Virus record (IMG/VR): IMGVR_UViG_3300050821_002969
Coordinates: 64,001 to 103,362 of that record
Length of the DNA stretch: 39,362 nt
Source of the DNA: a virus
Taxonomy: Duplodnaviria > Heunggongvirae > Uroviricota > Caudoviricetes
Reading direction: 5' to 3' (one strand)
The notes under the pieces are model-generated. The model did not search any database. It worked only from the letters and a program-made list of their open reading frames with translations, and was not told where the DNA came from. Made by a program: the position numbers and the translations under genes. Shown here one piece after another: positions 1-39,362 of the stretch. Positions within the stretch are counted from its first letter, which is position 1. The number at the start of each line of letters is the position of its first letter.

Positions 1-315
1 AGAATAACAAGCAATCAAGTGGCCAATGTATATTTGTTGCAAACATTGCACGTTACGTCTTTTGTTCGCTTTTATTTGGCGCTAGTTTGGCTTGTAACTT
101 GTTGAATGTTCGTTAGATTTCCACAGCCATGCCAGTGCGTTTTCCCGCGTCTAGGCAAGCGAACGTGTTTTGATGCCACTGAGGTATTACCGTGCTCCCG
201 TTCGTGCATCCTAGACGATTCGCATATTGAGACAAGATGCCCGCATGTTTCGCCATTACTTCGCCTTGCAACCATTGGCATGGTTTGGTCATCTTATTTA
301 TCGGAGGTAAATACC

Positions 316-552
316 GTGACAATCACAAAGGTATTAGAGACTTGGAGCACCAAGGGATTGCGGTATCAGATTGAACTAGCAGAACAGTTACCGGATACCG
401 GAAACAATTATTACACTGTCACCGATTACACTCATGGGCGCGTTACCGGTTGCGCCGTAGTCAACACCTTGGAAGATGCCAAGATGCGGCTATTCATTGG
501 CATTGACTATGCCAAGATGGACGGTATCAATTACCAGAAAGTAGGCGCGTAA
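316..552 (+). CDS. Small hypothetical phage protein; likely GTG start at 316
   Basis: GGAGG at 303-307 precedes GTG; the stop abuts the next ATG. Confidence 0.55.
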   Translation: MTITKVLETWSTKGLRYQIELAEQLPDTGNNYYTVTDYTHGRVTGCAVVNTLEDAKMRLFIGIDYAKMDGINYQKVGA

Positions 553-797
553 TGATCGAATACCACGTAGGCGAGCACCGAAACGGGCGAATAAAGTTTA
601 CAACCGATGTAGACTGCCTCTCGCCCGATATCCTGCGGTATAGCAAGCAAGTCTTCCCTGACCGTAAAGCGGTTATGGACCAAGCATACATCCTAGCCGG
701 GCGCGGTTTTAGCGTATGTGTGGACGATGAACAGGGGTTAGATGAGCTAACCCCGTACATGGTAGGTGGAAAGCAAGAGGGTATATCCCATGTCTAG
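552..797 (+). CDS. Hypothetical phage protein
   Basis: 81-aa ORF coupled by TAATG to the previous ORF. Confidence 0.55.
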   Translation: MIEYHVGEHRNGRIKFTTDVDCLSPDILRYSKQVFPDRKAVMDQAYILAGRGFSVCVDDEQGLDELTPYMVGGKQEGISHV

Positions 798-999
798 ACG
801 CCTACGTGATCGTAATCTATCCGACCTAACGCCTACGCTTGCAGAGTATATCTTGTGGCGAGCGATAGACCACCTGAATACCGCTGATTACCTCGGAGGA
901 AAGCAATACCCCAGCTATGGCGAGCGCCTAGAGGCTAGGGTTATCCTTCGACGGTGTATCTGTACTCTCAAAAACCGCAACGTTTGTACCTGCCACTAA
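766..999 (+). CDS. Hypothetical protein; real start probably ATG near 790
   Basis: ORF followed by a palindrome and a terminator. Confidence 0.45.
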   Translation: MESKRVYPMSRRLRDRNLSDLTPTLAEYILWRAIDHLNTADYLGGKQYPSYGERLEARVILRRCICTLKNRNVCTCH

Positions 1000-1004
1000 A
1001 CCGC

Positions 1005-1019
1005 GTACATTTAACGTAC
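1005..1019 (+). promoter_or_regulatory. Palindromic motif, copy 1 (GTACATTTAACGTAC)
   Basis: Near-identical copies at 1599-1613 and 2845-2859; each lies between a stop codon and a terminator. Confidence 0.55.
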
Positions 1020-1021
1020 AT

Positions 1022-1048
1022 AGCCTAGCCCTAACCGCTAGGCTTTTT
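1022..1048 (+). terminator. Intrinsic terminator
   Basis: AGCCTAGC-loop-GCTAGGCT followed by a T run. Confidence 0.75.
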
Positions 1049-1292
1049 CTTGTCCTTCCGTAACTTGCGCGTCATCTCATCTCACGCTAGACTAGTCCTC
1101 GGAGGTAATCCCAATGTCGATTACATGGCAGTCGCATGAAATGCCCAAGCATAGCCCTGCTACTTGTAAGGTATGCAAACAAAGGCAAGAGACTGAAAGC
1201 TTTATAGAGTGGGCATTGCGGCGCGTTGCAGAGCTATTGCAGGCAAAAGAATAGGCCAGCATGGTTAGCTGGCCTTGGTTTGCGAGATGCGG

Positions 1293-1538
1293 TTATTCGA
1301 TAGTGAGAGTATCGCCCGTCTTGAGTAGGCGAACGTCCATATCTGGCACGTAGGAATTGCGACCTAGATCATTCTTAATCGGCCAGTATCGCCCGTTTGT
1401 TAGGCTGTGCCAGCCCGCTACGCTGCGATAGATTACCTCGCCTTTGAACTGGCCATTAGTCGCAATGGCGAATTGCTCCCACTCCATATTGCGGATGTCG
1501 ATTACTCCCGATTCGGCGCTAGGTGCGGTTAGCTTCAT
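1293..1538 (-). CDS. Hypothetical phage protein
   Basis: 81-aa ORF with upstream GGAGG. Confidence 0.6.
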   Translation of the reverse strand: MKLTAPSAESGVIDIRNMEWEQFAIATNGQFKGEVIYRSVAGWHSLTNGRYWPIKNDLGRNSYVPDMDVRLLKTGDTLTIE

Positions 1539-1569
1539 GGTAGTAAATCCTCCGCCTAATCAGATGCAA

Positions 1570-1597
1570 TAAAAATGCCCTTGGTTTCCCAAGGGCA
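1570..1597 (-). terminator. Intrinsic terminator after DUF932 gene
   Basis: TGCCCTTGG/CCAAGGGCA 9-bp stem with a minus-strand T run. Confidence 0.75.
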
Positions 1598-1598
1598 G

Positions 1599-1613
1599 AT
1601 ACATTTAATGTAC
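1599..1613 (-). promoter_or_regulatory. Palindromic motif, copy 2 (ATACATTTAATGTAC)
   Basis: TACATT-T-AATGTA inverted repeat, identical to copy 3. Confidence 0.6.
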
Positions 1614-1618
1614 GTGCG

Positions 1619-2719
1619 CTATGCCGTAGCTGCAATTACATCTCCGAGTAATCCGCCTACTTGCGGACTATCGGGCATAGAGATAATCTTGGGCATGTTA
1701 ACCCGTTCTGCACCGTTTGTGCTTTCCAAGATTACCTCTAGGGCGCTAGACTTCAGTTTTTCCCCTGTTCCGATAACCGCGTTTTCCGCCCGCGCCTGAT
1801 CTACGCTCATACCGATGCGGCTGTCGGTCATCCGCACATTGCGCAAGTGGTCTGTCCACTCTGTTACTGCATTTAGCAGATTGTAAGCAGTCCCACCTAG
1901 GCGCGGGAATGCGTTATTGTCATTGGAAGCGTACAGAGCCAAGACTTCCGCGAGTACGTTGTCCCTGCGAGTATCCACTTTCGCATTCTCATTCTTGGGG
2001 AATAGCTTGTCCAAGATGCTAGTCATAGATTCCCGCGTGATCTTGCGAGTAGCCAATAGCTCTAGCTTTTCGCGAAGCTTGCCAGCGTCCATGACTACCC
2101 CTTGCATAACCCGCTTGGCATCTGCAAAGCGCTGATCTGCATTCTTGGTATGCTTTATGCGCAGCATACCGGTATTAGTCGATAGTGCCTGCCGTAACGT
2201 GTTTTCGCATACCGTTTGAACGGCGGAGATAAAAGCGGTATGCGCCATGCTGCCATCGTGCGCAGTAGTGAAACCAAGGTAATTCTGTACCGGAGATTCC
2301 CCGAGTACCGCGAAATCAGCTTGCGGGATACGGGCGCTAACCCATATTTGAGCACCGTTCCCTAGTGCTCCCGCGCTATCATAATGCGCACCGTCCTGTG
2401 CTTCTAGCAAGTCATCAACAAAATTGAAGCACTCGCTATTCTGTTTAATGGTGAATCCTTCGCCCACTCCAGAGGCGAGTAATTGATTGTCAATATCGCG
2501 GAATATGCTGTAGCTATCCACTGGCACATTAGCGCCTGAAGGGTTAACCGCGAAGTTTTGTACCTTGATTGCCTGCCAGTCTAACCCGGCAAGCTTCATT
2601 GCCTCTTGCCACGATACCGCACCGTCTACCCTTTGGCCTAATTTGTGCCATGCGTCTTCCCGTTTTCCTACCATGTACATTGCTACTTTGCCGTTTATCT
2701 CTGCTAGGTTATGCGCCAT
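1619..2719 (-). CDS. DUF932 (TIGR03299-like) phage/plasmid protein
   Basis: MAHNL..AWHKLG start; AGALGNGAQIW; TTAHDGS; VQTVCENTL; TAYNLLNAVTEWTDH. Confidence 0.85.
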   Translation of the reverse strand: MAHNLAEINGKVAMYMVGKREDAWHKLGQRVDGAVSWQEAMKLAGLDWQAIKVQNFAVNPSGANVPVDSYSIFRDIDNQLLASGVGEGFTIKQNSECFNFVDDLLEAQDGAHYDSAGALGNGAQIWVSARIPQADFAVLGESPVQNYLGFTTAHDGSMAHTAFISAVQTVCENTLRQALSTNTGMLRIKHTKNADQRFADAKRVMQGVVMDAGKLREKLELLATRKITRESMTSILDKLFPKNENAKVDTRRDNVLAEVLALYASNDNNAFPRLGGTAYNLLNAVTEWTDHLRNVRMTDSRIGMSVDQARAENAVIGTGEKLKSSALEVILESTNGAERVNMPKIISMPDSPQVGGLLGDVIAATA

Positions 2720-2807
2720 TGTGATTATCTCCCATTGCCGTTTATTGTCCGGCTGACAAGATACTTGCGATAAGTGAGATGTATTAAACCTAGGATTAGT
2801 TGCCTAA

Positions 2808-2836
2808 ATAAAAAAGCCTGCTATTCCTAGCAGGCT
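2808..2836 (-). terminator. Intrinsic terminator
   Basis: AGCCTGCTA-TTCC-TAGCAGGCT with a minus-strand T run. Confidence 0.75.
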
Positions 2837-2844
2837 AAAACCGG

Positions 2845-2859
2845 ATACATTTAATGTAC
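2845..2859 (-). promoter_or_regulatory. Palindromic motif, copy 3 (ATACATTTAATGTAC)
   Basis: Identical to copy 2; touches the stop of the 2859..3080 ORF. Confidence 0.6.
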
Positions 2860-3080
2860 TAGCGGCAGTATGTACCTACACAAAGGTTTTTCCTGATATC
2901 CTCTTGCACGTCTGTATAGACTCCCGCGACGGTCAAAAACTTGTGGCGATCAAACCCGCGTGCATCGCGCAAGGCATCGGCCACGTTGTACACCGTTTCT
3001 TCCCATACTCCAGACTTGAAATAGGGTACAGGTTTGGTAATGGTTAATGCGCGTGCTATATGTAAATAATTTATGCGCAT
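2859..3080 (-). CDS. Hypothetical protein
   Basis: ORF directly follows the ART-like gene. Confidence 0.5.
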   Translation of the reverse strand: MRINYLHIARALTITKPVPYFKSGVWEETVYNVADALRDARGFDRHKFLTVAGVYTDVQEDIRKNLCVGTYCR

Positions 3081-3494
3081 TTACCGTACCTCCCGTATAC
3101 CGCGCACGTATTGCGGTGGAATGGTACATTGACAAACTAAGCCCACTCCGCTGTCTGGGTCGGGTTTGAGTTTCGCGCGGTATGAACTGGGTAGGGACAG
3201 GGTAACCACGGCAGGCTTAGCTGTGGGGTTCTGTACTTTGCTTAGTTTGGTCCACGACATACCGAAGTCATAACCGGTTAACGGCAGTCCGCTTAAGTCT
3301 GTACCGTATGCGGCCCTGTCGTATGTTGCGCGAAAACGTGCATACATCTCCGCATAGTGGCGAATCGGCAATAGATAGATATACGGGTAATCCCGCAAGT
3401 TTTCTATCTGTAGCGCGTTATCGTGGATTTTCTTTAGTCCACTTTGTTTAATCTTCTGTGCCGCGTCCAACGTGGTTCCATGGTAGAAGATCAT
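3081..3494 (-). CDS. ADP-ribosyltransferase-fold protein
   Basis: FYHGT..AAQKIKQSGL; IYLLP..HYAEMYA; C-terminal IPPQYV. Confidence 0.6.
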   Translation of the reverse strand: MIFYHGTTLDAAQKIKQSGLKKIHDNALQIENLRDYPYIYLLPIRHYAEMYARFRATYDRAAYGTDLSGLPLTGYDFGMSWTKLSKVQNPTAKPAVVTLSLPSSYRAKLKPDPDSGVGLVCQCTIPPQYVRGIREVR

Positions 3495-3719
3495 TGTCCA
3501 ATTACCAATTCCTTTTCGGAGTCTTTGATTTTCTCCGCGTCTGTTACGGGCAATCTGTACGGTTGCTGTGGCAAATAGTCTCCGTAATCTACTCCATCGG
3601 AGTATTGCCCGTCTTGGATTAAGGCGTCCAATATATCGTCTTGAGGATTCATCGGCAGTACCTCGCGCCCACTACCAGCAAGCTAAGGAAAACAACTAAC
3701 CCAAGTGCTTCTGTGGCTG

Positions 3720-3926
3720 TCATGCTAGTTTGACTCCGTTCCCGAGCAAGTATGCAGCGTAGAACGTAGGCCAGTCGCTATCTGGTTTTCCTTGGCTTGC
3801 TTCTAGCGCGTGGTGCGCATTGTAAGCGGCATTTAGCTTATCTGCTAATACTTGCACGCGAGATAAACAAATAGCCGCTTGCGATTCGGTTTGTGCTTCG
3901 TGGCAAGGTGCGGTGTAGTTAGTCAA
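3720..3926 (-). CDS. Hypothetical protein
   Basis: 68-aa ORF with purine-rich RBS. Confidence 0.45.
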   Translation of the reverse strand: MTNYTAPCHEAQTESQAAICLSRVQVLADKLNAAYNAHHALEASQGKPDSDWPTFYAAYLLGNGVKLA

Positions 3927-4066
3927 GGTTTCCCCCTTGTGCGGGATACACGAAATAGAAAATCATCAGCATTGTACAGATCAAAATAAACTCCATTTTG
4001 TTGTTCTCCTTATGACGCTAATTGCGTCCCGTTGCGGCTACTGTCACTAGCCGCACTAGGCCGGAA

Positions 4067-4273
4067 TTAACTCTCTATATCTCCCAAGAAGCTTCCACCT
4101 GGGAATAAGCGGTCAACAATGGTGGACATGGTTAACTCGCCGGTAATCCCCCAGAAACCAGAGGAATAGCCGAATCTTCGGAGTACCATTACACCTATCG
4201 CCGCAACAATGAATATTGAGATGCGGATTAGGTGTTTGGTGTGCTTGGGCAATCGCTTGGCTCTGCTTTTCAT
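4067..4273 (-). CDS. Small membrane protein
   Basis: Basic N-terminus followed by hydrophobic ISIFIVAAIGVMVL. Confidence 0.5.
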   Translation of the reverse strand: MKSRAKRLPKHTKHLIRISIFIVAAIGVMVLRRFGYSSGFWGITGELTMSTIVDRLFPGGSFLGDIES

Positions 4274-4551
4274 TAGCGTGTAGCTCCTAGCAACGCGACG
4301 ATTCCCGCGAGTGTTCCGAGAATCCAGAAGCGGAGAATTAAGCCGCCAAGCGATTCAGGATTGAAAACCAGATCGGTTAGCTTAGTTCGCATAGTGGTTA
4401 TCTCCTTCCAGTTGATACAGGATAAACCGGCATTGCTCTAAGGCGAGAATGGTATCCCGTAATTGATTGGCCAATCTAATCTCCATGCGATTAGCTCTAG
4501 CCATAACAAAAGCTGAGCGTAACTCGGTTTCGGCTTTGATTAGTTTTTGTT

Positions 4552-4899
4552 TCATTCGTATGTACCCAGCGCGGCCTTTTCTTGCTGTTTTTCGAGATGC
4601 GGGTTAGCTATTTCGGCAAGATTCCATGCCTCTTTTTCTCCCGCTAATTCATTGCTCCCCCATGCCGCCGAAGTATGGAGCAATTCTCCTATGAGATGCC
4701 CAAATTCATGCGCTAGCGTGGTAGCGGTATTGCTTATTCCGTGGTATGGAATCCCCCGGTATTCCATTTCGTCCTTATCTACCTGTGGGGTTAACACGAT
4801 TTCGTATGTCTTCCCGCGCTCTATCGCTTCGATATGCGAGGAAACGTCTGTGCTTGCGTTGTCTAGATAGACTGAAACCTGCCCAAGTAGTTTTCTCAT
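4552..4899 (-). CDS. HExxH zinc metallopeptidase-like protein (ImmA/IrrE-like), paralogue A
   Basis: LAHEFGH ... EKEAWNLA ... AALGTY. Confidence 0.65.
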   Translation of the reverse strand: MRKLLGQVSVYLDNASTDVSSHIEAIERGKTYEIVLTPQVDKDEMEYRGIPYHGISNTATTLAHEFGHLIGELLHTSAAWGSNELAGEKEAWNLAEIANPHLEKQQEKAALGTYE

Positions 4900-5054
4900 C
4901 GCGAGTGCTCCTTGTCCTCGATATCCGATTCCACATAAGTCATGGGAACGGGCTGAATCAATAGCTGATCTTCGTCCGACAGTGCGTTAGTCCAAGCGGT
5001 TGCAGGACTATCGCCATAGCCGGTTAAGTACACCGTGAAGGTAAATGCTTTCAT

Positions 5055-5426
5055 TTAATTTATCTCCTCTCTTGTGCAGGTTGCCTCTATCCACGCACCA
5101 TTGCTGCCCTTGATGCGCACGATTACGCTATGCAAGTCAATTTGTTCTGACAGCAATCTCGCGCATAGCTCTTTGGCTGCGGTTAGCGCCATGCGCTCAC
5201 ATGAGATTCCCTTCCACGTAGGTGCAAGCTTGCCAAACTTGGAATCAAAATAGGTTTGTATTTCCTCGTTGTTCATCACAAACCCTTCCCGAGTTAGCCG
5301 CTCATCTGTGGCGTTAATGCGGACGAAGTAGCTGTAATTTTTGGTTCGCATAGCCGCGCATTTGCAAGACGTGGCTACCATGTTAGCCGCGTGGAATTTA
5401 CCGTTGCGCTCTAGGGAAACAAGCAT
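5055..5426 (-). CDS. Degenerate QueD/6-pyruvoyl-tetrahydropterin synthase-like (T-fold) protein
   Basis: FHAANM..KC..(HGH replaced by RTK)NYSYFVRI..LTREGFVMN..SCERMA..SVIVRI follows the QueD layout. Confidence 0.5.
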   Translation of the reverse strand: MLVSLERNGKFHAANMVATSCKCAAMRTKNYSYFVRINATDERLTREGFVMNNEEIQTYFDSKFGKLAPTWKGISCERMALTAAKELCARLLSEQIDLHSVIVRIKGSNGAWIEATCTREEIN

Positions 5427-5860
5427 TATCTGTACGTCTCGCTTCCCGCGCCACTAGCACCATTTGTGCTGTATCCCTCTAGCGCCGCATGTTTGATACC
5501 TTGGCTTAACTTCGGGTTAATGATTTCCCCAAGCTCCCAAGCTTTTTCCTCTGCTGCTATGTTTAGGCGAGAATCGCCAATCATCACAGAAAGAATTTTC
5601 AGTTTGGGATTGTGGGTAGGATCATTAAACACCGTAGCCACGAAATGACCTAGCTCATGCGCTAGCAACGTTTCTACGCTGGCAAGATTGCGCGGCTGTC
5701 TAATTGCCTCAAGAATTGGACCGTCAACCTTGGGGCGCAGGGTAATGGTGTAGTGGCTCCTGTCGCCTCTTGGTTTCAACATTCCGCTTGGGAAATCGCC
5801 TAGCGGATCATTGATACCATCCGAAATAACTACGTCTAGAGTTGCAATCGTGGTCTGCAT
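5426..5860 (-). CDS. HExxH zinc metallopeptidase-like protein, paralogue B
   Basis: LAHELGHFVA..PTHN ... EEKAWELG ... AALEGY. Confidence 0.65.
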   Translation of the reverse strand: MQTTIATLDVVISDGINDPLGDFPSGMLKPRGDRSHYTITLRPKVDGPILEAIRQPRNLASVETLLAHELGHFVATVFNDPTHNPKLKILSVMIGDSRLNIAAEEKAWELGEIINPKLSQGIKHAALEGYSTNGASGAGSETYR

Positions 5861-6005
5861 TTATCTTCCCCTTGTCAGTGCTTTTTCGATTTTGCGATGC
5901 GCGGAGTACAATTTGTCTAACTGGTATCCGTTTAACGTGTCGGGAGTCTTGTGCTCCCGATACATGGCGAATACTTCATCTGAAGTAAACCGGATTGTGA
6001 TTGTT

Positions 6006-6197
6006 TTATTCATGCACACTCCAATAGTCATCCTCAGATGTGTTAAACGAACAGTTATCCAAGGCGGGATTGCATACCTCGGCTAGCTTGCGCCCAAGGA
6101 TATCGGGCGGAATAAATAGCTCGCCGTCCTCGCGTTCTGCTTTTTGCTGGATACAAAAGGGAATCAGGTTAACCATTGGATTTTTCCTCTTCCGCAA
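6006..6197 (-). CDS. Hypothetical protein
   Basis: ORF within a tightly packed minus-strand run. Confidence 0.4.
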   Translation of the reverse strand: MRKRKNPMVNLIPFCIQQKAEREDGELFIPPDILGRKLAEVCNPALDNCSFNTSEDDYWSVHE

Positions 6198-6804
6198 AAC
6201 GCTTTGCGGCTACGGCAAACACTTTAATGTATTCACCGTATTCCTTAATCTCTGCCGCGCTATAACCCTCCATGCGCCCAATCGCCTTGTACTTTTTTTG
6301 CCATTCGGTAATCGTTCTAACGTGGCAGCCAATAGCAATTTCGTTAAAAGACGCCAGCGTTAGCGAGTGGCGAGTACCCTGAATATAGAGCGGAGACTTA
6401 ACCCAAGCGTTGCCGTACACCCAAGCGTTGCCGGACACCTGAGCGTCGCCGTACACCTGAGCGTTGCCGGACACCTGAGCGTCGCCGGACACCTGAGCGT
6501 TGCCGTACACCTGAGCGTAGCCGGACACCCGAGCGTTGCCGGACACCTGAGCGTTGCCGGACACCTGAGCGTTGCCGTACACCTGAGCGTAGCCGAACAC
6601 CCGAGCGTTGCCGGACACCTGAGCGTTGCCGTACACCTGAGCGTAGCCGGACACCCGAGCGTAGCCGGACACTATTCCTCCAATTAATGCCGTAGCGGCG
6701 GCATAGCTTGTCTCAAAAACCCACCCATTACCGTTAGCGTGTTGTTTCCATTGCTCTGGTTTGGTGGACGGGAATAACGCAATTACTTGTTCTATGGTTT
6801 TCAT
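6169..6804 (-). CDS. Hexapeptide-repeat (GNAQVS-type, left-handed beta-helix-like) phage protein
   Basis: 15 G[NYD]A[QRW]V[SYFK] repeats; C-terminal IAIGCHVRTITEW. Confidence 0.8.
   Translation of the reverse strand: MKTIEQVIALFPSTKPEQWKQHANGNGWVFETSYAAATALIGGIVSGYARVSGYAQVYGNAQVSGNARVFGYAQVYGNAQVSGNAQVSGNARVSGYAQVYGNAQVSGDAQVSGNAQVYGDAQVSGNAWVYGNAWVKSPLYIQGTRHSLTLASFNEIAIGCHVRTITEWQKKYKAIGRMEGYSAAEIKEYGEYIKVFAVAAKRFAEEEKSNG
6397..6666 (-). repeat. 15 x 18-bp tandem repeat, consensus GGCAACGCTCAGGTGT(C/A)C
   Basis: Read directly from the sequence; encodes the hexapeptide repeats. Confidence 0.95.
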
Positions 6805-6995
6805 TAGCGCACCATCCTTTTTGAAGCTTGCGCATCCAGAAATGCATCAAACGAGCGGTAATGAACACGATTACCGTGGGCAATCGCTAGCGCGTTAGGA
6901 TGCTGGTTGAACATGGCTTTGTCGGCCATAGCACGCAATGCGCGATGCTCCGAAGTTTGCAGTGCTTCGTTTAACTTCAATCCGAGGTAAGTCAT
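6804..6995 (-). CDS. Hypothetical protein
   Basis: Coupled to neighbours by TAATG overlaps. Confidence 0.5.
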   Translation of the reverse strand: MTYLGLKLNEALQTSEHRALRAMADKAMFNQHPNALAIAHGNRVHYRSFDAFLDAQASKRMVR

Positions 6996-7294
6996 TATTG
7001 TTTACCTCCGAGAAAAGCGCTCATGCTAAAACGCGGTTTGTTGCCGTCCAGCACGGTCAAATAGTTTTCGGTTTGTGGACCGTAAACCATATAGGTGCGG
7101 CTAGCGGGAATGGTTTGAACTGAGAAAACTACCGGCTTACTGCGGTAGGGCGGATTCGGATTTTTCCATGCGACAAACATTTTTGTTCTCCATGCTGCGG
7201 ATTGTGTTGCTTGCGAGATAGACGCGGGAGTATTGCGTAAGGTTGCAAGGTAAAAATTACTAGTCTGTGGACGGAACTTTACAAATGATTTCAA
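6995..7294 (-). CDS. Hypothetical protein; start uncertain
   Basis: First ORF of the leftward run. Confidence 0.4.
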   Translation of the reverse strand: MKSFVKFRPQTSNFYLATLRNTPASISQATQSAAWRTKMFVAWKNPNPPYRSKPVVFSVQTIPASRTYMVYGPQTENYLTVLDGNKPRFSMSAFLGGKQ

Positions 7295-7444
7295 ATCACA
7301 TAGTTAATAGACCGCGACCGCAATTACCAGATAGAATGCTCACGTTGCAGGACATAATTTATTACTACAACGATCTAGCTTGCTGGAAAGCGGACAAAGC
7401 AGAAGCAATCCTAGGCGGCGTATCGGATAGCTCGTGCCAATTAA

Positions 7445-7810
7445 ATAATAAGAAATAAAGTTGGCCCCAAGGAATACGAATTAGACGTTTGTCCGTTAGT
7501 GGACGAGCGTATTTTGGAGGCCCACAAAAAGGCTGGGAGAATCGAAGGTTCCACGCTGGACCTAGTTCAATCTATTATCGCGCACGAACTTGGGCATTTC
7601 GTGGCGCACATTACCAAGTGTCCCACCCACAACCAGTCAACATTCGACAAGATTCCGGTAACCATTAACGGGGAAGCTGCCGTGGTTGGCGTATCGGTGC
7701 CAGCAGAAATTAAGGCATGGACGTTGGCGGGAGAGATTTTGGGAGACAAATTAAACCAAAAACTTAGGACTGCGGCTACGGCTACTTATCTAATGGGTAG
7801 GGCCGCTTGA
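7445..7810 (+). CDS. HExxH metallopeptidase-like paralogue C; 5' end uncertain, possibly frameshifted
   Basis: IAHELGHFVA..PTHN..EIKAWTLA; similarity to paralogues (KEYELDVCPLVD) extends upstream of GTG 7499 to an in-frame TAA at 7442-7444. Confidence 0.55.
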   Translation: MIRNKVGPKEYELDVCPLVDERILEAHKKAGRIEGSTLDLVQSIIAHELGHFVAHITKCPTHNQSTFDKIPVTINGEAAVVGVSVPAEIKAWTLAGEILGDKLNQKLRTAATATYLMGRAA

Positions 7811-7836
7811 CTTTGTTCGGGGCGTGGCGTTAGATT
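7807..7836 (+). promoter_or_regulatory. Possible sigma70-like promoter (TTGACT-18 nt-TAGATT)
   Basis: Near-consensus -35 and a TAnnnT -10 just upstream of the structured region. Confidence 0.35.
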
Positions 7837-8196
7837 AGGTGCAGTGAGTTTGTGGGCGTGATCGTTTCTTGAACCGGGACGGTCCCCCACAAACCATAAT
7901 TCACCGGTTCAAATGTCATTCCTCGAACAATTCGATCCAATGCCCTTGCAGCCGGAAAGCTGTCTAGCCAAGTAGGATTGTGCCTGCAAGGGTAGATCGG
8001 TGCCAATAGGCGCGTGAGCCGTGAGCCATCGTTAGGGGATTCGACTTCTGCGGGAGCCGAAAATAGCCAAGCAACACTTCACGCTGCAAAGCGACCGACG
8101 ATGACGGCATACCGTTATTGCGCTGGCAGAGAATAGGTGTTTCACCCAATCTTTGCTGTCTCCCTCTGAATCGGGCATGACTAGAAACAAAGTCAA
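7807..8196 (+). ncRNA. Candidate large structured non-coding RNA of unknown class
   Basis: 11-bp flanking inverted repeat, two interleaved 9-bp stems, multibranch domain with GNRA loops, no credible ORF. Confidence 0.55.
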
Positions 8197-8330
8197 AAGC
8201 TAAACAAAACGCGGAGGGACTATGAATAAGCTCGAAAAGATTTACGAATCCTACTGCAAGTGGTGCGAATCTCTTGGTATTAAACCAGCGCCATTTGTGG
8301 AGTGGTTATTCTTGAAATGAAGAGGGGAAC

Positions 8331-8618
8331 ATGAAACCAGAAACACAAGCAACGATTGAACGAATAGTCCAAGCTACCGGCACATCTGCATTACGTGCGG
8401 CGGCACAGATTATCCTAGACCATTTACCAAAAGGCGAAATGGAGGAAGGCGAGGAAAAGAAAATCTACGATGGCATCCTGCTTTCTTCTAACGATACCAA
8501 CAAGGCATTCACTGCGGCCATGGTTATAAGTGGCGTATTGGAATCCTATCAAGCGCACAAGCAAGCGGCAATGAATCAATTCGCTGAGATTGCTACGCAG
8601 AAAGCGGGGAATTGCTGA
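8331..8618 (+). CDS. Hypothetical protein
   Basis: GAGGGG RBS; helical 95-aa ORF. Confidence 0.55.
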   Translation: MKPETQATIERIVQATGTSALRAAAQIILDHLPKGEMEEGEEKKIYDGILLSSNDTNKAFTAAMVISGVLESYQAHKQAAMNQFAEIATQKAGNC

Positions 8619-8849
8619 ATGAGCACAGACCTAATCGAAGGAACAAACGGCGTTTATCTCACACGATTCTATGGCGGGGAAAAGCGTGGTGTTTGCTATC
8701 AATTGGCCACCAAAGACGATAGTGGAGATTACAAATATCTCCAATTTACCGATTCACAAATGGACGATATCTGCCTCTCGTATCGCGCCTCGCGGGAAGA
8801 AATGCTGGCCAACCGAAAGGCTATTGTGGAGAAAGTATGCGGTTCCTAA
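8619..8849 (+). CDS. Hypothetical phage protein
   Basis: GVYLTRFYGGEKRGVCYQL resembles a small phage protein motif; coupled to neighbours. Confidence 0.55.
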   Translation: MSTDLIEGTNGVYLTRFYGGEKRGVCYQLATKDDSGDYKYLQFTDSQMDDICLSYRASREEMLANRKAIVEKVCGS

Positions 8850-9427
8850 CTCGCGAACAACTCCGCGCATTGCTGGAGGCGGCCAAGGCGGAGCCAAGAG
8901 AACATCTGTTGATTCTTTTGGCTTATGCCCACGGCTTGCGAAGCACAGAAGCGGTTAACGTCTGGCTTGGACCAACTACTGCGCGTATCAAGACAATCAA
9001 AAACGGCAAAGTATCCAGTGTGCCAGCGCCGTATATTGAGTCAAACACGCTTATCGTGCAAAGGTTAAAGGGGAGCGAATGCACGCGGCAGCCGTTAGTA
9101 ACTAATCCCGACCCACTATTCGACGAAGTGGGGTTGCTGGCCGGTTTGCCCAATGGCAGATTGTTTCCTGATTGGACAAGACATGACTTCAACAACCTAA
9201 TGCGTGCTTACGGCAAACGCGGCGTGATTCCACAATACCTAGCGCATCCTCACGCTTTGAAGCGTAGCATTGGTAAGCACATGGTACGCGGGGCCGGATT
9301 GGAGAATACCAGCGTATACCTTGGTCATAAAAACTGGAATAGCACCAAAAGTTACGCAAAGTCAACCGATGCTGAAGCATCGCAAGCAATGACTGAAGCA
9401 GTATTTGGCCGCGAGGAGGCGGCGTAA
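8837..9427 (+). CDS. Tyrosine recombinase, catalytic domain only (FimB/Xer-like)
   Basis: HGLRSTE, RLKGS, HPHALKRS, LGHKN..STKSY. Confidence 0.8.
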   Translation: MRFLTREQLRALLEAAKAEPREHLLILLAYAHGLRSTEAVNVWLGPTTARIKTIKNGKVSSVPAPYIESNTLIVQRLKGSECTRQPLVTNPDPLFDEVGLLAGLPNGRLFPDWTRHDFNNLMRAYGKRGVIPQYLAHPHALKRSIGKHMVRGAGLENTSVYLGHKNWNSTKSYAKSTDAEASQAMTEAVFGREEAA

Positions 9428-9854
9428 AATATTGGTGGCCTGGAAAATAGAATTACCGCCAGAGAAACAATGCATGGGCTGCGGAGTCCGGTTTAGGGGC
9501 AGAAAGAATAAACTTTACTGTTCGTCGAAATGCGGCACGCTCCACGGGGATTACGACAATGGATTCTCTTTCTCTAAATATCCAGGATTATCAACTGGAA
9601 CGATTGGGGCAATTGGCGAACTTATGGTTTCCGCTGATTTGTTGATGAAGGGATACGAGGTTTTCCGCTCCGTTTCCGCTACTTGTTCTTGTGATTTGGC
9701 CATCCTTAAAAACGGTAAATTCCTTAGAATAGAGGTTAGGTCTGGCTACAAAATTAAATCTGGAGAGCTTCGTTATCTCGGAAAAGTGCGAGCAGACCAC
9801 GTAGCCATAGTTTTCAAAAACGAAATAGAATATAGCCCAAAACTACCGGATTGA
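9405..9854 (+). CDS. PD-(D/E)XK endonuclease (group I intron-associated type) with N-terminal Zn finger
   Basis: CxxC..YCSSKC; GAIGELMVSADLLMKGYEVF..CDLAI..IEVRSG. Confidence 0.7.
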   Translation: MAARRRRKILVAWKIELPPEKQCMGCGVRFRGRKNKLYCSSKCGTLHGDYDNGFSFSKYPGLSTGTIGAIGELMVSADLLMKGYEVFRSVSATCSCDLAILKNGKFLRIEVRSGYKIKSGELRYLGKVRADHVAIVFKNEIEYSPKLPD

Positions 9855-10301
9855 CGTTTCTTCTTTTGGCCTTAGAGAAATAAACTCCCTATATGCCATA
9901 ATTTTTGATTTTATGGTTGGAATCATAGTGTTTATCGAATACCCATAAACTATCAACAAGCTTCTTTCGCCGTTTCCGTTGGTTTGTTCGAGGGCTTTTT
10001 TAAGTAATTTGCAGCCAATCTCTATGTTTAGCCGTGGTTCTAGTAGTTCTACCTGTTTTTGTCTGTAACCTTCATTGCGGGCTGCATCAGAACCTATCTG
10101 TAATAAGCCTAGGCGGCTTTCTGGCGCATTATTTCTACTTAATGCTGGGTTGTACTGCTGTGGGTCCATGGATTGCTCTACGAGGGCTGGATTAAAGCTA
10201 GATAGGGTATCTACAATTGCCAGCACAAACTCTGGAGGCAACCCCTCTGTCGTAGCAATGTCGGCTACCAGTGCGCAAAGTTCGTTTTTCTGATAAATCA
10301 C
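9843..10301 (-). CDS. SLT lytic transglycosylase-like protein lacking the catalytic Glu
   Basis: AIVDTLSSFNP where ES is expected; GLLQI; LLEPRLNIEIGCKLL. Confidence 0.7.
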   Translation of the reverse strand: MIYQKNELCALVADIATTEGLPPEFVLAIVDTLSSFNPALVEQSMDPQQYNPALSRNNAPESRLGLLQIGSDAARNEGYRQKQVELLEPRLNIEIGCKLLKKALEQTNGNGERSLLIVYGYSINTMIPTIKSKIMAYREFISLRPKEETSIR

Positions 10302-10480
10302 TCGCTTAAGTGTGGCGCAATCGCTTCCCCAAGTAAATCTAGGGCGTATTGCGTGAATGTAAGTTTGTTGTTTTCATTTAGATAAACAACGACCTCATCG
10401 TCAGAAATCCTCATAGACATTATCATGTCTGGGTCTATCTCGTATTGACACGAAAGCTCTTGGTCTTCGTCACTCATCAT
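10298..10480 (-). CDS. Small acidic hypothetical protein
   Basis: Overlaps both neighbours. Confidence 0.45.
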   Translation of the reverse strand: MMSDEDQELSCQYEIDPDMIMSMRISDDEVVVYLNENNKLTFTQYALDLLGEAIAPHLSE

Positions 10481-12218
10481 CTTTGGTAAACGCGGCTAGA
10501 TTTTTGGAACCGTGATATGACTTGTTGCGCTCTATCTTTTGCGCGGCTTGTTCGCGTGCTCCCTTAACTACGTTGGCGCGACTTTCCACTTTGGTCTTTT
10601 GGGCAGATATTTCCTCTGGAGTAGAACCCTCCCAAATTATGTCCGTACCCCGTTCGGGGATGTTGATTTTATATCCCGGAGTACGAGGCATAAAAGCATT
10701 GGTTGGCGGTGGCACGCTTGGACCCTGAAGCGAGACATGCAAACCAGTGTCGCCACGATCTTTCAATAATTGCCATCCCGCCCTAATATCATTGTCCCTT
10801 GGATCGCCTAGCAACGCACGCTTGCCGCGTACCAACGAAGCCTCGGCTGCGCGATATGGAGTAGGAGCCACGTCGCCAAGCGGGATTGCCGCTTTGCCGC
10901 GAGCCTGTTGCCATCGGCGCTCCATGGTGTCTGCTACGTCCCTCAATTGGCCGTTCCTAGTCTTAATCTCGGCAACATTTACCCCCAGCCTATCGCCTAC
11001 ACGGTTCTGTAGTTCCCCATATAAAACCTTGCGAATCGAGCTAGCCTCTCTACGCAATTCAGTTTCCGCCCCGACGGCCGCTTCGGATGGCAATCCCCCT
11101 TTGCCGCGCTCATAGTTTTTGAATAACATATCATTCAAATCGTTGAGCCTAGTGTCTAATTGACGCAGAGTTGCGGTACCAGTGTCTTGGTTGTATGCAC
11201 CTTGGTAGTTGGGGATTCTAGCCTTTGCCATTACTTCTACGTCTTGAACTGGGGCAAGTATATCTCGTTGGTAAAGCGAATGGAATTTATCAGCAGTTTG
11301 CATAGATAAATCAATCAAATCGCGTCTACCCTTTGGCTCTAGTCCGGTTTCTTGGGAGGTACCAATTAAATATGGCAGGTTCGATTTAAGCTCTTTGTCG
11401 AACTTCGCATAGTCGTTCCGCGCGGCATCGCCTTCCGCTCCAGATAACGCAACCTCTTCTGGTGGGTTGACTGCTCTAACCAGTAAATCGGCAGGTGTTT
11501 TGACATACTTGTTTTCCTGTGCCATTCTGACGGCATCAAATACTTCTGGGGTCCAGTGTGTGATCTGCCCTACTGGCAGCCCAAATAGGGTTGCCACTCC
11601 GGCAGACTCTAATGCTTGACTCGGAGTTGCTCCATGAGTTAATGCGACCCCACCAGCTACCGCACCCTGACGCATGGATTGCATCCCAAGTTCAAGCGCC
11701 CTCTGCACTTTTGGGGCAGTTTCTAAGGCTTTGTGAATCTTGCCAACCATCAGATATTTATCGCCCAGCGTTAACCCCTTAAGCGCTTCGTCGCCCAAAA
11801 CAAACTCGCCAACACCTTCTAGTCCAGCCCCTAGCGCCTCTCCTGTCCCTTCTGGCGTATTGGGATTAATGTCTGTATTAATAGGATTTTCTGTCTTTTC
11901 TGGTAATCCTTGAAGGTGCGCTAAATTGATCGCGGAACCAACGGTTCCCGTTGGCCCAAATTGCCCAGCGGCGTGTACCGTGGAGGCTAGCGCTTTGCCG
12001 ATTCCAGCAGGAATACCACTTGCGGCTTGTCCAAGCTGTTCTGGATCGGACAAGTTTACTGGTGATTGGTCGGTATTTTTGTTACCTAAGTTTAACGGCG
12101 GCGGAATCGGACGCGATGCCGCTTGATCCCAAATATCTCCATCTCCAGATTGTGGTTGCGGTGGTTGCGGTGTCGTAGTCTGCAGTCTTGTTGCTGCATC
12201 GTCCCAAATATCGCTCAT
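10470..12218 (-). CDS. Putative internal virion/DNA-ejection protein
   Basis: 582 aa, helical Ala/Gly-rich; repeated DIWDxAA at N-terminus; lies downstream of tail genes. Confidence 0.6.
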   Translation of the reverse strand: MSDIWDDAATRLQTTTPQPPQPQSGDGDIWDQAASRPIPPPLNLGNKNTDQSPVNLSDPEQLGQAASGIPAGIGKALASTVHAAGQFGPTGTVGSAINLAHLQGLPEKTENPINTDINPNTPEGTGEALGAGLEGVGEFVLGDEALKGLTLGDKYLMVGKIHKALETAPKVQRALELGMQSMRQGAVAGGVALTHGATPSQALESAGVATLFGLPVGQITHWTPEVFDAVRMAQENKYVKTPADLLVRAVNPPEEVALSGAEGDAARNDYAKFDKELKSNLPYLIGTSQETGLEPKGRRDLIDLSMQTADKFHSLYQRDILAPVQDVEVMAKARIPNYQGAYNQDTGTATLRQLDTRLNDLNDMLFKNYERGKGGLPSEAAVGAETELRREASSIRKVLYGELQNRVGDRLGVNVAEIKTRNGQLRDVADTMERRWQQARGKAAIPLGDVAPTPYRAAEASLVRGKRALLGDPRDNDIRAGWQLLKDRGDTGLHVSLQGPSVPPPTNAFMPRTPGYKINIPERGTDIIWEGSTPEEISAQKTKVESRANVVKGAREQAAQKIERNKSYHGSKNLAAFTKDDE

Positions 12219-12222
12219 AAAA

Positions 12223-14076
12223 CTAAAACGCCTGCCCTTCGGATTGCGCTAGGGCTTGCGCTTTCTGTTTTTGTTCATCGGTCGGTTTCCCTCCGGTCCA
12301 CCCCGCTCTTTGCAGATAGGACTGGGCCTTAGTAACGGCGCGGTCGCGCTGGGCTGCTTGCGTCTGCAAATAGTCTGCTTTGGAAACTAGCTTGTCGTCC
12401 TTGGCGTAAATCTGTGCTGTCTCGCGCATGGATTCGATAGCGCCTAGCGCCTGCTGTACATTCATTTTGGCGTTTAACATTGTAGTCGCTTTATCTAAAA
12501 TTTCTTTAGAGAATCGGCTTGTGTGCATCTTGGTAAAACCAGATTGCGATGTGGTGATATCGTCGTACAACTTCTGGGCTTCCTTGTCTCCTAATCCGAA
12601 GTGGGCCTTAAGTTCTCCAATGGTTCCACCAATGGGTCCGACATAGTTTGCGTGCGCCTTAATTTGGGACTCAATATTGCCCAATTTCTCTATTAGAGTA
12701 TTTGCAGTGGCCGCCGTCTGCTGCTGCATCTGTCCCGGCTTGTACGCGGAAATCTTTTTGTTTGGAATTGGATTGCCAAACCCGTCCACTGGCTGAGTTT
12801 CGTCGGCTTCGTCCAGCGTCAACCGCTGCCCTCTTTGGTCTACACCGTCGTTCTGGCGTTGGTCGAAGAGCGTTTTCTGGTGCTCGAAATCCTTGTTATC
12901 GTCCTTAGCTTTTAGTGATTTCTGATAACGGTCATCCCATGGCTTGGCCTTGTCGATTAACTTCTGGGCACGCTGTACCAATTCTGGTGAGCCGCCGCCT
13001 TTGCGTTCGATAATATTCTTTGCATCCTCTATGGCCTGTCCTGCATTCTTGCCGTTTTCTTGGGCAAAATTACCCTCTGCTTTTTCTAGTGTCTTGCGAA
13101 TATCCGCCGTGTTAGCCATTTGGTCGGGCTGATATTTAGGGCTGAAGTTGTGGATATAGCTAGTAGCGAAATCTTTTCCTACTACAAATTCTTTCCCGTT
13201 GCGCACAGACTTGGCGTTTAATTCTTTCTTTGGCTCTTGGCCTTGGGCGATTGCATATAGATCGTCAAAGTTGTCCGGCACTGGCTTTCTAATGCTCTTT
13301 AGGTACCCCTTAACCTCGTCTGGTGTTGCTTGTGGGGCATCTAAACCGTCGCTTGGAGAAAGCTTAGATGTTTCTCCCTCCACTAGCGCCTTACGTCCTT
13401 CGTGAACAAATTGAGACGTTCCATCGGTAGCGTTAGTTCCAGCGTTAATCGTGGAATTCATTGGCGGGATGCCAGATTCTTCGTGGCCGGGAAACTTAAA
13501 ATCAAAGGCTTCGGCTATGGAGTTATTCTTTACGTGGTACACGCCAAACGTAGGGTGGTCGTTGGTCGAGAATCCGGTAGGCGCAATTGAAACCAGATCG
13601 TTTGGAAACTGTTTCTTGGCAGACTGTAGTTGTTGCATTAAATCGGCCTGCTTTTCGGCTGTTCCGCCAACAATTTCCGCATCTCCACCTTGATAGAGAT
13701 GGTCAAACCATCCGCGCATCGTATCGTGATATTCCTTTTGCGTAGCCTCGTCTGCTTGACTTAGGGCGTGCTTAGCCTGAAGCAATTGAACTTGTGTCAT
13801 GGCTATACGCTGCTTGCGTAATGTAGCCTCGTCTGCTTGTTCTTGCTGCTGTGCCTTTTGTTGTGCTGCGATTTGCGGAGCGCGGATACCGGCAGACATG
13901 GCGCGTTGTCCAGGTGTTCCCTGCGCTTGCGCTAGTGCTTGGACGCCACCTTGTAATGCTCCATTGACAAGGGTTCCCACGAGGTTCTTGAAAAACCCCG
14001 TGCCGCCAGAAATGCCAGCGGATTGGCCGGTAAGTGCGCCGCCATTAGGATCGGTTTGTGTCTGTGGGTCGGGCAT
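12223..14076 (-). CDS. Putative internal virion/DNA-ejection protein
   Basis: 617 aa, Gln/Ala/Lys-rich coiled composition; module position. Confidence 0.6.
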   Translation of the reverse strand: MPDPQTQTDPNGGALTGQSAGISGGTGFFKNLVGTLVNGALQGGVQALAQAQGTPGQRAMSAGIRAPQIAAQQKAQQQEQADEATLRKQRIAMTQVQLLQAKHALSQADEATQKEYHDTMRGWFDHLYQGGDAEIVGGTAEKQADLMQQLQSAKKQFPNDLVSIAPTGFSTNDHPTFGVYHVKNNSIAEAFDFKFPGHEESGIPPMNSTINAGTNATDGTSQFVHEGRKALVEGETSKLSPSDGLDAPQATPDEVKGYLKSIRKPVPDNFDDLYAIAQGQEPKKELNAKSVRNGKEFVVGKDFATSYIHNFSPKYQPDQMANTADIRKTLEKAEGNFAQENGKNAGQAIEDAKNIIERKGGGSPELVQRAQKLIDKAKPWDDRYQKSLKAKDDNKDFEHQKTLFDQRQNDGVDQRGQRLTLDEADETQPVDGFGNPIPNKKISAYKPGQMQQQTAATANTLIEKLGNIESQIKAHANYVGPIGGTIGELKAHFGLGDKEAQKLYDDITTSQSGFTKMHTSRFSKEILDKATTMLNAKMNVQQALGAIESMRETAQIYAKDDKLVSKADYLQTQAAQRDRAVTKAQSYLQRAGWTGGKPTDEQKQKAQALAQSEGQAF

Positions 14077-14440
14077 CTATAAAGTAGTTTAGTTTAGTTT
14101 CTGGTTTGATTGAGTCATCGCCAATGGCGCGTCGTAGCCAGCGGCAAACGTATTGTTCCGTGCCATCTTTAAGCGAATAGACTCGAATCAATCCTTTAAT
14201 CGTATAGTTTTCGCCGTCTAGTTTGGCTCTAGACTTACCGCTCACTTTTACGCCCAAGTCGAATAAGCCAGCACAAATTCCACTGTGCAAACTAGCAAAC
14301 CTCTTTAACTCGCCCGTCGCTACGCCATTAGAGTATTTGCCAAGACGAAGCGGGTTGTTCGCGTTAAACGCGGGGTCCGTTGGCAGTCTGGCTTTGTTGT
14401 ACTCCCACAATGCGCAAAGTAGGCACTCTAGCTTGGTCAT
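14045..14440 (-). CDS. Virion-associated lysozyme-like protein (diverged)
   Basis: NNPLRL..FAS..SGICA..TIKGLIRVYS..TEQYV resembles the NNPGN-type phage muramidase-like pattern. Confidence 0.45.
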   Translation of the reverse strand: MTKLECLLCALWEYNKARLPTDPAFNANNPLRLGKYSNGVATGELKRFASLHSGICAGLFDLGVKVSGKSRAKLDGENYTIKGLIRVYSLKDGTEQYVCRWLRRAIGDDSIKPETKLNYFIDARPTDTNRS

Positions 14441-15237
14441 TAGAAAATGCCGCCGCCAGCGCCTAGGCCCATATCTCCGCCAGCACTACCAGCAATTGAG
14501 CTAGCCGCACCGGCACCTTGCATAAGTGTAGACATTCCGCCAGTAGCAAACCCTACGCCAGCATTAATCAATCCACCAAGCACGCCAGAAAGTAAGTTGC
14601 TGCCAAAGCTACCTTCTTGGTTTATCGTGTGCGCTTGGTCAAACGAATTCTTGTTGGAGTTAGTTAGCAAGTTTCCAACCTGTGGCGACATTCCCAACAT
14701 TTGCGGGATGTTTTCTAACCCGGCAAGCGCCGTCATCTGTTGCTGATTCTTGTACTGCTGATTTGCTAGGCCGATATTCAAATTTCCTTGCGCTACCGTA
14801 TTTCCAGCGGCGGAATCAATTTGTGCCTGAATAGCTTGCTCGACTCCGCTAGGCAACCCTTTCATGTTTTGCGTGGCGAATGCTTCTTGCGATGACTGCT
14901 TGGCGTTTAGTGCCTGCGCTCCAGTTGTGTTGACTAGTTGTGCCTCTAGGTCGGCAATGGCGACGGGACCGAATCCCGTGGGGTTTTCGTACATTGACTT
15001 AAGCTGGGGCGTGAGGAAATTATTTAAAAATGACTGCTGTTCGCTGAATTGGGATACGAAGTCATTTTGGAGCATTAACGATTCTGACGCCGCTTGCTGT
15101 TGGGCATTCTGTTCGGCGGCGGATGGGCCGCCACATAAACGTACCAATGGGGCGCTATCGGGATAATCAAAGTAGACAGACTCAAGCGGCTGAAGGGTTT
15201 CTATGTCGAACGAGTAATGGACGTAGATTCTTGGCAC
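14440..15237 (-). CDS. Putative ejection protein (P22 gp7-like position); likely GTG start at 15237
   Basis: Leader ending LCGG, Gln/Asn/Ala-rich body, Gly-rich hydrophobic C-terminus. Confidence 0.6.
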   Translation of the reverse strand: MPRIYVHYSFDIETLQPLESVYFDYPDSAPLVRLCGGPSAAEQNAQQQAASESLMLQNDFVSQFSEQQSFLNNFLTPQLKSMYENPTGFGPVAIADLEAQLVNTTGAQALNAKQSSQEAFATQNMKGLPSGVEQAIQAQIDSAAGNTVAQGNLNIGLANQQYKNQQQMTALAGLENIPQMLGMSPQVGNLLTNSNKNSFDQAHTINQEGSFGSNLLSGVLGGLINAGVGFATGGMSTLMQGAGAASSIAGSAGGDMGLGAGGGIF

Positions 15238-15719
15238 ACTGTAGATTCTAGGGGAGTTTGTGAAACTTGTTCTAGCCACAATACTTGTTCGTGTCCGCTT
15301 GCAGTAAACCCAAGATAACGTTGGCAAAATTTGGCGAGCGCTGGGCTTTCTGTGTCAAAAATTATCTGACTATAACCGTTGGCCTTGGCGCGTTTTACTA
15401 TGTCGGAAAACTGGGTGACCAAACAGCGGGCTATTTTTTGTTTACTCACATCGCAGAACTGGACGTGTAAGCGCAAAACTGAACTGAGACGGGCGAACAT
15501 GATTACCGTTTCTTCGTCCTCGAAAACGATGGATTGCGTATTTGGTGCAACGAAAAACGCAGACTTGAGCCACTCTTTATGGCAGGCGTCAGAACGTATT
15601 TCTTGCTCCATGCGCGGGAAGTCCGATTTGTTTATCGGACGCGAGGTAATCATGCAGCGCCTTGTGTGTCGCACAATCAGGTTTTTAACGGGAACGATGT
15701 CATGTTTAGTGTGCGTCAT
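15201..15719 (-). CDS. GNAT-fold virion-module protein (T7 gp13-like position)
   Basis: AKANGYSQIIFDTES..LAKFCQRYLGF; lies between tail and ejection genes. Confidence 0.45.
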   Translation of the reverse strand: MTHTKHDIVPVKNLIVRHTRRCMITSRPINKSDFPRMEQEIRSDACHKEWLKSAFFVAPNTQSIVFEDEETVIMFARLSSVLRLHVQFCDVSKQKIARCLVTQFSDIVKRAKANGYSQIIFDTESPALAKFCQRYLGFTASGHEQVLWLEQVSQTPLESTVCQESTSITRST

Positions 15720-15727
15720 TGTAGTTT

Positions 15728-16405
15728 TTAATGCGGTATTAGAGAGGTTAAAAACATAGACCTTGCGACTCCCGGAGAGGATATATTACCAGATGGACCT
15801 TTCCAAAAAAGAGAATAAGTTTCTATGTTAAGCGGGCTGTGTTGTAGCGGCGACGGATCGACGAAGGACAGGCTAACGATTGTGGGCGTATTAATGTTTA
15901 CATGTGTTGTGTTTTGAAAGATTTGACTAAGCAAGGCTCCATTGCGATAAAAAGCAAGCTGGACTGGATCGGATGCGGTTGTAGATTGTATTGGCAAGGT
16001 GGCGGTAATGTGTACTGGGCCATTTATTTTTAATGATAATTCTAAATTGGGAACAGTCCCCCATGACACCGTAGCTTTGACTGGAGCGCTACTACCCCCA
16101 CCCGTGATTTGCGCGGTTTGAGTTGTTGCAGGGGTAACAGAGGAAAGCAAGGTATTAACGGGGTCGTGCGTAATGGCCACTGGTGGTAGCTGCCACATGG
16201 GCCGCCTTGCTCCCGGAGCAAAATTCATAAACGGAGAATCGTATCCTATGTCGGTTTCGTAGGCATCTTGTGGGGACGCGAAGCCGCGCGGAGGAATGGG
16301 CGTAGGTGGGCGATTAGGGCCGACACTGCTTACATTCGCGGCGCTTTGCTCAACCGCTTGGTCCTGCGTCTTTTGGAGAAGTTCTTTTAATGTAGGTGCT
16401 GGCAT
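15728..16405 (-). CDS. Putative tail-associated structural protein
   Basis: Pro-rich N-terminus, beta-rich C-terminal domain; TAATG coupling to the 970-aa gene. Confidence 0.5.
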   Translation of the reverse strand: MPAPTLKELLQKTQDQAVEQSAANVSSVGPNRPPTPIPPRGFASPQDAYETDIGYDSPFMNFAPGARRPMWQLPPVAITHDPVNTLLSSVTPATTQTAQITGGGSSAPVKATVSWGTVPNLELSLKINGPVHITATLPIQSTTASDPVQLAFYRNGALLSQIFQNTTHVNINTPTIVSLSFVDPSPLQHSPLNIETYSLFWKGPSGNISSPGVARSMFLTSLIPH

Positions 16406-19317
16406 TAGTGTCCTTGCAATTGTGGCAATTGGCCAGCGGCGGGCGAGTTCGCTTCCTGCTTGCCGCTTAACCCAAGTCCTAGCACTTCATTCTGTGCCGC
16501 TTCCGCTGGAAATTGCAGTAATATCTGCACATATTTTACCGCTTCAGGTAGCTTCATTGTTAGCCATTGATATCTCAGACTTCTGTAATTTTGGGCAATC
16601 GCTCCGTAGGTTGGCGGGTCGTTCACCGGATTGGTTATAGCGGTAAATGTTCCCGTAATTTGTGAACCGGGAGCGTTGGTTAGCGTTACCCCGGCATCGT
16701 TTGCTAGAACAGATACAATCGGGGCACTGCCAGCGTTGGTTAGTTCAAGATAAAGATTTTCTACCTTGGCCAGCGTTCCTGGGTCGGCTTCTTGGATGGT
16801 TCCAATTACCACGTTGGGCGCGTAGGCTGTCCCTAAATCGCTAAACGTATTCAAGTCGCGTTGCGCTAGGCTTGTTCCGGTTCCAATCAAATACTTCCAA
16901 ACTCCGGGCTGTGTTTCCATGGTTCCCGCCGCAGTCATGTTAGTAAATTTCGGCAGGGCGGGTAGGCACCACGCTTGCTGACGGCTGTTGAATGGATACA
17001 AAACCTGTTTCGCGGTATCTAGCAAGAAAATCATCGCATCTAAACCGGAGCGGTACATGGCGACATAGGCTTGCGTTGGGTCTATGGACTGCAATTGGTC
17101 TGCGATTACCCCGCCCCCAACCTCTTCAACCCCGGCAGCGGTTATGGTAACAAACTGTCTGTCGGCGGTGAATACATAAACATTCGAGCCATCCGTATCT
17201 ACTGCGTTGTAGTTCCATGTTCCAACATCTTTTATGAAGTCATTGACCGTAAATGAAGTTGTAGAGATACCGCGAACCACCTTTATGTCTTCTAGTGTGT
17301 GTACAAGCATTCCATTGGGCAGAGCGGTTAATCGTAGCGACGTGTTTGGTAGAACAAACACATACGCCGGATTCCAGTTAGATTGCTGTAGACCAGAAAT
17401 TGAGTCTGGGCCAGTAGAAAAGAAAAGCTGACTACCGACCACGCCCCACATCCTGCCAGCAAACCATTCCATGGCGATTAAGTTGGCCGGTGGCGGGGTG
17501 TTTTGCAGGGCGGTTGAAGCTTGGTTGTTAACTTGAAGTGAAGTATCTGCGGCAGTATCGGTTACATTGCCAGTCGTGTTCGGATATGGAGACGTTGGCA
17601 ATTCGTAAAATATCGTGCCGCCGCCTGCGTCTACGGTGCGATATACGCGAATTTGGTTTACTTGTGGATCGGTAGACGCGGTTAATGCTACGGTTACACC
17701 GGCCTTGTTTGTAATTGGCCCGGTATTAGCCGAGGCACCTGAAGCATTAGAGATTTCTCCGCTTACCGAGTTTCCGTAAGCAAATACATAGCTCCAACCG
17801 TTTACGGCATTTACGGAACCACCGGCACCAGACACGGTTACGGTAGGCCCACCCGAACCAAAAACGGTAATTTGCACATAGTCTACCGAAAACAAAAACG
17901 CACTAACAGAATTAATAACGTTTGCCACAATGCCCGCACCAAAGTTGGTTTGGTTAACGTCGTTCGCAACCCAGGTTGTTCCCCATAAATCAGATGGCCC
18001 CCCATAACTTACAAACCCATCGCTGGTTCCAAGTGTGGCCGTATAAGTATTGCCAACAAGCGAGCCATTTTTTAAAAGAGTGAGTGCTAGGTTGGTGGCC
18101 TTGGTTCCTGTAGTTGACCCAGTTTGAATCCAGACTTCAAAAATTGAATGTGTGGCCGCAGCACTACCGGCCCCACCGGGGGCAGTCTCGGAAGCTGTAA
18201 CAATTACCGTACTTGTGTCGGTGGTTGGGTCAAGCACGATTGTGTCTGTTTGTTTAGTTCTGGAAGATGTAATGTCATAAACCGTGCCGCTTCCTTTGTT
18301 GCTAGTCCATGTCAAGAGAACCTCGCAACCGGAACCGCTAATCAGCACCGAAGAACTGATATTCAGAATAATCGGTGCCCCACCGGGGTTTACGGGGAAC
18401 GCCGAAAAGTTCTGCGATTTACTAGAACCGCCACCGCCTTGCGTTACTACGCCAGTACATGCTGTACCAAAATTTCCATCATAGGCTAGCGTTGGATTAG
18501 AGTAGGTTCCAGTATGCGCGGTAGGGCGTAGCGTGAAGTCTTGGCCAACGAATCCCCTTACGTCTACTTGGATACCGGAAATTGTCGTTGTGGCTGGTAC
18601 CGAAAATCCAAGATTGGTTCCTTCTAAAAGTCCAGCAGATGCTACTTTTCCGCTAGCTATTCCAGCAACCAATACAGTAGAAACAGCACCATCATTGGCT
18701 TGAATGTTTGTAGGGTTAGTCCATGCGGCACCGTTTATATTGGCACCGGTACCAACCGCCGATGGTCCTACTGAATTGGCTACGTTGGCAATAGAAATTC
18801 CCCAATTCGTTACTCCTTGTGAACCCGTTGGGCCATCCCATTTAAACGCAAACCCGTTTCCGCTGACAAATAAATAATTACCCACACCAAACATGTACCC
18901 CTTGCTGCCAATGGAGCCAACCGGCTTAGTAAAGATTACCGTTGGCGATGTTGAGTTTGGTGGGATGTATTCGATGTCAACGGTTGTATCGAAGATTTGA
19001 AACGTACCAAGACTGGCCGTTTTCCAACTGTAGGTATTCAGTAGCGTGCCGTTTAAAATTCCCGATGTGCAGTAATTGATATAGCCCGGTCGGCGCTGGA
19101 GTGTTAAGCGCGGAGTAATCTCCATATCGTTGCCAGAGAGCAGGGCGTCGTAAAGTTCGATAACCCGGCGTCCCATTAGGCGAATGGGCGTGACTAATTG
19201 ATTTCTTAAAGTTACAAGCCCGGTATAGAATCTCGCGAACCACAATGGCGGTGCTTCAAAAAAATATGAAATATTAGGCAACCTCTCCGAAGCCATAAGC
19301 GCTGTGCTCGTTGGCAT
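16405..19317 (-). CDS. Large tail protein, probably nozzle/stabilisation (P22 gp10 / T7 gp12-like) with inserted beta-rich domains
   Basis: 970 aa; propeller-like LQRRPGY, WFAGRMWG, LFFS segments; Thr/Gly/Ser-rich inserts; position after the adaptor. Confidence 0.6.
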   Translation of the reverse strand: MPTSTALMASERLPNISYFFEAPPLWFARFYTGLVTLRNQLVTPIRLMGRRVIELYDALLSGNDMEITPRLTLQRRPGYINYCTSGILNGTLLNTYSWKTASLGTFQIFDTTVDIEYIPPNSTSPTVIFTKPVGSIGSKGYMFGVGNYLFVSGNGFAFKWDGPTGSQGVTNWGISIANVANSVGPSAVGTGANINGAAWTNPTNIQANDGAVSTVLVAGIASGKVASAGLLEGTNLGFSVPATTTISGIQVDVRGFVGQDFTLRPTAHTGTYSNPTLAYDGNFGTACTGVVTQGGGGSSKSQNFSAFPVNPGGAPIILNISSSVLISGSGCEVLLTWTSNKGSGTVYDITSSRTKQTDTIVLDPTTDTSTVIVTASETAPGGAGSAAATHSIFEVWIQTGSTTGTKATNLALTLLKNGSLVGNTYTATLGTSDGFVSYGGPSDLWGTTWVANDVNQTNFGAGIVANVINSVSAFLFSVDYVQITVFGSGGPTVTVSGAGGSVNAVNGWSYVFAYGNSVSGEISNASGASANTGPITNKAGVTVALTASTDPQVNQIRVYRTVDAGGGTIFYELPTSPYPNTTGNVTDTAADTSLQVNNQASTALQNTPPPANLIAMEWFAGRMWGVVGSQLFFSTGPDSISGLQQSNWNPAYVFVLPNTSLRLTALPNGMLVHTLEDIKVVRGISTTSFTVNDFIKDVGTWNYNAVDTDGSNVYVFTADRQFVTITAAGVEEVGGGVIADQLQSIDPTQAYVAMYRSGLDAMIFLLDTAKQVLYPFNSRQQAWCLPALPKFTNMTAAGTMETQPGVWKYLIGTGTSLAQRDLNTFSDLGTAYAPNVVIGTIQEADPGTLAKVENLYLELTNAGSAPIVSVLANDAGVTLTNAPGSQITGTFTAITNPVNDPPTYGAIAQNYRSLRYQWLTMKLPEAVKYVQILLQFPAEAAQNEVLGLGLSGKQEANSPAAGQLPQLQGH

Positions 19318-20275
19318 TCATGTATTTCTTAATGCAATTATGGTTGGCACATAATACTTGGTAGTCTTCGGGGTGTTTAATGGCGCGTAATATAACCGCG
19401 TAAGAACCACCAAGTGCTCTAATCTCTTTTCTGCCGCCTCCCTTAATGTGGTCAATCTGTAAAACTCGGCGGTCAATAATCCCGCATCCAGCCCATGTAC
19501 ACTGGTTCCCGAGCACGCTAAATACTTTATCTCTATGCGTTAAGCGTTTCTCTTTTTGGTATTCCCTGTCGCAAGCCAAGCAACACCATACCCAAATCTT
19601 TCCGGCTTTTGTTTTCATAAGACCAAATTCGTCTGGATATTGTTTTGGTTGATTACACAAGCGGCAAATGCGAATTTCTTTAGGCTCCGCAACCTTCAAT
19701 GCAGATGGACGGCCACCCCTGCCGATCTTGCCGCTAGTTTCATTGTTTAAATGTCGCTTAATCCAATTGTGATTAGCACAAAGCAATTGAAAGCCAATAG
19801 GGTTATCTCTAGCCTGACGATAGAGCTTGTGCATTCCGATAGTTCTGCGCTGGATACCCCCTCCACCCTCGATATGGTCTAGTTGCAGAACCCGTGGATC
19901 AGTCCAATCGCAACCCTCAGTCCAGTTGCATTTATTTCCCAATAGCGAAAACAGATCAGATTTTAGGCGATTGTAGTTTTTTCGCCCTAACTTACGATGA
20001 CACTGCTTGCACCTAGCGGGACCAAGGTTTCCAGTTGCGCTATCTTTTTGAAGCGCAAAATCTTCTGGGTAAGCCTTTTCGTTCCCGCAATTACTGCAAA
20101 CATGGACGGTTTTTGGCCCCAACGGGGCGTGGCGCGTGATCCAGGATTTCTTTACTTGCTCGCTATCTGAGGGCATATTCCAGATTTTACCGCAGATGAA
20201 CATGGCATTACATGGCGAGTTTATAGGAGTTATCAGAAGGTAAAACGGTCTTGGGCGCGTCTCTCTGCAATGCAA
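19274..20275 (-). CDS. HNH endonuclease with tandemly duplicated Zn-finger + HNH unit
   Basis: Two copies of LGNxC-W-GC..D-RVLQ[LI]DHI-GGG..Q[LV]LCANHN-IK. Confidence 0.75.
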   Translation of the reverse strand: MHCRETRPRPFYLLITPINSPCNAMFICGKIWNMPSDSEQVKKSWITRHAPLGPKTVHVCSNCGNEKAYPEDFALQKDSATGNLGPARCKQCHRKLGRKNYNRLKSDLFSLLGNKCNWTEGCDWTDPRVLQLDHIEGGGGIQRRTIGMHKLYRQARDNPIGFQLLCANHNWIKRHLNNETSGKIGRGGRPSALKVAEPKEIRICRLCNQPKQYPDEFGLMKTKAGKIWVWCCLACDREYQKEKRLTHRDKVFSVLGNQCTWAGCGIIDRRVLQIDHIKGGGRKEIRALGGSYAVILRAIKHPEDYQVLCANHNCIKKYMNANEHSAYGFGEVA

Positions 20276-20776
20276 ATCGTGTCATTGTGAGCACTGCCAT
20301 GGCAGACTAGCAATAGTTCTTCGAGAATAAAACCATGCTTCAATCCCATTCCTTGCGAATTCCAACCAAAGGTAAGCACGTATCCATCGGGCGCTAACAT
20401 GTTAACAATGGCGTTTTTGTGCTCTGTCCAGCGCCCCCATATCTGAACATCTCTTTGCGTTACAGGTAGTCCAACATTCTGGTAAACCATCGAACACTGT
20501 GCAATGGAATAGGGGGGGGTCAAATATAACTAAATCGGCCTTAACGCCCTTTTCGATTAAGGAGTGGATAAAATCTAGAGCTTCCAAGTGACTATCGGCT
20601 TGCGTTTCTGGATTAAGGTCATTGGTGTACGTCGCCCAGCGTTTATTTCTAGCAAACGGATCGACGCTGATTTTTGACTGGCATAAATATTTTTTAACAA
20701 AGGCGGCAATAACGGGAATGTCGAATGTATCCGCACTAGGCATGGCCCATTCGCGACGAATAACCAGCGGTTCCAT
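20233..20776 (-). pseudogene. DNA adenine methyltransferase split by a +1 frameshift in a C8/G8 run (possibly phase-variable)
   Basis: SVDPFA motif; G8 at 20512-20519; removing one base restores FDPPYS and fuses the two ORFs into ~180 aa. Confidence 0.8.
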
Positions 20777-21358
20777 TTATCTTGTTTCTCCTTTGGCGTT
20801 AATCCACTTCGTGCGCTTGAGGTAGAGAATCATTGACTCCAAAGTAGCAATATCATGGCGTGCTAGCCCAATGGCCGTGTTGCATGGGGTACATAGTAAA
20901 CCACGGACACATTTGCCGCAAGATTTTCTTTCTGAACAGCAATCGGTATCGTGGTCCACGCAGAGGCGGCGCACCCTGCCCGTGGTTGGTTCCTTTGCGG
21001 GACATATTGCACAATGTCCATCTTGAGAATTTAGTATTCTTGCGTAATCCTCAATCGTTAGATTGTAGTTATAGCCAAGGAGATAATCGGGGCGATATTC
21101 GGGATGGGATTCGCGCCACTTCTTGTTTAGCCTACCGCGCTGAATACGATTGGCGTTGTTCCATGCACGGTTGTAGAAGGTTACCTTGTCACGATTGTTG
21201 CGTTTCCATTTTTTGCACCGCTCTTTTTCGTAATCTGGATTCGCGGCGTGATATGCATCGTTGTACTGTTTGACGTGTTCTGCGTTTTTCAGTTTCCACG
21301 CCTTTAAGTATTCTGCCTTCTTGATCTTTTGTTCTGGTGTTAATGTTTTATTGGTCAT
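20777..21358 (-). CDS. Endonuclease VII-family HNH nuclease
   Basis: YNLTIEDY..QDGHCAIC..LCVDHD..VRGLLCTPCNTAIG. Confidence 0.8.
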   Translation of the reverse strand: MTNKTLTPEQKIKKAEYLKAWKLKNAEHVKQYNDAYHAANPDYEKERCKKWKRNNRDKVTFYNRAWNNANRIQRGRLNKKWRESHPEYRPDYLLGYNYNLTIEDYARILNSQDGHCAICPAKEPTTGRVRRLCVDHDTDCCSERKSCGKCVRGLLCTPCNTAIGLARHDIATLESMILYLKRTKWINAKGETR

Positions 21359-21390
21359 TGCTACAGTATAGCAGTAACCTACTGAAAATA

Positions 21391-22797
21391 CTACCCTCCG
21401 CGCATCAGCGGCAAGTCCGGGTGATACGATTCTGAGCGTTGCTCTTGGTCCTTGGCGTCTAGGCAACGTAAGACGTTTTGTTCGTGCTTCGCTTGCATTG
21501 TGGGAAATCTAGGGTCCTCATACCAGCTCAGGGCCGCCGCCAAAACTCCACTTCTTAAGCAGTACGCCAAATTATCCGGCCACGGAAACCAAGTATTTTG
21601 TAGCGAAGTTTTAATCGGCGCTTTCTGCTGGTAGAAGATGAATGCTTGCCAGATTTGGCTAGACGGTACAGGCCAAAAGCGAAATGTCAACGTGGTTCCG
21701 AACGCTTGCCCACTAGGGCTGCCAATGGTTTCCAAGATTCCGTTTGCGATAATGATAGGCGTGTTGGCGGCAACATAAAGAACCTGTGGATTAACGGAAA
21801 ACGCAGTGGAAGTGGTAACCAGATTTTGCGCCGCGTTTACACTTAGCTTCCATGTTGTGGCCGTGGTCGAATCGTTGAGCAAGAAGAAAGATTGGCCAAC
21901 AAGGTTGGTAAGCGTGATGGTAATTTGGCCAGCCGCGTTTACGCCAAGAAGCCAGTTGCCGCCGTTTGGGTCTTGTAAGACTATCGGCGTAACCGCAGGC
22001 GTGTTTTCGAGCAACATGCAGACCTTGAATGGCGGCTGGATAATGCTCTCGATATAGAGGCTAGAAACCACTTCTATGTCGTGTACGGGCCTCACTGTGC
22101 CCGTATTCATGTAATCCTGAAGGGTGCAGTGGGAAACCCAGTTTAAGTCGCCTATACCCTGCCCGCCATCGTTTTGTAGGCCGGTAGTCGCAACCGTAAA
22201 TTTAACTCCCAAAATGCCGCCATTGGTTCCGGTAACAAGCGCGGTTATGGGAGCGTTGGTTACGTTCATGGCGGGCTGTGCCGCGCCGGTAATGGTGACT
22301 ACTTGACCTACTTGCGGAATGCTGCTACCGGAAGTAACCGGCTGCGATCCCGGAGGGCCGTTTAGTCCAAATGTTCCATTGGGGGCGAAGTCGGAAAACA
22401 ACGCGGTAACCGTAGTGCCAGATTGCGATAGCCCTGGCCCGCTAGCCGAGATAACAGAATTCAAATGAACTACACATATCGGTACCGGAGGCTGTATTCC
22501 AGCATTTACACTCATCTGGCAGCCAGATAAAACGTAGTCTTGCTGGTATGGGATAGTGGTAAACGGGGCTATTGCTCCCTTGTTAAACTTCCAATCGTAG
22601 GGAGACGAAAGCAGCAGTTGCAAGGTATCGTTGCAGATTGATAGCGCAGGCTCGTTGGGCACACCCCCGGCACCGATGAGTGGGGCCATACGCAGATGGG
22701 TCTGACAAAACGATACCACGTCATTCAGGCTCAATGTGCTACTCAACGGCCACCCTCCGCGCCAATATTTTTCCCATGTGCGAGTAGAAAAACTCAA
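21391..22797 (-). CDS. Head-tail adaptor / tail tubular A-like protein with insertions; start likely near 22746
   Basis: N-terminal helical NDTLQLLL..YDWKFN; C-terminal FWPVPS..FYQQKAP..WPD. Confidence 0.55.
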   Translation of the reverse strand: MSFSTRTWEKYWRGGWPLSSTLSLNDVVSFCQTHLRMAPLIGAGGVPNEPALSICNDTLQLLLSSPYDWKFNKGAIAPFTTIPYQQDYVLSGCQMSVNAGIQPPVPICVVHLNSVISASGPGLSQSGTTVTALFSDFAPNGTFGLNGPPGSQPVTSGSSIPQVGQVVTITGAAQPAMNVTNAPITALVTGTNGGILGVKFTVATTGLQNDGGQGIGDLNWVSHCTLQDYMNTGTVRPVHDIEVVSSLYIESIIQPPFKVCMLLENTPAVTPIVLQDPNGGNWLLGVNAAGQITITLTNLVGQSFFLLNDSTTATTWKLSVNAAQNLVTTSTAFSVNPQVLYVAANTPIIIANGILETIGSPSGQAFGTTLTFRFWPVPSSQIWQAFIFYQQKAPIKTSLQNTWFPWPDNLAYCLRSGVLAAALSWYEDPRFPTMQAKHEQNVLRCLDAKDQEQRSESYHPDLPLMRGG

Positions 22798-23497
22798 CCG
22801 AGTGAGCCATTTTCATTCGATTGCAAATGCCGCAGCATGGAACAATGTTCCAACTAGCATATCCCTTACCACTATCTAATCTGTCAATCCCGTTATAAAC
22901 ATATGGAAGCGGCTGGTATTCACCTAGGTATCCTCGACATTTATAGACCTGCGACGGGGCGGTTCCGCAAAAATAACAATCCATCCGCGTGATTAACTTG
23001 AATTCATTTATGGAAATACTGAATTCTCTGTTTGCCCTTTTGGCGGCGCTTTTATATTGAGCAAACAAATTGTTGGCGGCTGCTTCGTTTTTGGTACTAC
23101 GAGGCTTGTGATATATGCAGCCACAGCTTTTAACCGACCTCTTAAACAGTTGGCATGGTAATACGTCTTTTGCACCGCCACATTCACACAAACACTTCCA
23201 GCGTATAGATGTGTGTTCTTGGCGAAGTGCCGTTTTCTTTATTGTGGTCGGTTCGCCTATGCCGACAACGGTTAGTTTGCCGAAGACCTTACCTATTTGC
23301 AATTCGTAATCCGTGGAACATCCACACGTTGCAGAATTGCCGGTTCTTAAATCTCGGCCACGCACCAGTGTCTCTCTGCCGCAATCACATTTACACACCC
23401 ACGCTGCGAGCGTACCCTTGCCGTTTGGCTTATTTTCCCCGCGCCGCAACACAAGCAATTTACCGAATCTTTGGTCAGTTAAATCTATTACTCTCAT
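22739..23497 (-). CDS. Free-standing HNH homing endonuclease with repeated DLTxQRFGKL/CxCxCG units
   Basis: Two WxCxCxCG units; CYFCG..NGIDRLDS..NIVPCCGICNRMK. Confidence 0.8.
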   Translation of the reverse strand: MRVIDLTDQRFGKLLVLRRGENKPNGKGTLAAWVCKCDCGRETLVRGRDLRTGNSATCGCSTDYELQIGKVFGKLTVVGIGEPTTIKKTALRQEHTSIRWKCLCECGGAKDVLPCQLFKRSVKSCGCIYHKPRSTKNEAAANNLFAQYKSAAKRANREFSISINEFKLITRMDCYFCGTAPSQVYKCRGYLGEYQPLPYVYNGIDRLDSGKGYASWNIVPCCGICNRMKMAHSVEFFYSHMGKILARRVAVE

Positions 23498-25137
23498 TAG
23501 AACCCCGAGCACTGCCAGCGAATATGATCCGAAGTTCCGCCACCGCTTTCTTGTACGGTTACGGATGAGGTTGCGTAAGTGTTAAAAGAAATAATCCCCG
23601 CCGCGTTGGTTAGGTCGGAACCGGAACAGGAGTAATCGGCGGCTGCCGTAAATGGCAGACCCGTGATTGATTGAGTGGCCGCGCTATTTAGTAACACGTC
23701 GCCGCGAATTACGTAAAACGTAGGCTTTACCGTTCCCGCACATGCTTGCGTGCCGCCGCTTGTAGAACCACAATCTTGAAATACCGCGCCAGACACCGTA
23801 ATGGAAGCGTCGGGAAGGGTGGATGTACGGTTTGCCGATGGGGCGCTAGTTAGTGTGTTTGTAAACGTGGTGGCACCGCCACCGGTAAGCGCCACAGTGT
23901 CAAACGTCTGTGCGTAGTAACGATAGATACACGGCCCTTCGGCGCTGCCAACCTGTAACGGCGGGCAGTATATTAATCTTCCAGTGAAACTACTGTTGTA
24001 TTCGTTGGTAATTCGCGTACCGAACACTAAGTCTTCCGGCTCTAGGCGAATAGCGTTCGGGGAATTATTGGTAAGGCTCCAAAAATTAGTTACCGTATGC
24101 CCAACTGCAACAAATTCCTGAAGGCCGCGCACATCCAGTGTGTCTCCGCCAAACGTCATATTTTGGGCAACGGTTCCAGTGGGAAGGTCGTTCTCCACTT
24201 CTCCGCCGCGAATAAAAACCTTTCCCGCCGCCGCGTTTATCCACTGGTCGGACGTTGCGGCGTAAGTGCAGCCCATAATGCACCCGGCGTTCTCGAAATG
24301 GATAATATCCAGTGTTAGAGTGGAATTACCGCTCATATTGAAGCCATTCACAATGTTGTCATCAATCGACATATTCGAGAACGACATTTCCGATCCTGTA
24401 GCCGTCATTGATACGCCGGTATTGTTGGAGCATATGCAGCCGCCAATAAACGTATTGTGTTCAACAAGTAAATCATTCAAAATGCCAACATTGTTGCCAG
24501 ATATTTGAGCGTTTACGCTAGTCAGGTCAAACGTGCTATGAACATATAGGCCAGTAGCAAATCCCGCCCCAAGTTTCCCGATTCTTACGTTTGAAATAAA
24601 TTGTTGGTCGGTACCGGAAGATGGCCCTAGGCTTACACCAACGGAAGTAACGCCAGAACAATTTGGGGCGTTTCCAGAGTTTGTACACGCACCATAGATT
24701 GCCAAATCCCTGATTCCCCACCCGGTAAAATGGGCAGCAGTATAGTCAAACGTAATAGCCGTACCGGACGACGGGGTGAACGTAAGACACGTCGCACCCC
24801 CTGGATCGCCCTCTATCATGGCCGGTTTAGACGAGACGTTAAATAGTATTGGCGTTAGATATGACCAGCATCCGCCAGATGGGTTTGGTGGAATTCTTAG
24901 ACGGCAACCGGTAGCGCCGCACTGTGTACTCGCATATGCGGTGTTTACTTGCGCCCCAATATCGCTACCATTAAAGAATGTCGGGTTAATTATTGCGTTG
25001 ACCGACGACATGGTTTGTGGGCCGGTCCACGCGCAGGTTTGGTCTAGCGCACAAAAAATGTGGGTAGTTTGCGAGGTTAGAACAAGCGCAGAAAACAATA
25101 CTACAATGGCGCTGCCAATCCAGAATAATTTCTTCAA
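23497..25137 (-). CDS. Tailspike-like right-handed beta-helix (pectate lyase-like) protein with hydrophobic N-terminal leader
   Basis: Gly/Asn/Ile-rich rungs (IRDLAIYG, ISGNNVGI, IDDNIVNG); MKKLFWIGSAIVVLFSALVL. Confidence 0.7.
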   Translation of the reverse strand: MKKLFWIGSAIVVLFSALVLTSQTTHIFCALDQTCAWTGPQTMSSVNAIINPTFFNGSDIGAQVNTAYASTQCGATGCRLRIPPNPSGGCWSYLTPILFNVSSKPAMIEGDPGGATCLTFTPSSGTAITFDYTAAHFTGWGIRDLAIYGACTNSGNAPNCSGVTSVGVSLGPSSGTDQQFISNVRIGKLGAGFATGLYVHSTFDLTSVNAQISGNNVGILNDLLVEHNTFIGGCICSNNTGVSMTATGSEMSFSNMSIDDNIVNGFNMSGNSTLTLDIIHFENAGCIMGCTYAATSDQWINAAAGKVFIRGGEVENDLPTGTVAQNMTFGGDTLDVRGLQEFVAVGHTVTNFWSLTNNSPNAIRLEPEDLVFGTRITNEYNSSFTGRLIYCPPLQVGSAEGPCIYRYYAQTFDTVALTGGGATTFTNTLTSAPSANRTSTLPDASITVSGAVFQDCGSTSGGTQACAGTVKPTFYVIRGDVLLNSAATQSITGLPFTAAADYSCSGSDLTNAAGIISFNTYATSSVTVQESGGGTSDHIRWQCSGF

Positions 25138-25322
25138 GCGGCTAGCTCCTTAATCTCGATTGCGCGGGCACGCATGATAGCCTTGCCAATTTCGTAGGTT
25201 TTTCGGGTAAGACGTTCTTCCCAAAAAAGATTTAACTTGCGACCGAACGCTTCGCGATGCAACCTGTTTCTTAGTTGCCGCAGGAACCAGTAGGCGTTCG
25301 TAGTCGAGCGTAAGTCCCGCAC
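25134..25322 (-). CDS. Hypothetical protein
   Basis: Overlaps tailspike start. Confidence 0.35.
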   Translation of the reverse strand: MRDLRSTTNAYWFLRQLRNRLHREAFGRKLNLFWEERLTRKTYEIGKAIMRARAIEIKELAA

Positions 25323-25354
25323 GAAACGATTCTAGGGGAGTTGATGGATGGGTT

Positions 25355-25882
25355 TCAGTCCACGTAAACTACGCTGTTTCCACGCTGGGTGGGTATCCTC
25401 AACTTTTCTTTGTATTGCGACCAGATTTCTTCGGTCAAGCATTCTTCGCGCTTTGGACTAAACAATGCAGGACAGTGTTGGCAAATTCCGCGAGTTATAC
25501 CGTCAGATTGACGCGCCCAGGCGATTGCGCTACTTTGATCTTCGCGTTGGTGACTACAGCTATTGGCGCGAAGCACCTGGCCTTCCCAGTATGCTTTCTG
25601 TGCTTGGAGTTTAGCTTCGTGCGCCCTGGCCTGTTGTTTTTCATGGAATTCGCTTACGGGCGGCTTGCGAGCTACCTCAATAGCTTGAGCCAGTTTTTCG
25701 GCAAACATTACTTGGCTTTCGTTCATTTTAGCGTTGAACGCAGCCAATAGTTGCGCAAATTCGCTTACGGGAACAGCGATTGTGCTGGTTGATTCGGTTG
25801 GTAGCTCTGCGGTGGGTTCTAGCTCTGCTGGTACTTCTACTGCTTCAAATGGATTAACCTTACTACGGGCCAAACGGTTCAC
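25355..25882 (-). CDS. Hypothetical protein with coiled coil and Cys/His C-terminal domain
   Basis: CSHQRED..GICQHCP. Confidence 0.55.
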   Translation of the reverse strand: MNRLARSKVNPFEAVEVPAELEPTAELPTESTSTIAVPVSEFAQLLAAFNAKMNESQVMFAEKLAQAIEVARKPPVSEFHEKQQARAHEAKLQAQKAYWEGQVLRANSCSHQREDQSSAIAWARQSDGITRGICQHCPALFSPKREECLTEEIWSQYKEKLRIPTQRGNSVVYVD

Positions 25883-25893
25883 GCTCCTAAGTG

Positions 25894-26379
25894 TTAAATG
25901 CTATACAAGATTCTACTGCCAACGCCAACCCCTTCGGCCAATTCAGCATCTATCTCTTTCTTGCGAGCGGCGGATACCATGGTCCACATCGTCTTGGCGG
26001 CACGGTAGGATAAATCTGTGGCAGCTTTTTTAACAACGGGGTCGATTGCCAACGATAAATCGGACATCGAAAAATAATCGCTATATTGCCGCATGGTAGC
26101 AAATTCGGGCAGTAAATCATCGGCGGCAATCTCGTGCAACGTGAACGGATGAATGATGCCAAAATATGCGTCCTTGCCCTGTATGTAGGTTGCGGTTTGG
26201 AGTTGGTTTACTGCGTTGCGAAGATCGGATGCCGTTAAAACGCCAGCAGTCTTTGGGATGAACCACTTTGGGCTACGCTTAACCCAAGAGATGAATTCGG
26301 CAAAGAACCCAACCTCTGCCATGGTTGCTGTAGCAACCCCAGCGCCAGCGGCTAATTGCAGGAAGCGTCTACGGTTCAC
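25894..26379 (-). CDS. Twin-arginine-signal protein containing rearranged major-capsid-like segments
   Basis: [18 protein letters not shown]; [17 protein letters not shown] matches this phage's capsid LSASLTRQAV..FAGIIHPF; QYSDY..AIDPVV..SYRAAKT. Confidence 0.7.
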
Positions 26380-26543
26380 TTCTCTGGCCGGTCATCTACA
26401 AGTTCTTTCATGGCAGATTTAAACTCTTTTATGCCTTGTCCGATTCCCTTGCCCAGTTCCGGCAGTTTGCGTGGACCAAAGACAAGTATGGCAATACCGA
26501 AAATTACCAGCAGGTGCATGGGTTGGAACAATCCTTCAAACAT
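26376..26543 (-). CDS. tatA: Twin-arginine translocase TatA/E subunit (55 aa, below the ORF-track cutoff)
   Basis: [55 protein letters not shown]; FG hinge, LPELG amphipathic helix; GAGGAG RBS. Confidence 0.92.
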
Positions 26544-26805
26544 TTTTACTCCTCACGTCCGCGTGATTTTCTTGGACTTTAAGGATTGTACCATCCGAAG
26601 CAAGGCCAACGGCCACAGCGTTACCTTTGTGGTCGCGGATTGATATGTAATGCGCGTTATCTCCGATTGGGTCACTAACACACGGCCCAGCATCAATCAA
26701 GTGTATGTCCACGCCAGACCATCGCCTAATGAGCGCCTTAATGCCAGCAGCCTCTACCTCGGTCAACCCACCGTGATATGCAGTTGAAGATGGTGCGTAT
26801 GCCAT
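26536..26805 (-). CDS. Hypothetical protein
   Basis: ORF fills the gap and overlaps the tatA start. Confidence 0.5.
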
Positions 26806-27636
26806 TTATTTCACCAGTAACCTTTCGTCTATTTCCGCTTGCGCTACGCCAGACTCAGCTACGGAGATTAGCGACCCGGAATAAGAGTAAATTCCCCAAT
26901 GTTTCAACGTAACCCATGGGGCCATCCAAACCTTGCCGCCTATCGACTTCCACATACGCGAAAACCAGTAGTCCTCGGAAAGATAGTGATTGGTTTCGGG
27001 GTCAATCTCCGCGCGGTAAAAGTCGTAAATCTCTGGACCATAGAAAGACGGCTCATCCGACATTGGCGTGTAAGATTTTACCTTGCCAGAATCAATCATC
27101 TTTTGATACACGGAGCGGTTTAACAGCATGAACCCAGTTCCCGCGTCCGTAACTTCGTTTAATGTATCTAGGCTGATTTGGGTCACCTTTTGGTCTTGCG
27201 TTTTGCCAACGATGTTGACAACGAAATCCCCGCACAATTTGTCTAGGCTATCAACGTCAATTTGTGGGTTAAGAATAACCGCTTTTTTAACGCGCGACCA
27301 GTTGATTTGTTTCTTGGGATACGGTGCGGCAATAAATTCCTCGTCTAGCGTGAGACATTTCAGCACGTCCGCAGCCGAAAACTCTATGTCGCCATCAATC
27401 AGCATTTGGTGGCTAAAGGTGGACGACATAAACAGGTCGGCTTGGCGGTTTCTGGCGCGAGTTACCAAGCTATCGTGCATGAAGTTAATGGATAGCGGGA
27501 CTTCATAGGCGCGGCAGAGACTTGCCAGCGAAAGCAATCCGTTCACGTAGGGCGATAGGCAACTTAGGTTATAGACTGGAGTGGTAAGAAACAAGCTCTT
27601 TCCGGCTAGTTGGTCTACTCGCACTGCTTCCACCAC
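26806..27636 (-). CDS. GT-A (family 2-like) glycosyltransferase
   Basis: LTTPVY, DSLVTRARN, IDGDIEF (DxD), AGTGFMLL, YLSEDYWF. Confidence 0.8.
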   Translation of the reverse strand: MVEAVRVDQLAGKSLFLTTPVYNLSCLSPYVNGLLSLASLCRAYEVPLSINFMHDSLVTRARNRQADLFMSSTFSHQMLIDGDIEFSAADVLKCLTLDEEFIAAPYPKKQINWSRVKKAVILNPQIDVDSLDKLCGDFVVNIVGKTQDQKVTQISLDTLNEVTDAGTGFMLLNRSVYQKMIDSGKVKSYTPMSDEPSFYGPEIYDFYRAEIDPETNHYLSEDYWFSRMWKSIGGKVWMAPWVTLKHWGIYSYSGSLISVAESGVAQAEIDERLLVK

Positions 27637-28127
27637 ATCCTAGAATTTTCCGCCAAATTGAAAGTACCCAAAACCTCCGTAACGCCCTGCACTACTCCGG
27701 GAGAACCCATGTCGTAATCGTGACCACAAATGATGCCGCCAGATTCTATAACCGATAGCGCGGTCTTAACATCGCGGACAACGAATTCGTATCTATGCGA
27801 GCCGTCCACAAATATAAAATCATACTTAGGCGGCTTCGGCGCTTGCGTGAAGTCTAGGTTATCGTGGTCCGCTTTCCATGGAAGCACCTTGCCGGTAGCT
27901 ATGTGGTCGGCTAGATTCTTTGTGAAGTTATCGTAAATCTCTTGTCGCGCTTTCCATGTAATCACAATATCTTCTGGCCCCTTGAAGTTATCGCAGGCAA
28001 TCACGAATCCAGAAGTATTGTCAGCCAAGGCACGAGTAGAGCGGCCATAATAGCTGCCCATTTCTAGTATCTTGGTATGCGTTGTAGCCTGCCATGCAAG
28101 AAACTCTAGGTCGCAGGTGTTCATCAA
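27615..28127 (-). CDS. Class I SAM methyltransferase (Methyltransf_24-like)
   Basis: LEMGSYYGRST; FVDGSHRYE; IICGHDY. Confidence 0.85.
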   Translation of the reverse strand: MMNTCDLEFLAWQATTHTKILEMGSYYGRSTRALADNTSGFVIACDNFKGPEDIVITWKARQEIYDNFTKNLADHIATGKVLPWKADHDNLDFTQAPKPPKYDFIFVDGSHRYEFVVRDVKTALSVIESGGIICGHDYDMGSPGVVQGVTEVLGTFNLAENSRMWWKQCE

Positions 28128-28189
28128 CCCTTTTGTGTTTCTTGCTTTTACGATGTCAATTGGGGCGGAATAAACAAGGGAATTGTTAT

Positions 28190-28528
28190 CTAGGGTGATA
28201 CATCCACCTGTAATCTGAGAGTTTTTCCCTTGAGTTCGCTGCGCAGGATTGGCGCGGGACGGGAAGGCTTGGAATCGTCCTCATAAGTAAAACAAGAGAT
28301 AGCATACTTTCTTTCGGTGTTTTGTACAACCAGCAGTTCCGGCTTCTTGCCGGAATCTCCTAGACGACCGTTTAGGGTAATCCAAACATCGCCAGCGCCG
28401 TTAATTTGCGTGCGCTTGACCGTGGCTTGGCTACCGTCTGGGCGGGAGAGTTCCAAAATGAAATCATCGGGATTATCGCCAATGTCTAACGGTATCGGCG
28501 GCTCGAAGGAATTCCAGTAGATTTTCAA
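28190..28528 (-). CDS. Hypothetical protein
   Basis: 112-aa ORF in the operon. Confidence 0.5.
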   Translation of the reverse strand: MKIYWNSFEPPIPLDIGDNPDDFILELSRPDGSQATVKRTQINGAGDVWITLNGRLGDSGKKPELLVVQNTERKYAISCFTYEDDSKPSRPAPILRSELKGKTLRLQVDVSP

Positions 28529-28584
28529 GAATTAACCAATCCTATTTTTCTCTCTGCATAAATAGATTGTTTTCAACAACTTGA

Positions 28585-28944
28585 CTAGTACTGCACGATC
28601 ACAAGGTCCACTGTCTGTTGCAAGTTAAGATTGCCGTTCGTCGAGTTAATCACTGGAACCTGTACGCGGGGATGGCTTCCGGTTGCATACGATGTGCCGG
28701 TTGGAGCAAGTAACTGCACTGTTCCAAACGACAAACCAGAGTTCATGTTGGCGTTAGAAAATGTTGCTGGCAGGGTTGCTTCCACTTGCCCATTGCCCTG
28801 GAACATCCACGGAACGGTAATCGTAACGGTAGTCTGCCCACCGTTCCCGGTAACATTGCCAGCGGCCAAGGCGTTCGGAGCGTATACACGCGCCTTTTCC
28901 GATCCAACGGTGCGAGTCCAGTTACTGCGCTGAAAGGTTCCCAT
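28585..28944 (-). CDS. Putative small virion (decoration-like) protein
   Basis: Thr/Gly/Asn/Val-rich beta composition, few charged residues. Confidence 0.45.
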   Translation of the reverse strand: MGTFQRSNWTRTVGSEKARVYAPNALAAGNVTGNGGQTTVTITVPWMFQGNGQVEATLPATFSNANMNSGLSFGTVQLLAPTGTSYATGSHPRVQVPVINSTNGNLNLQQTVDLVIVQY

Positions 28945-28947
28945 AGA

Positions 28948-29442
28948 TTATTCTCCTATGTTAACTCTGGCTAGCTCACCGAATACTTCTTTTGCCGCCC
29001 TGTCGTATGCCTTAGCGGCTTCCGTCTTGTCGGTAAAACTTCCCAGATACTTGGTTTTTCTGGCAACCGTAATATTTGCGTGCCAGCGTTTTTTGTTCTT
29101 GTGCCACGTTACACCCTTAAGTCCGCTTACGTTTCCGATGCGCGGCTTAGTGTTGTGTGCGTTTCTATTCCTAGTAGCGTATATAAGATTTGATCGCTGA
29201 TAATTTAGCGTGTTCAAATCCTTGTGGTCGCATACTAAATCTTTTGGCTTTGGACCAATTACTAAATGGTGCAACCAAAGCTGTTTTGTTTTTCCGTACT
29301 GCCCACCGCCGCGAGTGCTAACAACGTAACCATTTTCATTTAACCACCACTCGCTATGCTTAACTGCCGCCTCGTATACATCATCGTCTACAATCGCCGT
29401 CTTTTTGGAGTTGGTTAATGGTAAGAGCTTCATAAGAAGCAT
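28948..29442 (-). CDS. HNH-AP2 homing endonuclease
   Basis: LHHLVI..CDHKDLNTLNYQRSNL; SGLKGVTWHK..YLGSF..AAKAYDRAA. Confidence 0.85.
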   Translation of the reverse strand: MLLMKLLPLTNSKKTAIVDDDVYEAAVKHSEWWLNENGYVVSTRGGGQYGKTKQLWLHHLVIGPKPKDLVCDHKDLNTLNYQRSNLIYATRNRNAHNTKPRIGNVSGLKGVTWHKNKKRWHANITVARKTKYLGSFTDKTEAAKAYDRAAKEVFGELARVNIGE

Positions 29443-29461
29443 TTTACCATGCTCCCCACGC

Positions 29462-29851
29462 TCAAATCCCTTGATTAAAAATGAACAACAGGCGCGAATT
29501 GGTGTTGATGTTAGCCGCGCTGCCCATGCCGTAGAATGTAACGTTGATGCCAGAGCTATTCTGGAACACGCTAGAAATAGCTACGTTAGTGGTATTCAAA
29601 AAGTTGATGTTGGAGTTTTGAATGTTCGGCGCTGGCGAGTTGTAGTTGGTATTCGCGAGCAGCGTTACCGCGATAGGTAGCGTAAACGTGTTAGAAGAAA
29701 AGAATGAACCACTGCCAGTAGCGGGCGCGACGAGCGTAACAGTTGTGGCGCTGTTGCTGGTTAAGGCGATATTTTGATTGATGGTCGCCTCGCACCAAAG
29801 GCCCACAGACGAAGATTGTGCAGAAGACAGGACGCCAACGTTGGAACTCAT
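29462..29851 (-). CDS. Putative small virion protein
   Basis: Ser/Asn/Thr-rich beta composition. Confidence 0.45.
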   Translation of the reverse strand: MSSNVGVLSSAQSSSVGLWCEATINQNIALTSNSATTVTLVAPATGSGSFFSSNTFTLPIAVTLLANTNYNSPAPNIQNSNINFLNTTNVAISSVFQNSSGINVTFYGMGSAANINTNSRLLFIFNQGI

Positions 29852-29980
29852 AGAAAATCTCCTTGGGCAGCGATGCGTGCCCCACAACAGTTAAAAGCAT
29901 AGAGAAGATTTAAGATGGCTTGCAATAGGCTGGAAAATAAAGGGGCCGCCCAGATAAACTACTGTTAAACGATGCAAGAT

Positions 29981-30868
29981 TTATTTTTGGTTGGCTTTTA
30001 CGGTGTCCAGAACGTAACGGGCCACGGATTCGGTTGTAAGGTTTTCTCTAACGTGTGCCATGACCGATTCAATGACACGATGATAAAAATCTACAGCGGT
30101 GTCGCATCCGGCCACTCCGTACTCTATTAACTGCATAACGAGAAGCAATTCCTTGCGCGGCAGGCGATGCATGACGGTCTTGGGCGCTGCATCTAATACC
30201 CTAAAATACGGCAAACACGCTTGCGAAAGTATTTCTTCATGGCGCATACATTCCCACCCGCTTTTCTTCATGGTCGGAGCAAAGTAGCTATCTCGGTACC
30301 CTTGGTAATACTCGTTTTCATCCTCGAAAATATAGGTGCGGTTTATTAGCGGGTCATATTCCGCCATGAACCTTTTCTTTTCTGGTATCTCGGTAACCAC
30401 TTTTTCTTTTGGTACACCGAAGTGTATCGGTAAGAAGTCCCAATTATCGCCCAGGAGTTCGCGCTTAAAATAGGTTCCATACTTATAGATATTCAGCGCC
30501 TGCGGGTAGTCCTCGCCATCAATAAAAACCACCCTTTCGGGCGGATACGTGGCCGTAACGCCGCCGAAATACGCTTGGTTTCTTTGGATTCCACCGTAGA
30601 TCACCAAATCAAAGAATTTATTTTGCAACTTCTCTACTATGTCCGTTCGGTCGCAGTTTGTGTCTGGTGGAAGTAGGCCGAAAAGCGTAAATCCTTTTCC
30701 ATACAAGTCCGACAACCTCGCCTTGCCGTCGCCAAAACTATCGGCATACATGTACCAAGCCCTGCGATAATCAACCACGTCGTCTCCCATAAGCATCTTT
30801 AGGCCATGCAAAACCGTGTCCTGTTGATAATCCGGTGCATCGCCGTTGGTTAGGAAGAGTATCTTCAT
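29981..30868 (-). CDS. Putative GT-B-like glycosyltransferase
   Basis: FIDGED, KRELL, KKSGWECMRHEEIL..CLPYF. Confidence 0.55.
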   Translation of the reverse strand: MKILFLTNGDAPDYQQDTVLHGLKMLMGDDVVDYRRAWYMYADSFGDGKARLSDLYGKGFTLFGLLPPDTNCDRTDIVEKLQNKFFDLVIYGGIQRNQAYFGGVTATYPPERVVFIDGEDYPQALNIYKYGTYFKRELLGDNWDFLPIHFGVPKEKVVTEIPEKKRFMAEYDPLINRTYIFEDENEYYQGYRDSYFAPTMKKSGWECMRHEEILSQACLPYFRVLDAAPKTVMHRLPRKELLLVMQLIEYGVAGCDTAVDFYHRVIESVMAHVRENLTTESVARYVLDTVKANQK

Positions 30869-31134
30869 GGCTCAACCTCGATTGGGAAGTGTTGGTTAAA
30901 CCAGAATTGGCCACGATTTCTATAGCTTTGTTGAACGTGCTCACGCCAAGTATGGGGTTGTTTGCATGGGCGGAACCCAAGACCGTAATATGCGCTCATG
31001 GGTGCGAGTTCTCCTAAGCCATAACGCGGAGCGACACTGTAATCGGAATGCATTTCTTGGCAAGTCCAATCGTTCATAAAATCTAGTGGGTGTACTTCGT
31101 CGAATGGTACGCGGCAATAGTTGCAAACTTTCAT
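30865..31134 (-). CDS. Small Cys-containing hypothetical protein
   Basis: Coupled by ATGA overlaps. Confidence 0.4.
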   Translation of the reverse strand: MKVCNYCRVPFDEVHPLDFMNDWTCQEMHSDYSVAPRYGLGELAPMSAYYGLGFRPCKQPHTWREHVQQSYRNRGQFWFNQHFPIEVEP

Positions 31135-31769
31135 AGCTTTTTAAACACCGCAATCCAGTCCTTCCACTGGTCACCGCTGATAACCTCTTCGCCTAGCTTG
31201 AATTCGTATTCGCTGATGTGACTATAAATTAATTCTGCGGGATGCCCCATCTTGCGCGACCACGCTTCCAGCGCCTTACCAGCCCCCGGATAGAACCTCC
31301 AGCAATCTACTGGGCATGGATGGTATGGACCGCAACTTGGGGCCATAATGTAAATCAGCCCACCAGTCTTGGCAATGCGAATCATCTCCATGAACAGCAA
31401 CCAGAAAAACCCTACATGCTCCAGCGTGGAGGAAGAAACAACGATGTCCGCGTATTCGCTTGGCAAGTCTACCGAGTACGGGTCGCTGGTAACAATATCT
31501 ACGTTCTTTCCCGAAACGCAATCTACGCCTACAAACTTAACGCTTTCTGGGATTACCTCACGGATGGAACCGTTGATGTCTTGGGAGCCAAATTCCACCA
31601 CTGTCGCGGTTTCTGGAGGAATTTCATTGGCAAACTTGTTAAAGAAAAACTTGGCGTTTTCGTATCCCGTTCCGTGCATGTAATTGGTAATCCAGTTGGC
31701 TATTCTGTCGGTTGTTGATTTGTCGTATATACGCGATTCGGCAATTACAAGGTTTTGCACGTTATCCAC
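31131..31769 (-). CDS. Class I SAM methyltransferase (type 11-like)
   Basis: VEFGSQDING; STLEHV; YH..PVDCWRF. Confidence 0.85.
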   Translation of the reverse strand: MDNVQNLVIAESRIYDKSTTDRIANWITNYMHGTGYENAKFFFNKFANEIPPETATVVEFGSQDINGSIREVIPESVKFVGVDCVSGKNVDIVTSDPYSVDLPSEYADIVVSSSTLEHVGFFWLLFMEMIRIAKTGGLIYIMAPSCGPYHPCPVDCWRFYPGAGKALEAWSRKMGHPAELIYSHISEYEFKLGEEVISGDQWKDWIAVFKKL

Positions 31770-32002
31770 ATGCCGTCCATTACGTCGCCTTCTTTTACTA
31801 ACGGAAACGATTCGTGCTCAACAATGAAATAGAAGCAATACTTGGCCGAATCGAAACCAGAATTTATGATCTTGCCGCCTTCTGGAATCCCGCCCGCTTC
31901 CACTAGGTAGTGGACGGTTCTCCCTTGGTTAAACATGTTGCCTAGTAAGTCTGGGCTAAAGGCTAGCATCTTAACGTGTTTACCGTTCACGGTAGTGGAC
32001 AC
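31745..32002 (-). CDS. Hypothetical protein
   Basis: ORF packed between enzyme genes. Confidence 0.45.
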   Translation of the reverse strand: MSTTVNGKHVKMLAFSPDLLGNMFNQGRTVHYLVEAGGIPEGGKIINSGFDSAKYCFYFIVEHESFPLVKEGDVMDGMWITCKTL

Positions 32003-33009
32003 CCGTGCCAGCTAAGTTGTCTCCAAGATGGTGGCATATTTTTTTCAACTTCTATGGCAGTAAACGGCTTCCCCTTGCGCGATCCAAACTGTTTAGCCCA
32101 AGCCGCCGTTCGCGCCAAGCCTTCTTCTAGGGTGACTTTTGGCGCGTAGCCGAATACCTTTTGGCACTTTGTATGGTCGCTGAAAGCGTGCAGGACTTCA
32201 TTGCGTTTATCTAGGTGCGTTACCGGCAAACTCGTTTCCATGGCTTGCTGTACGGCCTCGGAAAGTCTATTAACCGAATAGGGTATATCGGCACCTACGT
32301 TAAACGTATTTCCTTGGGCTTCCGTAATATTTACGGAGTTAGCAATGATTGGCGCTACGTCCGATACGTGTGTAAAGGCGCGAGTCTGCGTGCCATCGCC
32401 AAAGATTGTTAACGGCTCGCCTTTCATGCATTGATTCATGAATATGCCAACCACGTTGCGGTATGGGTCGGACAAGTTCTGGCGTTCGCCGTAGACGTTG
32501 TGTGGGCGAAAAACGATGTAGTTTAGCCCAAACATATCGTGCGCGGCTTTCAGGTCTAGCTCTACCGCGTACTTGCTGATACCGTAAGGATCACTTGGGC
32601 GCGGGTCCGTAGATTCCAGAAGCGGCGTTTGATTCGTGCCGTAAACCGCAATAGACGACGTAAACACGAAGCACCTAACCCCGCCATGGTTCACTGCTGC
32701 GTTTATCAGGTTCACGGAGCCAATCAGGTTGTTTGTGTAATTGTAGCGGCGAATAAAGTGAGACAACCCTTCCGCCGCGTATGCCCCGAGATGGTACACG
32801 TAGTCAATCTGGTGCGACACAAAAATCTCTCCAAGCACCGATAAGTCGTTTATGGAACCGCGCAACAGTGTCGCCTTGGGATTGACGTTCTCCGCGAAGC
32901 CGCCAGATAGATCGTCTAGAACCAAAACATCGTGGCCTAATTCGATTAGGGAGTCTACGACATGGCTCCCCAACATTCCGGCTCCCCCGGTAACAAGCGT
33001 GCGAATCAC
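31987..33009 (-). CDS. NAD-dependent nucleotide-sugar epimerase/dehydratase (extended SDR)
   Basis: VTGGAGMLG; TSSIAVYG; YGISK (YxxxK); RPHNVYG. Confidence 0.93.
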   Translation of the reverse strand: MIRTLVTGGAGMLGSHVVDSLIELGHDVLVLDDLSGGFAENVNPKATLLRGSINDLSVLGEIFVSHQIDYVYHLGAYAAEGLSHFIRRYNYTNNLIGSVNLINAAVNHGGVRCFVFTSSIAVYGTNQTPLLESTDPRPSDPYGISKYAVELDLKAAHDMFGLNYIVFRPHNVYGERQNLSDPYRNVVGIFMNQCMKGEPLTIFGDGTQTRAFTHVSDVAPIIANSVNITEAQGNTFNVGADIPYSVNRLSEAVQQAMETSLPVTHLDKRNEVLHAFSDHTKCQKVFGYAPKVTLEEGLARTAAWAKQFGSRKGKPFTAIEVEKNMPPSWRQLSWHGCPLP

Positions 33010-34364
33010 TTCTTCACCACCAATACGCCCATGCCCTGTCCCCCCGGCAAGCTAAAATTTGTTAACCCTTTATCTTTGCAGAATCGCTCGAATTCTTGGC
33101 CAACGGCTACAGACGGCCAATCGCCGCCAAATTCCTCAAATGTCTTTGGTGGATTAGTGTCGTGGCACGCTATCCAGCCACCATTCTTAACCCAGCGAAA
33201 ACAATTATGCAAATCGGCCAAGAAGCCATCCATGGAATGGTCACCATCTATAAAAGCAGCATCAAATTCGTTGTCTGGAAAGATTGCTTTCTTGCTATCG
33301 TTTTGCTCAAACGTCCAGCGCGGATGAGTCCATAGCGCAGTGCAATCGCTTATGTCGATAGAGTGTAGGTGTCCACCGTGTTCTTCTAGTCCAAGCAATA
33401 TGGCCGCCGTGCTTGCGCCGTCACGCACCCCTATCTCAAGCATTCTACCGCGCGAATTCTTTTTAAGCCACGGTAAATACTCGCGCATGTCGCCCTCTCG
33501 GCATCCGCGTTCGTAGCGTTCCATAATTGGATTTTTAGCAGGTAACGCCCCAAGTGCAGCTTCGACCGTAGCAACATAATCGCGCTTACTGAAAGCATCA
33601 AAAGCATATTGCCCCATAGCATCTATCCTACCCTTGGTTACAACATCTCGACAAATTTCTACGATGTCTTCGTACTTGCACATCACCATGGCTGGCAATA
33701 AATCATCGTAGTCGAGTGTATCGCTAGATAATTCGGTAACAATGCATTTCGAGTTGGCCATCCAGAACGATAGGCGCTGAATATTGGTAAGCGTGCGACC
33801 GTCGTGATTAACGTTTAGACATACAGCGGCAGCCGAAATCATCTGGTCGCGAGCGCCACCGTAGCACGAATCAACCGCCGCAACCCTTAGTCCCGCCGCC
33901 CTCAATTCGTCTATTATTTTTTTCCTCCGCGCGGTAATCCACCCAGAAAAAAAAACATCCCAAGCATAGCTATATGCTTTTGGAATCCGAACTAGGTTAG
34001 GCGTAAATCCGAACGGGACGTGCTGGCAATCGTAGCCCAATCGCCGCCATTCTGCCGCGTTTTGTTTGTTGTAATCCCAAACGGTTTTACCTTTAGCGAG
34101 ACGCTTGATGTTTTCCCATGCTGGGTGTAGTACGCCTTGTTCGAGATTGTAAATAATTACGTTATCCGGCAACGCTTGTTCTTTGGATAGCAACTCCGCG
34201 CCGAATAAGATATTTGTCCCGTCTTTGGAAAACGTGTTCTCGCAGATTACAACGTCGTGACCTAGCGAGCTTAGCGCCCAACTAAGGCTGTCGATGATTT
34301 CCGCGAAACCAGATGTGTGCAGAAAACCCGGTGGGCGGATTGCTACGATGTGGAACTTTGACAT
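33006..34364 (-). CDS. Glycosyltransferase (GT-B-like) fused to a class I methyltransferase
   Basis: N-terminal DVFFSG..R..CLNVNH..IVTE; C-terminal LEIGVRDGAST, IDGDHS, HD. Confidence 0.75.
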   Translation of the reverse strand: MSKFHIVAIRPPGFLHTSGFAEIIDSLSWALSSLGHDVVICENTFSKDGTNILFGAELLSKEQALPDNVIIYNLEQGVLHPAWENIKRLAKGKTVWDYNKQNAAEWRRLGYDCQHVPFGFTPNLVRIPKAYSYAWDVFFSGWITARRKKIIDELRAAGLRVAAVDSCYGGARDQMISAAAVCLNVNHDGRTLTNIQRLSFWMANSKCIVTELSSDTLDYDDLLPAMVMCKYEDIVEICRDVVTKGRIDAMGQYAFDAFSKRDYVATVEAALGALPAKNPIMERYERGCREGDMREYLPWLKKNSRGRMLEIGVRDGASTAAILLGLEEHGGHLHSIDISDCTALWTHPRWTFEQNDSKKAIFPDNEFDAAFIDGDHSMDGFLADLHNCFRWVKNGGWIACHDTNPPKTFEEFGGDWPSVAVGQEFERFCKDKGLTNFSLPGGQGMGVLVVKK

Positions 34365-34376
34365 GCGGGAATTATA

Positions 34377-34997
34377 CTATGTGCGAAACCCCGCAACTTG
34401 GTTTTTCCAATGTTTTCCGCGACTGTCGGAAAACTTTACATCCCCAAAGGTATCCAGAACTTGCTGCCACGAAATAGCCCCAAACTTCAACAGGCGCACG
34501 AGAACGGTGCGCCATCCCCACGTTGGATAAATACTAGGCAGGCCAGCCGCGTCCTCCTTCATAATCGTGAATTCTGGGACGAAACCGCGCTCGCAATACG
34601 CGTTCGTGTATTGCAACTGCTTGTCCTTGACCACGTAGAATGAGATGTTTTGCTTGAAAACGTTGCCGTCTTGGACAACTAAATTCTTGTTCATTTTGAG
34701 AATTCTGGAAACTAGCTCCCCAGAAGAGAGCACCTTGCCCATTTGCCGCTCTTTGTTACAAAAATCGTCTTGGTCTGGGTAGCGGTATTGTTCTACCTGT
34801 TTACCCGTTTCCTCCCACAACCGCAATAACTCCTCGCGGTCGCCAGCGGGAAGCAGGTTCTCCTTGTGTAGCGGCTCAACCTTGGGAGCCGTTAGCCACG
34901 CATAACAGTTCGGCTCATATCTTTCTTCTGGTTTAGGTAACGGGGTATATGTATCTGCTAGTTCTATCGCAGAACTACGCTTAACGTACTTATTCAT
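34377..34997 (-). CDS. Hypothetical phage protein
   Basis: 206-aa ORF, WGWRTVL motif. Confidence 0.55.
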   Translation of the reverse strand: MNKYVKRSSAIELADTYTPLPKPEERYEPNCYAWLTAPKVEPLHKENLLPAGDREELLRLWEETGKQVEQYRYPDQDDFCNKERQMGKVLSSGELVSRILKMNKNLVVQDGNVFKQNISFYVVKDKQLQYTNAYCERGFVPEFTIMKEDAAGLPSIYPTWGWRTVLVRLLKFGAISWQQVLDTFGDVKFSDSRGKHWKNQVAGFRT

Positions 34998-35697
34998 CTT
35001 GGCTCTGCACTTCCCCGGTCAAGATTTGCGGATGAAACCCATTGCGATCTAGCGTGATAGCGATTATCCCTCCCGGCTCTACCGGAATTTCATGGTACCC
35101 CTCGCCAACATCATCGCCCAACATTTTAAGAATTACCTGAATAAAGCTACCATGGGTAATTACAACCACAGGTAGACCCTCCATGGATATTCGCAAATAG
35201 CGGCGGAAGGCGTTGGTGGCTTGCTGACTGAAATCCCCCCATGATTGACCGGCAACAGGCTCCACTTCGGGATTGTTTTTAAACTGCTTAATATCTTCCT
35301 CGTGGTCTTCTATTGGTTCGCCCTCTATGTCGCCTAAATCCCAAGAACGTAAATCGGTATCTACATCTAGGGGAATATTCTTGGCCTCGATTAGCGGCAT
35401 CGCGGTCTGGCGAGTACGGTTAAGGTCGTCTACCGCTACTCGCGATACCTGAATATCGGCAAAGAAGTCGGCTATCTCTTGTGCCTGTTTTTCTCCCTTG
35501 TCGTCTAGGTCGGGATTAATCAACCCGCGAATCTTTTCTTGGCTGTCGGCTTTAACGTTGCCATGGCGCACCACGTACATGACTGGCTGGCCAAGTTTTG
35601 ATAACACCGAAGTCGGGGAATAGCTGTTTAAGATGTCATTCGATTGGGACGGGCTATCCCATTCGGGCATAAGTAAACTGGCAGGGGAATAACTCAC
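34990..35697 (-). CDS. Histidine phosphatase (phosphoglycerate mutase family)
   Basis: VVRHG; LNRTRQTA; LRSWDLG; VITHG. Confidence 0.88.
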   Translation of the reverse strand: MSYSPASLLMPEWDSPSQSNDILNSYSPTSVLSKLGQPVMYVVRHGNVKADSQEKIRGLINPDLDDKGEKQAQEIADFFADIQVSRVAVDDLNRTRQTAMPLIEAKNIPLDVDTDLRSWDLGDIEGEPIEDHEEDIKQFKNNPEVEPVAGQSWGDFSQQATNAFRRYLRISMEGLPVVVITHGSFIQVILKMLGDDVGEGYHEIPVEPGGIIAITLDRNGFHPQILTGEVQSQDE

Positions 35698-35715
35698 CTA
35701 GATAGGTTATCAAAC

Positions 35716-35952
35716 TTAGTAGAAAATCGGGCGTTCGTGCTCCTCGAATATCAAGGCTACACGGAAATGCGACATTTCTTCCATCTCTTTTTCTTCTGCA
35801 AGCTTGGCCAAATCTTCAGCAGGCCAGAATACGGTGGACGCATGAAATCTTGGATAAGGCTTAGAAACGGAACCAGAACGTGGCGGGAATGGACGGTGAA
35901 TACGGGCGTAGTCCGCTATTTCTTTCCTGATATCTACTAATTCGTAGTACAC
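35716..35952 (-). CDS. Hypothetical protein
   Basis: 78-aa ORF. Confidence 0.35.
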   Translation of the reverse strand: MYYELVDIRKEIADYARIHRPFPPRSGSVSKPYPRFHASTVFWPAEDLAKLAEEKEMEEMSHFRVALIFEEHERPIFY

Positions 35953-36065
35953 AAAAATAGACTACCAAAACTTAGTAGAAATCGGAACAACTTAGGAAGA
36001 AATGGCAGAGCGGGCAAAGCATCTTACAGCGAGATTGTTCGAGCACGGTACCGCACTGCGGACAA

Positions 36066-36263
36066 CTATTCGCTATCTTGTTCGCAGATACACTCGCCGC
36101 AGGGCGTATCGGAATACGGAACTGGGTAGCCGCAGCCATTCGAGCAATAATAAACCTCTTTCGACTGCACCGGCTTATCCTTGTAGGTTCTTACGCGATG
36201 CCGTTTTTCCGCTTTCTTGGCGTGCTTGCGGTCGATCTCGTTAGATAGTTCTTCTGGTTTCAT
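36066..36263 (-). CDS. Small Zn-ribbon-like protein
   Basis: CSNGC..CGEC. Confidence 0.45.
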
Positions 36264-36445
36264 TTGTGCTTTGCGATGAAGTCGTCGATAACGTCGGCTA
36301 CGATCTGGGCACGTTCTTCTTGGCTTTCAGCGTCAATGTAGGGTTCCTCGAATTCGCTTGGCCACGAGTCAACAAAAAAATAAATCGCTTGCTTCGTTTT
36401 CTGTGATACCAAGTAGTTCAGCGGCGCGGCGTTGGTAGCTGCCAA
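36260..36445 (-). CDS. Hypothetical protein
   Basis: ATGA-coupled ORF. Confidence 0.35.
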   Translation of the reverse strand: MAATNAAPLNYLVSQKTKQAIYFFVDSWPSEFEEPYIDAESQEERAQIVADVIDDFIAKHK

Positions 36446-36722
36446 TCAAGTCGGGGGATTCTGGGTCTAGGTTGTCGCCTATAATTTTTGTCCATCCGGC
36501 GATACAGCCAATCGTACCACAGGGGGGGATTGGTTGACTCTTGGCATCCCACGCCTTTATTTCAAAGTTAAACTTATGTTTTGACACTTTGCAGTAAGTT
36601 GATTCCGCAGCAATTTTGCGGTTAATAATCCAGTTGCTCATGCGCAGACGGGCGGGGTTATCGAGAATATGCTGCTTGACCTTCTTGAGCAGAGCTACGT
36701 TTAACGTACTTTTCTTTTTCAT
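36369..36722 (-). CDS. Hypothetical phage protein
   Basis: CGTIGCIAGW motif. Confidence 0.5.
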   Translation of the reverse strand: MKKKSTLNVALLKKVKQHILDNPARLRMSNWIINRKIAAESTYCKVSKHKFNFEIKAWDAKSQPIPPCGTIGCIAGWTKIIGDNLDPESPDLIGSYQRRAAELLGITENEASDLFFC

Positions 36723-36737
36723 TTGGTTCCTCTCCGG

Positions 36738-36965
36738 TTACTTAGAGTTGGATGCCGATACCTTGAAAAGCGTTGCACAAATAAAATTCAAGGCCAGCGC
36801 TTTCCAAACCGTTAATTCAGGTGCGCCAAAGACAGACTGAATAGCCGATGGCGTTAGCAAGTAGTTGATTACCCATTTTGTGGGATAGGCCATAACTACC
36901 GCTAGGCCGGTAATGGCCAAAAAGCCTAGCACGATTACGCCGATAACTTGGGCAAATTTATCCAT
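36738..36965 (-). CDS. Small membrane protein
   Basis: Two hydrophobic segments. Confidence 0.55.
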   Translation of the reverse strand: MDKFAQVIGVIVLGFLAITGLAVVMAYPTKWVINYLLTPSAIQSVFGAPELTVWKALALNFICATLFKVSASNSK

Positions 36966-37521
36966 TAACCACCTTGGGGTCGTAGTTTTTAAACTCTGGA
37001 TGCTTGCCTTGCGGCAGGCGGTCCATGGTTTCCTTTAGTCTGGCAAACGATACCGGCGCGAACTTCCACGAATCTACGCCAACATCTAACGACTTACCGA
37101 ATGTCGGCAAGCCGCCGTGGGAATGTCCATACAAATGCCACACACCGCGCAAGTCATGGTGCCACGTCCGCATCCCGTAATGGAATAAAACAATCTCTTG
37201 GCCTTCGACATTGATTTCGTCGTAGTGCTTAATAGACGCAAACCGCCACGGCATAGCCATTGCAATCTTTTCGTGATTGCCGATTATCAGATGAATCTCG
37301 CCGTGTAACTGCTTGGCTAGTTTTGCGATGTATTCCTTGTTGGCGTTGCGGCCAAACGCGAAGTCGCCTAAGTGGTAAACGGTATCCGTGGGCGAAACTG
37401 CGTTGTTCCAGTTATTGACAATCTCATTGTCCATTTCCCAAGATGATGCGAATGGGCGATTGCAATACTTGATAATGTTTCCGTGGCCAAAATGCGTGTC
37501 GCTAGTAAAGTGGGTGGTCAT
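36958..37521 (-). CDS. Calcineurin-like metallophosphoesterase
   Basis: SDTHFGH, HLGDFA, GNHE, FHY, GHSHG. Confidence 0.9.
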   Translation of the reverse strand: MTTHFTSDTHFGHGNIIKYCNRPFASSWEMDNEIVNNWNNAVSPTDTVYHLGDFAFGRNANKEYIAKLAKQLHGEIHLIIGNHEKIAMAMPWRFASIKHYDEINVEGQEIVLFHYGMRTWHHDLRGVWHLYGHSHGGLPTFGKSLDVGVDSWKFAPVSFARLKETMDRLPQGKHPEFKNYDPKVVNG

Positions 37522-37563
37522 GTTTCCTTAGATGCTTAACAACCCGTAAAAGGTCGCGGGAAG

Positions 37564-37794
37564 TTATTCGTGCTCAACCGTAAACGAAACATCGTTGGTT
37601 TCGGCTAGTTCTTGGATGTCGTTAACAAATTGATCCGCCCTAGACTGAAGTGTGCCCTCGTCTATTTCGCGGTCGGTTTCAAAGCCAAACGTTAAAAGCC
37701 ATTTACGCGGCGCTTCTGTGGTTGCCATGTTTTTCCCCCATTCTACAAGGTATTGGATGGCAGATTGCGGGAATTGGATGTAAAAGAAAAACAC
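37564..37794 (-). CDS. Hypothetical protein; real start likely MATTE near 37728
   Basis: Acidic ORF with RBS before the internal ATG. Confidence 0.4.
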   Translation of the reverse strand: MFFFYIQFPQSAIQYLVEWGKNMATTEAPRKWLLTFGFETDREIDEGTLQSRADQFVNDIQELAETNDVSFTVEHE

Positions 37795-37814
37795 CCCAGA
37801 TTACTCTGGGGTGT
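37782..37814 (-). terminator. Intrinsic terminator after the capsid gene
   Basis: ACACCCCAGA-TTAC-TCTGGGGTGT 10-bp stem with a minus-strand T run. Confidence 0.8.
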
Positions 37815-37830
37815 AAGTTGTTGAAAACGC

Positions 37831-39362
37831 TCAAGAAATCGACGCTTCTGCTTTCAGAAGTCGAAATCTTGGGTGGAGTGCCGCTGATTGTGGAACCCTC
37901 ATGGCTGCGTACTTAAAATTGTACGCGCATGAAGCGCCCACTACCCTTGCTGGATCGGCTACCGATGGTTCCCAGTTACGCACGATCAACTGATAATTCC
38001 GTTGTTCCGGGATTTCAGTTGCACCAAGCGATACCGAGAATACAGCATCTTGTCCGACAACGTAGGTACCGTAACCCGTCTTGCTTCCTGACGGGAAGGA
38101 CGCGAAGGTCGATGCGGTGGTTGTTTCAATGAATCGAGCGCCAGCTACATCTATTACGCGATACCCCTGTACACCACGCATGAGTTCTTCCGAACCCTCT
38201 TTGTGGTATTTGCAATCTGTTACCCGTAGTTTTTAACTACGCGGCCATCTCATTTCTGGATGACTCAATGCATCGCTGCATTGTTCGGACTATCTCTTTG
38301 CCCACTTGGGCATCGCCTATATAGTCTCTACACGTTCCCTTGCGGGCTTCGCTCGGTGTTTTCTCTTGCGAGACGTTCACCGAATTAGGGCGATTATCAG
38401 TTCTGGGTTTCCCTAGAATGACCCCGATGTTGAGGATATCAATTACGCCGCCTGCTGTATTGTCGTTCAGTCACTTTTGTTTTGGCAGCCAACGTCACCG
38501 TTGGTGCGCTCTTACTGTTACCAGCAAGGTCAGACTCTATCTTCACTAGGCGGCTGTCGCGCATTTCCTAGTGTCTGGCGTATTAGTCGTTACGGATTCT
38601 TGGTTATTGAGAAATTGGCAACGTTCCGCGAGTTTTTGTCTAACCTCGTGGTGTTTGCCTTCTAGGCGAACCCATTCGAGGGCCAACCTTGCTTGCTCTT
38701 GCTTGATTTTTAAATAAGGCAAGATTCCAAGCAGAAAAGGCTCCCGTGCTTCGCGTGTCAGAATGTGCCATGTCCAGCGCTTCCTGTGGTGCTCTTTTAC
38801 TTTTTTGACGCCGTAATAGCGCCCACCAAACATCCCCTGAATCCACGCAATGAGCGGGAAGTGAGAATTGTTGATGCTTATTTGCAACGAAGGCCGCATA
38901 AACGTTTTGGTTGATTTCCGGTAGTAGGTTTTGCCCTTAACCTTATAGGGCGCTCCTTCTCGGTTGGTTGCTTTCCCAAAACCCATGTAAATCGTGCCTT
39001 CAGCATCAAGCATAGAAGCGATGTACGACCAATCTGTATCTAGCATTTCTCGTAACCAAGCCTTTCCTCGGTATTGTCCTTGTGGACGTGATAATTATAA
39101 CACGGCAAGGGGTTCCACCGATATAGCCAGATTACGACCCATGTTTGTTTAGGTCGAACGCAGCAAAAGGGTGAATAATCCCAGCGAAAAGCCCATCCGT
39201 CTGGGGTCTAACGTCCGCACCACGCAGTGACATTACAGCCTGACGTGTCAACGATGCAGAAAGGAATTCGTTGTCAGTGCAGGAAATAACGATGCTGGTG
39301 TCGGCGGTAGCCTCAGCTTCAAACTCGGTACGAGCCAACGTGTTTGCTGTTAGAGCAGCACG
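37831..39362 (-). CDS. Major capsid protein, N4-gp56/P22-coat-like; 5'-truncated and spliced: join(39151..>39362, 38433..38471, 37831..38212)
   Basis: Spliced product RAALTANTL..GIIHPFAAFDL|LNDNTAGGVIDIL|KYHKEGSEELMRG..GARFIETT..YGTYVVGQDAV is one continuous frame. Confidence 0.85.
38213..38432 (-). ncRNA. Group I intron 2 (220 nt, ORF-less)
   Basis: P AAUUCGGUGAA, Q AACACCGAG, P7 GAGACUA/UAGUCC, P3 AUCGCC/GGCGAU, GCGA-capped P9, exon U.G pair, terminal G. Confidence 0.9.
38472..39150 (-). ncRNA. Group I intron 1 (679 nt) carrying a LAGLIDADG ORF
   Basis: P1 CGACCU/GGGUCG, P AUAUCGGUGGAA, Q AAUACCGAGG, P3 UCUGGC/GCCAGA, R GUAACGACUA, S GAAGAUAGAGUCU, terminal G. Confidence 0.9.
38546..39046 (-). 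CDS. Single-motif LAGLIDADG homing endonuclease (intron-encoded)
   Basis: YIASMLDAEGTI; LPYLKIKQEQA. Confidence 0.88.
   Translation of the reverse strand: MLDTDWSYIASMLDAEGTIYMGFGKATNREGAPYKVKGKTYYRKSTKTFMRPSLQISINNSHFPLIAWIQGMFGGRYYGVKKVKEHHRKRWTWHILTREAREPFLLGILPYLKIKQEQARLALEWVRLEGKHHEVRQKLAERCQFLNNQESVTTNTPDTRKCATAA

Follow-up and report, generated by a model that had tools for sequence, protein, structure and literature searches.

In the untranslated gap behind a mini-peptidase gene of a complete phage genome we found an unclassified structured phage RNA, which belongs to no known family and has two known copies. The conserved unit is an RNA of about 190 nt on the + strand, made up of a rod that extends from the upstream stop codon and a subsequent hairpin (7941-7994). 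It is likely that this RNA structure on the + strand has been selected, and an element without function is improbable. Taken as a whole, the element is best, if tentatively, explained as an intercistronic or leader RNA that acts in cis and alternates between a rod and a pseudoknot conformer.

Location and architecture of the element

The window, i.e. the whole stretch of DNA analyzed (39,362 nt), forms the final 39 kb of an IMG/VR phage record that is complete at 103,362 bp and carries terminal repeats. A short + strand operon, covering approximately 7267-9854, is situated here between two - strand blocks. Its gene order is an HExxH mini-peptidase gene (7499-7810), an untranslated gap of 410 nt, ORFs of 32, 95 and 76 aa, a 196-aa tyrosine recombinase and a PD-(D/E)XK nuclease. 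The element and both neighboring genes have the same coding strand (+), and the TGA stop codon of the peptidase gene (7808-7810) is part of the base of the rod as well as of the left arm of an inverted repeat. The small tyrosine recombinase is found 640 nt 3' of the element. No terminator-like site was found on the + strand between 7300 and 8222, nor within the second copy of the element. This copy is located in L027, a 32-kb JGI metagenome contig from a related phage, which was reached by protein look-ups via the upstream peptidase. The features of the element and its surroundings, in window positions, are the following.

7499-7810, + strand: upstream gene, HExxH mini-peptidase; complete C-terminus, the homologues ending in ...(K/R)AA-stop, as does the phage protein (...RAA-stop)
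7806-7936, + strand: rod, an irregular hairpin of about 50 bp and about 130 nt; fold z -6.8, conserved in L027
7807-7810/7932-7935, + strand: rod helix H0
7813-7822/7921-7930, + strand: rod helix H1
7824-7831/7912-7919, + strand: rod helix H2
7833-7834/7909-7910 and 7838-7841/7902-7905, + strand: short helices of the rod
7848-7856/7886-7894 (plus 7844-7846/7895-7897), + strand: stem A of the rod
7860-7868/7876-7884, + strand: apical hairpin with the 7-nt loop UUGAACC (7869-7875)
7869-7877 with 7904-7912, + strand: stem B, alternative pseudoknot stem, perfect 9 bp, using the apical loop and 2 further nt
7807-7836, + strand: sigma-70-like match TTGACT-18-TAGATT in the 5' arm of the rod; predicted start near 7843
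7941-7951/7984-7994, + strand: stem of hairpin 2, closed by 7933-7937/7995-7999; z -4.0
8000-8212, + strand: variable untranslated 3' region, not conserved; local hairpins at 8000-8013, 8040-8061, 8082-8093, 8096-8122 and 8125-8157
7807-7817, no strand: left arm of the 11-bp inverted repeat; overlaps the TGA (7808-7810), H0/H1 and the -35-like TTGACT
8186-8196, no strand: right arm of the 11-bp inverted repeat; its forced use costs only 0.7 kcal/mol
8213-8320, + strand: Shine-Dalgarno sequence GGAGGGA and first downstream ORF (32 aa, 8222-8320)

Within the rod, H1 and H2 together give 18 bp with one 1x1 mismatch; a second stretch of 19 bp, interrupted by two bulges of one base each, is made up of stem A, one G-C pair and the apical hairpin.

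A preliminary description of this DNA had proposed a structured phage RNA of about 390 nt, bounded by the terminal repeat and by a closing helix (7915-7925/8171-8181) around a three-arm multibranch fold. The proposal stands for about 190 nt, i.e. the rod (7806-7936) and the hairpin at 7941-7994, with a stability specific to strand and to RNA and with conservation in a second phage, and does not stand for the remainder of the 390 nt. All the repeats listed there occur in the sequence, among them the perfect 11-bp inverted repeat, and so do the TTCGACT motif (8040-8046), the GCAA loop (8086-8089) and the hairpin at 8125-8157. Of the 11-bp stem, 7943-7951/7984-7992 is present, and the fold extends it to the full 11 bp (7941-7951/7984-7994). 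The sequence also contains the pair of interleaved 9-bp stems, each of them perfect (7848-7856/7886-7894 and 7869-7877/7904-7912), and both are conserved, with one compensatory pair. The closing helix, however, is imperfect when read from the sequence (5 bp, a mismatch and 3 bp including one G-U), and it is missing from the minimum-energy fold, where its 5' strand is taken up by the conserved rod helices. Neither this helix nor the terminal repeat is conserved, the 3' 200-300 nt did not align and fold no better than shuffled sequence, and the multibranch arrangement is without comparative support.

As for the terminal repeat, its left arm just corresponds to the base of the conserved rod. The end-to-end duplex was no better than that of 65 out of 1000 shuffles in the window, and no better than 789 out of 1000 in L027. 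A genome-wide motif search gave no other occurrence of the repeat in the phage genome, and with this single occurrence a genome-wide promoter or operator motif was ruled out.

Fold stability

When folded as the + strand, the whole stretch of about 390 nt reached -162.8 kcal/mol (z -5.7), with none out of 100 shuffles equally good, compared to a z of -2.1 on the - strand; 19 of the 135 pairs in this fold are G-U. The rod alone (7806-7936) reached -61.6 kcal/mol on the + strand, which was equaled by none of 200 shuffles, with a z of -2.0 on the - strand. Hairpin 2 (7933-7999) gave -28.1 kcal/mol on the + strand, while the 3' remainder was ordinary (z -2.0 for 7937-8200 and -2.5 for 8030-8172). 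The excess stability is consequently located in 7806-7936 and 7933-7999.

By folding 140-nt windows over the entire 103-kb genome, on both strands and with correction for G+C content, we found that 7801-7940 on the + strand ranks first out of 10,332. It thereby outranks the tRNA islands of the phage and the self-splicing introns in its capsid gene.

RNA or DNA

With DNA energy parameters, the rod in the window had a z of only -2.1 on the + strand and -1.2 on the - strand, and its -21 kcal/mol should be seen against -15 kcal/mol for shuffles. The corresponding DNA fold of the L027 rod had a z of -3.8. In the helices, 9 G-U pairs were found in the window and 13 in L027, while the A-C mismatches numbered 0 and 1, respectively. 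As the decay of a DNA palindrome would yield both types equally, the excess of G-U over A-C suggests selection on the + strand transcript. Together with a fold that is strong only as RNA, this asymmetry points to RNA and not DNA.

A homologue in a second phage

One independent homologue was identified, at L027:7403-7612, within a 520-nt gap (L027:7401-7920). Its first 147 nt (L027:7403-7549) match the rod at 7806-7936 with a blastn E-value of 1e-20 and 86% column identity, all rod indels are located in loops, and the same rod fold is obtained with a z of -8.5 on the + strand. The proteins of the two phages are only 35-90% identical, yet the two copies of the element share identical blocks of 21 nt (TTGACTTTGTTCGGGGCGTGG) and 25 nt (GATTAGGTGCAGTGAGTTTGTGGGC), and the 7-nt apical loop UUGAACC is invariant.

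In the cleanly aligned helices (H0, H1, stem A and the inner hairpin) there were six one-sided and two two-sided pair-preserving changes, and no disruptive ones. H0, H1 and stem A had only one-sided, pair-preserving changes (G-U to G-C etc.), while in the apical hairpin two changes were two-sided and compensatory and another three one-sided. Stem B is extended to 12 bp in L027, i.e. by three pairs, and has a compensatory change from G-C to A-U at position 9. H2 could not be aligned pair for pair, and three of its cells were scored as unpaired; we read the altered 5' strand and the extra C in the 3' strand as a probable register shift. Hairpin 2 has a counterpart in the same relative place (L027:7546-7612, z -4.5), in which the flanks AAUGCC and GAUCG are shared while the upper stem differs. 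Further 3', no colinear similarity to L027 was found, and the L027 3' part folds like shuffles (z -1.3). A short motif common to the two 3' parts (TAGCCAAG in comparison with TAGCAA) was not significant in k-mer simulations.

The search for homologues and covariation suggested in the preliminary description has thereby given one independent homologue with pair-preserving changes, while n = 2 copies are too few for a meaningful covariation statistic. The pair-preserving changes are suggestive of a maintained structure, and not proof of it.

Distribution

Three phages have the operon in synteny, namely the window phage, L027 and G001, the last being the closest complete relative. The slot of the element differs, as it directly follows the peptidase gene in the window and is found three genes further on in L027, between genes for proteins of 107 and 225 aa. 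In each phage it adjoins a stop codon, yet the upstream genes differ, and those downstream of one copy are unrelated to those downstream of the other, leaving no constant neighbor gene. The untranslated stretch is long in both cases, 410 nt in the window and 520 nt in L027.

No copy was found in G001 by either blastn or R1, a covariance model, and the element is absent from two short related contigs (L028 and L032). We conclude from these absences that it is dispensable. No recombinase was found in the examined stretch of L027, while G001 encodes the recombinase but lacks the element, which argues against any link between the two.

The R1 model found a single copy in the window phage, no copy in 151 genomes of Acidobacteriaceae and only one spurious repeat hairpin in 151 genomes of Acidobacteriota. 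Scans with exact blocks in IMG/VR viral contigs, a metagenome collection and GTDB genomes gave chance matches only. No further homologue was found in the phage collection by blastn, a neighboring protein gave nothing by tblastn in the same collection, and protein-guided searches reached no relative other than G001. A protein from a 933-bp contig is 93% identical to the product of the downstream gene. Two additional contigs, L025 and L026, have identical sequence and are re-assemblies of the same phage.

Known RNA classes and coding sequence

No match at the gathering threshold was found in the window among the 4227 models of Rfam 15, which include tmRNA, RNase P, 6S, SRP, group I and II introns, pRNA, GOLLD, ROOL, HEARO, riboswitches and ribozymes. 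At E-values up to 10, the window and L027 gave only chance matches to miRNA and snoRNA hairpins, at 14-18 bits, and the phi29 pRNA model (RF00044) matched neither copy at this threshold. ARAGORN, also with relaxed thresholds, predicted neither tRNA nor tmRNA. The statement in the preliminary description that signatures of known RNAs are lacking was thus borne out, by the covariance models it had called for as well as by ARAGORN.

Two combinations of sequences might bring tmRNA to mind. We take GGGGAUUCGAC and AAAAUAGCC to resemble the tmRNA 5' region, and GGGGAUUCGAC and GCCGAAAAUAGCC are reminiscent of the tmRNA 5' part and the pre-tag region. With negative results from ARAGORN and Rfam, and with the resembling stretch not conserved in L027, tmRNA was rejected. 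A group I intron was likewise rejected. The peptidase ends with the C-terminus proper to its family, by which the element is not an intron splitting that gene; the downstream ORF has its own Shine-Dalgarno sequence and start, and there was no match to Intron_gpI.

That the element holds no credible ORF, as noted before, agrees with our results: hidden ORFs were rejected, there being no Pfam match and no reading frame conserved across the two copies. A pseudogene remnant of genes in the cluster was rejected on the basis of a negative tblastn result. No reverse transcriptase (PF00078) was found in the complete 103-kb phage at E-values up to 1, while the controls were matched.

Alternative pairings and a promoter-like site

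The segment 7902-7912 has two conserved partners, i.e. the 5' arm at 7833-7841, by which the rod is formed, and the apical loop region at 7869-7877, by which stem B is formed. Stem B thereby competes with the helices at 7833-7841/7902-7910 and with the apical hairpin. The change from C to U at 7904 in L027 is compatible with both pairings. In an RNA starting 3' of the 5' arm, the nested fold of stem A and apical hairpin leaves the 3' partner of stem B unpaired, and by our estimate from the modeled folds the pseudoknot of stems A and B would be approximately isoenergetic with this nested fold.

The 5' arm of the rod also contains a promoter-like match, which is found again in L027 (7404-7433, TTGACT-18-TAGGAT) despite a 1-nt insertion in the -10 box. 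The totals of such matches per region were not above those of shuffles, and we regard the putative promoter as weak evidence, to be used as a lead only.

Possible function

While the structure of the element, its strand, conservation and alternative pairings are results, its transcription, promoter activity, cleavage by RNase III and influence on downstream genes are inferred. By analogy with phage T7, the element may specifically be an RNase III-type processing or stability signal, a possible but doubtful assignment. In transcripts reading through from upstream, the 5' arm would pair with the 3' arm to form the rod, which would offer two stretches of about 19-20 bp of near-continuous dsRNA, i.e. 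the kind of substrate cut by host RNase III. Cleavage would release the downstream leader from the upstream message, and the latter would keep a 3' hairpin as protection. The choice of partner by 7902-7912 would switch the RNA between rod and pseudoknot, while in any transcripts starting near 7843 the 5' partner would be missing, leaving hairpin and pseudoknot as the default.

Genes for RNase III were found in all three Acidobacteriaceae genomes searched (the putative host group) and none in the phage. The element has two properties of T7-type signals, namely an intercistronic position on the coding strand and about two helical turns of near-continuous dsRNA. In T7, the polycistronic early mRNA contains five RNase III signals, and the cleaved hairpins are 3' stability determinants (PMC3867540). 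The differing genes downstream of the two copies argue for a general expression module over a gene-specific sensor. Against the RNase III reading stand the identical blocks of 21 and 25 nt, as they show a sequence-specific constraint that is needless for a plain RNase III site. A site of that kind needs 60-130 nt, and the 220-300 nt of non-conserved untranslated 3' sequence in both phages is not accounted for. Given the identical blocks and this unexplained 3' sequence, a free trans-acting RNA remains a serious rival.

Such an RNA would be the product of a stand-alone ncRNA gene with its own promoter, starting near 7843 and having 7844-7897 as its first stable hairpin; it would form the pseudoknot or an intermolecular UUGAACC/GGUUCAA contact, and bind a protein or act in trans on a target in host or phage. 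The promoter-like match that is retained in both copies despite the insertion fits this picture, as do the portability of a module that varies in its slot and is missing from relatives, and the untranslated region of 410-520 nt in both phages. The long identical blocks and the invariant apical loop would furthermore suggest sequence-specific recognition. On the other hand, neither copy ends in a terminator-like site, the promoter-like totals do not exceed those of shuffles, and the 3' part shows neither conservation nor unusual structure. An RNA starting at 7843 would have no use for H0-H2, although the pattern of G-U pairs and the one-sided changes in these helices suggest selection. We therefore regard a stand-alone gene as fairly unlikely. 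Unlikely, too, is a new class of phage ncRNA, bistable between rod and pseudoknot or linking copies via UUGAACC/GGUUCAA, portable, and driven by a promoter of its own within the early operon of a little-known group of soil phages, which would act in trans on e.g. host RNA processing or defence. In a ligand- or protein-responsive leader, be it riboswitch-like or a translational operator, a bound factor would set the balance of rod and pseudoknot and thereby control the downstream genes. The mutually exclusive conserved pairings of 7902-7912, a change at 7904 that leaves both of them possible, and the nearly equal estimated energies of the nested and pseudoknotted forms would suit such a leader. 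The conserved bases are, however, almost all in rod pairs, whereas in known aptamers they cluster where several helices join, the downstream genes are unrelated between the phages, there is neither a terminator nor a clear anti-Shine-Dalgarno platform, and no Rfam riboswitch was matched, all of which makes it a distinctly unlikely candidate.

The remaining alternatives build on the ends of the element or on its DNA. A small non-autonomous mobile element, MITE-like or similar to the MPME elements (small mobile elements of mycobacteriophages), would carry the 11-bp repeats at its termini and use a transposase or recombinase encoded elsewhere. Perfect 11-bp repeats, of which we calculate about 0.04 to be expected in 600 nt, are indeed found exactly at the ends of the window copy, and presence varies among relatives, with different sites in the two phages. 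With one copy per genome, flanks without target-site duplication, a right repeat not kept in L027, unrelated sequence in the 3' two-thirds of the two copies and no copy found by the block scans of IMG/VR, metagenomes and GTDB genomes, we find it very unlikely. A DNA-level signal would be an ssDNA hairpin promoter or primer site, Frpo- or M13-like, or a folded site for the tyrosine recombinase, the latter having been suggested in the preliminary description. The -35/-10-like hexamers are base-paired within the long stem, as in Frpo (PMC9849209), and the small tyrosine recombinase is encoded nearby. Nevertheless, the hairpin is unremarkable with DNA parameters, 9-13 stem positions are G-T, and the hexamer arm would, by our reading of the geometry, aim transcription at the loop and away from the downstream genes. 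A tailed phage of 103 kb with terminal repeats would not be expected to pass through an ssDNA stage, and recombinase and element are not found together in L027 or G001; a role at the DNA level is accordingly highly improbable, and the suggested recombinase site was not upheld. Finally, a retron-type msr-msd RNA with a1/a2 repeats, to which a loose likeness had been seen, would agree with a terminal inverted repeat and one long hairpin. Without a reverse transcriptase in the complete genome, with a repeat that is not conserved and with a strand-specific stability that puts the long hairpin at the 5' end instead of beside the 3' repeat, its probability is next to negligible.

Comparison with known systems

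Hardly any work exists on the phages of soil bacteria, those of Acidobacteriota included, and we know of no regulatory RNA from them. If the element is a processing or stability signal, soil phages would organize operon expression at the RNA level like T7 does, with a switch between hairpin and pseudoknot added; a free RNA would instead constitute a new RNA family. In either case it offers a defined target of 190 nt, the value of which is limited by there being two known copies.

Out of the systems compared, the retron msr-msd shares with the element a terminal inverted repeat and a long hairpin in an untranslated stretch. It differs in that the phage has no reverse transcriptase, the repeat is not conserved and the hairpin is situated at the opposite end for the + strand. 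Should the internal promoter be real, the put RNAs of HK022 would provide another likeness, having two stable cis hairpins close behind a promoter in an early-type phage operon. The put sites, which act in cis as promoter-proximal antitermination hairpins, measure about 70 nt and consist of two neighboring stem-loops, without a pseudoknot. No downstream terminators to override were seen near the element, unlike the situation for put, and the likeness is by description only.

Promoters and origins on single-stranded DNA are exemplified by Frpo and by the minus-strand origin of M13. Like Frpo1 and Frpo2 of the F plasmid, the element is a long imperfect stem-loop with -35/-10-like boxes paired in the stem, a strongly conserved sequence and a specific orientation (PMC9849209). 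Unlike Frpo, its fold is strong only as RNA and rich in G-U, and the boxes do not lead into downstream genes.

The pRNA of phi29 (RF00044) is also a phage RNA of about 120 nt with its ends paired into a rod, and with complementary apical and internal loops. In pRNA these loops are AACC/GGUU and are used for intermolecular ring assembly; the counterpart in the element is the complementary and conserved UUGAACC/GGUUCAA. pRNA is to our knowledge found only in small protein-primed phages. It has a helix A and a three-way junction with complementary CE and D loops, whereas the element is unbranched, gives no match to RF00044 and is dispensable in the closest relative.

In its way of working, the element appears most like the RNase III signals of T7, judging by analogy. 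The T7 signals are roughly half its length and are situated directly before the next gene, while the element is located 290 nt upstream of the next gene, and its alternative pseudoknot and promoter-like arm are not known in T7 signals. What the two have in common is that they are irregular intergenic hairpins within operons, on the coding strand, with helices of about two turns broken by internal loops (PMC3867540). Furthermore, both begin right after the upstream stop codon, and in T7 the cleavage leaves stabilizing 3' hairpins.

Conserved gene order and exchanged modules

By comparing the plus-strand operon that surrounds the window's RNA element across three related phages, we found its gene order to be conserved between the window (7267-9854), a further locus (L002:2887-6181) and L027, a 32-kb metagenome contig from a related phage that holds the second copy of the element (L027:6001-9363). 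The anchors of this operon are a peptidase, a gene of 92-99 aa and a small tyrosine recombinase, the last of which is found in two of the three phages, while small genes are gained and lost between them. Modules swapped in this way include the RNA element. The upstream peptidase ORF (window 7499-7810) encodes 103 aa, as compared with 142-146 aa in full-length homologues; the N-terminal ~40 residues are either absent or in another frame.

Repeated motifs and other stable folds

The palindrome GTACATTAAATGTAT, which may be a transcript-end mark or a regulator site, occurs at the following positions.

Occurrences of the palindrome
Window 1005-1019: ahead of an intrinsic terminator
Window 1599-1613: ahead of an intrinsic terminator
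Window 2845-2859: ahead of an intrinsic terminator
L027:7862-7876: end of the untranslated region, immediately before the next gene

Shorter motifs recur in the 3' parts. TAGCCAAG is found twice in that of the window, both times in predicted loops (7965-7972 and 8064-8071), and TAGCAA three times in that of L027 (7682, 7701 and 7805). These recurrences were not significant in k-mer simulations, and would fit repeated protein-binding sites if further copies show the motif.

When 140-nt windows were folded across the whole genome, those ranking next in stability had z-scores of -3.7 to -3.8, and all precede the window's start. Some lie in or near tRNA islands and a permuted tRNA-like RNA.

Next most stable 140-nt windows (genome positions)
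41761-41900, plus strand
53621-53760, plus strand
30943-31082, minus strand

Tyrosine recombinase

The recombinase of the window (8837-9427) consists of the catalytic domain alone (196 aa; PF00589, 2.4e-12), and its counterpart in the closest complete relative, G001, is 40% identical. Phage integrases are seldom this short.

Follow-up and report, generated by a model that had tools for sequence, protein, structure and literature searches.

A phage-encoded TatA of probable Terriglobia origin overlaps the gene for a twin-arginine-signal protein in a virus of about 100 kb

The window analysed here, a stretch of 39,362 nucleotides, makes up the final 39 kb of a virus record that is complete at 103,362 bp and has a 97-bp terminal repeat (an exact end-to-end overlap). 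It carried a 55-aa tatA gene whose stop codon overlapped the start codon of a gene for a small protein with a twin-arginine (RR) leader, hereafter the cargo. We read the pair as a host-derived, minimal and functional TatA that is coupled in front of a single Tat-targeted protein in one clade of Terriglobia phages of about 100 kb, where it would boost export or membrane insertion of that protein; we put the probability of this reading at roughly 60%. The pair and its parts were positioned as follows:

26376..26543 (- strand): tatA, 55 aa, with matches to PF02416 and TIGR01411
26549..26554 (- strand): GAGGAG ribosome-binding site (Shine-Dalgarno), 5 nt before the tatA ATG, read from the sequence
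26376..26379 (- strand): GTGA overlap, in which the tatA stop TGA (26378-26376) overlaps the cargo start GTG (26379-26377)
25894..26379 (- strand): cargo gene, 161 aa, with a twin-arginine leader ahead of a conserved module and a capsid-derived tail
26326..26379 (- strand): twin-arginine signal, cargo residues 1-18, made up of NRRRFLQ, an h-region of weak hydrophobicity and A-T-A
26245..26325 (- strand): conserved mature N-terminus, cargo residues 19-45, an amphipathic helix and, behind it, a W/P motif

An earlier note on this DNA had taken the 55-aa reading frame for a TatA, and profile searches bore this out: the frame scored far above the cut-offs of both PF02416 in Pfam (E = 7e-19; 67.2 bits, cut-off 21) and the NCBIfam tatAE model TIGR01411 (69 bits, cut-off 53.9), and far below that of the TatB model TIGR01410 (25 bits, cut-off 56.5). 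The protein had the expected layout: a short transmembrane helix, then an FGP hinge, then an amphipathic helix that carries a conserved Phe. Because of the position of the GAGGAG site, the start giving 55 aa was preferred over a database gene call of 47 aa (P0013). Over its first 47 residues the phage protein was up to 91% identical to TatAs of Terriglobia, and it lacked the C-terminal tail of 7-18 residues found in the host proteins, which ranged from 56 to 80 aa, whereas all phage-type copies were exactly 55 aa long. The phage-type copies also shared substitutions such as GIKEFK or GIKSFK, where the hosts had GIRGFK.

Cellular matches to the phage TatA ran into the thousands, the best of them 75-91% identical, and when a single genome was kept per species, 79 of the best 80 cellular loci belonged to Acidobacteriota, mostly Terriglobales/Terriglobia (69-91% identity). 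In a maximum-likelihood tree, eight 55-aa copies, only four of which had a known phage context, formed one clade (UFBoot 100, SH-aLRT 91) nested among Terriglobales TatAs, with a copy from a Terriglobales MAG as its sister. Comparison among the phage copies gave dN/dS values of 0.09-0.15 at a dS of 0.9-1.5, indicating purifying selection. The base composition of the gene (GC 46%, GC3 46%) was shifted from that of host tatA (GC 51%, GC3 60%) towards that of the phage (49%), and the nearest host tatA genes were 81-83% identical to it at the nucleotide level. Composition, nucleotide identity and selection together thus mark tatA as an old and maintained phage gene. An assembly chimera or contamination with host DNA was ruled out by the phage-ward composition, the level of nucleotide identity and the occurrence of the gene on nine independent contigs. 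From these comparisons we conclude that tatA goes back to a single old capture from Terriglobia (Acidobacteriota), after which it was trimmed to its core and kept functional; the host of this soil phage of about 100 kb is probably a member of the Acidobacteria.

Scanned in all six frames, the 103-kb genome yielded only one credible RR leader, and it lay immediately after the only tatA copy in that genome. The earlier note had seen no tatC in the window, and a search with PF00902 (E<=1) extended this absence to the entire phage genome. The GTGA overlap it had described was confirmed in the sequence, and the same 4-nt overlap recurred in relatives, as did the two-gene module as a whole: a 55-aa tatA followed by a gene overlapping it by 4 nt was present on nine contigs from different samples, with seven cargo alleles among them. 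Besides the window, these were a complete phage of 100,880 bp (locus L002, genome G406), contigs of 1.7 kb (L003), 1.6 kb (L004), 8 kb (the contig of P0009, with upstream synteny as in the window) and 6.3 kb (L120), and three soil contigs (L121-L123). The earlier note would have been contradicted by a pairing that did not extend to related phages, and it withstood this check. In host genomes, a tatB-like gene of 61-72 aa lay 3-14 nt after tatA at about 28 of 74 loci, and at none of the 74 was tatA directly followed by a gene with an RR leader.

That the cargo begins with a twin-arginine leader had likewise been proposed before, and the proposal was borne out by the motif, the h-region and the A-T-A sequence behind it. 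Across an alignment of 50 cargo-family members, R3, R4 and F6 were invariant and L7 nearly so, and near-invariance extended to A18, T19, A21, G24, E28, W32, R35, P37 and P42. The h-region had a mean Kyte-Doolittle value of 1.35-1.42; that of a Sec-type signal from this phage was 2.36. Both generic signal models scored the leader slightly below threshold, with 17.3 bits for the Pfam TAT_signal model PF10518 (cut-off 22.7) and 15.0 bits for TIGR01409 (cut-off 16.7); of the homologues, P0006 passed TIGR01409 (16.9 against 16.7), and P0188 and P0200 gave no match. A16-T17-A18 is the likely signal-peptidase site. The adjoining residues 19-45 were the most conserved part of the family, and the N-terminal module (the first 51 codons, leader included) had a dN/dS of 0.10-0.25. 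An AlphaFold2 model of the cargo built on a 7-row alignment (mean pLDDT 52.8, pTM 0.22) placed a helix at residues 21-34 with low confidence and gave no confident fold for the tail. Look-alikes of the cargo in the ESM Atlas (score <=0.76, TM <=0.42, with a P22-coat cluster at 0.37) serve as leads only. By virtue of this leader, the cargo may be exported, or inserted into the membrane, through the host TatBC.

The cargo turned out to belong to a larger family than its pairing with tatA would suggest. A search for near-length relatives returned only six proteins, in which the first ~45 residues were highly conserved and the rest was not, and a scan of viral contigs with the single cargo protein returned no match. 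The family was recovered by an N-terminal profile search against 1.84 billion representatives, which yielded 89 proteins at E<=1e-3 (48 at E<=1e-10); the family comprises about 85 clusters. Nearly all members were 56-203 aa long; two or three long matches look spurious. No member was found in deposited or cultured phage records, nor in 401 sampled Terriglobia genomes, where the only matches were generic Tat-signal matches of 25-29 bits, and each of the four phage records examined held exactly one copy. By these searches the family appears to be phage-only and previously undescribed.

Most members had no phage tatA nearby and were neighboured by terminase, portal, scaffold and capsid genes. The order was portal, a 119-aa gene, RR gene, scaffold and capsid at L088; terminase, two genes, RR gene and portal at L094; and terminase followed by RR gene at L093. 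In G407, whose capsid protein was 82-85% identical to that of the phage under study, the RR gene lay ~5 kb upstream of the portal gene on a 42.5-kb fragment that carried no tatA. Among 16 loci with a family member, tatA stood beside the family gene only in those of the ~100-kb type. On this distribution, tatA looks like a later addition in one clade of ~100-kb phages. Since most family members reside in phages with no tatA nearby, the phage TatA is not needed for cargo function. The earlier description of the module as a TatA with its own substrate stands as far as the pairing goes, but not as a private partnership, as the cargo family is wider, occurs mostly without a phage tatA and sits in head and packaging modules.

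Behind the conserved module, the cargo tail contained two segments resembling the capsid protein of the same phage:

26128..26238 (- strand): tail segment 1, cargo residues 48-84, resembling capsid residues 157-194 of the same phage, with a GIIHPF motif (blastp, 42% identity)
25942..26094 (- strand): tail segment 2, cargo residues 96-146, similar to residues 92-144 of the phage's own capsid protein (38-39% identity)

The order of these segments was swapped relative to the capsid protein, so that the similarity was non-collinear; the cargo matched only positions 176-237 of the profile phrog_1357 ('major head protein'; E=0.0024), with no full-length collinear match to it. The relationship was also recovered from the capsid side. 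In a six-frame search of this genome with the N-terminal part of the G406 capsid protein, the cargo gene came up as a secondary match (E=1e-5, 39% identity), and equivalent capsid-to-cargo matches were found in G406 (4.6e-8) and G407 (6.7e-6). Other cargo alleles carried capsid residues 8-63, 14-40, 81-177 or 83-147. In the family at large, 23 of 88 tails matched the phrog_1357 capsid type (E<=1e-3), and 57 of 89 had none of the four capsid-like motifs scanned. Two members of another subgroup weakly matched the first ~60 positions of phrog_9953, also a 'major head protein' (E=0.01 and 0.04), which is no more than suggestive. A sequence search of the capsid N-terminal part against the PDB gave no match; by analogy with the general HK97 fold, we infer that the pieces may correspond to the N-arm, to the stretch that leads up to the long spine helix and to the first part of the A-domain.

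The tail segments reached 38-57% identity with the capsid protein, be it that of this phage or of their own phage (44% in G406, 50% in G407), and at such identity they are not recent copies. Turnover of the tail was rapid. The capsid proteins of this phage and G406 were 95% identical, but their cargo proteins were only 36% identical and carried different capsid segments. L003 and L004 were 100% identical in nucleotide sequence from position ~400 to the end of tatA, became unalignable from ~10-40 nt into the cargo gene and then recovered 82% identity in a shared C-terminal module, a breakpoint that reads as a clean cassette swap inside the cargo gene. The 'QRKI...LAFNT' C-terminal module of several relatives was absent from this genome in every frame. 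Among tails that could be aligned, dN was 0.24 with dS saturated, and the tails were thus not neutral. The tail is a fast-evolving, recombining mosaic that behaves like a conflict locus.

Two other identities for the cargo were considered and rejected. A remnant capsid pseudogene is at odds with a dN/dS below 1 and with the seven cargo alleles, all of which keep open frames of 161-207 aa. A spanin was rejected on the ground that the embedded ORFs at 25950-26162 and 26117-26266 had neither a signal nor a lipobox and that no lipoprotein partner was present. As a separate observation bearing on the spanin idea, the cargo tail resembled capsid protein and was not a generic coiled coil.

The genomic surroundings of the pair were made up of the following features:

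26536..26805 (- strand): upstream ORF, 89 aa, no family match, its stop overlapping the tatA start by 8 nt
26806..27636 (- strand): protein of phrog_1574, 276 aa, E=2.7e-32, function unassigned in phrog_1574
25355..25882 (- strand): downstream gene, 175 aa, with invariant C-x-H ... C-x-x-C and no signal peptide
37831..39362 (- strand): major capsid gene, phrog_1357 at E=1e-11, starting at genome position 466 and spanning the record junction
38546-39046: LAGLIDADG-type ORF interrupting the capsid gene, the C-terminal capsid part of which lies at 37831-38181

The pair stood at the end of an island of ~11 kb that has the capsid gene on one side and the adaptor and tail genes on the other. The island encoded a metallophosphoesterase, a histidine phosphatase, three proteins with methyltransferase domains, a nucleotide-sugar epimerase, the phrog_1574 protein and an HNH gene. 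The placement inside the virion operon given by the earlier note needs amending in that the pair terminates an island of sugar- and methyl-transfer functions. The last conserved island gene before tatA was that of phrog_1574, with homologues 67-68% identical upstream of tatA in L002, L003 and L004; the ORF between it and tatA varied in relatives, being 74 aa or 102 aa long or absent. On the other side, P0174, a complete ORF beside tatA, fused a cargo tail to the C-terminal C-x-H...C-x-x-C domain of a homologue of the 175-aa gene (55% identity), a single hint that the cargo and its 175-aa neighbour may work together. Megablast with 12 kb of the sequence hit no phage record, Rfam at gathering thresholds found nothing in the window, and a search of 24800-28300 for promoters and terminators turned up fewer sites than shuffled sequence did.

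How the pair might act can be set out from what is established for the Tat pathway. The pathway requires TatA in about 20-fold excess over TatBC, and E. coli TatA can do without its C-terminal tail, so that a copy of 55 aa can be a working unit. With tatA and cargo translated as a coupled pair, the phage TatA would join the host TatBC receptor late in infection; the phage supplies neither TatB nor TatC, and the host system is of the TatABC type. The added TatA would enlarge the pool of the one subunit required in large excess, so that, even under host shut-off, an abundant twin-arginine protein could be exported or could insert through its leader. The invariant mature N-terminus would then probably be the working end of the cargo, and the variable tail would probably recognise something that changes quickly. 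As a rule, the Tat system turns away passengers that are unfolded and expose hydrophobic surface; given this proofreading and the lack of a confident tail fold, the cargo may also dock at TatBC and not cross the membrane. As for its role in the envelope, we would rank a factor in host-phage or phage-phage conflict (exclusion or anti-defence) first, a lysis-related role second and a role linked to head assembly third. The earlier note had offered export, jamming of the Tat system and membrane destabilisation side by side; of these, export via the host TatBC is favoured by the purifying selection that acts on tatA and by its strict coupling to the cargo, as far as sequence can speak to it.

The alternatives differ in what they make of the TatA and of the tail. 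An unlikely one is that the pair weakens the membrane, with over-produced TatA and a leader that triggers its assembly at TatBC acting as a holin or as an element that times lysis. The short TatA helix thins the membrane, and the trimming of the phage copy to its membrane-active core, the strict stoichiometric coupling to a leader-bearing protein, the conserved amphipathic stretch rich in W, K and R right behind the leader and the fact that no holin was recognised in the window would all suit such a role. It does not sit well with the wide occurrence of the leader-plus-module family in head modules, away from lysins and without a phage tatA, nor with selection on a tail that a mere trigger peptide would not need; moreover, a lipoprotein partner was found neither embedded nor adjacent, and a transglycosylase-like gene lies 16 kb away.

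The head-module neighbourhood points in another direction, namely to a cytoplasmic head-assembly factor whose N-terminus only resembles a Tat signal and whose capsid-like pieces help to nucleate or scaffold procapsids, perhaps from a membrane tether, with tatA as an unrelated capture. Both the position of the gene between terminase, portal, scaffold and capsid genes in other phages and the pieces resembling the capsid N-arm and spine helix speak for it. A structural partner should be conserved along with the capsid, however, and the 36% identity between the cargo proteins of two phages with 95% identical capsids is the opposite of this; the invariance of RR and F ahead of an AxA-type motif, and the overlap with tatA conserved on nine contigs, are also hard to reconcile with a cytoplasmic factor. 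We consider this account improbable.

The same contrast between stable capsids and unstable tails would also suit a tail that served as bait, imitating capsid or perhaps other major virion parts seen by a defence sensor or by a rival, with the Tat leader dragging the bound factor to the membrane or away from the cytoplasm by hitchhiking. It is established that bacterial defence is commonly triggered by major capsid proteins and that Tat can transport partners with no signal of their own; on this background, fast turnover with cassette swapping beside identical flanks, the display of different capsid segments by phages with near-identical capsids and the divergence of the segments from the resident capsid are all what such bait might look like. 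Against it, the cargo has no known binding partner, no defence gene is linked to the locus, well over half of the family tails showed none of the scanned capsid-like motifs and the idea rests entirely on inference, so that we give it a slim chance. The broader version, in which the whole family would be a new phage weapon that removes a defence sensor or a factor of a rival phage or satellite, which would otherwise detect the genuine capsid protein, by hitchhiking or by sequestration at TatBC, with the TatA of the ~100-kb phages raising its capacity, strikes us as very doubtful.

Equally remote is a blocker of the host system, in which a non-transportable substrate would occupy TatBC and stop host export (of cell-wall amidases or respiratory enzymes, for example): the poorly structured tail predicted here is the type of passenger arrested by Tat proofreading and the extreme leader conservation would fit a high-affinity TatBC ligand, but a functional TatA under strong purifying selection would make no sense if coupled to a blocker, and the fast diversification of the tail suggests a specific partner, not a plug.

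Supply of extra TatA for export or insertion of the cargo thus remains the reading we prefer, and for it the case that a virus tunes host export goes beyond gene adjacency, comprising a single host capture, trimming, purifying selection and coupling to the only Tat-signal protein of the genome. A full-text literature search found no description of a virus-encoded TatA, and in a 2026 review of how Tat evolved (PMC13673990) phages come up solely in other contexts, with no mention of a phage TatA. When TatA was compared by tblastn with 50,697 deposited phage records, only seven matched (43-59% identity), namely four from Listeria, two from Staphylococcus and one human-faecal 'Bacteriophage sp.'; all seven records were unannotated, and none of them describes its match as a phage tatA. 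The cargo family adds an unnoticed, apparently phage-only group of proteins in which a near-invariant leader and mature N-terminus precede a hypervariable tail that is visibly capsid-derived in about a quarter of cases. If the tail does act as a molecular mimic, an export pathway would here be put to a new use in phage-host conflict; if not, the family still offers Tat researchers small and diverse passengers behind one conserved leader. For soil virologists, the family may serve as a marker of Acidobacteria phages.

Several known systems resemble parts of this arrangement. E. coli TatE and B. subtilis TatAc are stand-alone TatA paralogues (PF02416, TIGR01411), small proteins of the same helix-hinge-helix layout that are encoded away from tatC and serve an existing TatBC or TatC; the copy described here differs in being viral, 55 aa long, coupled to a dedicated twin-arginine protein and part of a phage-only clade. 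In the phoD-tatAd-tatCd operon of Bacillus subtilis, which is dedicated to its substrate, a Tat component is likewise encoded beside one particular substrate and co-expressed with it. The phage pair, in contrast, has no tatC, places tatA before the substrate with overlapping codons and encodes a small mosaic protein instead of an enzyme. Tat hitchhiker complexes, such as the small and large subunits of hydrogenases and DmsAB, show how a subunit with an RR leader could carry a signal-less partner, and the fusion in P0174 to the Cys/His-rich domain of the signal-less neighbour recalls this; the phage cargo, however, has no known partner and is not a cofactor-binding enzyme. The HK97-fold capsid proteins of phrog_1357 share with the cargo the two tail segments, 38-42% identical to the phage's own capsid protein, but the cargo holds only fragments of it, in non-collinear order and within a 161-aa protein behind an export signal, and is not a capsid protein. 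The closest parallel in kind may be psbA of cyanophages, a host-derived auxiliary phage gene: there too, one subunit of a host membrane machine was captured from the host lineage, is kept under purifying selection and sustains a process during infection, the difference being that the process boosted here appears to serve a phage-specific protein and not host metabolism.

Comparison of L003 (1-1721) and L004 (1-1593), both soil contigs carrying the tatA-cargo pair, showed 100% identity from approximately position 400 to the end of tatA, after which a stretch of roughly 500 nt within the cargo gene, which encodes the protein with the twin-arginine (RR) leader, could not be aligned; thereafter identity was 82%. 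The tatA/cargo junction is thereby marked as a sharp recombination boundary between the two contigs. On the other side of tatA, a stretch of the window separating it from the capsid gene kept its synteny in the complete relative phage G406, the P0009 contig and contig L120. The genes concerned on either side of the pair were:

37831-39362, plus genome positions 1-466 (L006), major capsid gene, interrupted and spanning the record junction
27615-37521, minus strand, island of ~10 kb between the capsid gene and tatA
25355-25882, minus strand, 175-aa gene directly after the cargo gene, with an invariant C-x-H ... C-x-x-C motif
23497-25137, minus strand, 546-aa protein with a TTG start

The island encoded a metallophosphoesterase, a histidine phosphatase, a nucleotide-sugar epimerase, a Methyltransf_11 protein, the phrog_1574 protein and two proteins with Methyltransf_24, one of them 452 aa long. 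The first part of the capsid gene (199 aa) ended at 39132 and was followed by a LAGLIDADG-type ORF (38546-39046, motif LDAEGTIY), with the C-terminal part of the gene at 37831-38181. Rfam identified no group I intron here at gathering score. The capsid genes of G406 and of locus L088 also look interrupted.

Downstream of the cargo gene, the C-x-H ... C-x-x-C domain was joined in frame to the cargo in L120 (4001-4612; P0174, 203 aa). The 546-aa protein combined a Sec-type signal or anchor, MKKLFWIGSAIVVLFSALVLTSQ, with a Cys-rich, beta-helix-like body, matched nothing in Pfam or PHROG, and shared 32% identity with a 609-aa protein at the corresponding position in G406. In L091, a relative without tatA, a 139-aa predicted lipoprotein (1859-2278; …LLLVGC|SQ) was encoded two genes after the RR gene and is a possible envelope partner; no counterpart was seen in the window.

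Further ORFs were dispersed over the island and the adaptor/tail module, or lay within the latter:

28948-29442, 22739-23512, 20777-21466 and 19274-20275, all minus strand, four HNH or endonuclease VII-type ORFs
21391-22797, minus strand, 468-aa SU10 adaptor-domain ORF with a TTG start

Since some of the four were missing from the corresponding positions in G406, their distribution suggests that they are free-standing homing endonucleases. The adaptor match was confined to residues 367-454, and as the G406 adaptor gene encodes just 208 aa, the long N-terminal part of the ORF may be non-coding or an insertion. Two other minus-strand genes of the window were at 6169-6804, whose 211-aa product has YdcK beta-solenoid/bactofilin-like repeats (PF18836, E=2e-20), and at 1619-2719, which encodes a DUF932 protein of 366 aa (E=6e-49).

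In about 28 of 74 host-lineage loci from Terriglobia genomes (L007-L086), tatA was followed after 3-14 nt by a tatB-like gene of 61-72 aa (MGFGTEILF...GPKRLH...), and therefore the Terriglobia hosts probably use TatABC.

Follow-up and report, generated by a model that had tools for sequence, protein, structure and literature searches.

The question raised by this locus is why a soil phage of Acidobacteria carries a small gene whose product joins an export-type leader to pieces of a capsid protein placed in reversed order. The gene lies on the minus strand at positions 25894-26379 of the window, by which we mean the whole stretch of 39,362 nucleotides analyzed here; it forms the last 39 kb of a 103,362-bp record (G000), which is considered circular because it has a 97-bp terminal repeat. 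The coordinates include the stop codon of an intact open reading frame that starts with GTG and encodes 161 amino acids (P0001). The protein consists of a leader, a conserved handle and two capsid-derived cassettes, all of which can be assigned to coordinates on the minus strand. The twin-arginine signal, whose motif was read from the sequence, occupies residues 1-21 (26317..26379), and the handle, which is defined by alignments A2 and A4 and by a helix in the structural model, occupies residues 22-43 (26251..26316). Cassette A spans residues 46-87 (26119..26244) and corresponds to capsid positions 152-194 according to a profile hidden Markov model (HMM), a genome search and BLASTP, and cassette S spans residues 94-142 (25954..26100) and corresponds to capsid positions 87-137 according to the HMM and the genome search.

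The gene belongs to a tightly packed series of minus-strand genes arranged head to tail. In the order of transcription, this series contains ORF89 (26536..26805, from the ORF list), a 55-aa TatA/E gene (26376..26543, Pfam PF02416) that ORF89 directly precedes with an 8-nt overlap, P0001, ORF175 (25355..25882), which has a CxH...CxxC motif and partial homology to another protein, P0011, and further genes. The surrounding block encodes glycosyl- and methyltransferases, a nucleotide-sugar epimerase and several HNH/endonuclease VII proteins. A twin of P0001 is present on a separate 89.9-kb contig, where the protein is 99% identical, and the profile of the leader family described below matches P0001 at E 1.7e-24 as its sole match in the genome. 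P0001 is a real gene under selection that encodes a small protein. A tblastn search against 50,697 isolated phages found only the capsid of phage Tunturi_3 (E 0.5) and no homologue of the leader, and in the Protein atlas neither P0001 nor ORF175 has any score above 0.8.

Two further observations concern the neighboring genes. The N-terminus of ORF89, MAYAPSST, resembles the MAYxPAS start of the capsid family, a likeness of only 8 residues that is not significant alone, and the remainder of ORF89 is unrelated. The protein of 546 aa encoded at 23497-25137 (-) begins with a hydrophobic segment, either an anchor or a signal, and matches no family. Apart from that of P0001, its gene is the most diverged between G000 and its relative G001 (32% identity); it may be a receptor-binding or envelope-acting protein.

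The major capsid gene of the phage is also on the minus strand; it starts at coordinate 466 of G000 and crosses the record junction into the window. A putative scaffold of 390 aa is encoded upstream of it. The window contains the end of exon 1 (39151..39362), which is collinear with the Tunturi_3 protein and continues the spliced frame, a 39-nt exon 2 (38433..38471), which opens the frame on splicing and matches the capsid homologue P0094, and exon 3 (37831..38212), which was found by tblastn with the Tunturi_3 capsid and by a profile hit covering capsid positions 204-327. Removal of the two intervening introns, 38472-39150 (first) and 38213-38432 (second), leaves an open frame of 333 codons. 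The resulting 333-aa protein is essentially the same as P0094, an intron-less homologue of 330 aa, and is collinear with the major head protein of the Tunturiibacter phage Tunturi_3. The first intron houses an HNH endonuclease gene (ORF 38546-39046 on the minus strand, phrog_5046). At the gathering threshold, Rfam found no family anywhere in the window, capsid introns included, and it reports no group I intron.

The sequence-only reading, which first drew attention to this gene, had assigned the capsid to the N4-gp56 type, and this assignment agrees with the names of many homologues ("N4-gp56 family major capsid protein" in the JGI annotation). An AlphaFold2 model of the capsid built with 45 homologues (pLDDT 74, pTM 0.74) has Pan3, N4 and other HK97-fold capsids as its best fold matches, while a sequence search of the PDB with the same protein gave no hit. 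The model contains an N-arm helix at 16-33, an E-loop return strand at 90-98, a spine helix at 109-140, a helix at 156-168, a strand at 179-183 and a helix at 185-192.

Inserts in capsid genes were also seen in other phages: an HNH-bearing insert divides the capsid gene of L011, an unrelated phage, and that of G001 has an intron-like in-frame insert. In the window, five HNH/endonuclease VII-type genes occur within a span of 20 kb (19274-20275, 20777-21466, 22739-23512, 28948-29442 and 38546-39046, all on the minus strand), a very high load of likely homing endonucleases.

With the spliced capsid as a reference, the similarity of P0001 to it can be described in two segments. In a BLASTP comparison, residues 48-79 align with the capsid segment LSASLTR...GIIHPF with 16 of 33 positions identical (E 3e-5), as had been claimed from the letters alone, and the codons quoted for the shared motif are correct (GGC ATC ATT CAT CCG TTC against GGG ATT ATT CAC CCT TTT). 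A second stretch had been matched to the capsid region around RAALT. In a search of the phage's own genome, residues 95-143 (AIDPVV...LSYRAAKT) match the capsid gene at G000 44-196 (-) with E 6e-6, and the capsid part concerned lies upstream of RAALT, across the record junction.

A profile HMM built from 45 N4-gp56-type capsid proteins gives the same picture. The match of P0001 to the capsid family, on which the sequence-only reading had been made to depend, is significant (full-sequence E 9.4e-14), and it consists of two non-collinear hits: residues 46-87 correspond to capsid 152-194 (iE 9.5e-4) and residues 94-142 to capsid 87-137 (iE 4.7e-10), so that the reversed order noticed earlier is borne out. 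Five shuffled sets gave no hits with this HMM. When the whole genome was searched in six frames with the capsid profile, cassette A was found at E 0.022 and cassette S at E 9.5e-9, and nothing else was found beyond the true capsid exons. Cassette S also matches the major head protein of Tunturi_3. In terms of the capsid structure, cassette A comprises the A-domain helix, the GIIHPF strand and the following helix, and cassette S comprises the E-loop return strand and the spine helix. Judging from these sequence comparisons, the similarity between P0001 and the capsid is real, old and non-collinear.

P0001 is, however, not a capsid protein, since instead of a collinear match over most of the N4-gp56 profile it has only two short hits. 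Compared with the N4-gp56-type HK97-fold capsids to which it is homologous over these segments (Tunturi_3 gp6, PP885686.1; N4, 9e99; Pan3, 9vye), it covers only about 90 of 330 capsid positions, in reversed order, and lacks the N-arm, the E-loop tip, the P-domain sheet and most of the A domain; conversely, it has a Tat leader, which no capsid protein has.

The earlier proposal that the two segments form a permuted mini-capsid domain is not supported. The AlphaFold2 model of P0001, calculated from a 7-row alignment, has no confident fold (pLDDT 47, pTM 0.19), and relatives carry other subsets of the capsid cassettes; a circularly permuted, folded mini-capsid therefore has no support here. Because relatives use varied subsets of three cassettes, the tail looks like a string of separate segments rather than a permuted domain. 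A predicted complex of P0001 residues 44-161 with the intron-less capsid homologue (alignment A3) scored 0.00 in a run that had no controls, which speaks neither for nor against an interaction.

Three other ideas about the cassettes and the leader were dropped. A higher conservation of the cassettes than of the rest of the capsid is not significant: their mean conservation is 0.775 against 0.718, and 913 of 5000 random placements were as good (p about 0.18). A descent of the handle from the end of the spine helix was based only on an alignment of P0004 reaching capsid position 118, which is too weak. Finally, nothing pointed to trans-splicing of the capsid mRNA with the leader gene as an alternative 5' exon, and the frame of P0001 runs on past the point equivalent to the capsid intron site.

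The leader itself had been called a signal, and its sequence is of the Tat type. Residues 2-8 of P0001 are N-R-R-R-F-L-Q, in agreement with the twin-arginine motif (S/T-R-R-x-F-L-K), and are followed by a weakly hydrophobic core that ends in A-T-A-T-M-A with two overlapping AxA-type motifs; the core and the signal-peptidase site were judged by eye. R3, R4 and F6 are invariant in the family leader alignment, A18 and T19 are nearly invariant, and both the RRxFL motif and the AxA site are conserved family-wide. The Pfam TAT_signal model (PF10518) matches P0001 at E 0.0095 with 16.3 bits, which is below the cut-off of 22.7, and matches 11 of 83 family members at E <= 0.01. The first ~25 positions of the leader (1-24/28) resemble the N-termini of large host proteins in Terriglobia genomes. 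P0001 thus shares with known Tat signal peptides and small Tat substrates (PF10518, TIGR01409) the RRxFL motif, the weakly hydrophobic core and the AxA site; however, its cargo consists of pieces of a virion protein and not of an enzyme or cofactor protein.

The handle distinguishes the family leader from ordinary signal peptides, in that the leader together with the next 20 residues is far more conserved. Residues 22-43 are Trp-rich and predicted to be helical, they form the best conserved stretch in the family, and the P0001 model places a helix at residues 20-35. W32 and P37 are invariant or nearly so in alignments A2 and A4, and R35 is invariant in A4. When the leader profile was searched against 401 Terriglobia genomes, only generic Tat signals on large host enzymes were found and no family member; one match, L102, is a protein of 420 aa whose N-terminus is of an ordinary Tat type and which lacks the handle.

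The GTG start of P0001 overlaps the TGA stop of the upstream 55-codon TatA gene in the sequence GTGA. The TatA/E assignment is clear (PF02416, E 7e-19, 67.2 bits with the cut-off at 21, residues 9-51), and the protein shares 70-91% identity with TatA of Terriglobales and other Acidobacteriota, which identifies the host group and indicates that the gene came from a host. A 55-aa TatA also stands directly upstream with a 4-nt overlap in four other contigs (L004/G001, L005, L006 and L114), while most other family members have no adjacent TatA. As read from this arrangement, P0001 is translationally coupled to a host-derived TatA. Four features make the leader look functional as a Tat signal, namely its motif, a cleavage site that is conserved, its likeness to signals of host proteins and the coupling to TatA. 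Full-text literature searches gave no report of a phage-encoded TatA.

TatA is the pore-forming or membrane-thinning subunit of the Tat translocase, and its presence in an operon within the late gene block could suggest a device for lysis or membrane permeabilization, in which an extra TatA and a substrate that jams or over-recruits the translocase would weaken the membrane on schedule. We regard this as highly improbable: no endolysin or holin was identified beside the operon, the scarcity of neighboring TatA genes in the family speaks against it, and it gives no reason for the capsid mimicry.

P0001 belongs to a large, apparently undescribed phage family. Word-based and exhaustive profile searches recovered at least 81 clusters at E <= 1e-3, with proteins of 56-203 aa. 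They have in common a leader and handle of 43 residues, M-[DN]-RR-x-FL ... A-[ST]-ATMAEAG-x-LAEF-xx-WL-[KR]-RKP-x-WS-x-P, with a Gly-rich core after FL and an amphipathic stretch after ATMAEAG, and the sequence after this leader is hypervariable. A search of IMG/VR with the leader alignment confirmed only three loci, since confirmation there depends on the first sequence. As the segments are short, scanning all 83 members against PHROG and Pfam produced no more than a few weak matches to capsids. Full-text literature searches found no description of Tat-leader capsid fragments or of the P0001 family.

In spite of this hypervariability, capsid segments recur in the tails. When the tails were compared with three panel capsids, 40 of 91 had a hit at E < 0.01 (0-1 of 91 in five shuffles), and 24 of 91 match the N4-gp56 profile (none when shuffled); about half of the family tails have no match to any of the three panel capsids. 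The relatives of G000 use three cassettes, N (capsid ~10-45, the N-arm), S (~87-137) and A (~152-197), and all members with two cassettes have them in reversed capsid order, as A-S, A-N or S-N. However, these members share ancestry and are thus not independent trials of the reversed order. In a second group of the family, the tail consists of the first 35-55 residues of another capsid family, phrog_9953.

The tail also tends to follow the capsid type of the phage that carries it. Such agreement between tail and capsid was seen in G000, G001, L118 and L011, the last of which has a capsid gene split by an HNH intron and a tail of the phrog_9953 type (50% identity to residues 4-35), so that own-type matches come from four phages with two different capsid families. 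The exception is L117, where the capsid gene lies 1.7 kb away and its product has no match to the tail.

The conservation of these segments bears on whether they are functional at all. Member comparisons gave pN of 0.10-0.30 against pS of 0.66-0.90, with near-saturated synonymous sites, for leader and cassettes alike; this agrees with the suggestion, made from the codon differences in GIIHPF, of an old duplicate whose amino acids are kept under selection. One may nevertheless suppose that break repair simply pasted capsid fragments behind a functional leader, in which case only the leader and handle would matter and the order of the segments would be accidental. Such an origin would suit the at least five HNH/endonuclease VII genes in the window, one of them in a capsid intron, the introns or intron-like inserts in the capsid genes of G000, L011 and G001, the mosaic order with its low fold confidence, and the finding that cassette columns are not significantly more conserved than other capsid columns (p about 0.18). 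P0001 is, moreover, truncated: most of its close relatives carry a C-terminal module that it lacks and that was not found elsewhere in the G000 genome, so that P0001 could be a decaying copy. On the other hand, the reading frames are unbroken, pN within the cassettes is much lower than pS, cassette S in P0005 is kept at 57-61% identity to capsid proteins, the same cassettes recur in many members, and a second capsid family was captured independently in the L011 group. We therefore consider mere recombination debris to be very unlikely.

Between G000 and G001, identity is 47-87% for neighboring genes and 78% for TatA but only 37% for the gene under study, whose cassettes differ. The Tunturi_3 isolate has the capsid type and yields no TatA and no leader-family hit. 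In L115, a close relative of 103,216 bp, neither TatA nor the leader gene is present between the same flanking genes; instead, the slot at L115:2364-2963 (+) encodes a leaderless 199-aa protein that starts with MAYTPSST, resembling the capsid family in this, and contains a copy of capsid positions 273-319 (iE 4.9e-13). The slot thus seems to collect capsid-mosaic genes, and the leaderless example indicates that the mimicry need not involve export. Elsewhere, the leader gene of L011 lies between terminase and portal, inside the head-assembly module, and that of L117 also lies inside the head module, between a large gene before it and the capsid gene. Distant members, by contrast, are moron-like: they are found on the strand opposite to their neighbors, in prophage-like contigs, near resolvase, lysis or tail genes.

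These positions bear on the possibility that P0001 acts in the cytoplasm, with its segments binding the capsid protein, the scaffold, the portal or a host immune sensor, and with the leader serving only to tether the protein at the inner face of TatBC, as an anchor or timer, or to dispose of it. To our knowledge, the capsid protein and all its known binders are cytoplasmic, so that a periplasmic mimic has no obvious target, which is the main difficulty of any reading that relies on export. The head-module position in L011 and L117, the leaderless protein that fills the slot in L115 and the identity of the cassettes, namely N-arm, spine helix and A-domain helices, are further points for a cytoplasmic site of action; in P22-type phages, it is the N-arm that contacts the scaffolding protein. 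However, dispensability and rapid evolution set this gene apart from core assembly factors, the conserved signal-peptidase motif and the TatA coupling argue that real export matters, and the moron-like setting of distant members in prophages does not suit an assembly role. Action in the cytoplasm is therefore a doubtful reading, although one to be taken seriously.

The downstream gene provides another clue. Residues 104-147 of ORF175 share 55% identity (E 5e-16) with the C-terminus of the family member P0011, in which the ORF175 C-terminal domain is fused behind the leader and capsid cassettes, and the position of ORF175 is kept in G001 and L115. ORF175 has very few homologues in the searches and matched no known family. 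It is probably linked functionally to P0001. What is new from this locus is the TatA coupling, the non-collinear order throughout the family, the fusion with ORF175 and a variant without leader that occupies the equivalent slot.

The Tat pathway is known to export signal-less proteins together with a signal-bearing one, as in the case of hydrogenase subunits, and P0001 might accordingly dock the signal-less ORF175 in the cytoplasm, the pair being exported folded and the capsid-like segments serving as the docking surface. The P0011 fusion and the adjacency of ORF175 to the slot in G000, G001 and L115 are consistent with such a carrier, and the CxH...CxxC motif suggests a metal site that would need folding before export. 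Nevertheless, ORF175 homologues are few and most family members have none, L115 keeps ORF175 while it has neither the leader protein nor TatA, and the tendency of tails to track the phage's own capsid type would be left unexplained. We consider this explanation quite unlikely.

The reading that we rank first, with somewhat less than even confidence, is that P0001 may be a Tat-targeted mimic of capsid segments that serves in phage-phage or phage-host conflict. It would work as follows. The leader would take P0001 to the TatBC receptor of the host, with the phage TatA providing an extra pore subunit late in infection, and the signal would be removed at the conserved ASA/TMA site. The product would then be held at the membrane by its Trp-rich helix, and the tail, rather than folding as a capsid domain, would display the capsid segments as mimics that occupy a partner normally recognizing the capsid protein. 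Candidate roles are the exclusion or sensing of related superinfecting phages and the decoying of a host factor that reads the capsid protein. We favor a conflict gene over an assembly factor because the gene is optional, fast-changing and cassette-shuffled; these properties, together with its occasional duplication and the agreement that most often exists between its tail and the capsid of the same phage, place the conflict role first. Against a mimic of this kind count the tail mismatch in L117, the tails that match none of the panel capsids, the TAT_signal score of P0001 and its missing C-terminal module, and the head-module position in L011 and L117 fits an assembly role.

A more specific form of the mimic can be envisaged, in which phages of many lineages would use Tat to export mimics of inner-surface segments of their own capsid, the present phage bringing its own TatA for this purpose. 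In the periplasm, the mimics would capture or sense proteins that superinfecting relatives eject and whose usual place is against the capsid wall. This could result in kin-specific exclusion or in lysis timing, and the swapped order would reflect which surfaces have to be displayed rather than a fold. We regard this version as unlikely.

Some known systems resemble parts of the proposed mimic. The Gol peptide of T4 gp23, which acts with the Lit protease, is an example of a short capsid segment that is recognized alone by a cellular factor; however, Gol is part of the capsid protein, is cytoplasmic and triggers a host defense, whereas P0001 is a separate gene with an export leader. T4 Imm, Sp and RI are small periplasmic proteins of superinfection exclusion or lysis inhibition, which act on a later virus or on host recognition, and the hepatitis B e-antigen is a secreted form of a capsid protein with a signal peptide. 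These are analogies only, since none of them is homologous to P0001, uses Tat or consists of shuffled capsid segments. Tab and Tai are optional and variable accessory systems of phages that act against a structural protein in the virions of competing phages; in the portions of the sources cited, Tab (tail assembly blocker) of Pseudomonas phage JBD26 targets tail assembly in the cytoplasm via the tape measure protein, and these portions neither describe it as built from pieces of its target nor mention an export leader (PMC10884400; PMC11364771). Its likeness to P0001 appears to be one of logic only, as the two have no sequence similarity and the target of Tab is not the capsid. By analogy with such systems, and given that the gene is optional, fast-evolving and moron-like in position within the family, P0001 is a candidate superinfection-exclusion or assembly-blocking protein.

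If the proteins are capsid mimics, they would represent a new class of phage accessory gene that can be recognized from the invariant leader alone. This leader recurs among soil phages whose capsids belong to two different families. It would also follow that something in the cell or in competing phages reads short capsid segments, and that phages, here with a TatA gene of their own, make use of the Tat pathway. We predict that tails follow the capsid type of the phage that encodes them, which can be checked by computation.

Two minor observations concern other members of the family. The 28-kb contig L098 carries two paralogous leader genes with different tails, at 10001-10618 and 14915-15253, and a third ORF with a Tat signal at 11859-12167 (-). 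Finally, 19 of 84 family proteins end in Ala, often as -VA or -AA, and in L011 the member P0040 and a putative scaffolding protein (L011:15090-15986) both end in -KVA, which could be due to chance or to a shared C-terminal signal.

Follow-up and report, generated by a model that had tools for sequence, protein, structure and literature searches.

The major capsid gene of a soil phage is interrupted by two group I introns, which we regard as independent mobile elements and selfish passengers rather than a regulatory device (probability about 0.9). The genome is a single contig of 103,362 bp (~103 kb), and the stretch analyzed here, referred to as the window, is its final 39 kb (39,362 nucleotides). 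The final 97 bases of the contig are a copy of its first 97. Therefore, the contig is circular or terminally redundant, and IMG/VR rates the genome as 100% complete. The capsid gene is on the minus strand, and its first exon spans the contig ends. Exon 1 begins at a TTG codon (G000:C1:457, L001:457) preceded by GGUGA, and it is 572 nt long counted from this start codon. Homologous proteins start at exactly this residue. The 3' part of exon 1 occupies positions 39151..39362 of the window as a continuous open frame that matches homologues from their residue 1. It is followed by intron 1 (39150-38472; 679 nt), exon 2 (38471-38433; 39 nt), intron 2 (38432-38213; 220 nt, without an ORF), and exon 3 (37831..38212; 382 nt including the TGA stop), which is collinear with homologues to the last residue. 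Together with the split Leu codons on either side, exon 2 encodes L-NDNTAGGVIDI-L. A G+C-rich hairpin followed by a run of U, read from the sequence 17 nt past the stop codon on the same strand (37782..37814), is likely to be an intrinsic terminator. There are also weak terminator-like Rfam matches at this hairpin.

Exons 1, 2, and 3 match successive parts of the phrog_1357 family, annotated as major head protein, with an E value of 3e-10 for exon 1. The closest cultured relative is an annotated major head protein of Tunturiibacter phage Tunturi_3, which is intron-less and 33% identical over its full length. Pfam returned no match to the capsid exons, and exon 3 had no tblastn match in 50,697 phage records. 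For structural comparison we used an AlphaFold (AF2) model of an intron-less homologue with 88% identity (pLDDT 85). Foldseek returned 320 matches to this model at E ≤ 0.001. The top ones were all phage capsid proteins, and the matches included the capsid proteins of N4, B2, Moo19, and Pan3, with E values down to 1e-13. According to the AF2 model and these matches, the host gene is that of an HK97-fold major capsid protein, in line with its original identification as the major capsid gene. The genome, which is complete and circular, has no second full copy, and the gene must therefore be expressed. A short capsid-like piece is present at ~25.9-26.2 kb of the window.

To place the splice junctions we relied on intron-less homologues. 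With the first 155 capsid residues as the query, IMG/VR yielded 37 related loci, and the spliced product (330 residues) aligned with 22 of these in one ungapped piece, at 80-88% identity. An alignment of this kind had been proposed as a check on the original prediction, and it showed no change of length over the 330 residues. All 22 homologues read AFDL[L/M]NDNTAGGVIDILKYHKEG unbroken over both predicted junctions, as did ~25 further intron-less contigs from a scan of JGI metagenomes. Because these sequences read straight over both junctions, the comparison fixes them. The spliced frame reads ..AFDL LNDNTAGGVIDIL KYHKEG.., and the stretch of predicted capsid protein across the junctions is AFDLLNDNTAGGVIDILK. 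Intron 1 is preceded by ...CGACCU and intron 2 by ...AUAUCCU, the final base of each is G, and at both 5' splice sites a Leu codon is split after its second base. The predicted ligated exon junctions are ..GACCU/ACUGAAC.. and ..AUCCU/CAAAUAC... Either boundary could be shifted by 1 nt without altering the mRNA, and the coordinates were chosen because the group I rule calls for U at position -1 and a terminal G. The 22 collinear homologues agree exactly with the junctions, the 39-nt middle exon, and the phase that had been predicted. We also looked for more introns in the upstream part of the gene, another check proposed earlier. The collinearity of exon 1 with its homologues begins at residue 1 and holds up to the splice site and, therefore, there is no additional upstream intron. 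We infer from these comparisons that both introns are spliced, and the two-intron element is real and almost certainly functional.

Both introns have the structure of a group I ribozyme, although Rfam with default filters over the whole window missed both of them. On the whole genome, the only return of RF00028 was the 3' half of intron 1. A sensitive run on the region matched intron 2 at 53.6 bits (E value of 2e-12), which passes the curated gathering threshold of 50 bits, and the part of intron 1 that is 3' of its ORF at 31.3 bits (E value of 1e-5), which does not. Intron 1 falls below the cut-off because it is split by a P6 loop of ~450 nt that bears the ORF. We then checked the helices base by base. 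In intron 1, P1 is formed by exon sequence CGACCU (39156-39151) and the guide GGGUCG (39140-39135), with 6 of 6 positions paired. P3, P4, P5, P5a, P6, P7, P8, P9, and P9.1 are present, and P2 is absent. P7 has just 4 contiguous pairs, and this variant (GACUAA / AUAGAGUC) was found again in the ORF-bearing intron of a relative (L003). The KIES tail, which is conserved among the nuclease homologues described below, implies the same variant. In intron 2, P1 is formed by AUCCU (38437-38433) and the guide GGGGU (38425-38421), with 5 of 5 positions paired, and helices P2 to P9.2 are present. There is no obvious P10 in either intron. In both, P3' abuts P8, and both have the U before the 5' splice site, the terminal G, the P3-P8 core with its P3/P7 pseudoknot, and J8/7. 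Thus, the prediction of two group I introns with complete cores only 39 nt apart held, with all core helices found in each.

Covariation in the intron family agrees with these folds. Five relatives have introns in the same gene, and we aligned eight ORF-less introns, including intron 2, to a hand-drawn core with the P3/P7 pseudoknot. In this alignment 91.8% of cells were paired, compared with 31-39% when the partners were slid. Changes on both sides, which are compensatory, occurred in 28 of the 40 core pairs, including those of the P3/P7 pseudoknot (3 of the 6 P7 pairs), and no shuffle attained the observed values. A covariance model built from the alignment (R1), which does not include intron 1 among its sequences, nevertheless matched both halves of intron 1, with E values of 3e-5 and 3e-3. 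The rest of the 103-kb genome gave no match to it. Together with the RF00028 scores, these matches far exceed what chance would give.

Intron 1 contains an intact open frame of 166 residues (38546..39046, minus strand). It starts in the P6 loop, continues through P6', J6/7, P7, and P3', and has its stop codon in the 3' strand of P8. Its motif IASMLDAEG is a variant of LAGLIDADG with E at the catalytic position. When compared with solved structures, the single sequence matched only I-CreI and I-MsoI chains. A large protein collection had only four relatives of this ORF, and a profile of these four homologues matched I-MsoI (3e-13), I-CvuI, and I-CreI over their full length. Because of the motif with its catalytic E and these profile matches, we assign the product as a single-motif LAGLIDADG homing endonuclease of the I-CreI type, presumably homodimeric. 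Pfam did not match the protein from the window, and one of the four homologues matched LAGLIDADG_1 at 0.0012. PHROGs labels the family as HNH endonuclease, which we rejected because the structure-database matches contradict it. The protein resembles I-CreI, I-MsoI, and I-CvuI in its size (they are ~160 amino acids), its one LAGLIDADG-type motif (..SMLDAEG..), and its profile similarity. However, those enzymes are from introns in chloroplast 23S rRNA, whereas the ORF here overlaps the ribozyme core and is Pfam-negative. An invariant SVTTNT in the nuclease is encoded by the J6/7-P7 segment of the ribozyme and, therefore, protein and RNA constraints overlap there.

These features suggest how the element might behave. 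Each intron would fold as a ribozyme and excise itself from the late pre-mRNA in the two-step, guanosine-initiated reaction, to leave a 330-codon capsid mRNA with the same layout as in intron-less relatives. Because the introns splice, the phage would tolerate them. Intron 1 is the putative homing element. In a mixed infection, its nuclease would presumably cut intron-less capsid alleles near the intron 1 insertion site, and repair would copy intron 1 into the allele. Intron 2 might be copied along in the same repair tract because it is just 39 bp away, well within any such tract. The introns differ in their likely exposure to ribosomes. Early in-frame stops in phage introns are thought to bar ribosomes from the ribozyme (PMC3984707). 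In intron 1, an in-frame UAA ends at nt 19, where translation from exon 1 would halt and so protect the ribozyme. Intron 2 lacks such an early stop, and the exon frame runs open for 65 codons into it. Because of this, ribosomes could enter intron 2 after intron 1 splices out, and it would be shielded only as long as intron 1 is unspliced.

The capsid gene family is a hotspot for introns. Close relatives of the gene have at least eight insertion sites and up to three introns per gene, and most relatives have none. Numbered in nucleotides of the spliced capsid gene of the window phage, these are site E at 108 (L028, with a LAGLIDADG ORF), site A at 581 (the window phage, L030, L002, L003, and L086), site B at 620 (the window phage only), site C' at 838 (L003, with an ORF), site C at 850 (L004 and L028), sites D1 and D2 at 910 and 932 (L002, with an exon of 22 nt between them), and site F at about 974 (L028). 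Further introns are carried by L060, L086, and L089, and a distant family member (L056) has four, each with its own nuclease gene. Nine introns could be delimited in L002, L003, L004, L028, and L030, and in all of them the 5' exon ends in U and the intron in G. The tenth, at site F of L028, has the same ends as read by eye. Site A is occupied by introns of two types. The intron 1 type is found in the window phage, as an ORF-less form in L030, and in L086, where its LAGLIDADG gene is 36% identical to that of intron 1. The intron 2 type is found in L002 and L003. A 39%-identical nuclease homologue (P0152) was considered as a marker of the same site in another capsid gene, and it was set aside because its position is ~10 codons 5' of site A.

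Intron 2 at site B was in no other contig sampled. A scan of IMG/VR for the junction of exon 2 and intron 2 gave four matches (L043-L046), which we dismissed as chance matches in unrelated genes. A scan for the intron 2 core motif returned L047-L053. Of these, L051 is the L003 contig, and the others are from large contigs that are unrelated and had no family-model score at E ≤ 0.01. The intron-bearing relatives are 95-97% identical to the window phage in exon 1, yet these phages have almost no intron in common. This scant sharing among such similar phages points to rapid gain and loss of the introns.

This distribution bears on the suggestion, made with the original prediction, that dependence on two splicing events could gate late expression. 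If so, splicing would act as a timing or dosage control on late capsid production, and the introns would be kept for regulation. The sole capsid gene does depend on two splicing events, and ribosomes translating the nuclease ORF would run into the ribozyme core of intron 1, so that translation and splicing might in principle be coupled. However, ~50 relatives, among them Tunturi_3 as the closest in culture, have an intron-less capsid gene, and intron content varies among near-identical phages, with the site B intron found in the window phage alone. Such patchy presence and absence is what would be expected of selfish elements and not of a conserved regulator. We found no support for such a gate and consider a regulatory role improbable.

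Introns 1 and 2 belong to different sub-lineages. The nearest sampled relatives of intron 2 are the site A introns of L002 and L003, with 68-69% identity, and the three sites used by its lineage all end in CCU (GACCU, AUCCU, and UGCCU). The intron 2 guide GGGGUC is predicted to pair with GACCU, the last bases of exon 1, at -7.3 kcal/mol, compared with -5.0 kcal/mol for its own exon, whereas the intron 1 guide fits site B poorly (-3.3 kcal/mol). One possibility, which we raise tentatively and think somewhat doubtful, is that a site A intron reached site B by reverse splicing into a CCU look-alike 39 nt downstream. Transposition by reverse splicing was said in a 2014 review to still lack direct experimental evidence (PMC3984707). 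The circumstantial evidence here is of the same kind as has been argued for reverse splicing, and it hints at transposition of intron 2. If true, the locus would be a natural, compact test bed for this mobility pathway.

The ambiguity of the intron 2 guide also predicts measurable exon skipping, with the exon 1 junction used as a distal 5' splice site. It had been noted that skipping exon 2 would keep the frame and give a capsid protein 13 amino acids shorter. The arithmetic is correct, and a functional short capsid as a second isoform is favored by several features: both 5' exons end in CCU, the guide of intron 2 fits the exon 1 end no worse than its own exon, and neither intron has a clear P10. 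There are also precedents, because skipping is documented around exons of 23-34 nt between tandem group I introns, with the second intron using a distal 5' site (PMC10136302). However, the 13 residues are almost unchanged in the 22 homologues, in which the 39 nt are unbroken and nearly identical, and no intron-less relative is without them. In the AF2 model, exon 2 corresponds to residues 192-204, which span the last part of one helix, a loop, and another helix. It includes two aspartates (D194 and D202) that are among the 10 nearly invariant residues of the wider family, and it is flanked by D190, which is invariant, and K205, which is nearly so. Some exon-skipped RNA is plausible, whereas a useful protein without 13 of its best-conserved residues is not. 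Therefore, we judge two working isoforms to be very unlikely.

Least credible of all is that one or both introns have decayed and are unspliced, leaving a capsid pseudogene in a defective or mis-assembled genome: intron 1 is under the Rfam cut-off with a short P7, splicing is a prediction from sequence, and one relative (L028/L087) has a frame-breaking 41-nt insert in the same gene, but the core helices are all intact in both introns, the nuclease gene has an unbroken frame, purifying selection on the exons is clear (99-100% collinearity with homologues and no frameshift), the genome closes by its 97-nt overlap and is complete, and independent samples show related introns at the same site.

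The precedents for skipping help to place the selfish pair proposed here among known systems. Phage Twort orf142 (Landthaler & Shub 1999) has three group I introns, a 23-nt exon, and exon skipping, as described in PMC10136302. As in the window phage, several group I introns interrupt one late gene, and two of them border a very short exon (23 nt in orf142, 39 nt in the window phage, and 22 nt in L002), and because the introns are related, exon skipping is possible in both. However, the Twort host gene is not the major capsid gene, and its introns are of the IA2 type with P7.1 and P7.2, which our helix check did not see in the window introns. Unlike orf142, the window pair comes from different sub-lineages, and one of them carries a LAGLIDADG gene. 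The 23S rRNA gene of Coxiella burnetii similarly has two different group I introns a few dozen nucleotides apart, around a 34-nt exon, with exon skipping seen, again according to PMC10136302. That pair is in a bacterial rRNA gene with no reading frame to keep. If the second of two engineered tandem introns takes the first junction as a distal 5' splice site, the short exon between them is skipped (PMC10136302), which provides a mechanism for skipping at the window locus.

Group I introns in capsid genes are also known, from mycobacteriophage LittleE and lactococcal phage Tuc2009 (PMC3706429). Judged by their description, they are similar self-splicing major capsid introns with U at -1 and a terminal G, and they splice well enough to supply the most abundant protein of the virion. 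The LittleE intron carries a LAGLIDADG-like gene, as intron 1 does, although on the opposite strand. Each of those genes has a single intron, compared with two in the window phage. We found an unannotated capsid-gene intron of the same ribozyme family in Bacillus phages SerPounce, Claudi, and Baseball_field (Salasmaviridae). In SerPounce, it fills the 212-nt gap between two CDS annotated as major capsid protein. In Lelliottia phage phD2B, the terminase gene is split by the same ribozyme family, and this intron carries a homing endonuclease gene. Over 67-68 nt, identity to the intron 2 core is 84% for the Bacillus phages and 78% for phD2B, and the family model scores them at 67 and 75 bits, respectively. 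In contrast to the window phage, these have one intron each, at other insertion sites in unrelated capsid and terminase genes. The original prediction set the capsid location against a background of phage introns best known from nucleotide-metabolism and replication genes, a contrast that is overstated given Tuc2009, LittleE, and SerPounce.

Therefore, capsid-gene and tandem group I introns are already known, and this is a selfish element of an ordinary kind. Within the limits of our literature search, we did not find descriptions of such a density of sites in one capsid gene family, of two intron lineages at one site, or of guide ambiguity between neighboring sites. A single ~1-kb capsid gene in an uncultured soil-phage clade has introns at eight or more sites, two intron lineages compete for the same site, and the shortest micro-exons have 39 and 22 nt. 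This makes it a natural system for how tandem ribozymes avoid mis-splicing, how nuclease-less introns spread, and how a phage tolerates ribozymes in the gene that it expresses most highly. The first consequence is for annotation: gene callers will split such capsid genes into two to five fragments plus ORFs labeled hypothetical or HNH. Finally, we considered whether introns target the most conserved DNA of the gene. Because the sites are only average to moderately above average, this idea is weakly supported at best: in nucleotide conservation, sites A and B are at the 77th-83rd percentile, and the other sites are average.

The nuclease ORF of intron 1, the 679-nt intron of the capsid gene, has the C-terminal residues SVTTNT, which are unchanged in all four of its homologues (alignment A3). 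The stretch that encodes these residues is also the J6/7-P7 core of the ribozyme (window 38546-38600, minus strand), and in three of the four homologues the frame continues through J8/7-P7' as KIES. This minus-strand stretch is dual coding, with protein and ribozyme specified by the same nucleotides. The nuclease (window 38546-39046) was matched by the PHROGs family phrog_5046, which carries the label "HNH endonuclease." However, its solved relatives are only LAGLIDADG enzymes (I-CreI and I-MsoI). Therefore, the family label looks wrong.

Introns also interrupt the capsid genes of related phages. A 95%-identical sister phage (L002) has three, including a pair of 233 and 201 nt at L002:5103-5558. 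The micro-exon between that pair is only 22 nt, shorter than the 39-nt exon of the window phage. In a distant relative with a capsid gene of the same family (L056:1-3530, JGI 3300045621), four group I introns split the gene into five exons. All four introns carry a nuclease ORF of their own; two of these ORFs are LAGLIDADG, one is Endonuclease_7, and one is of unknown type.

Another relative, L028 (L087 is the same contig), has a 41-nt insert in its capsid gene (L028:3333-3374), directly 3' of ..TACGAT. The insert begins with an in-frame TAA and breaks the reading frame. Within it, GGTCGTAG is complementary to the exon just upstream and matches the guide of the L056 intron at the identical site. 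At 41 nt the insert is far below the size of a group I intron. Possible explanations include a vestige of an intron lost by deletion and a pseudogene, among others.

The same ribozyme family is found in cultured phages. R1, the covariance model built from eight related capsid-gene introns, identified an unannotated 212-nt group I intron in Bacillus phage SerPounce (KY947509.1, 14216-14427; 67 bits). The SerPounce annotation represents the capsid gene by two separate "major capsid protein" CDS, and the 212-nt gap between them is the intron. The capsid genes of Bacillus phages Claudi and Baseball_field are likewise annotated in two CDS around an unannotated intron. Lelliottia phage phD2B (KM370384.1, ~37310-38096; 75 bits) has an intron of this family in its terminase large subunit gene, with a homing endonuclease carried inside.

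Six large viral contigs (L047-L050, L052, and L053; 79-225 kb, IMG/VR sample 3300045988) share with intron 2 an identical 21-nt motif from the P7/P3' core. Despite this exact motif, none of the six scored with R1. They may contain diverged or ORF-split introns within other genes.

The contig has a 97-base terminal repeat (window 39266-39362 = G000:C1:1-97), and the capsid gene runs across the join of the contig ends. It will be truncated in any linear annotation of the record. Its start codon is TTG, whereas relatives have ATG. In two intron-less relatives (L064:1080-2093 and L066:1865-2878), the gene is 24 nt longer than in the other relatives through an in-frame insertion. Elsewhere in the window, another gene (~25942-26238) has two short stretches that resemble capsid residues 92-140 and 157-198 at ~40% identity.
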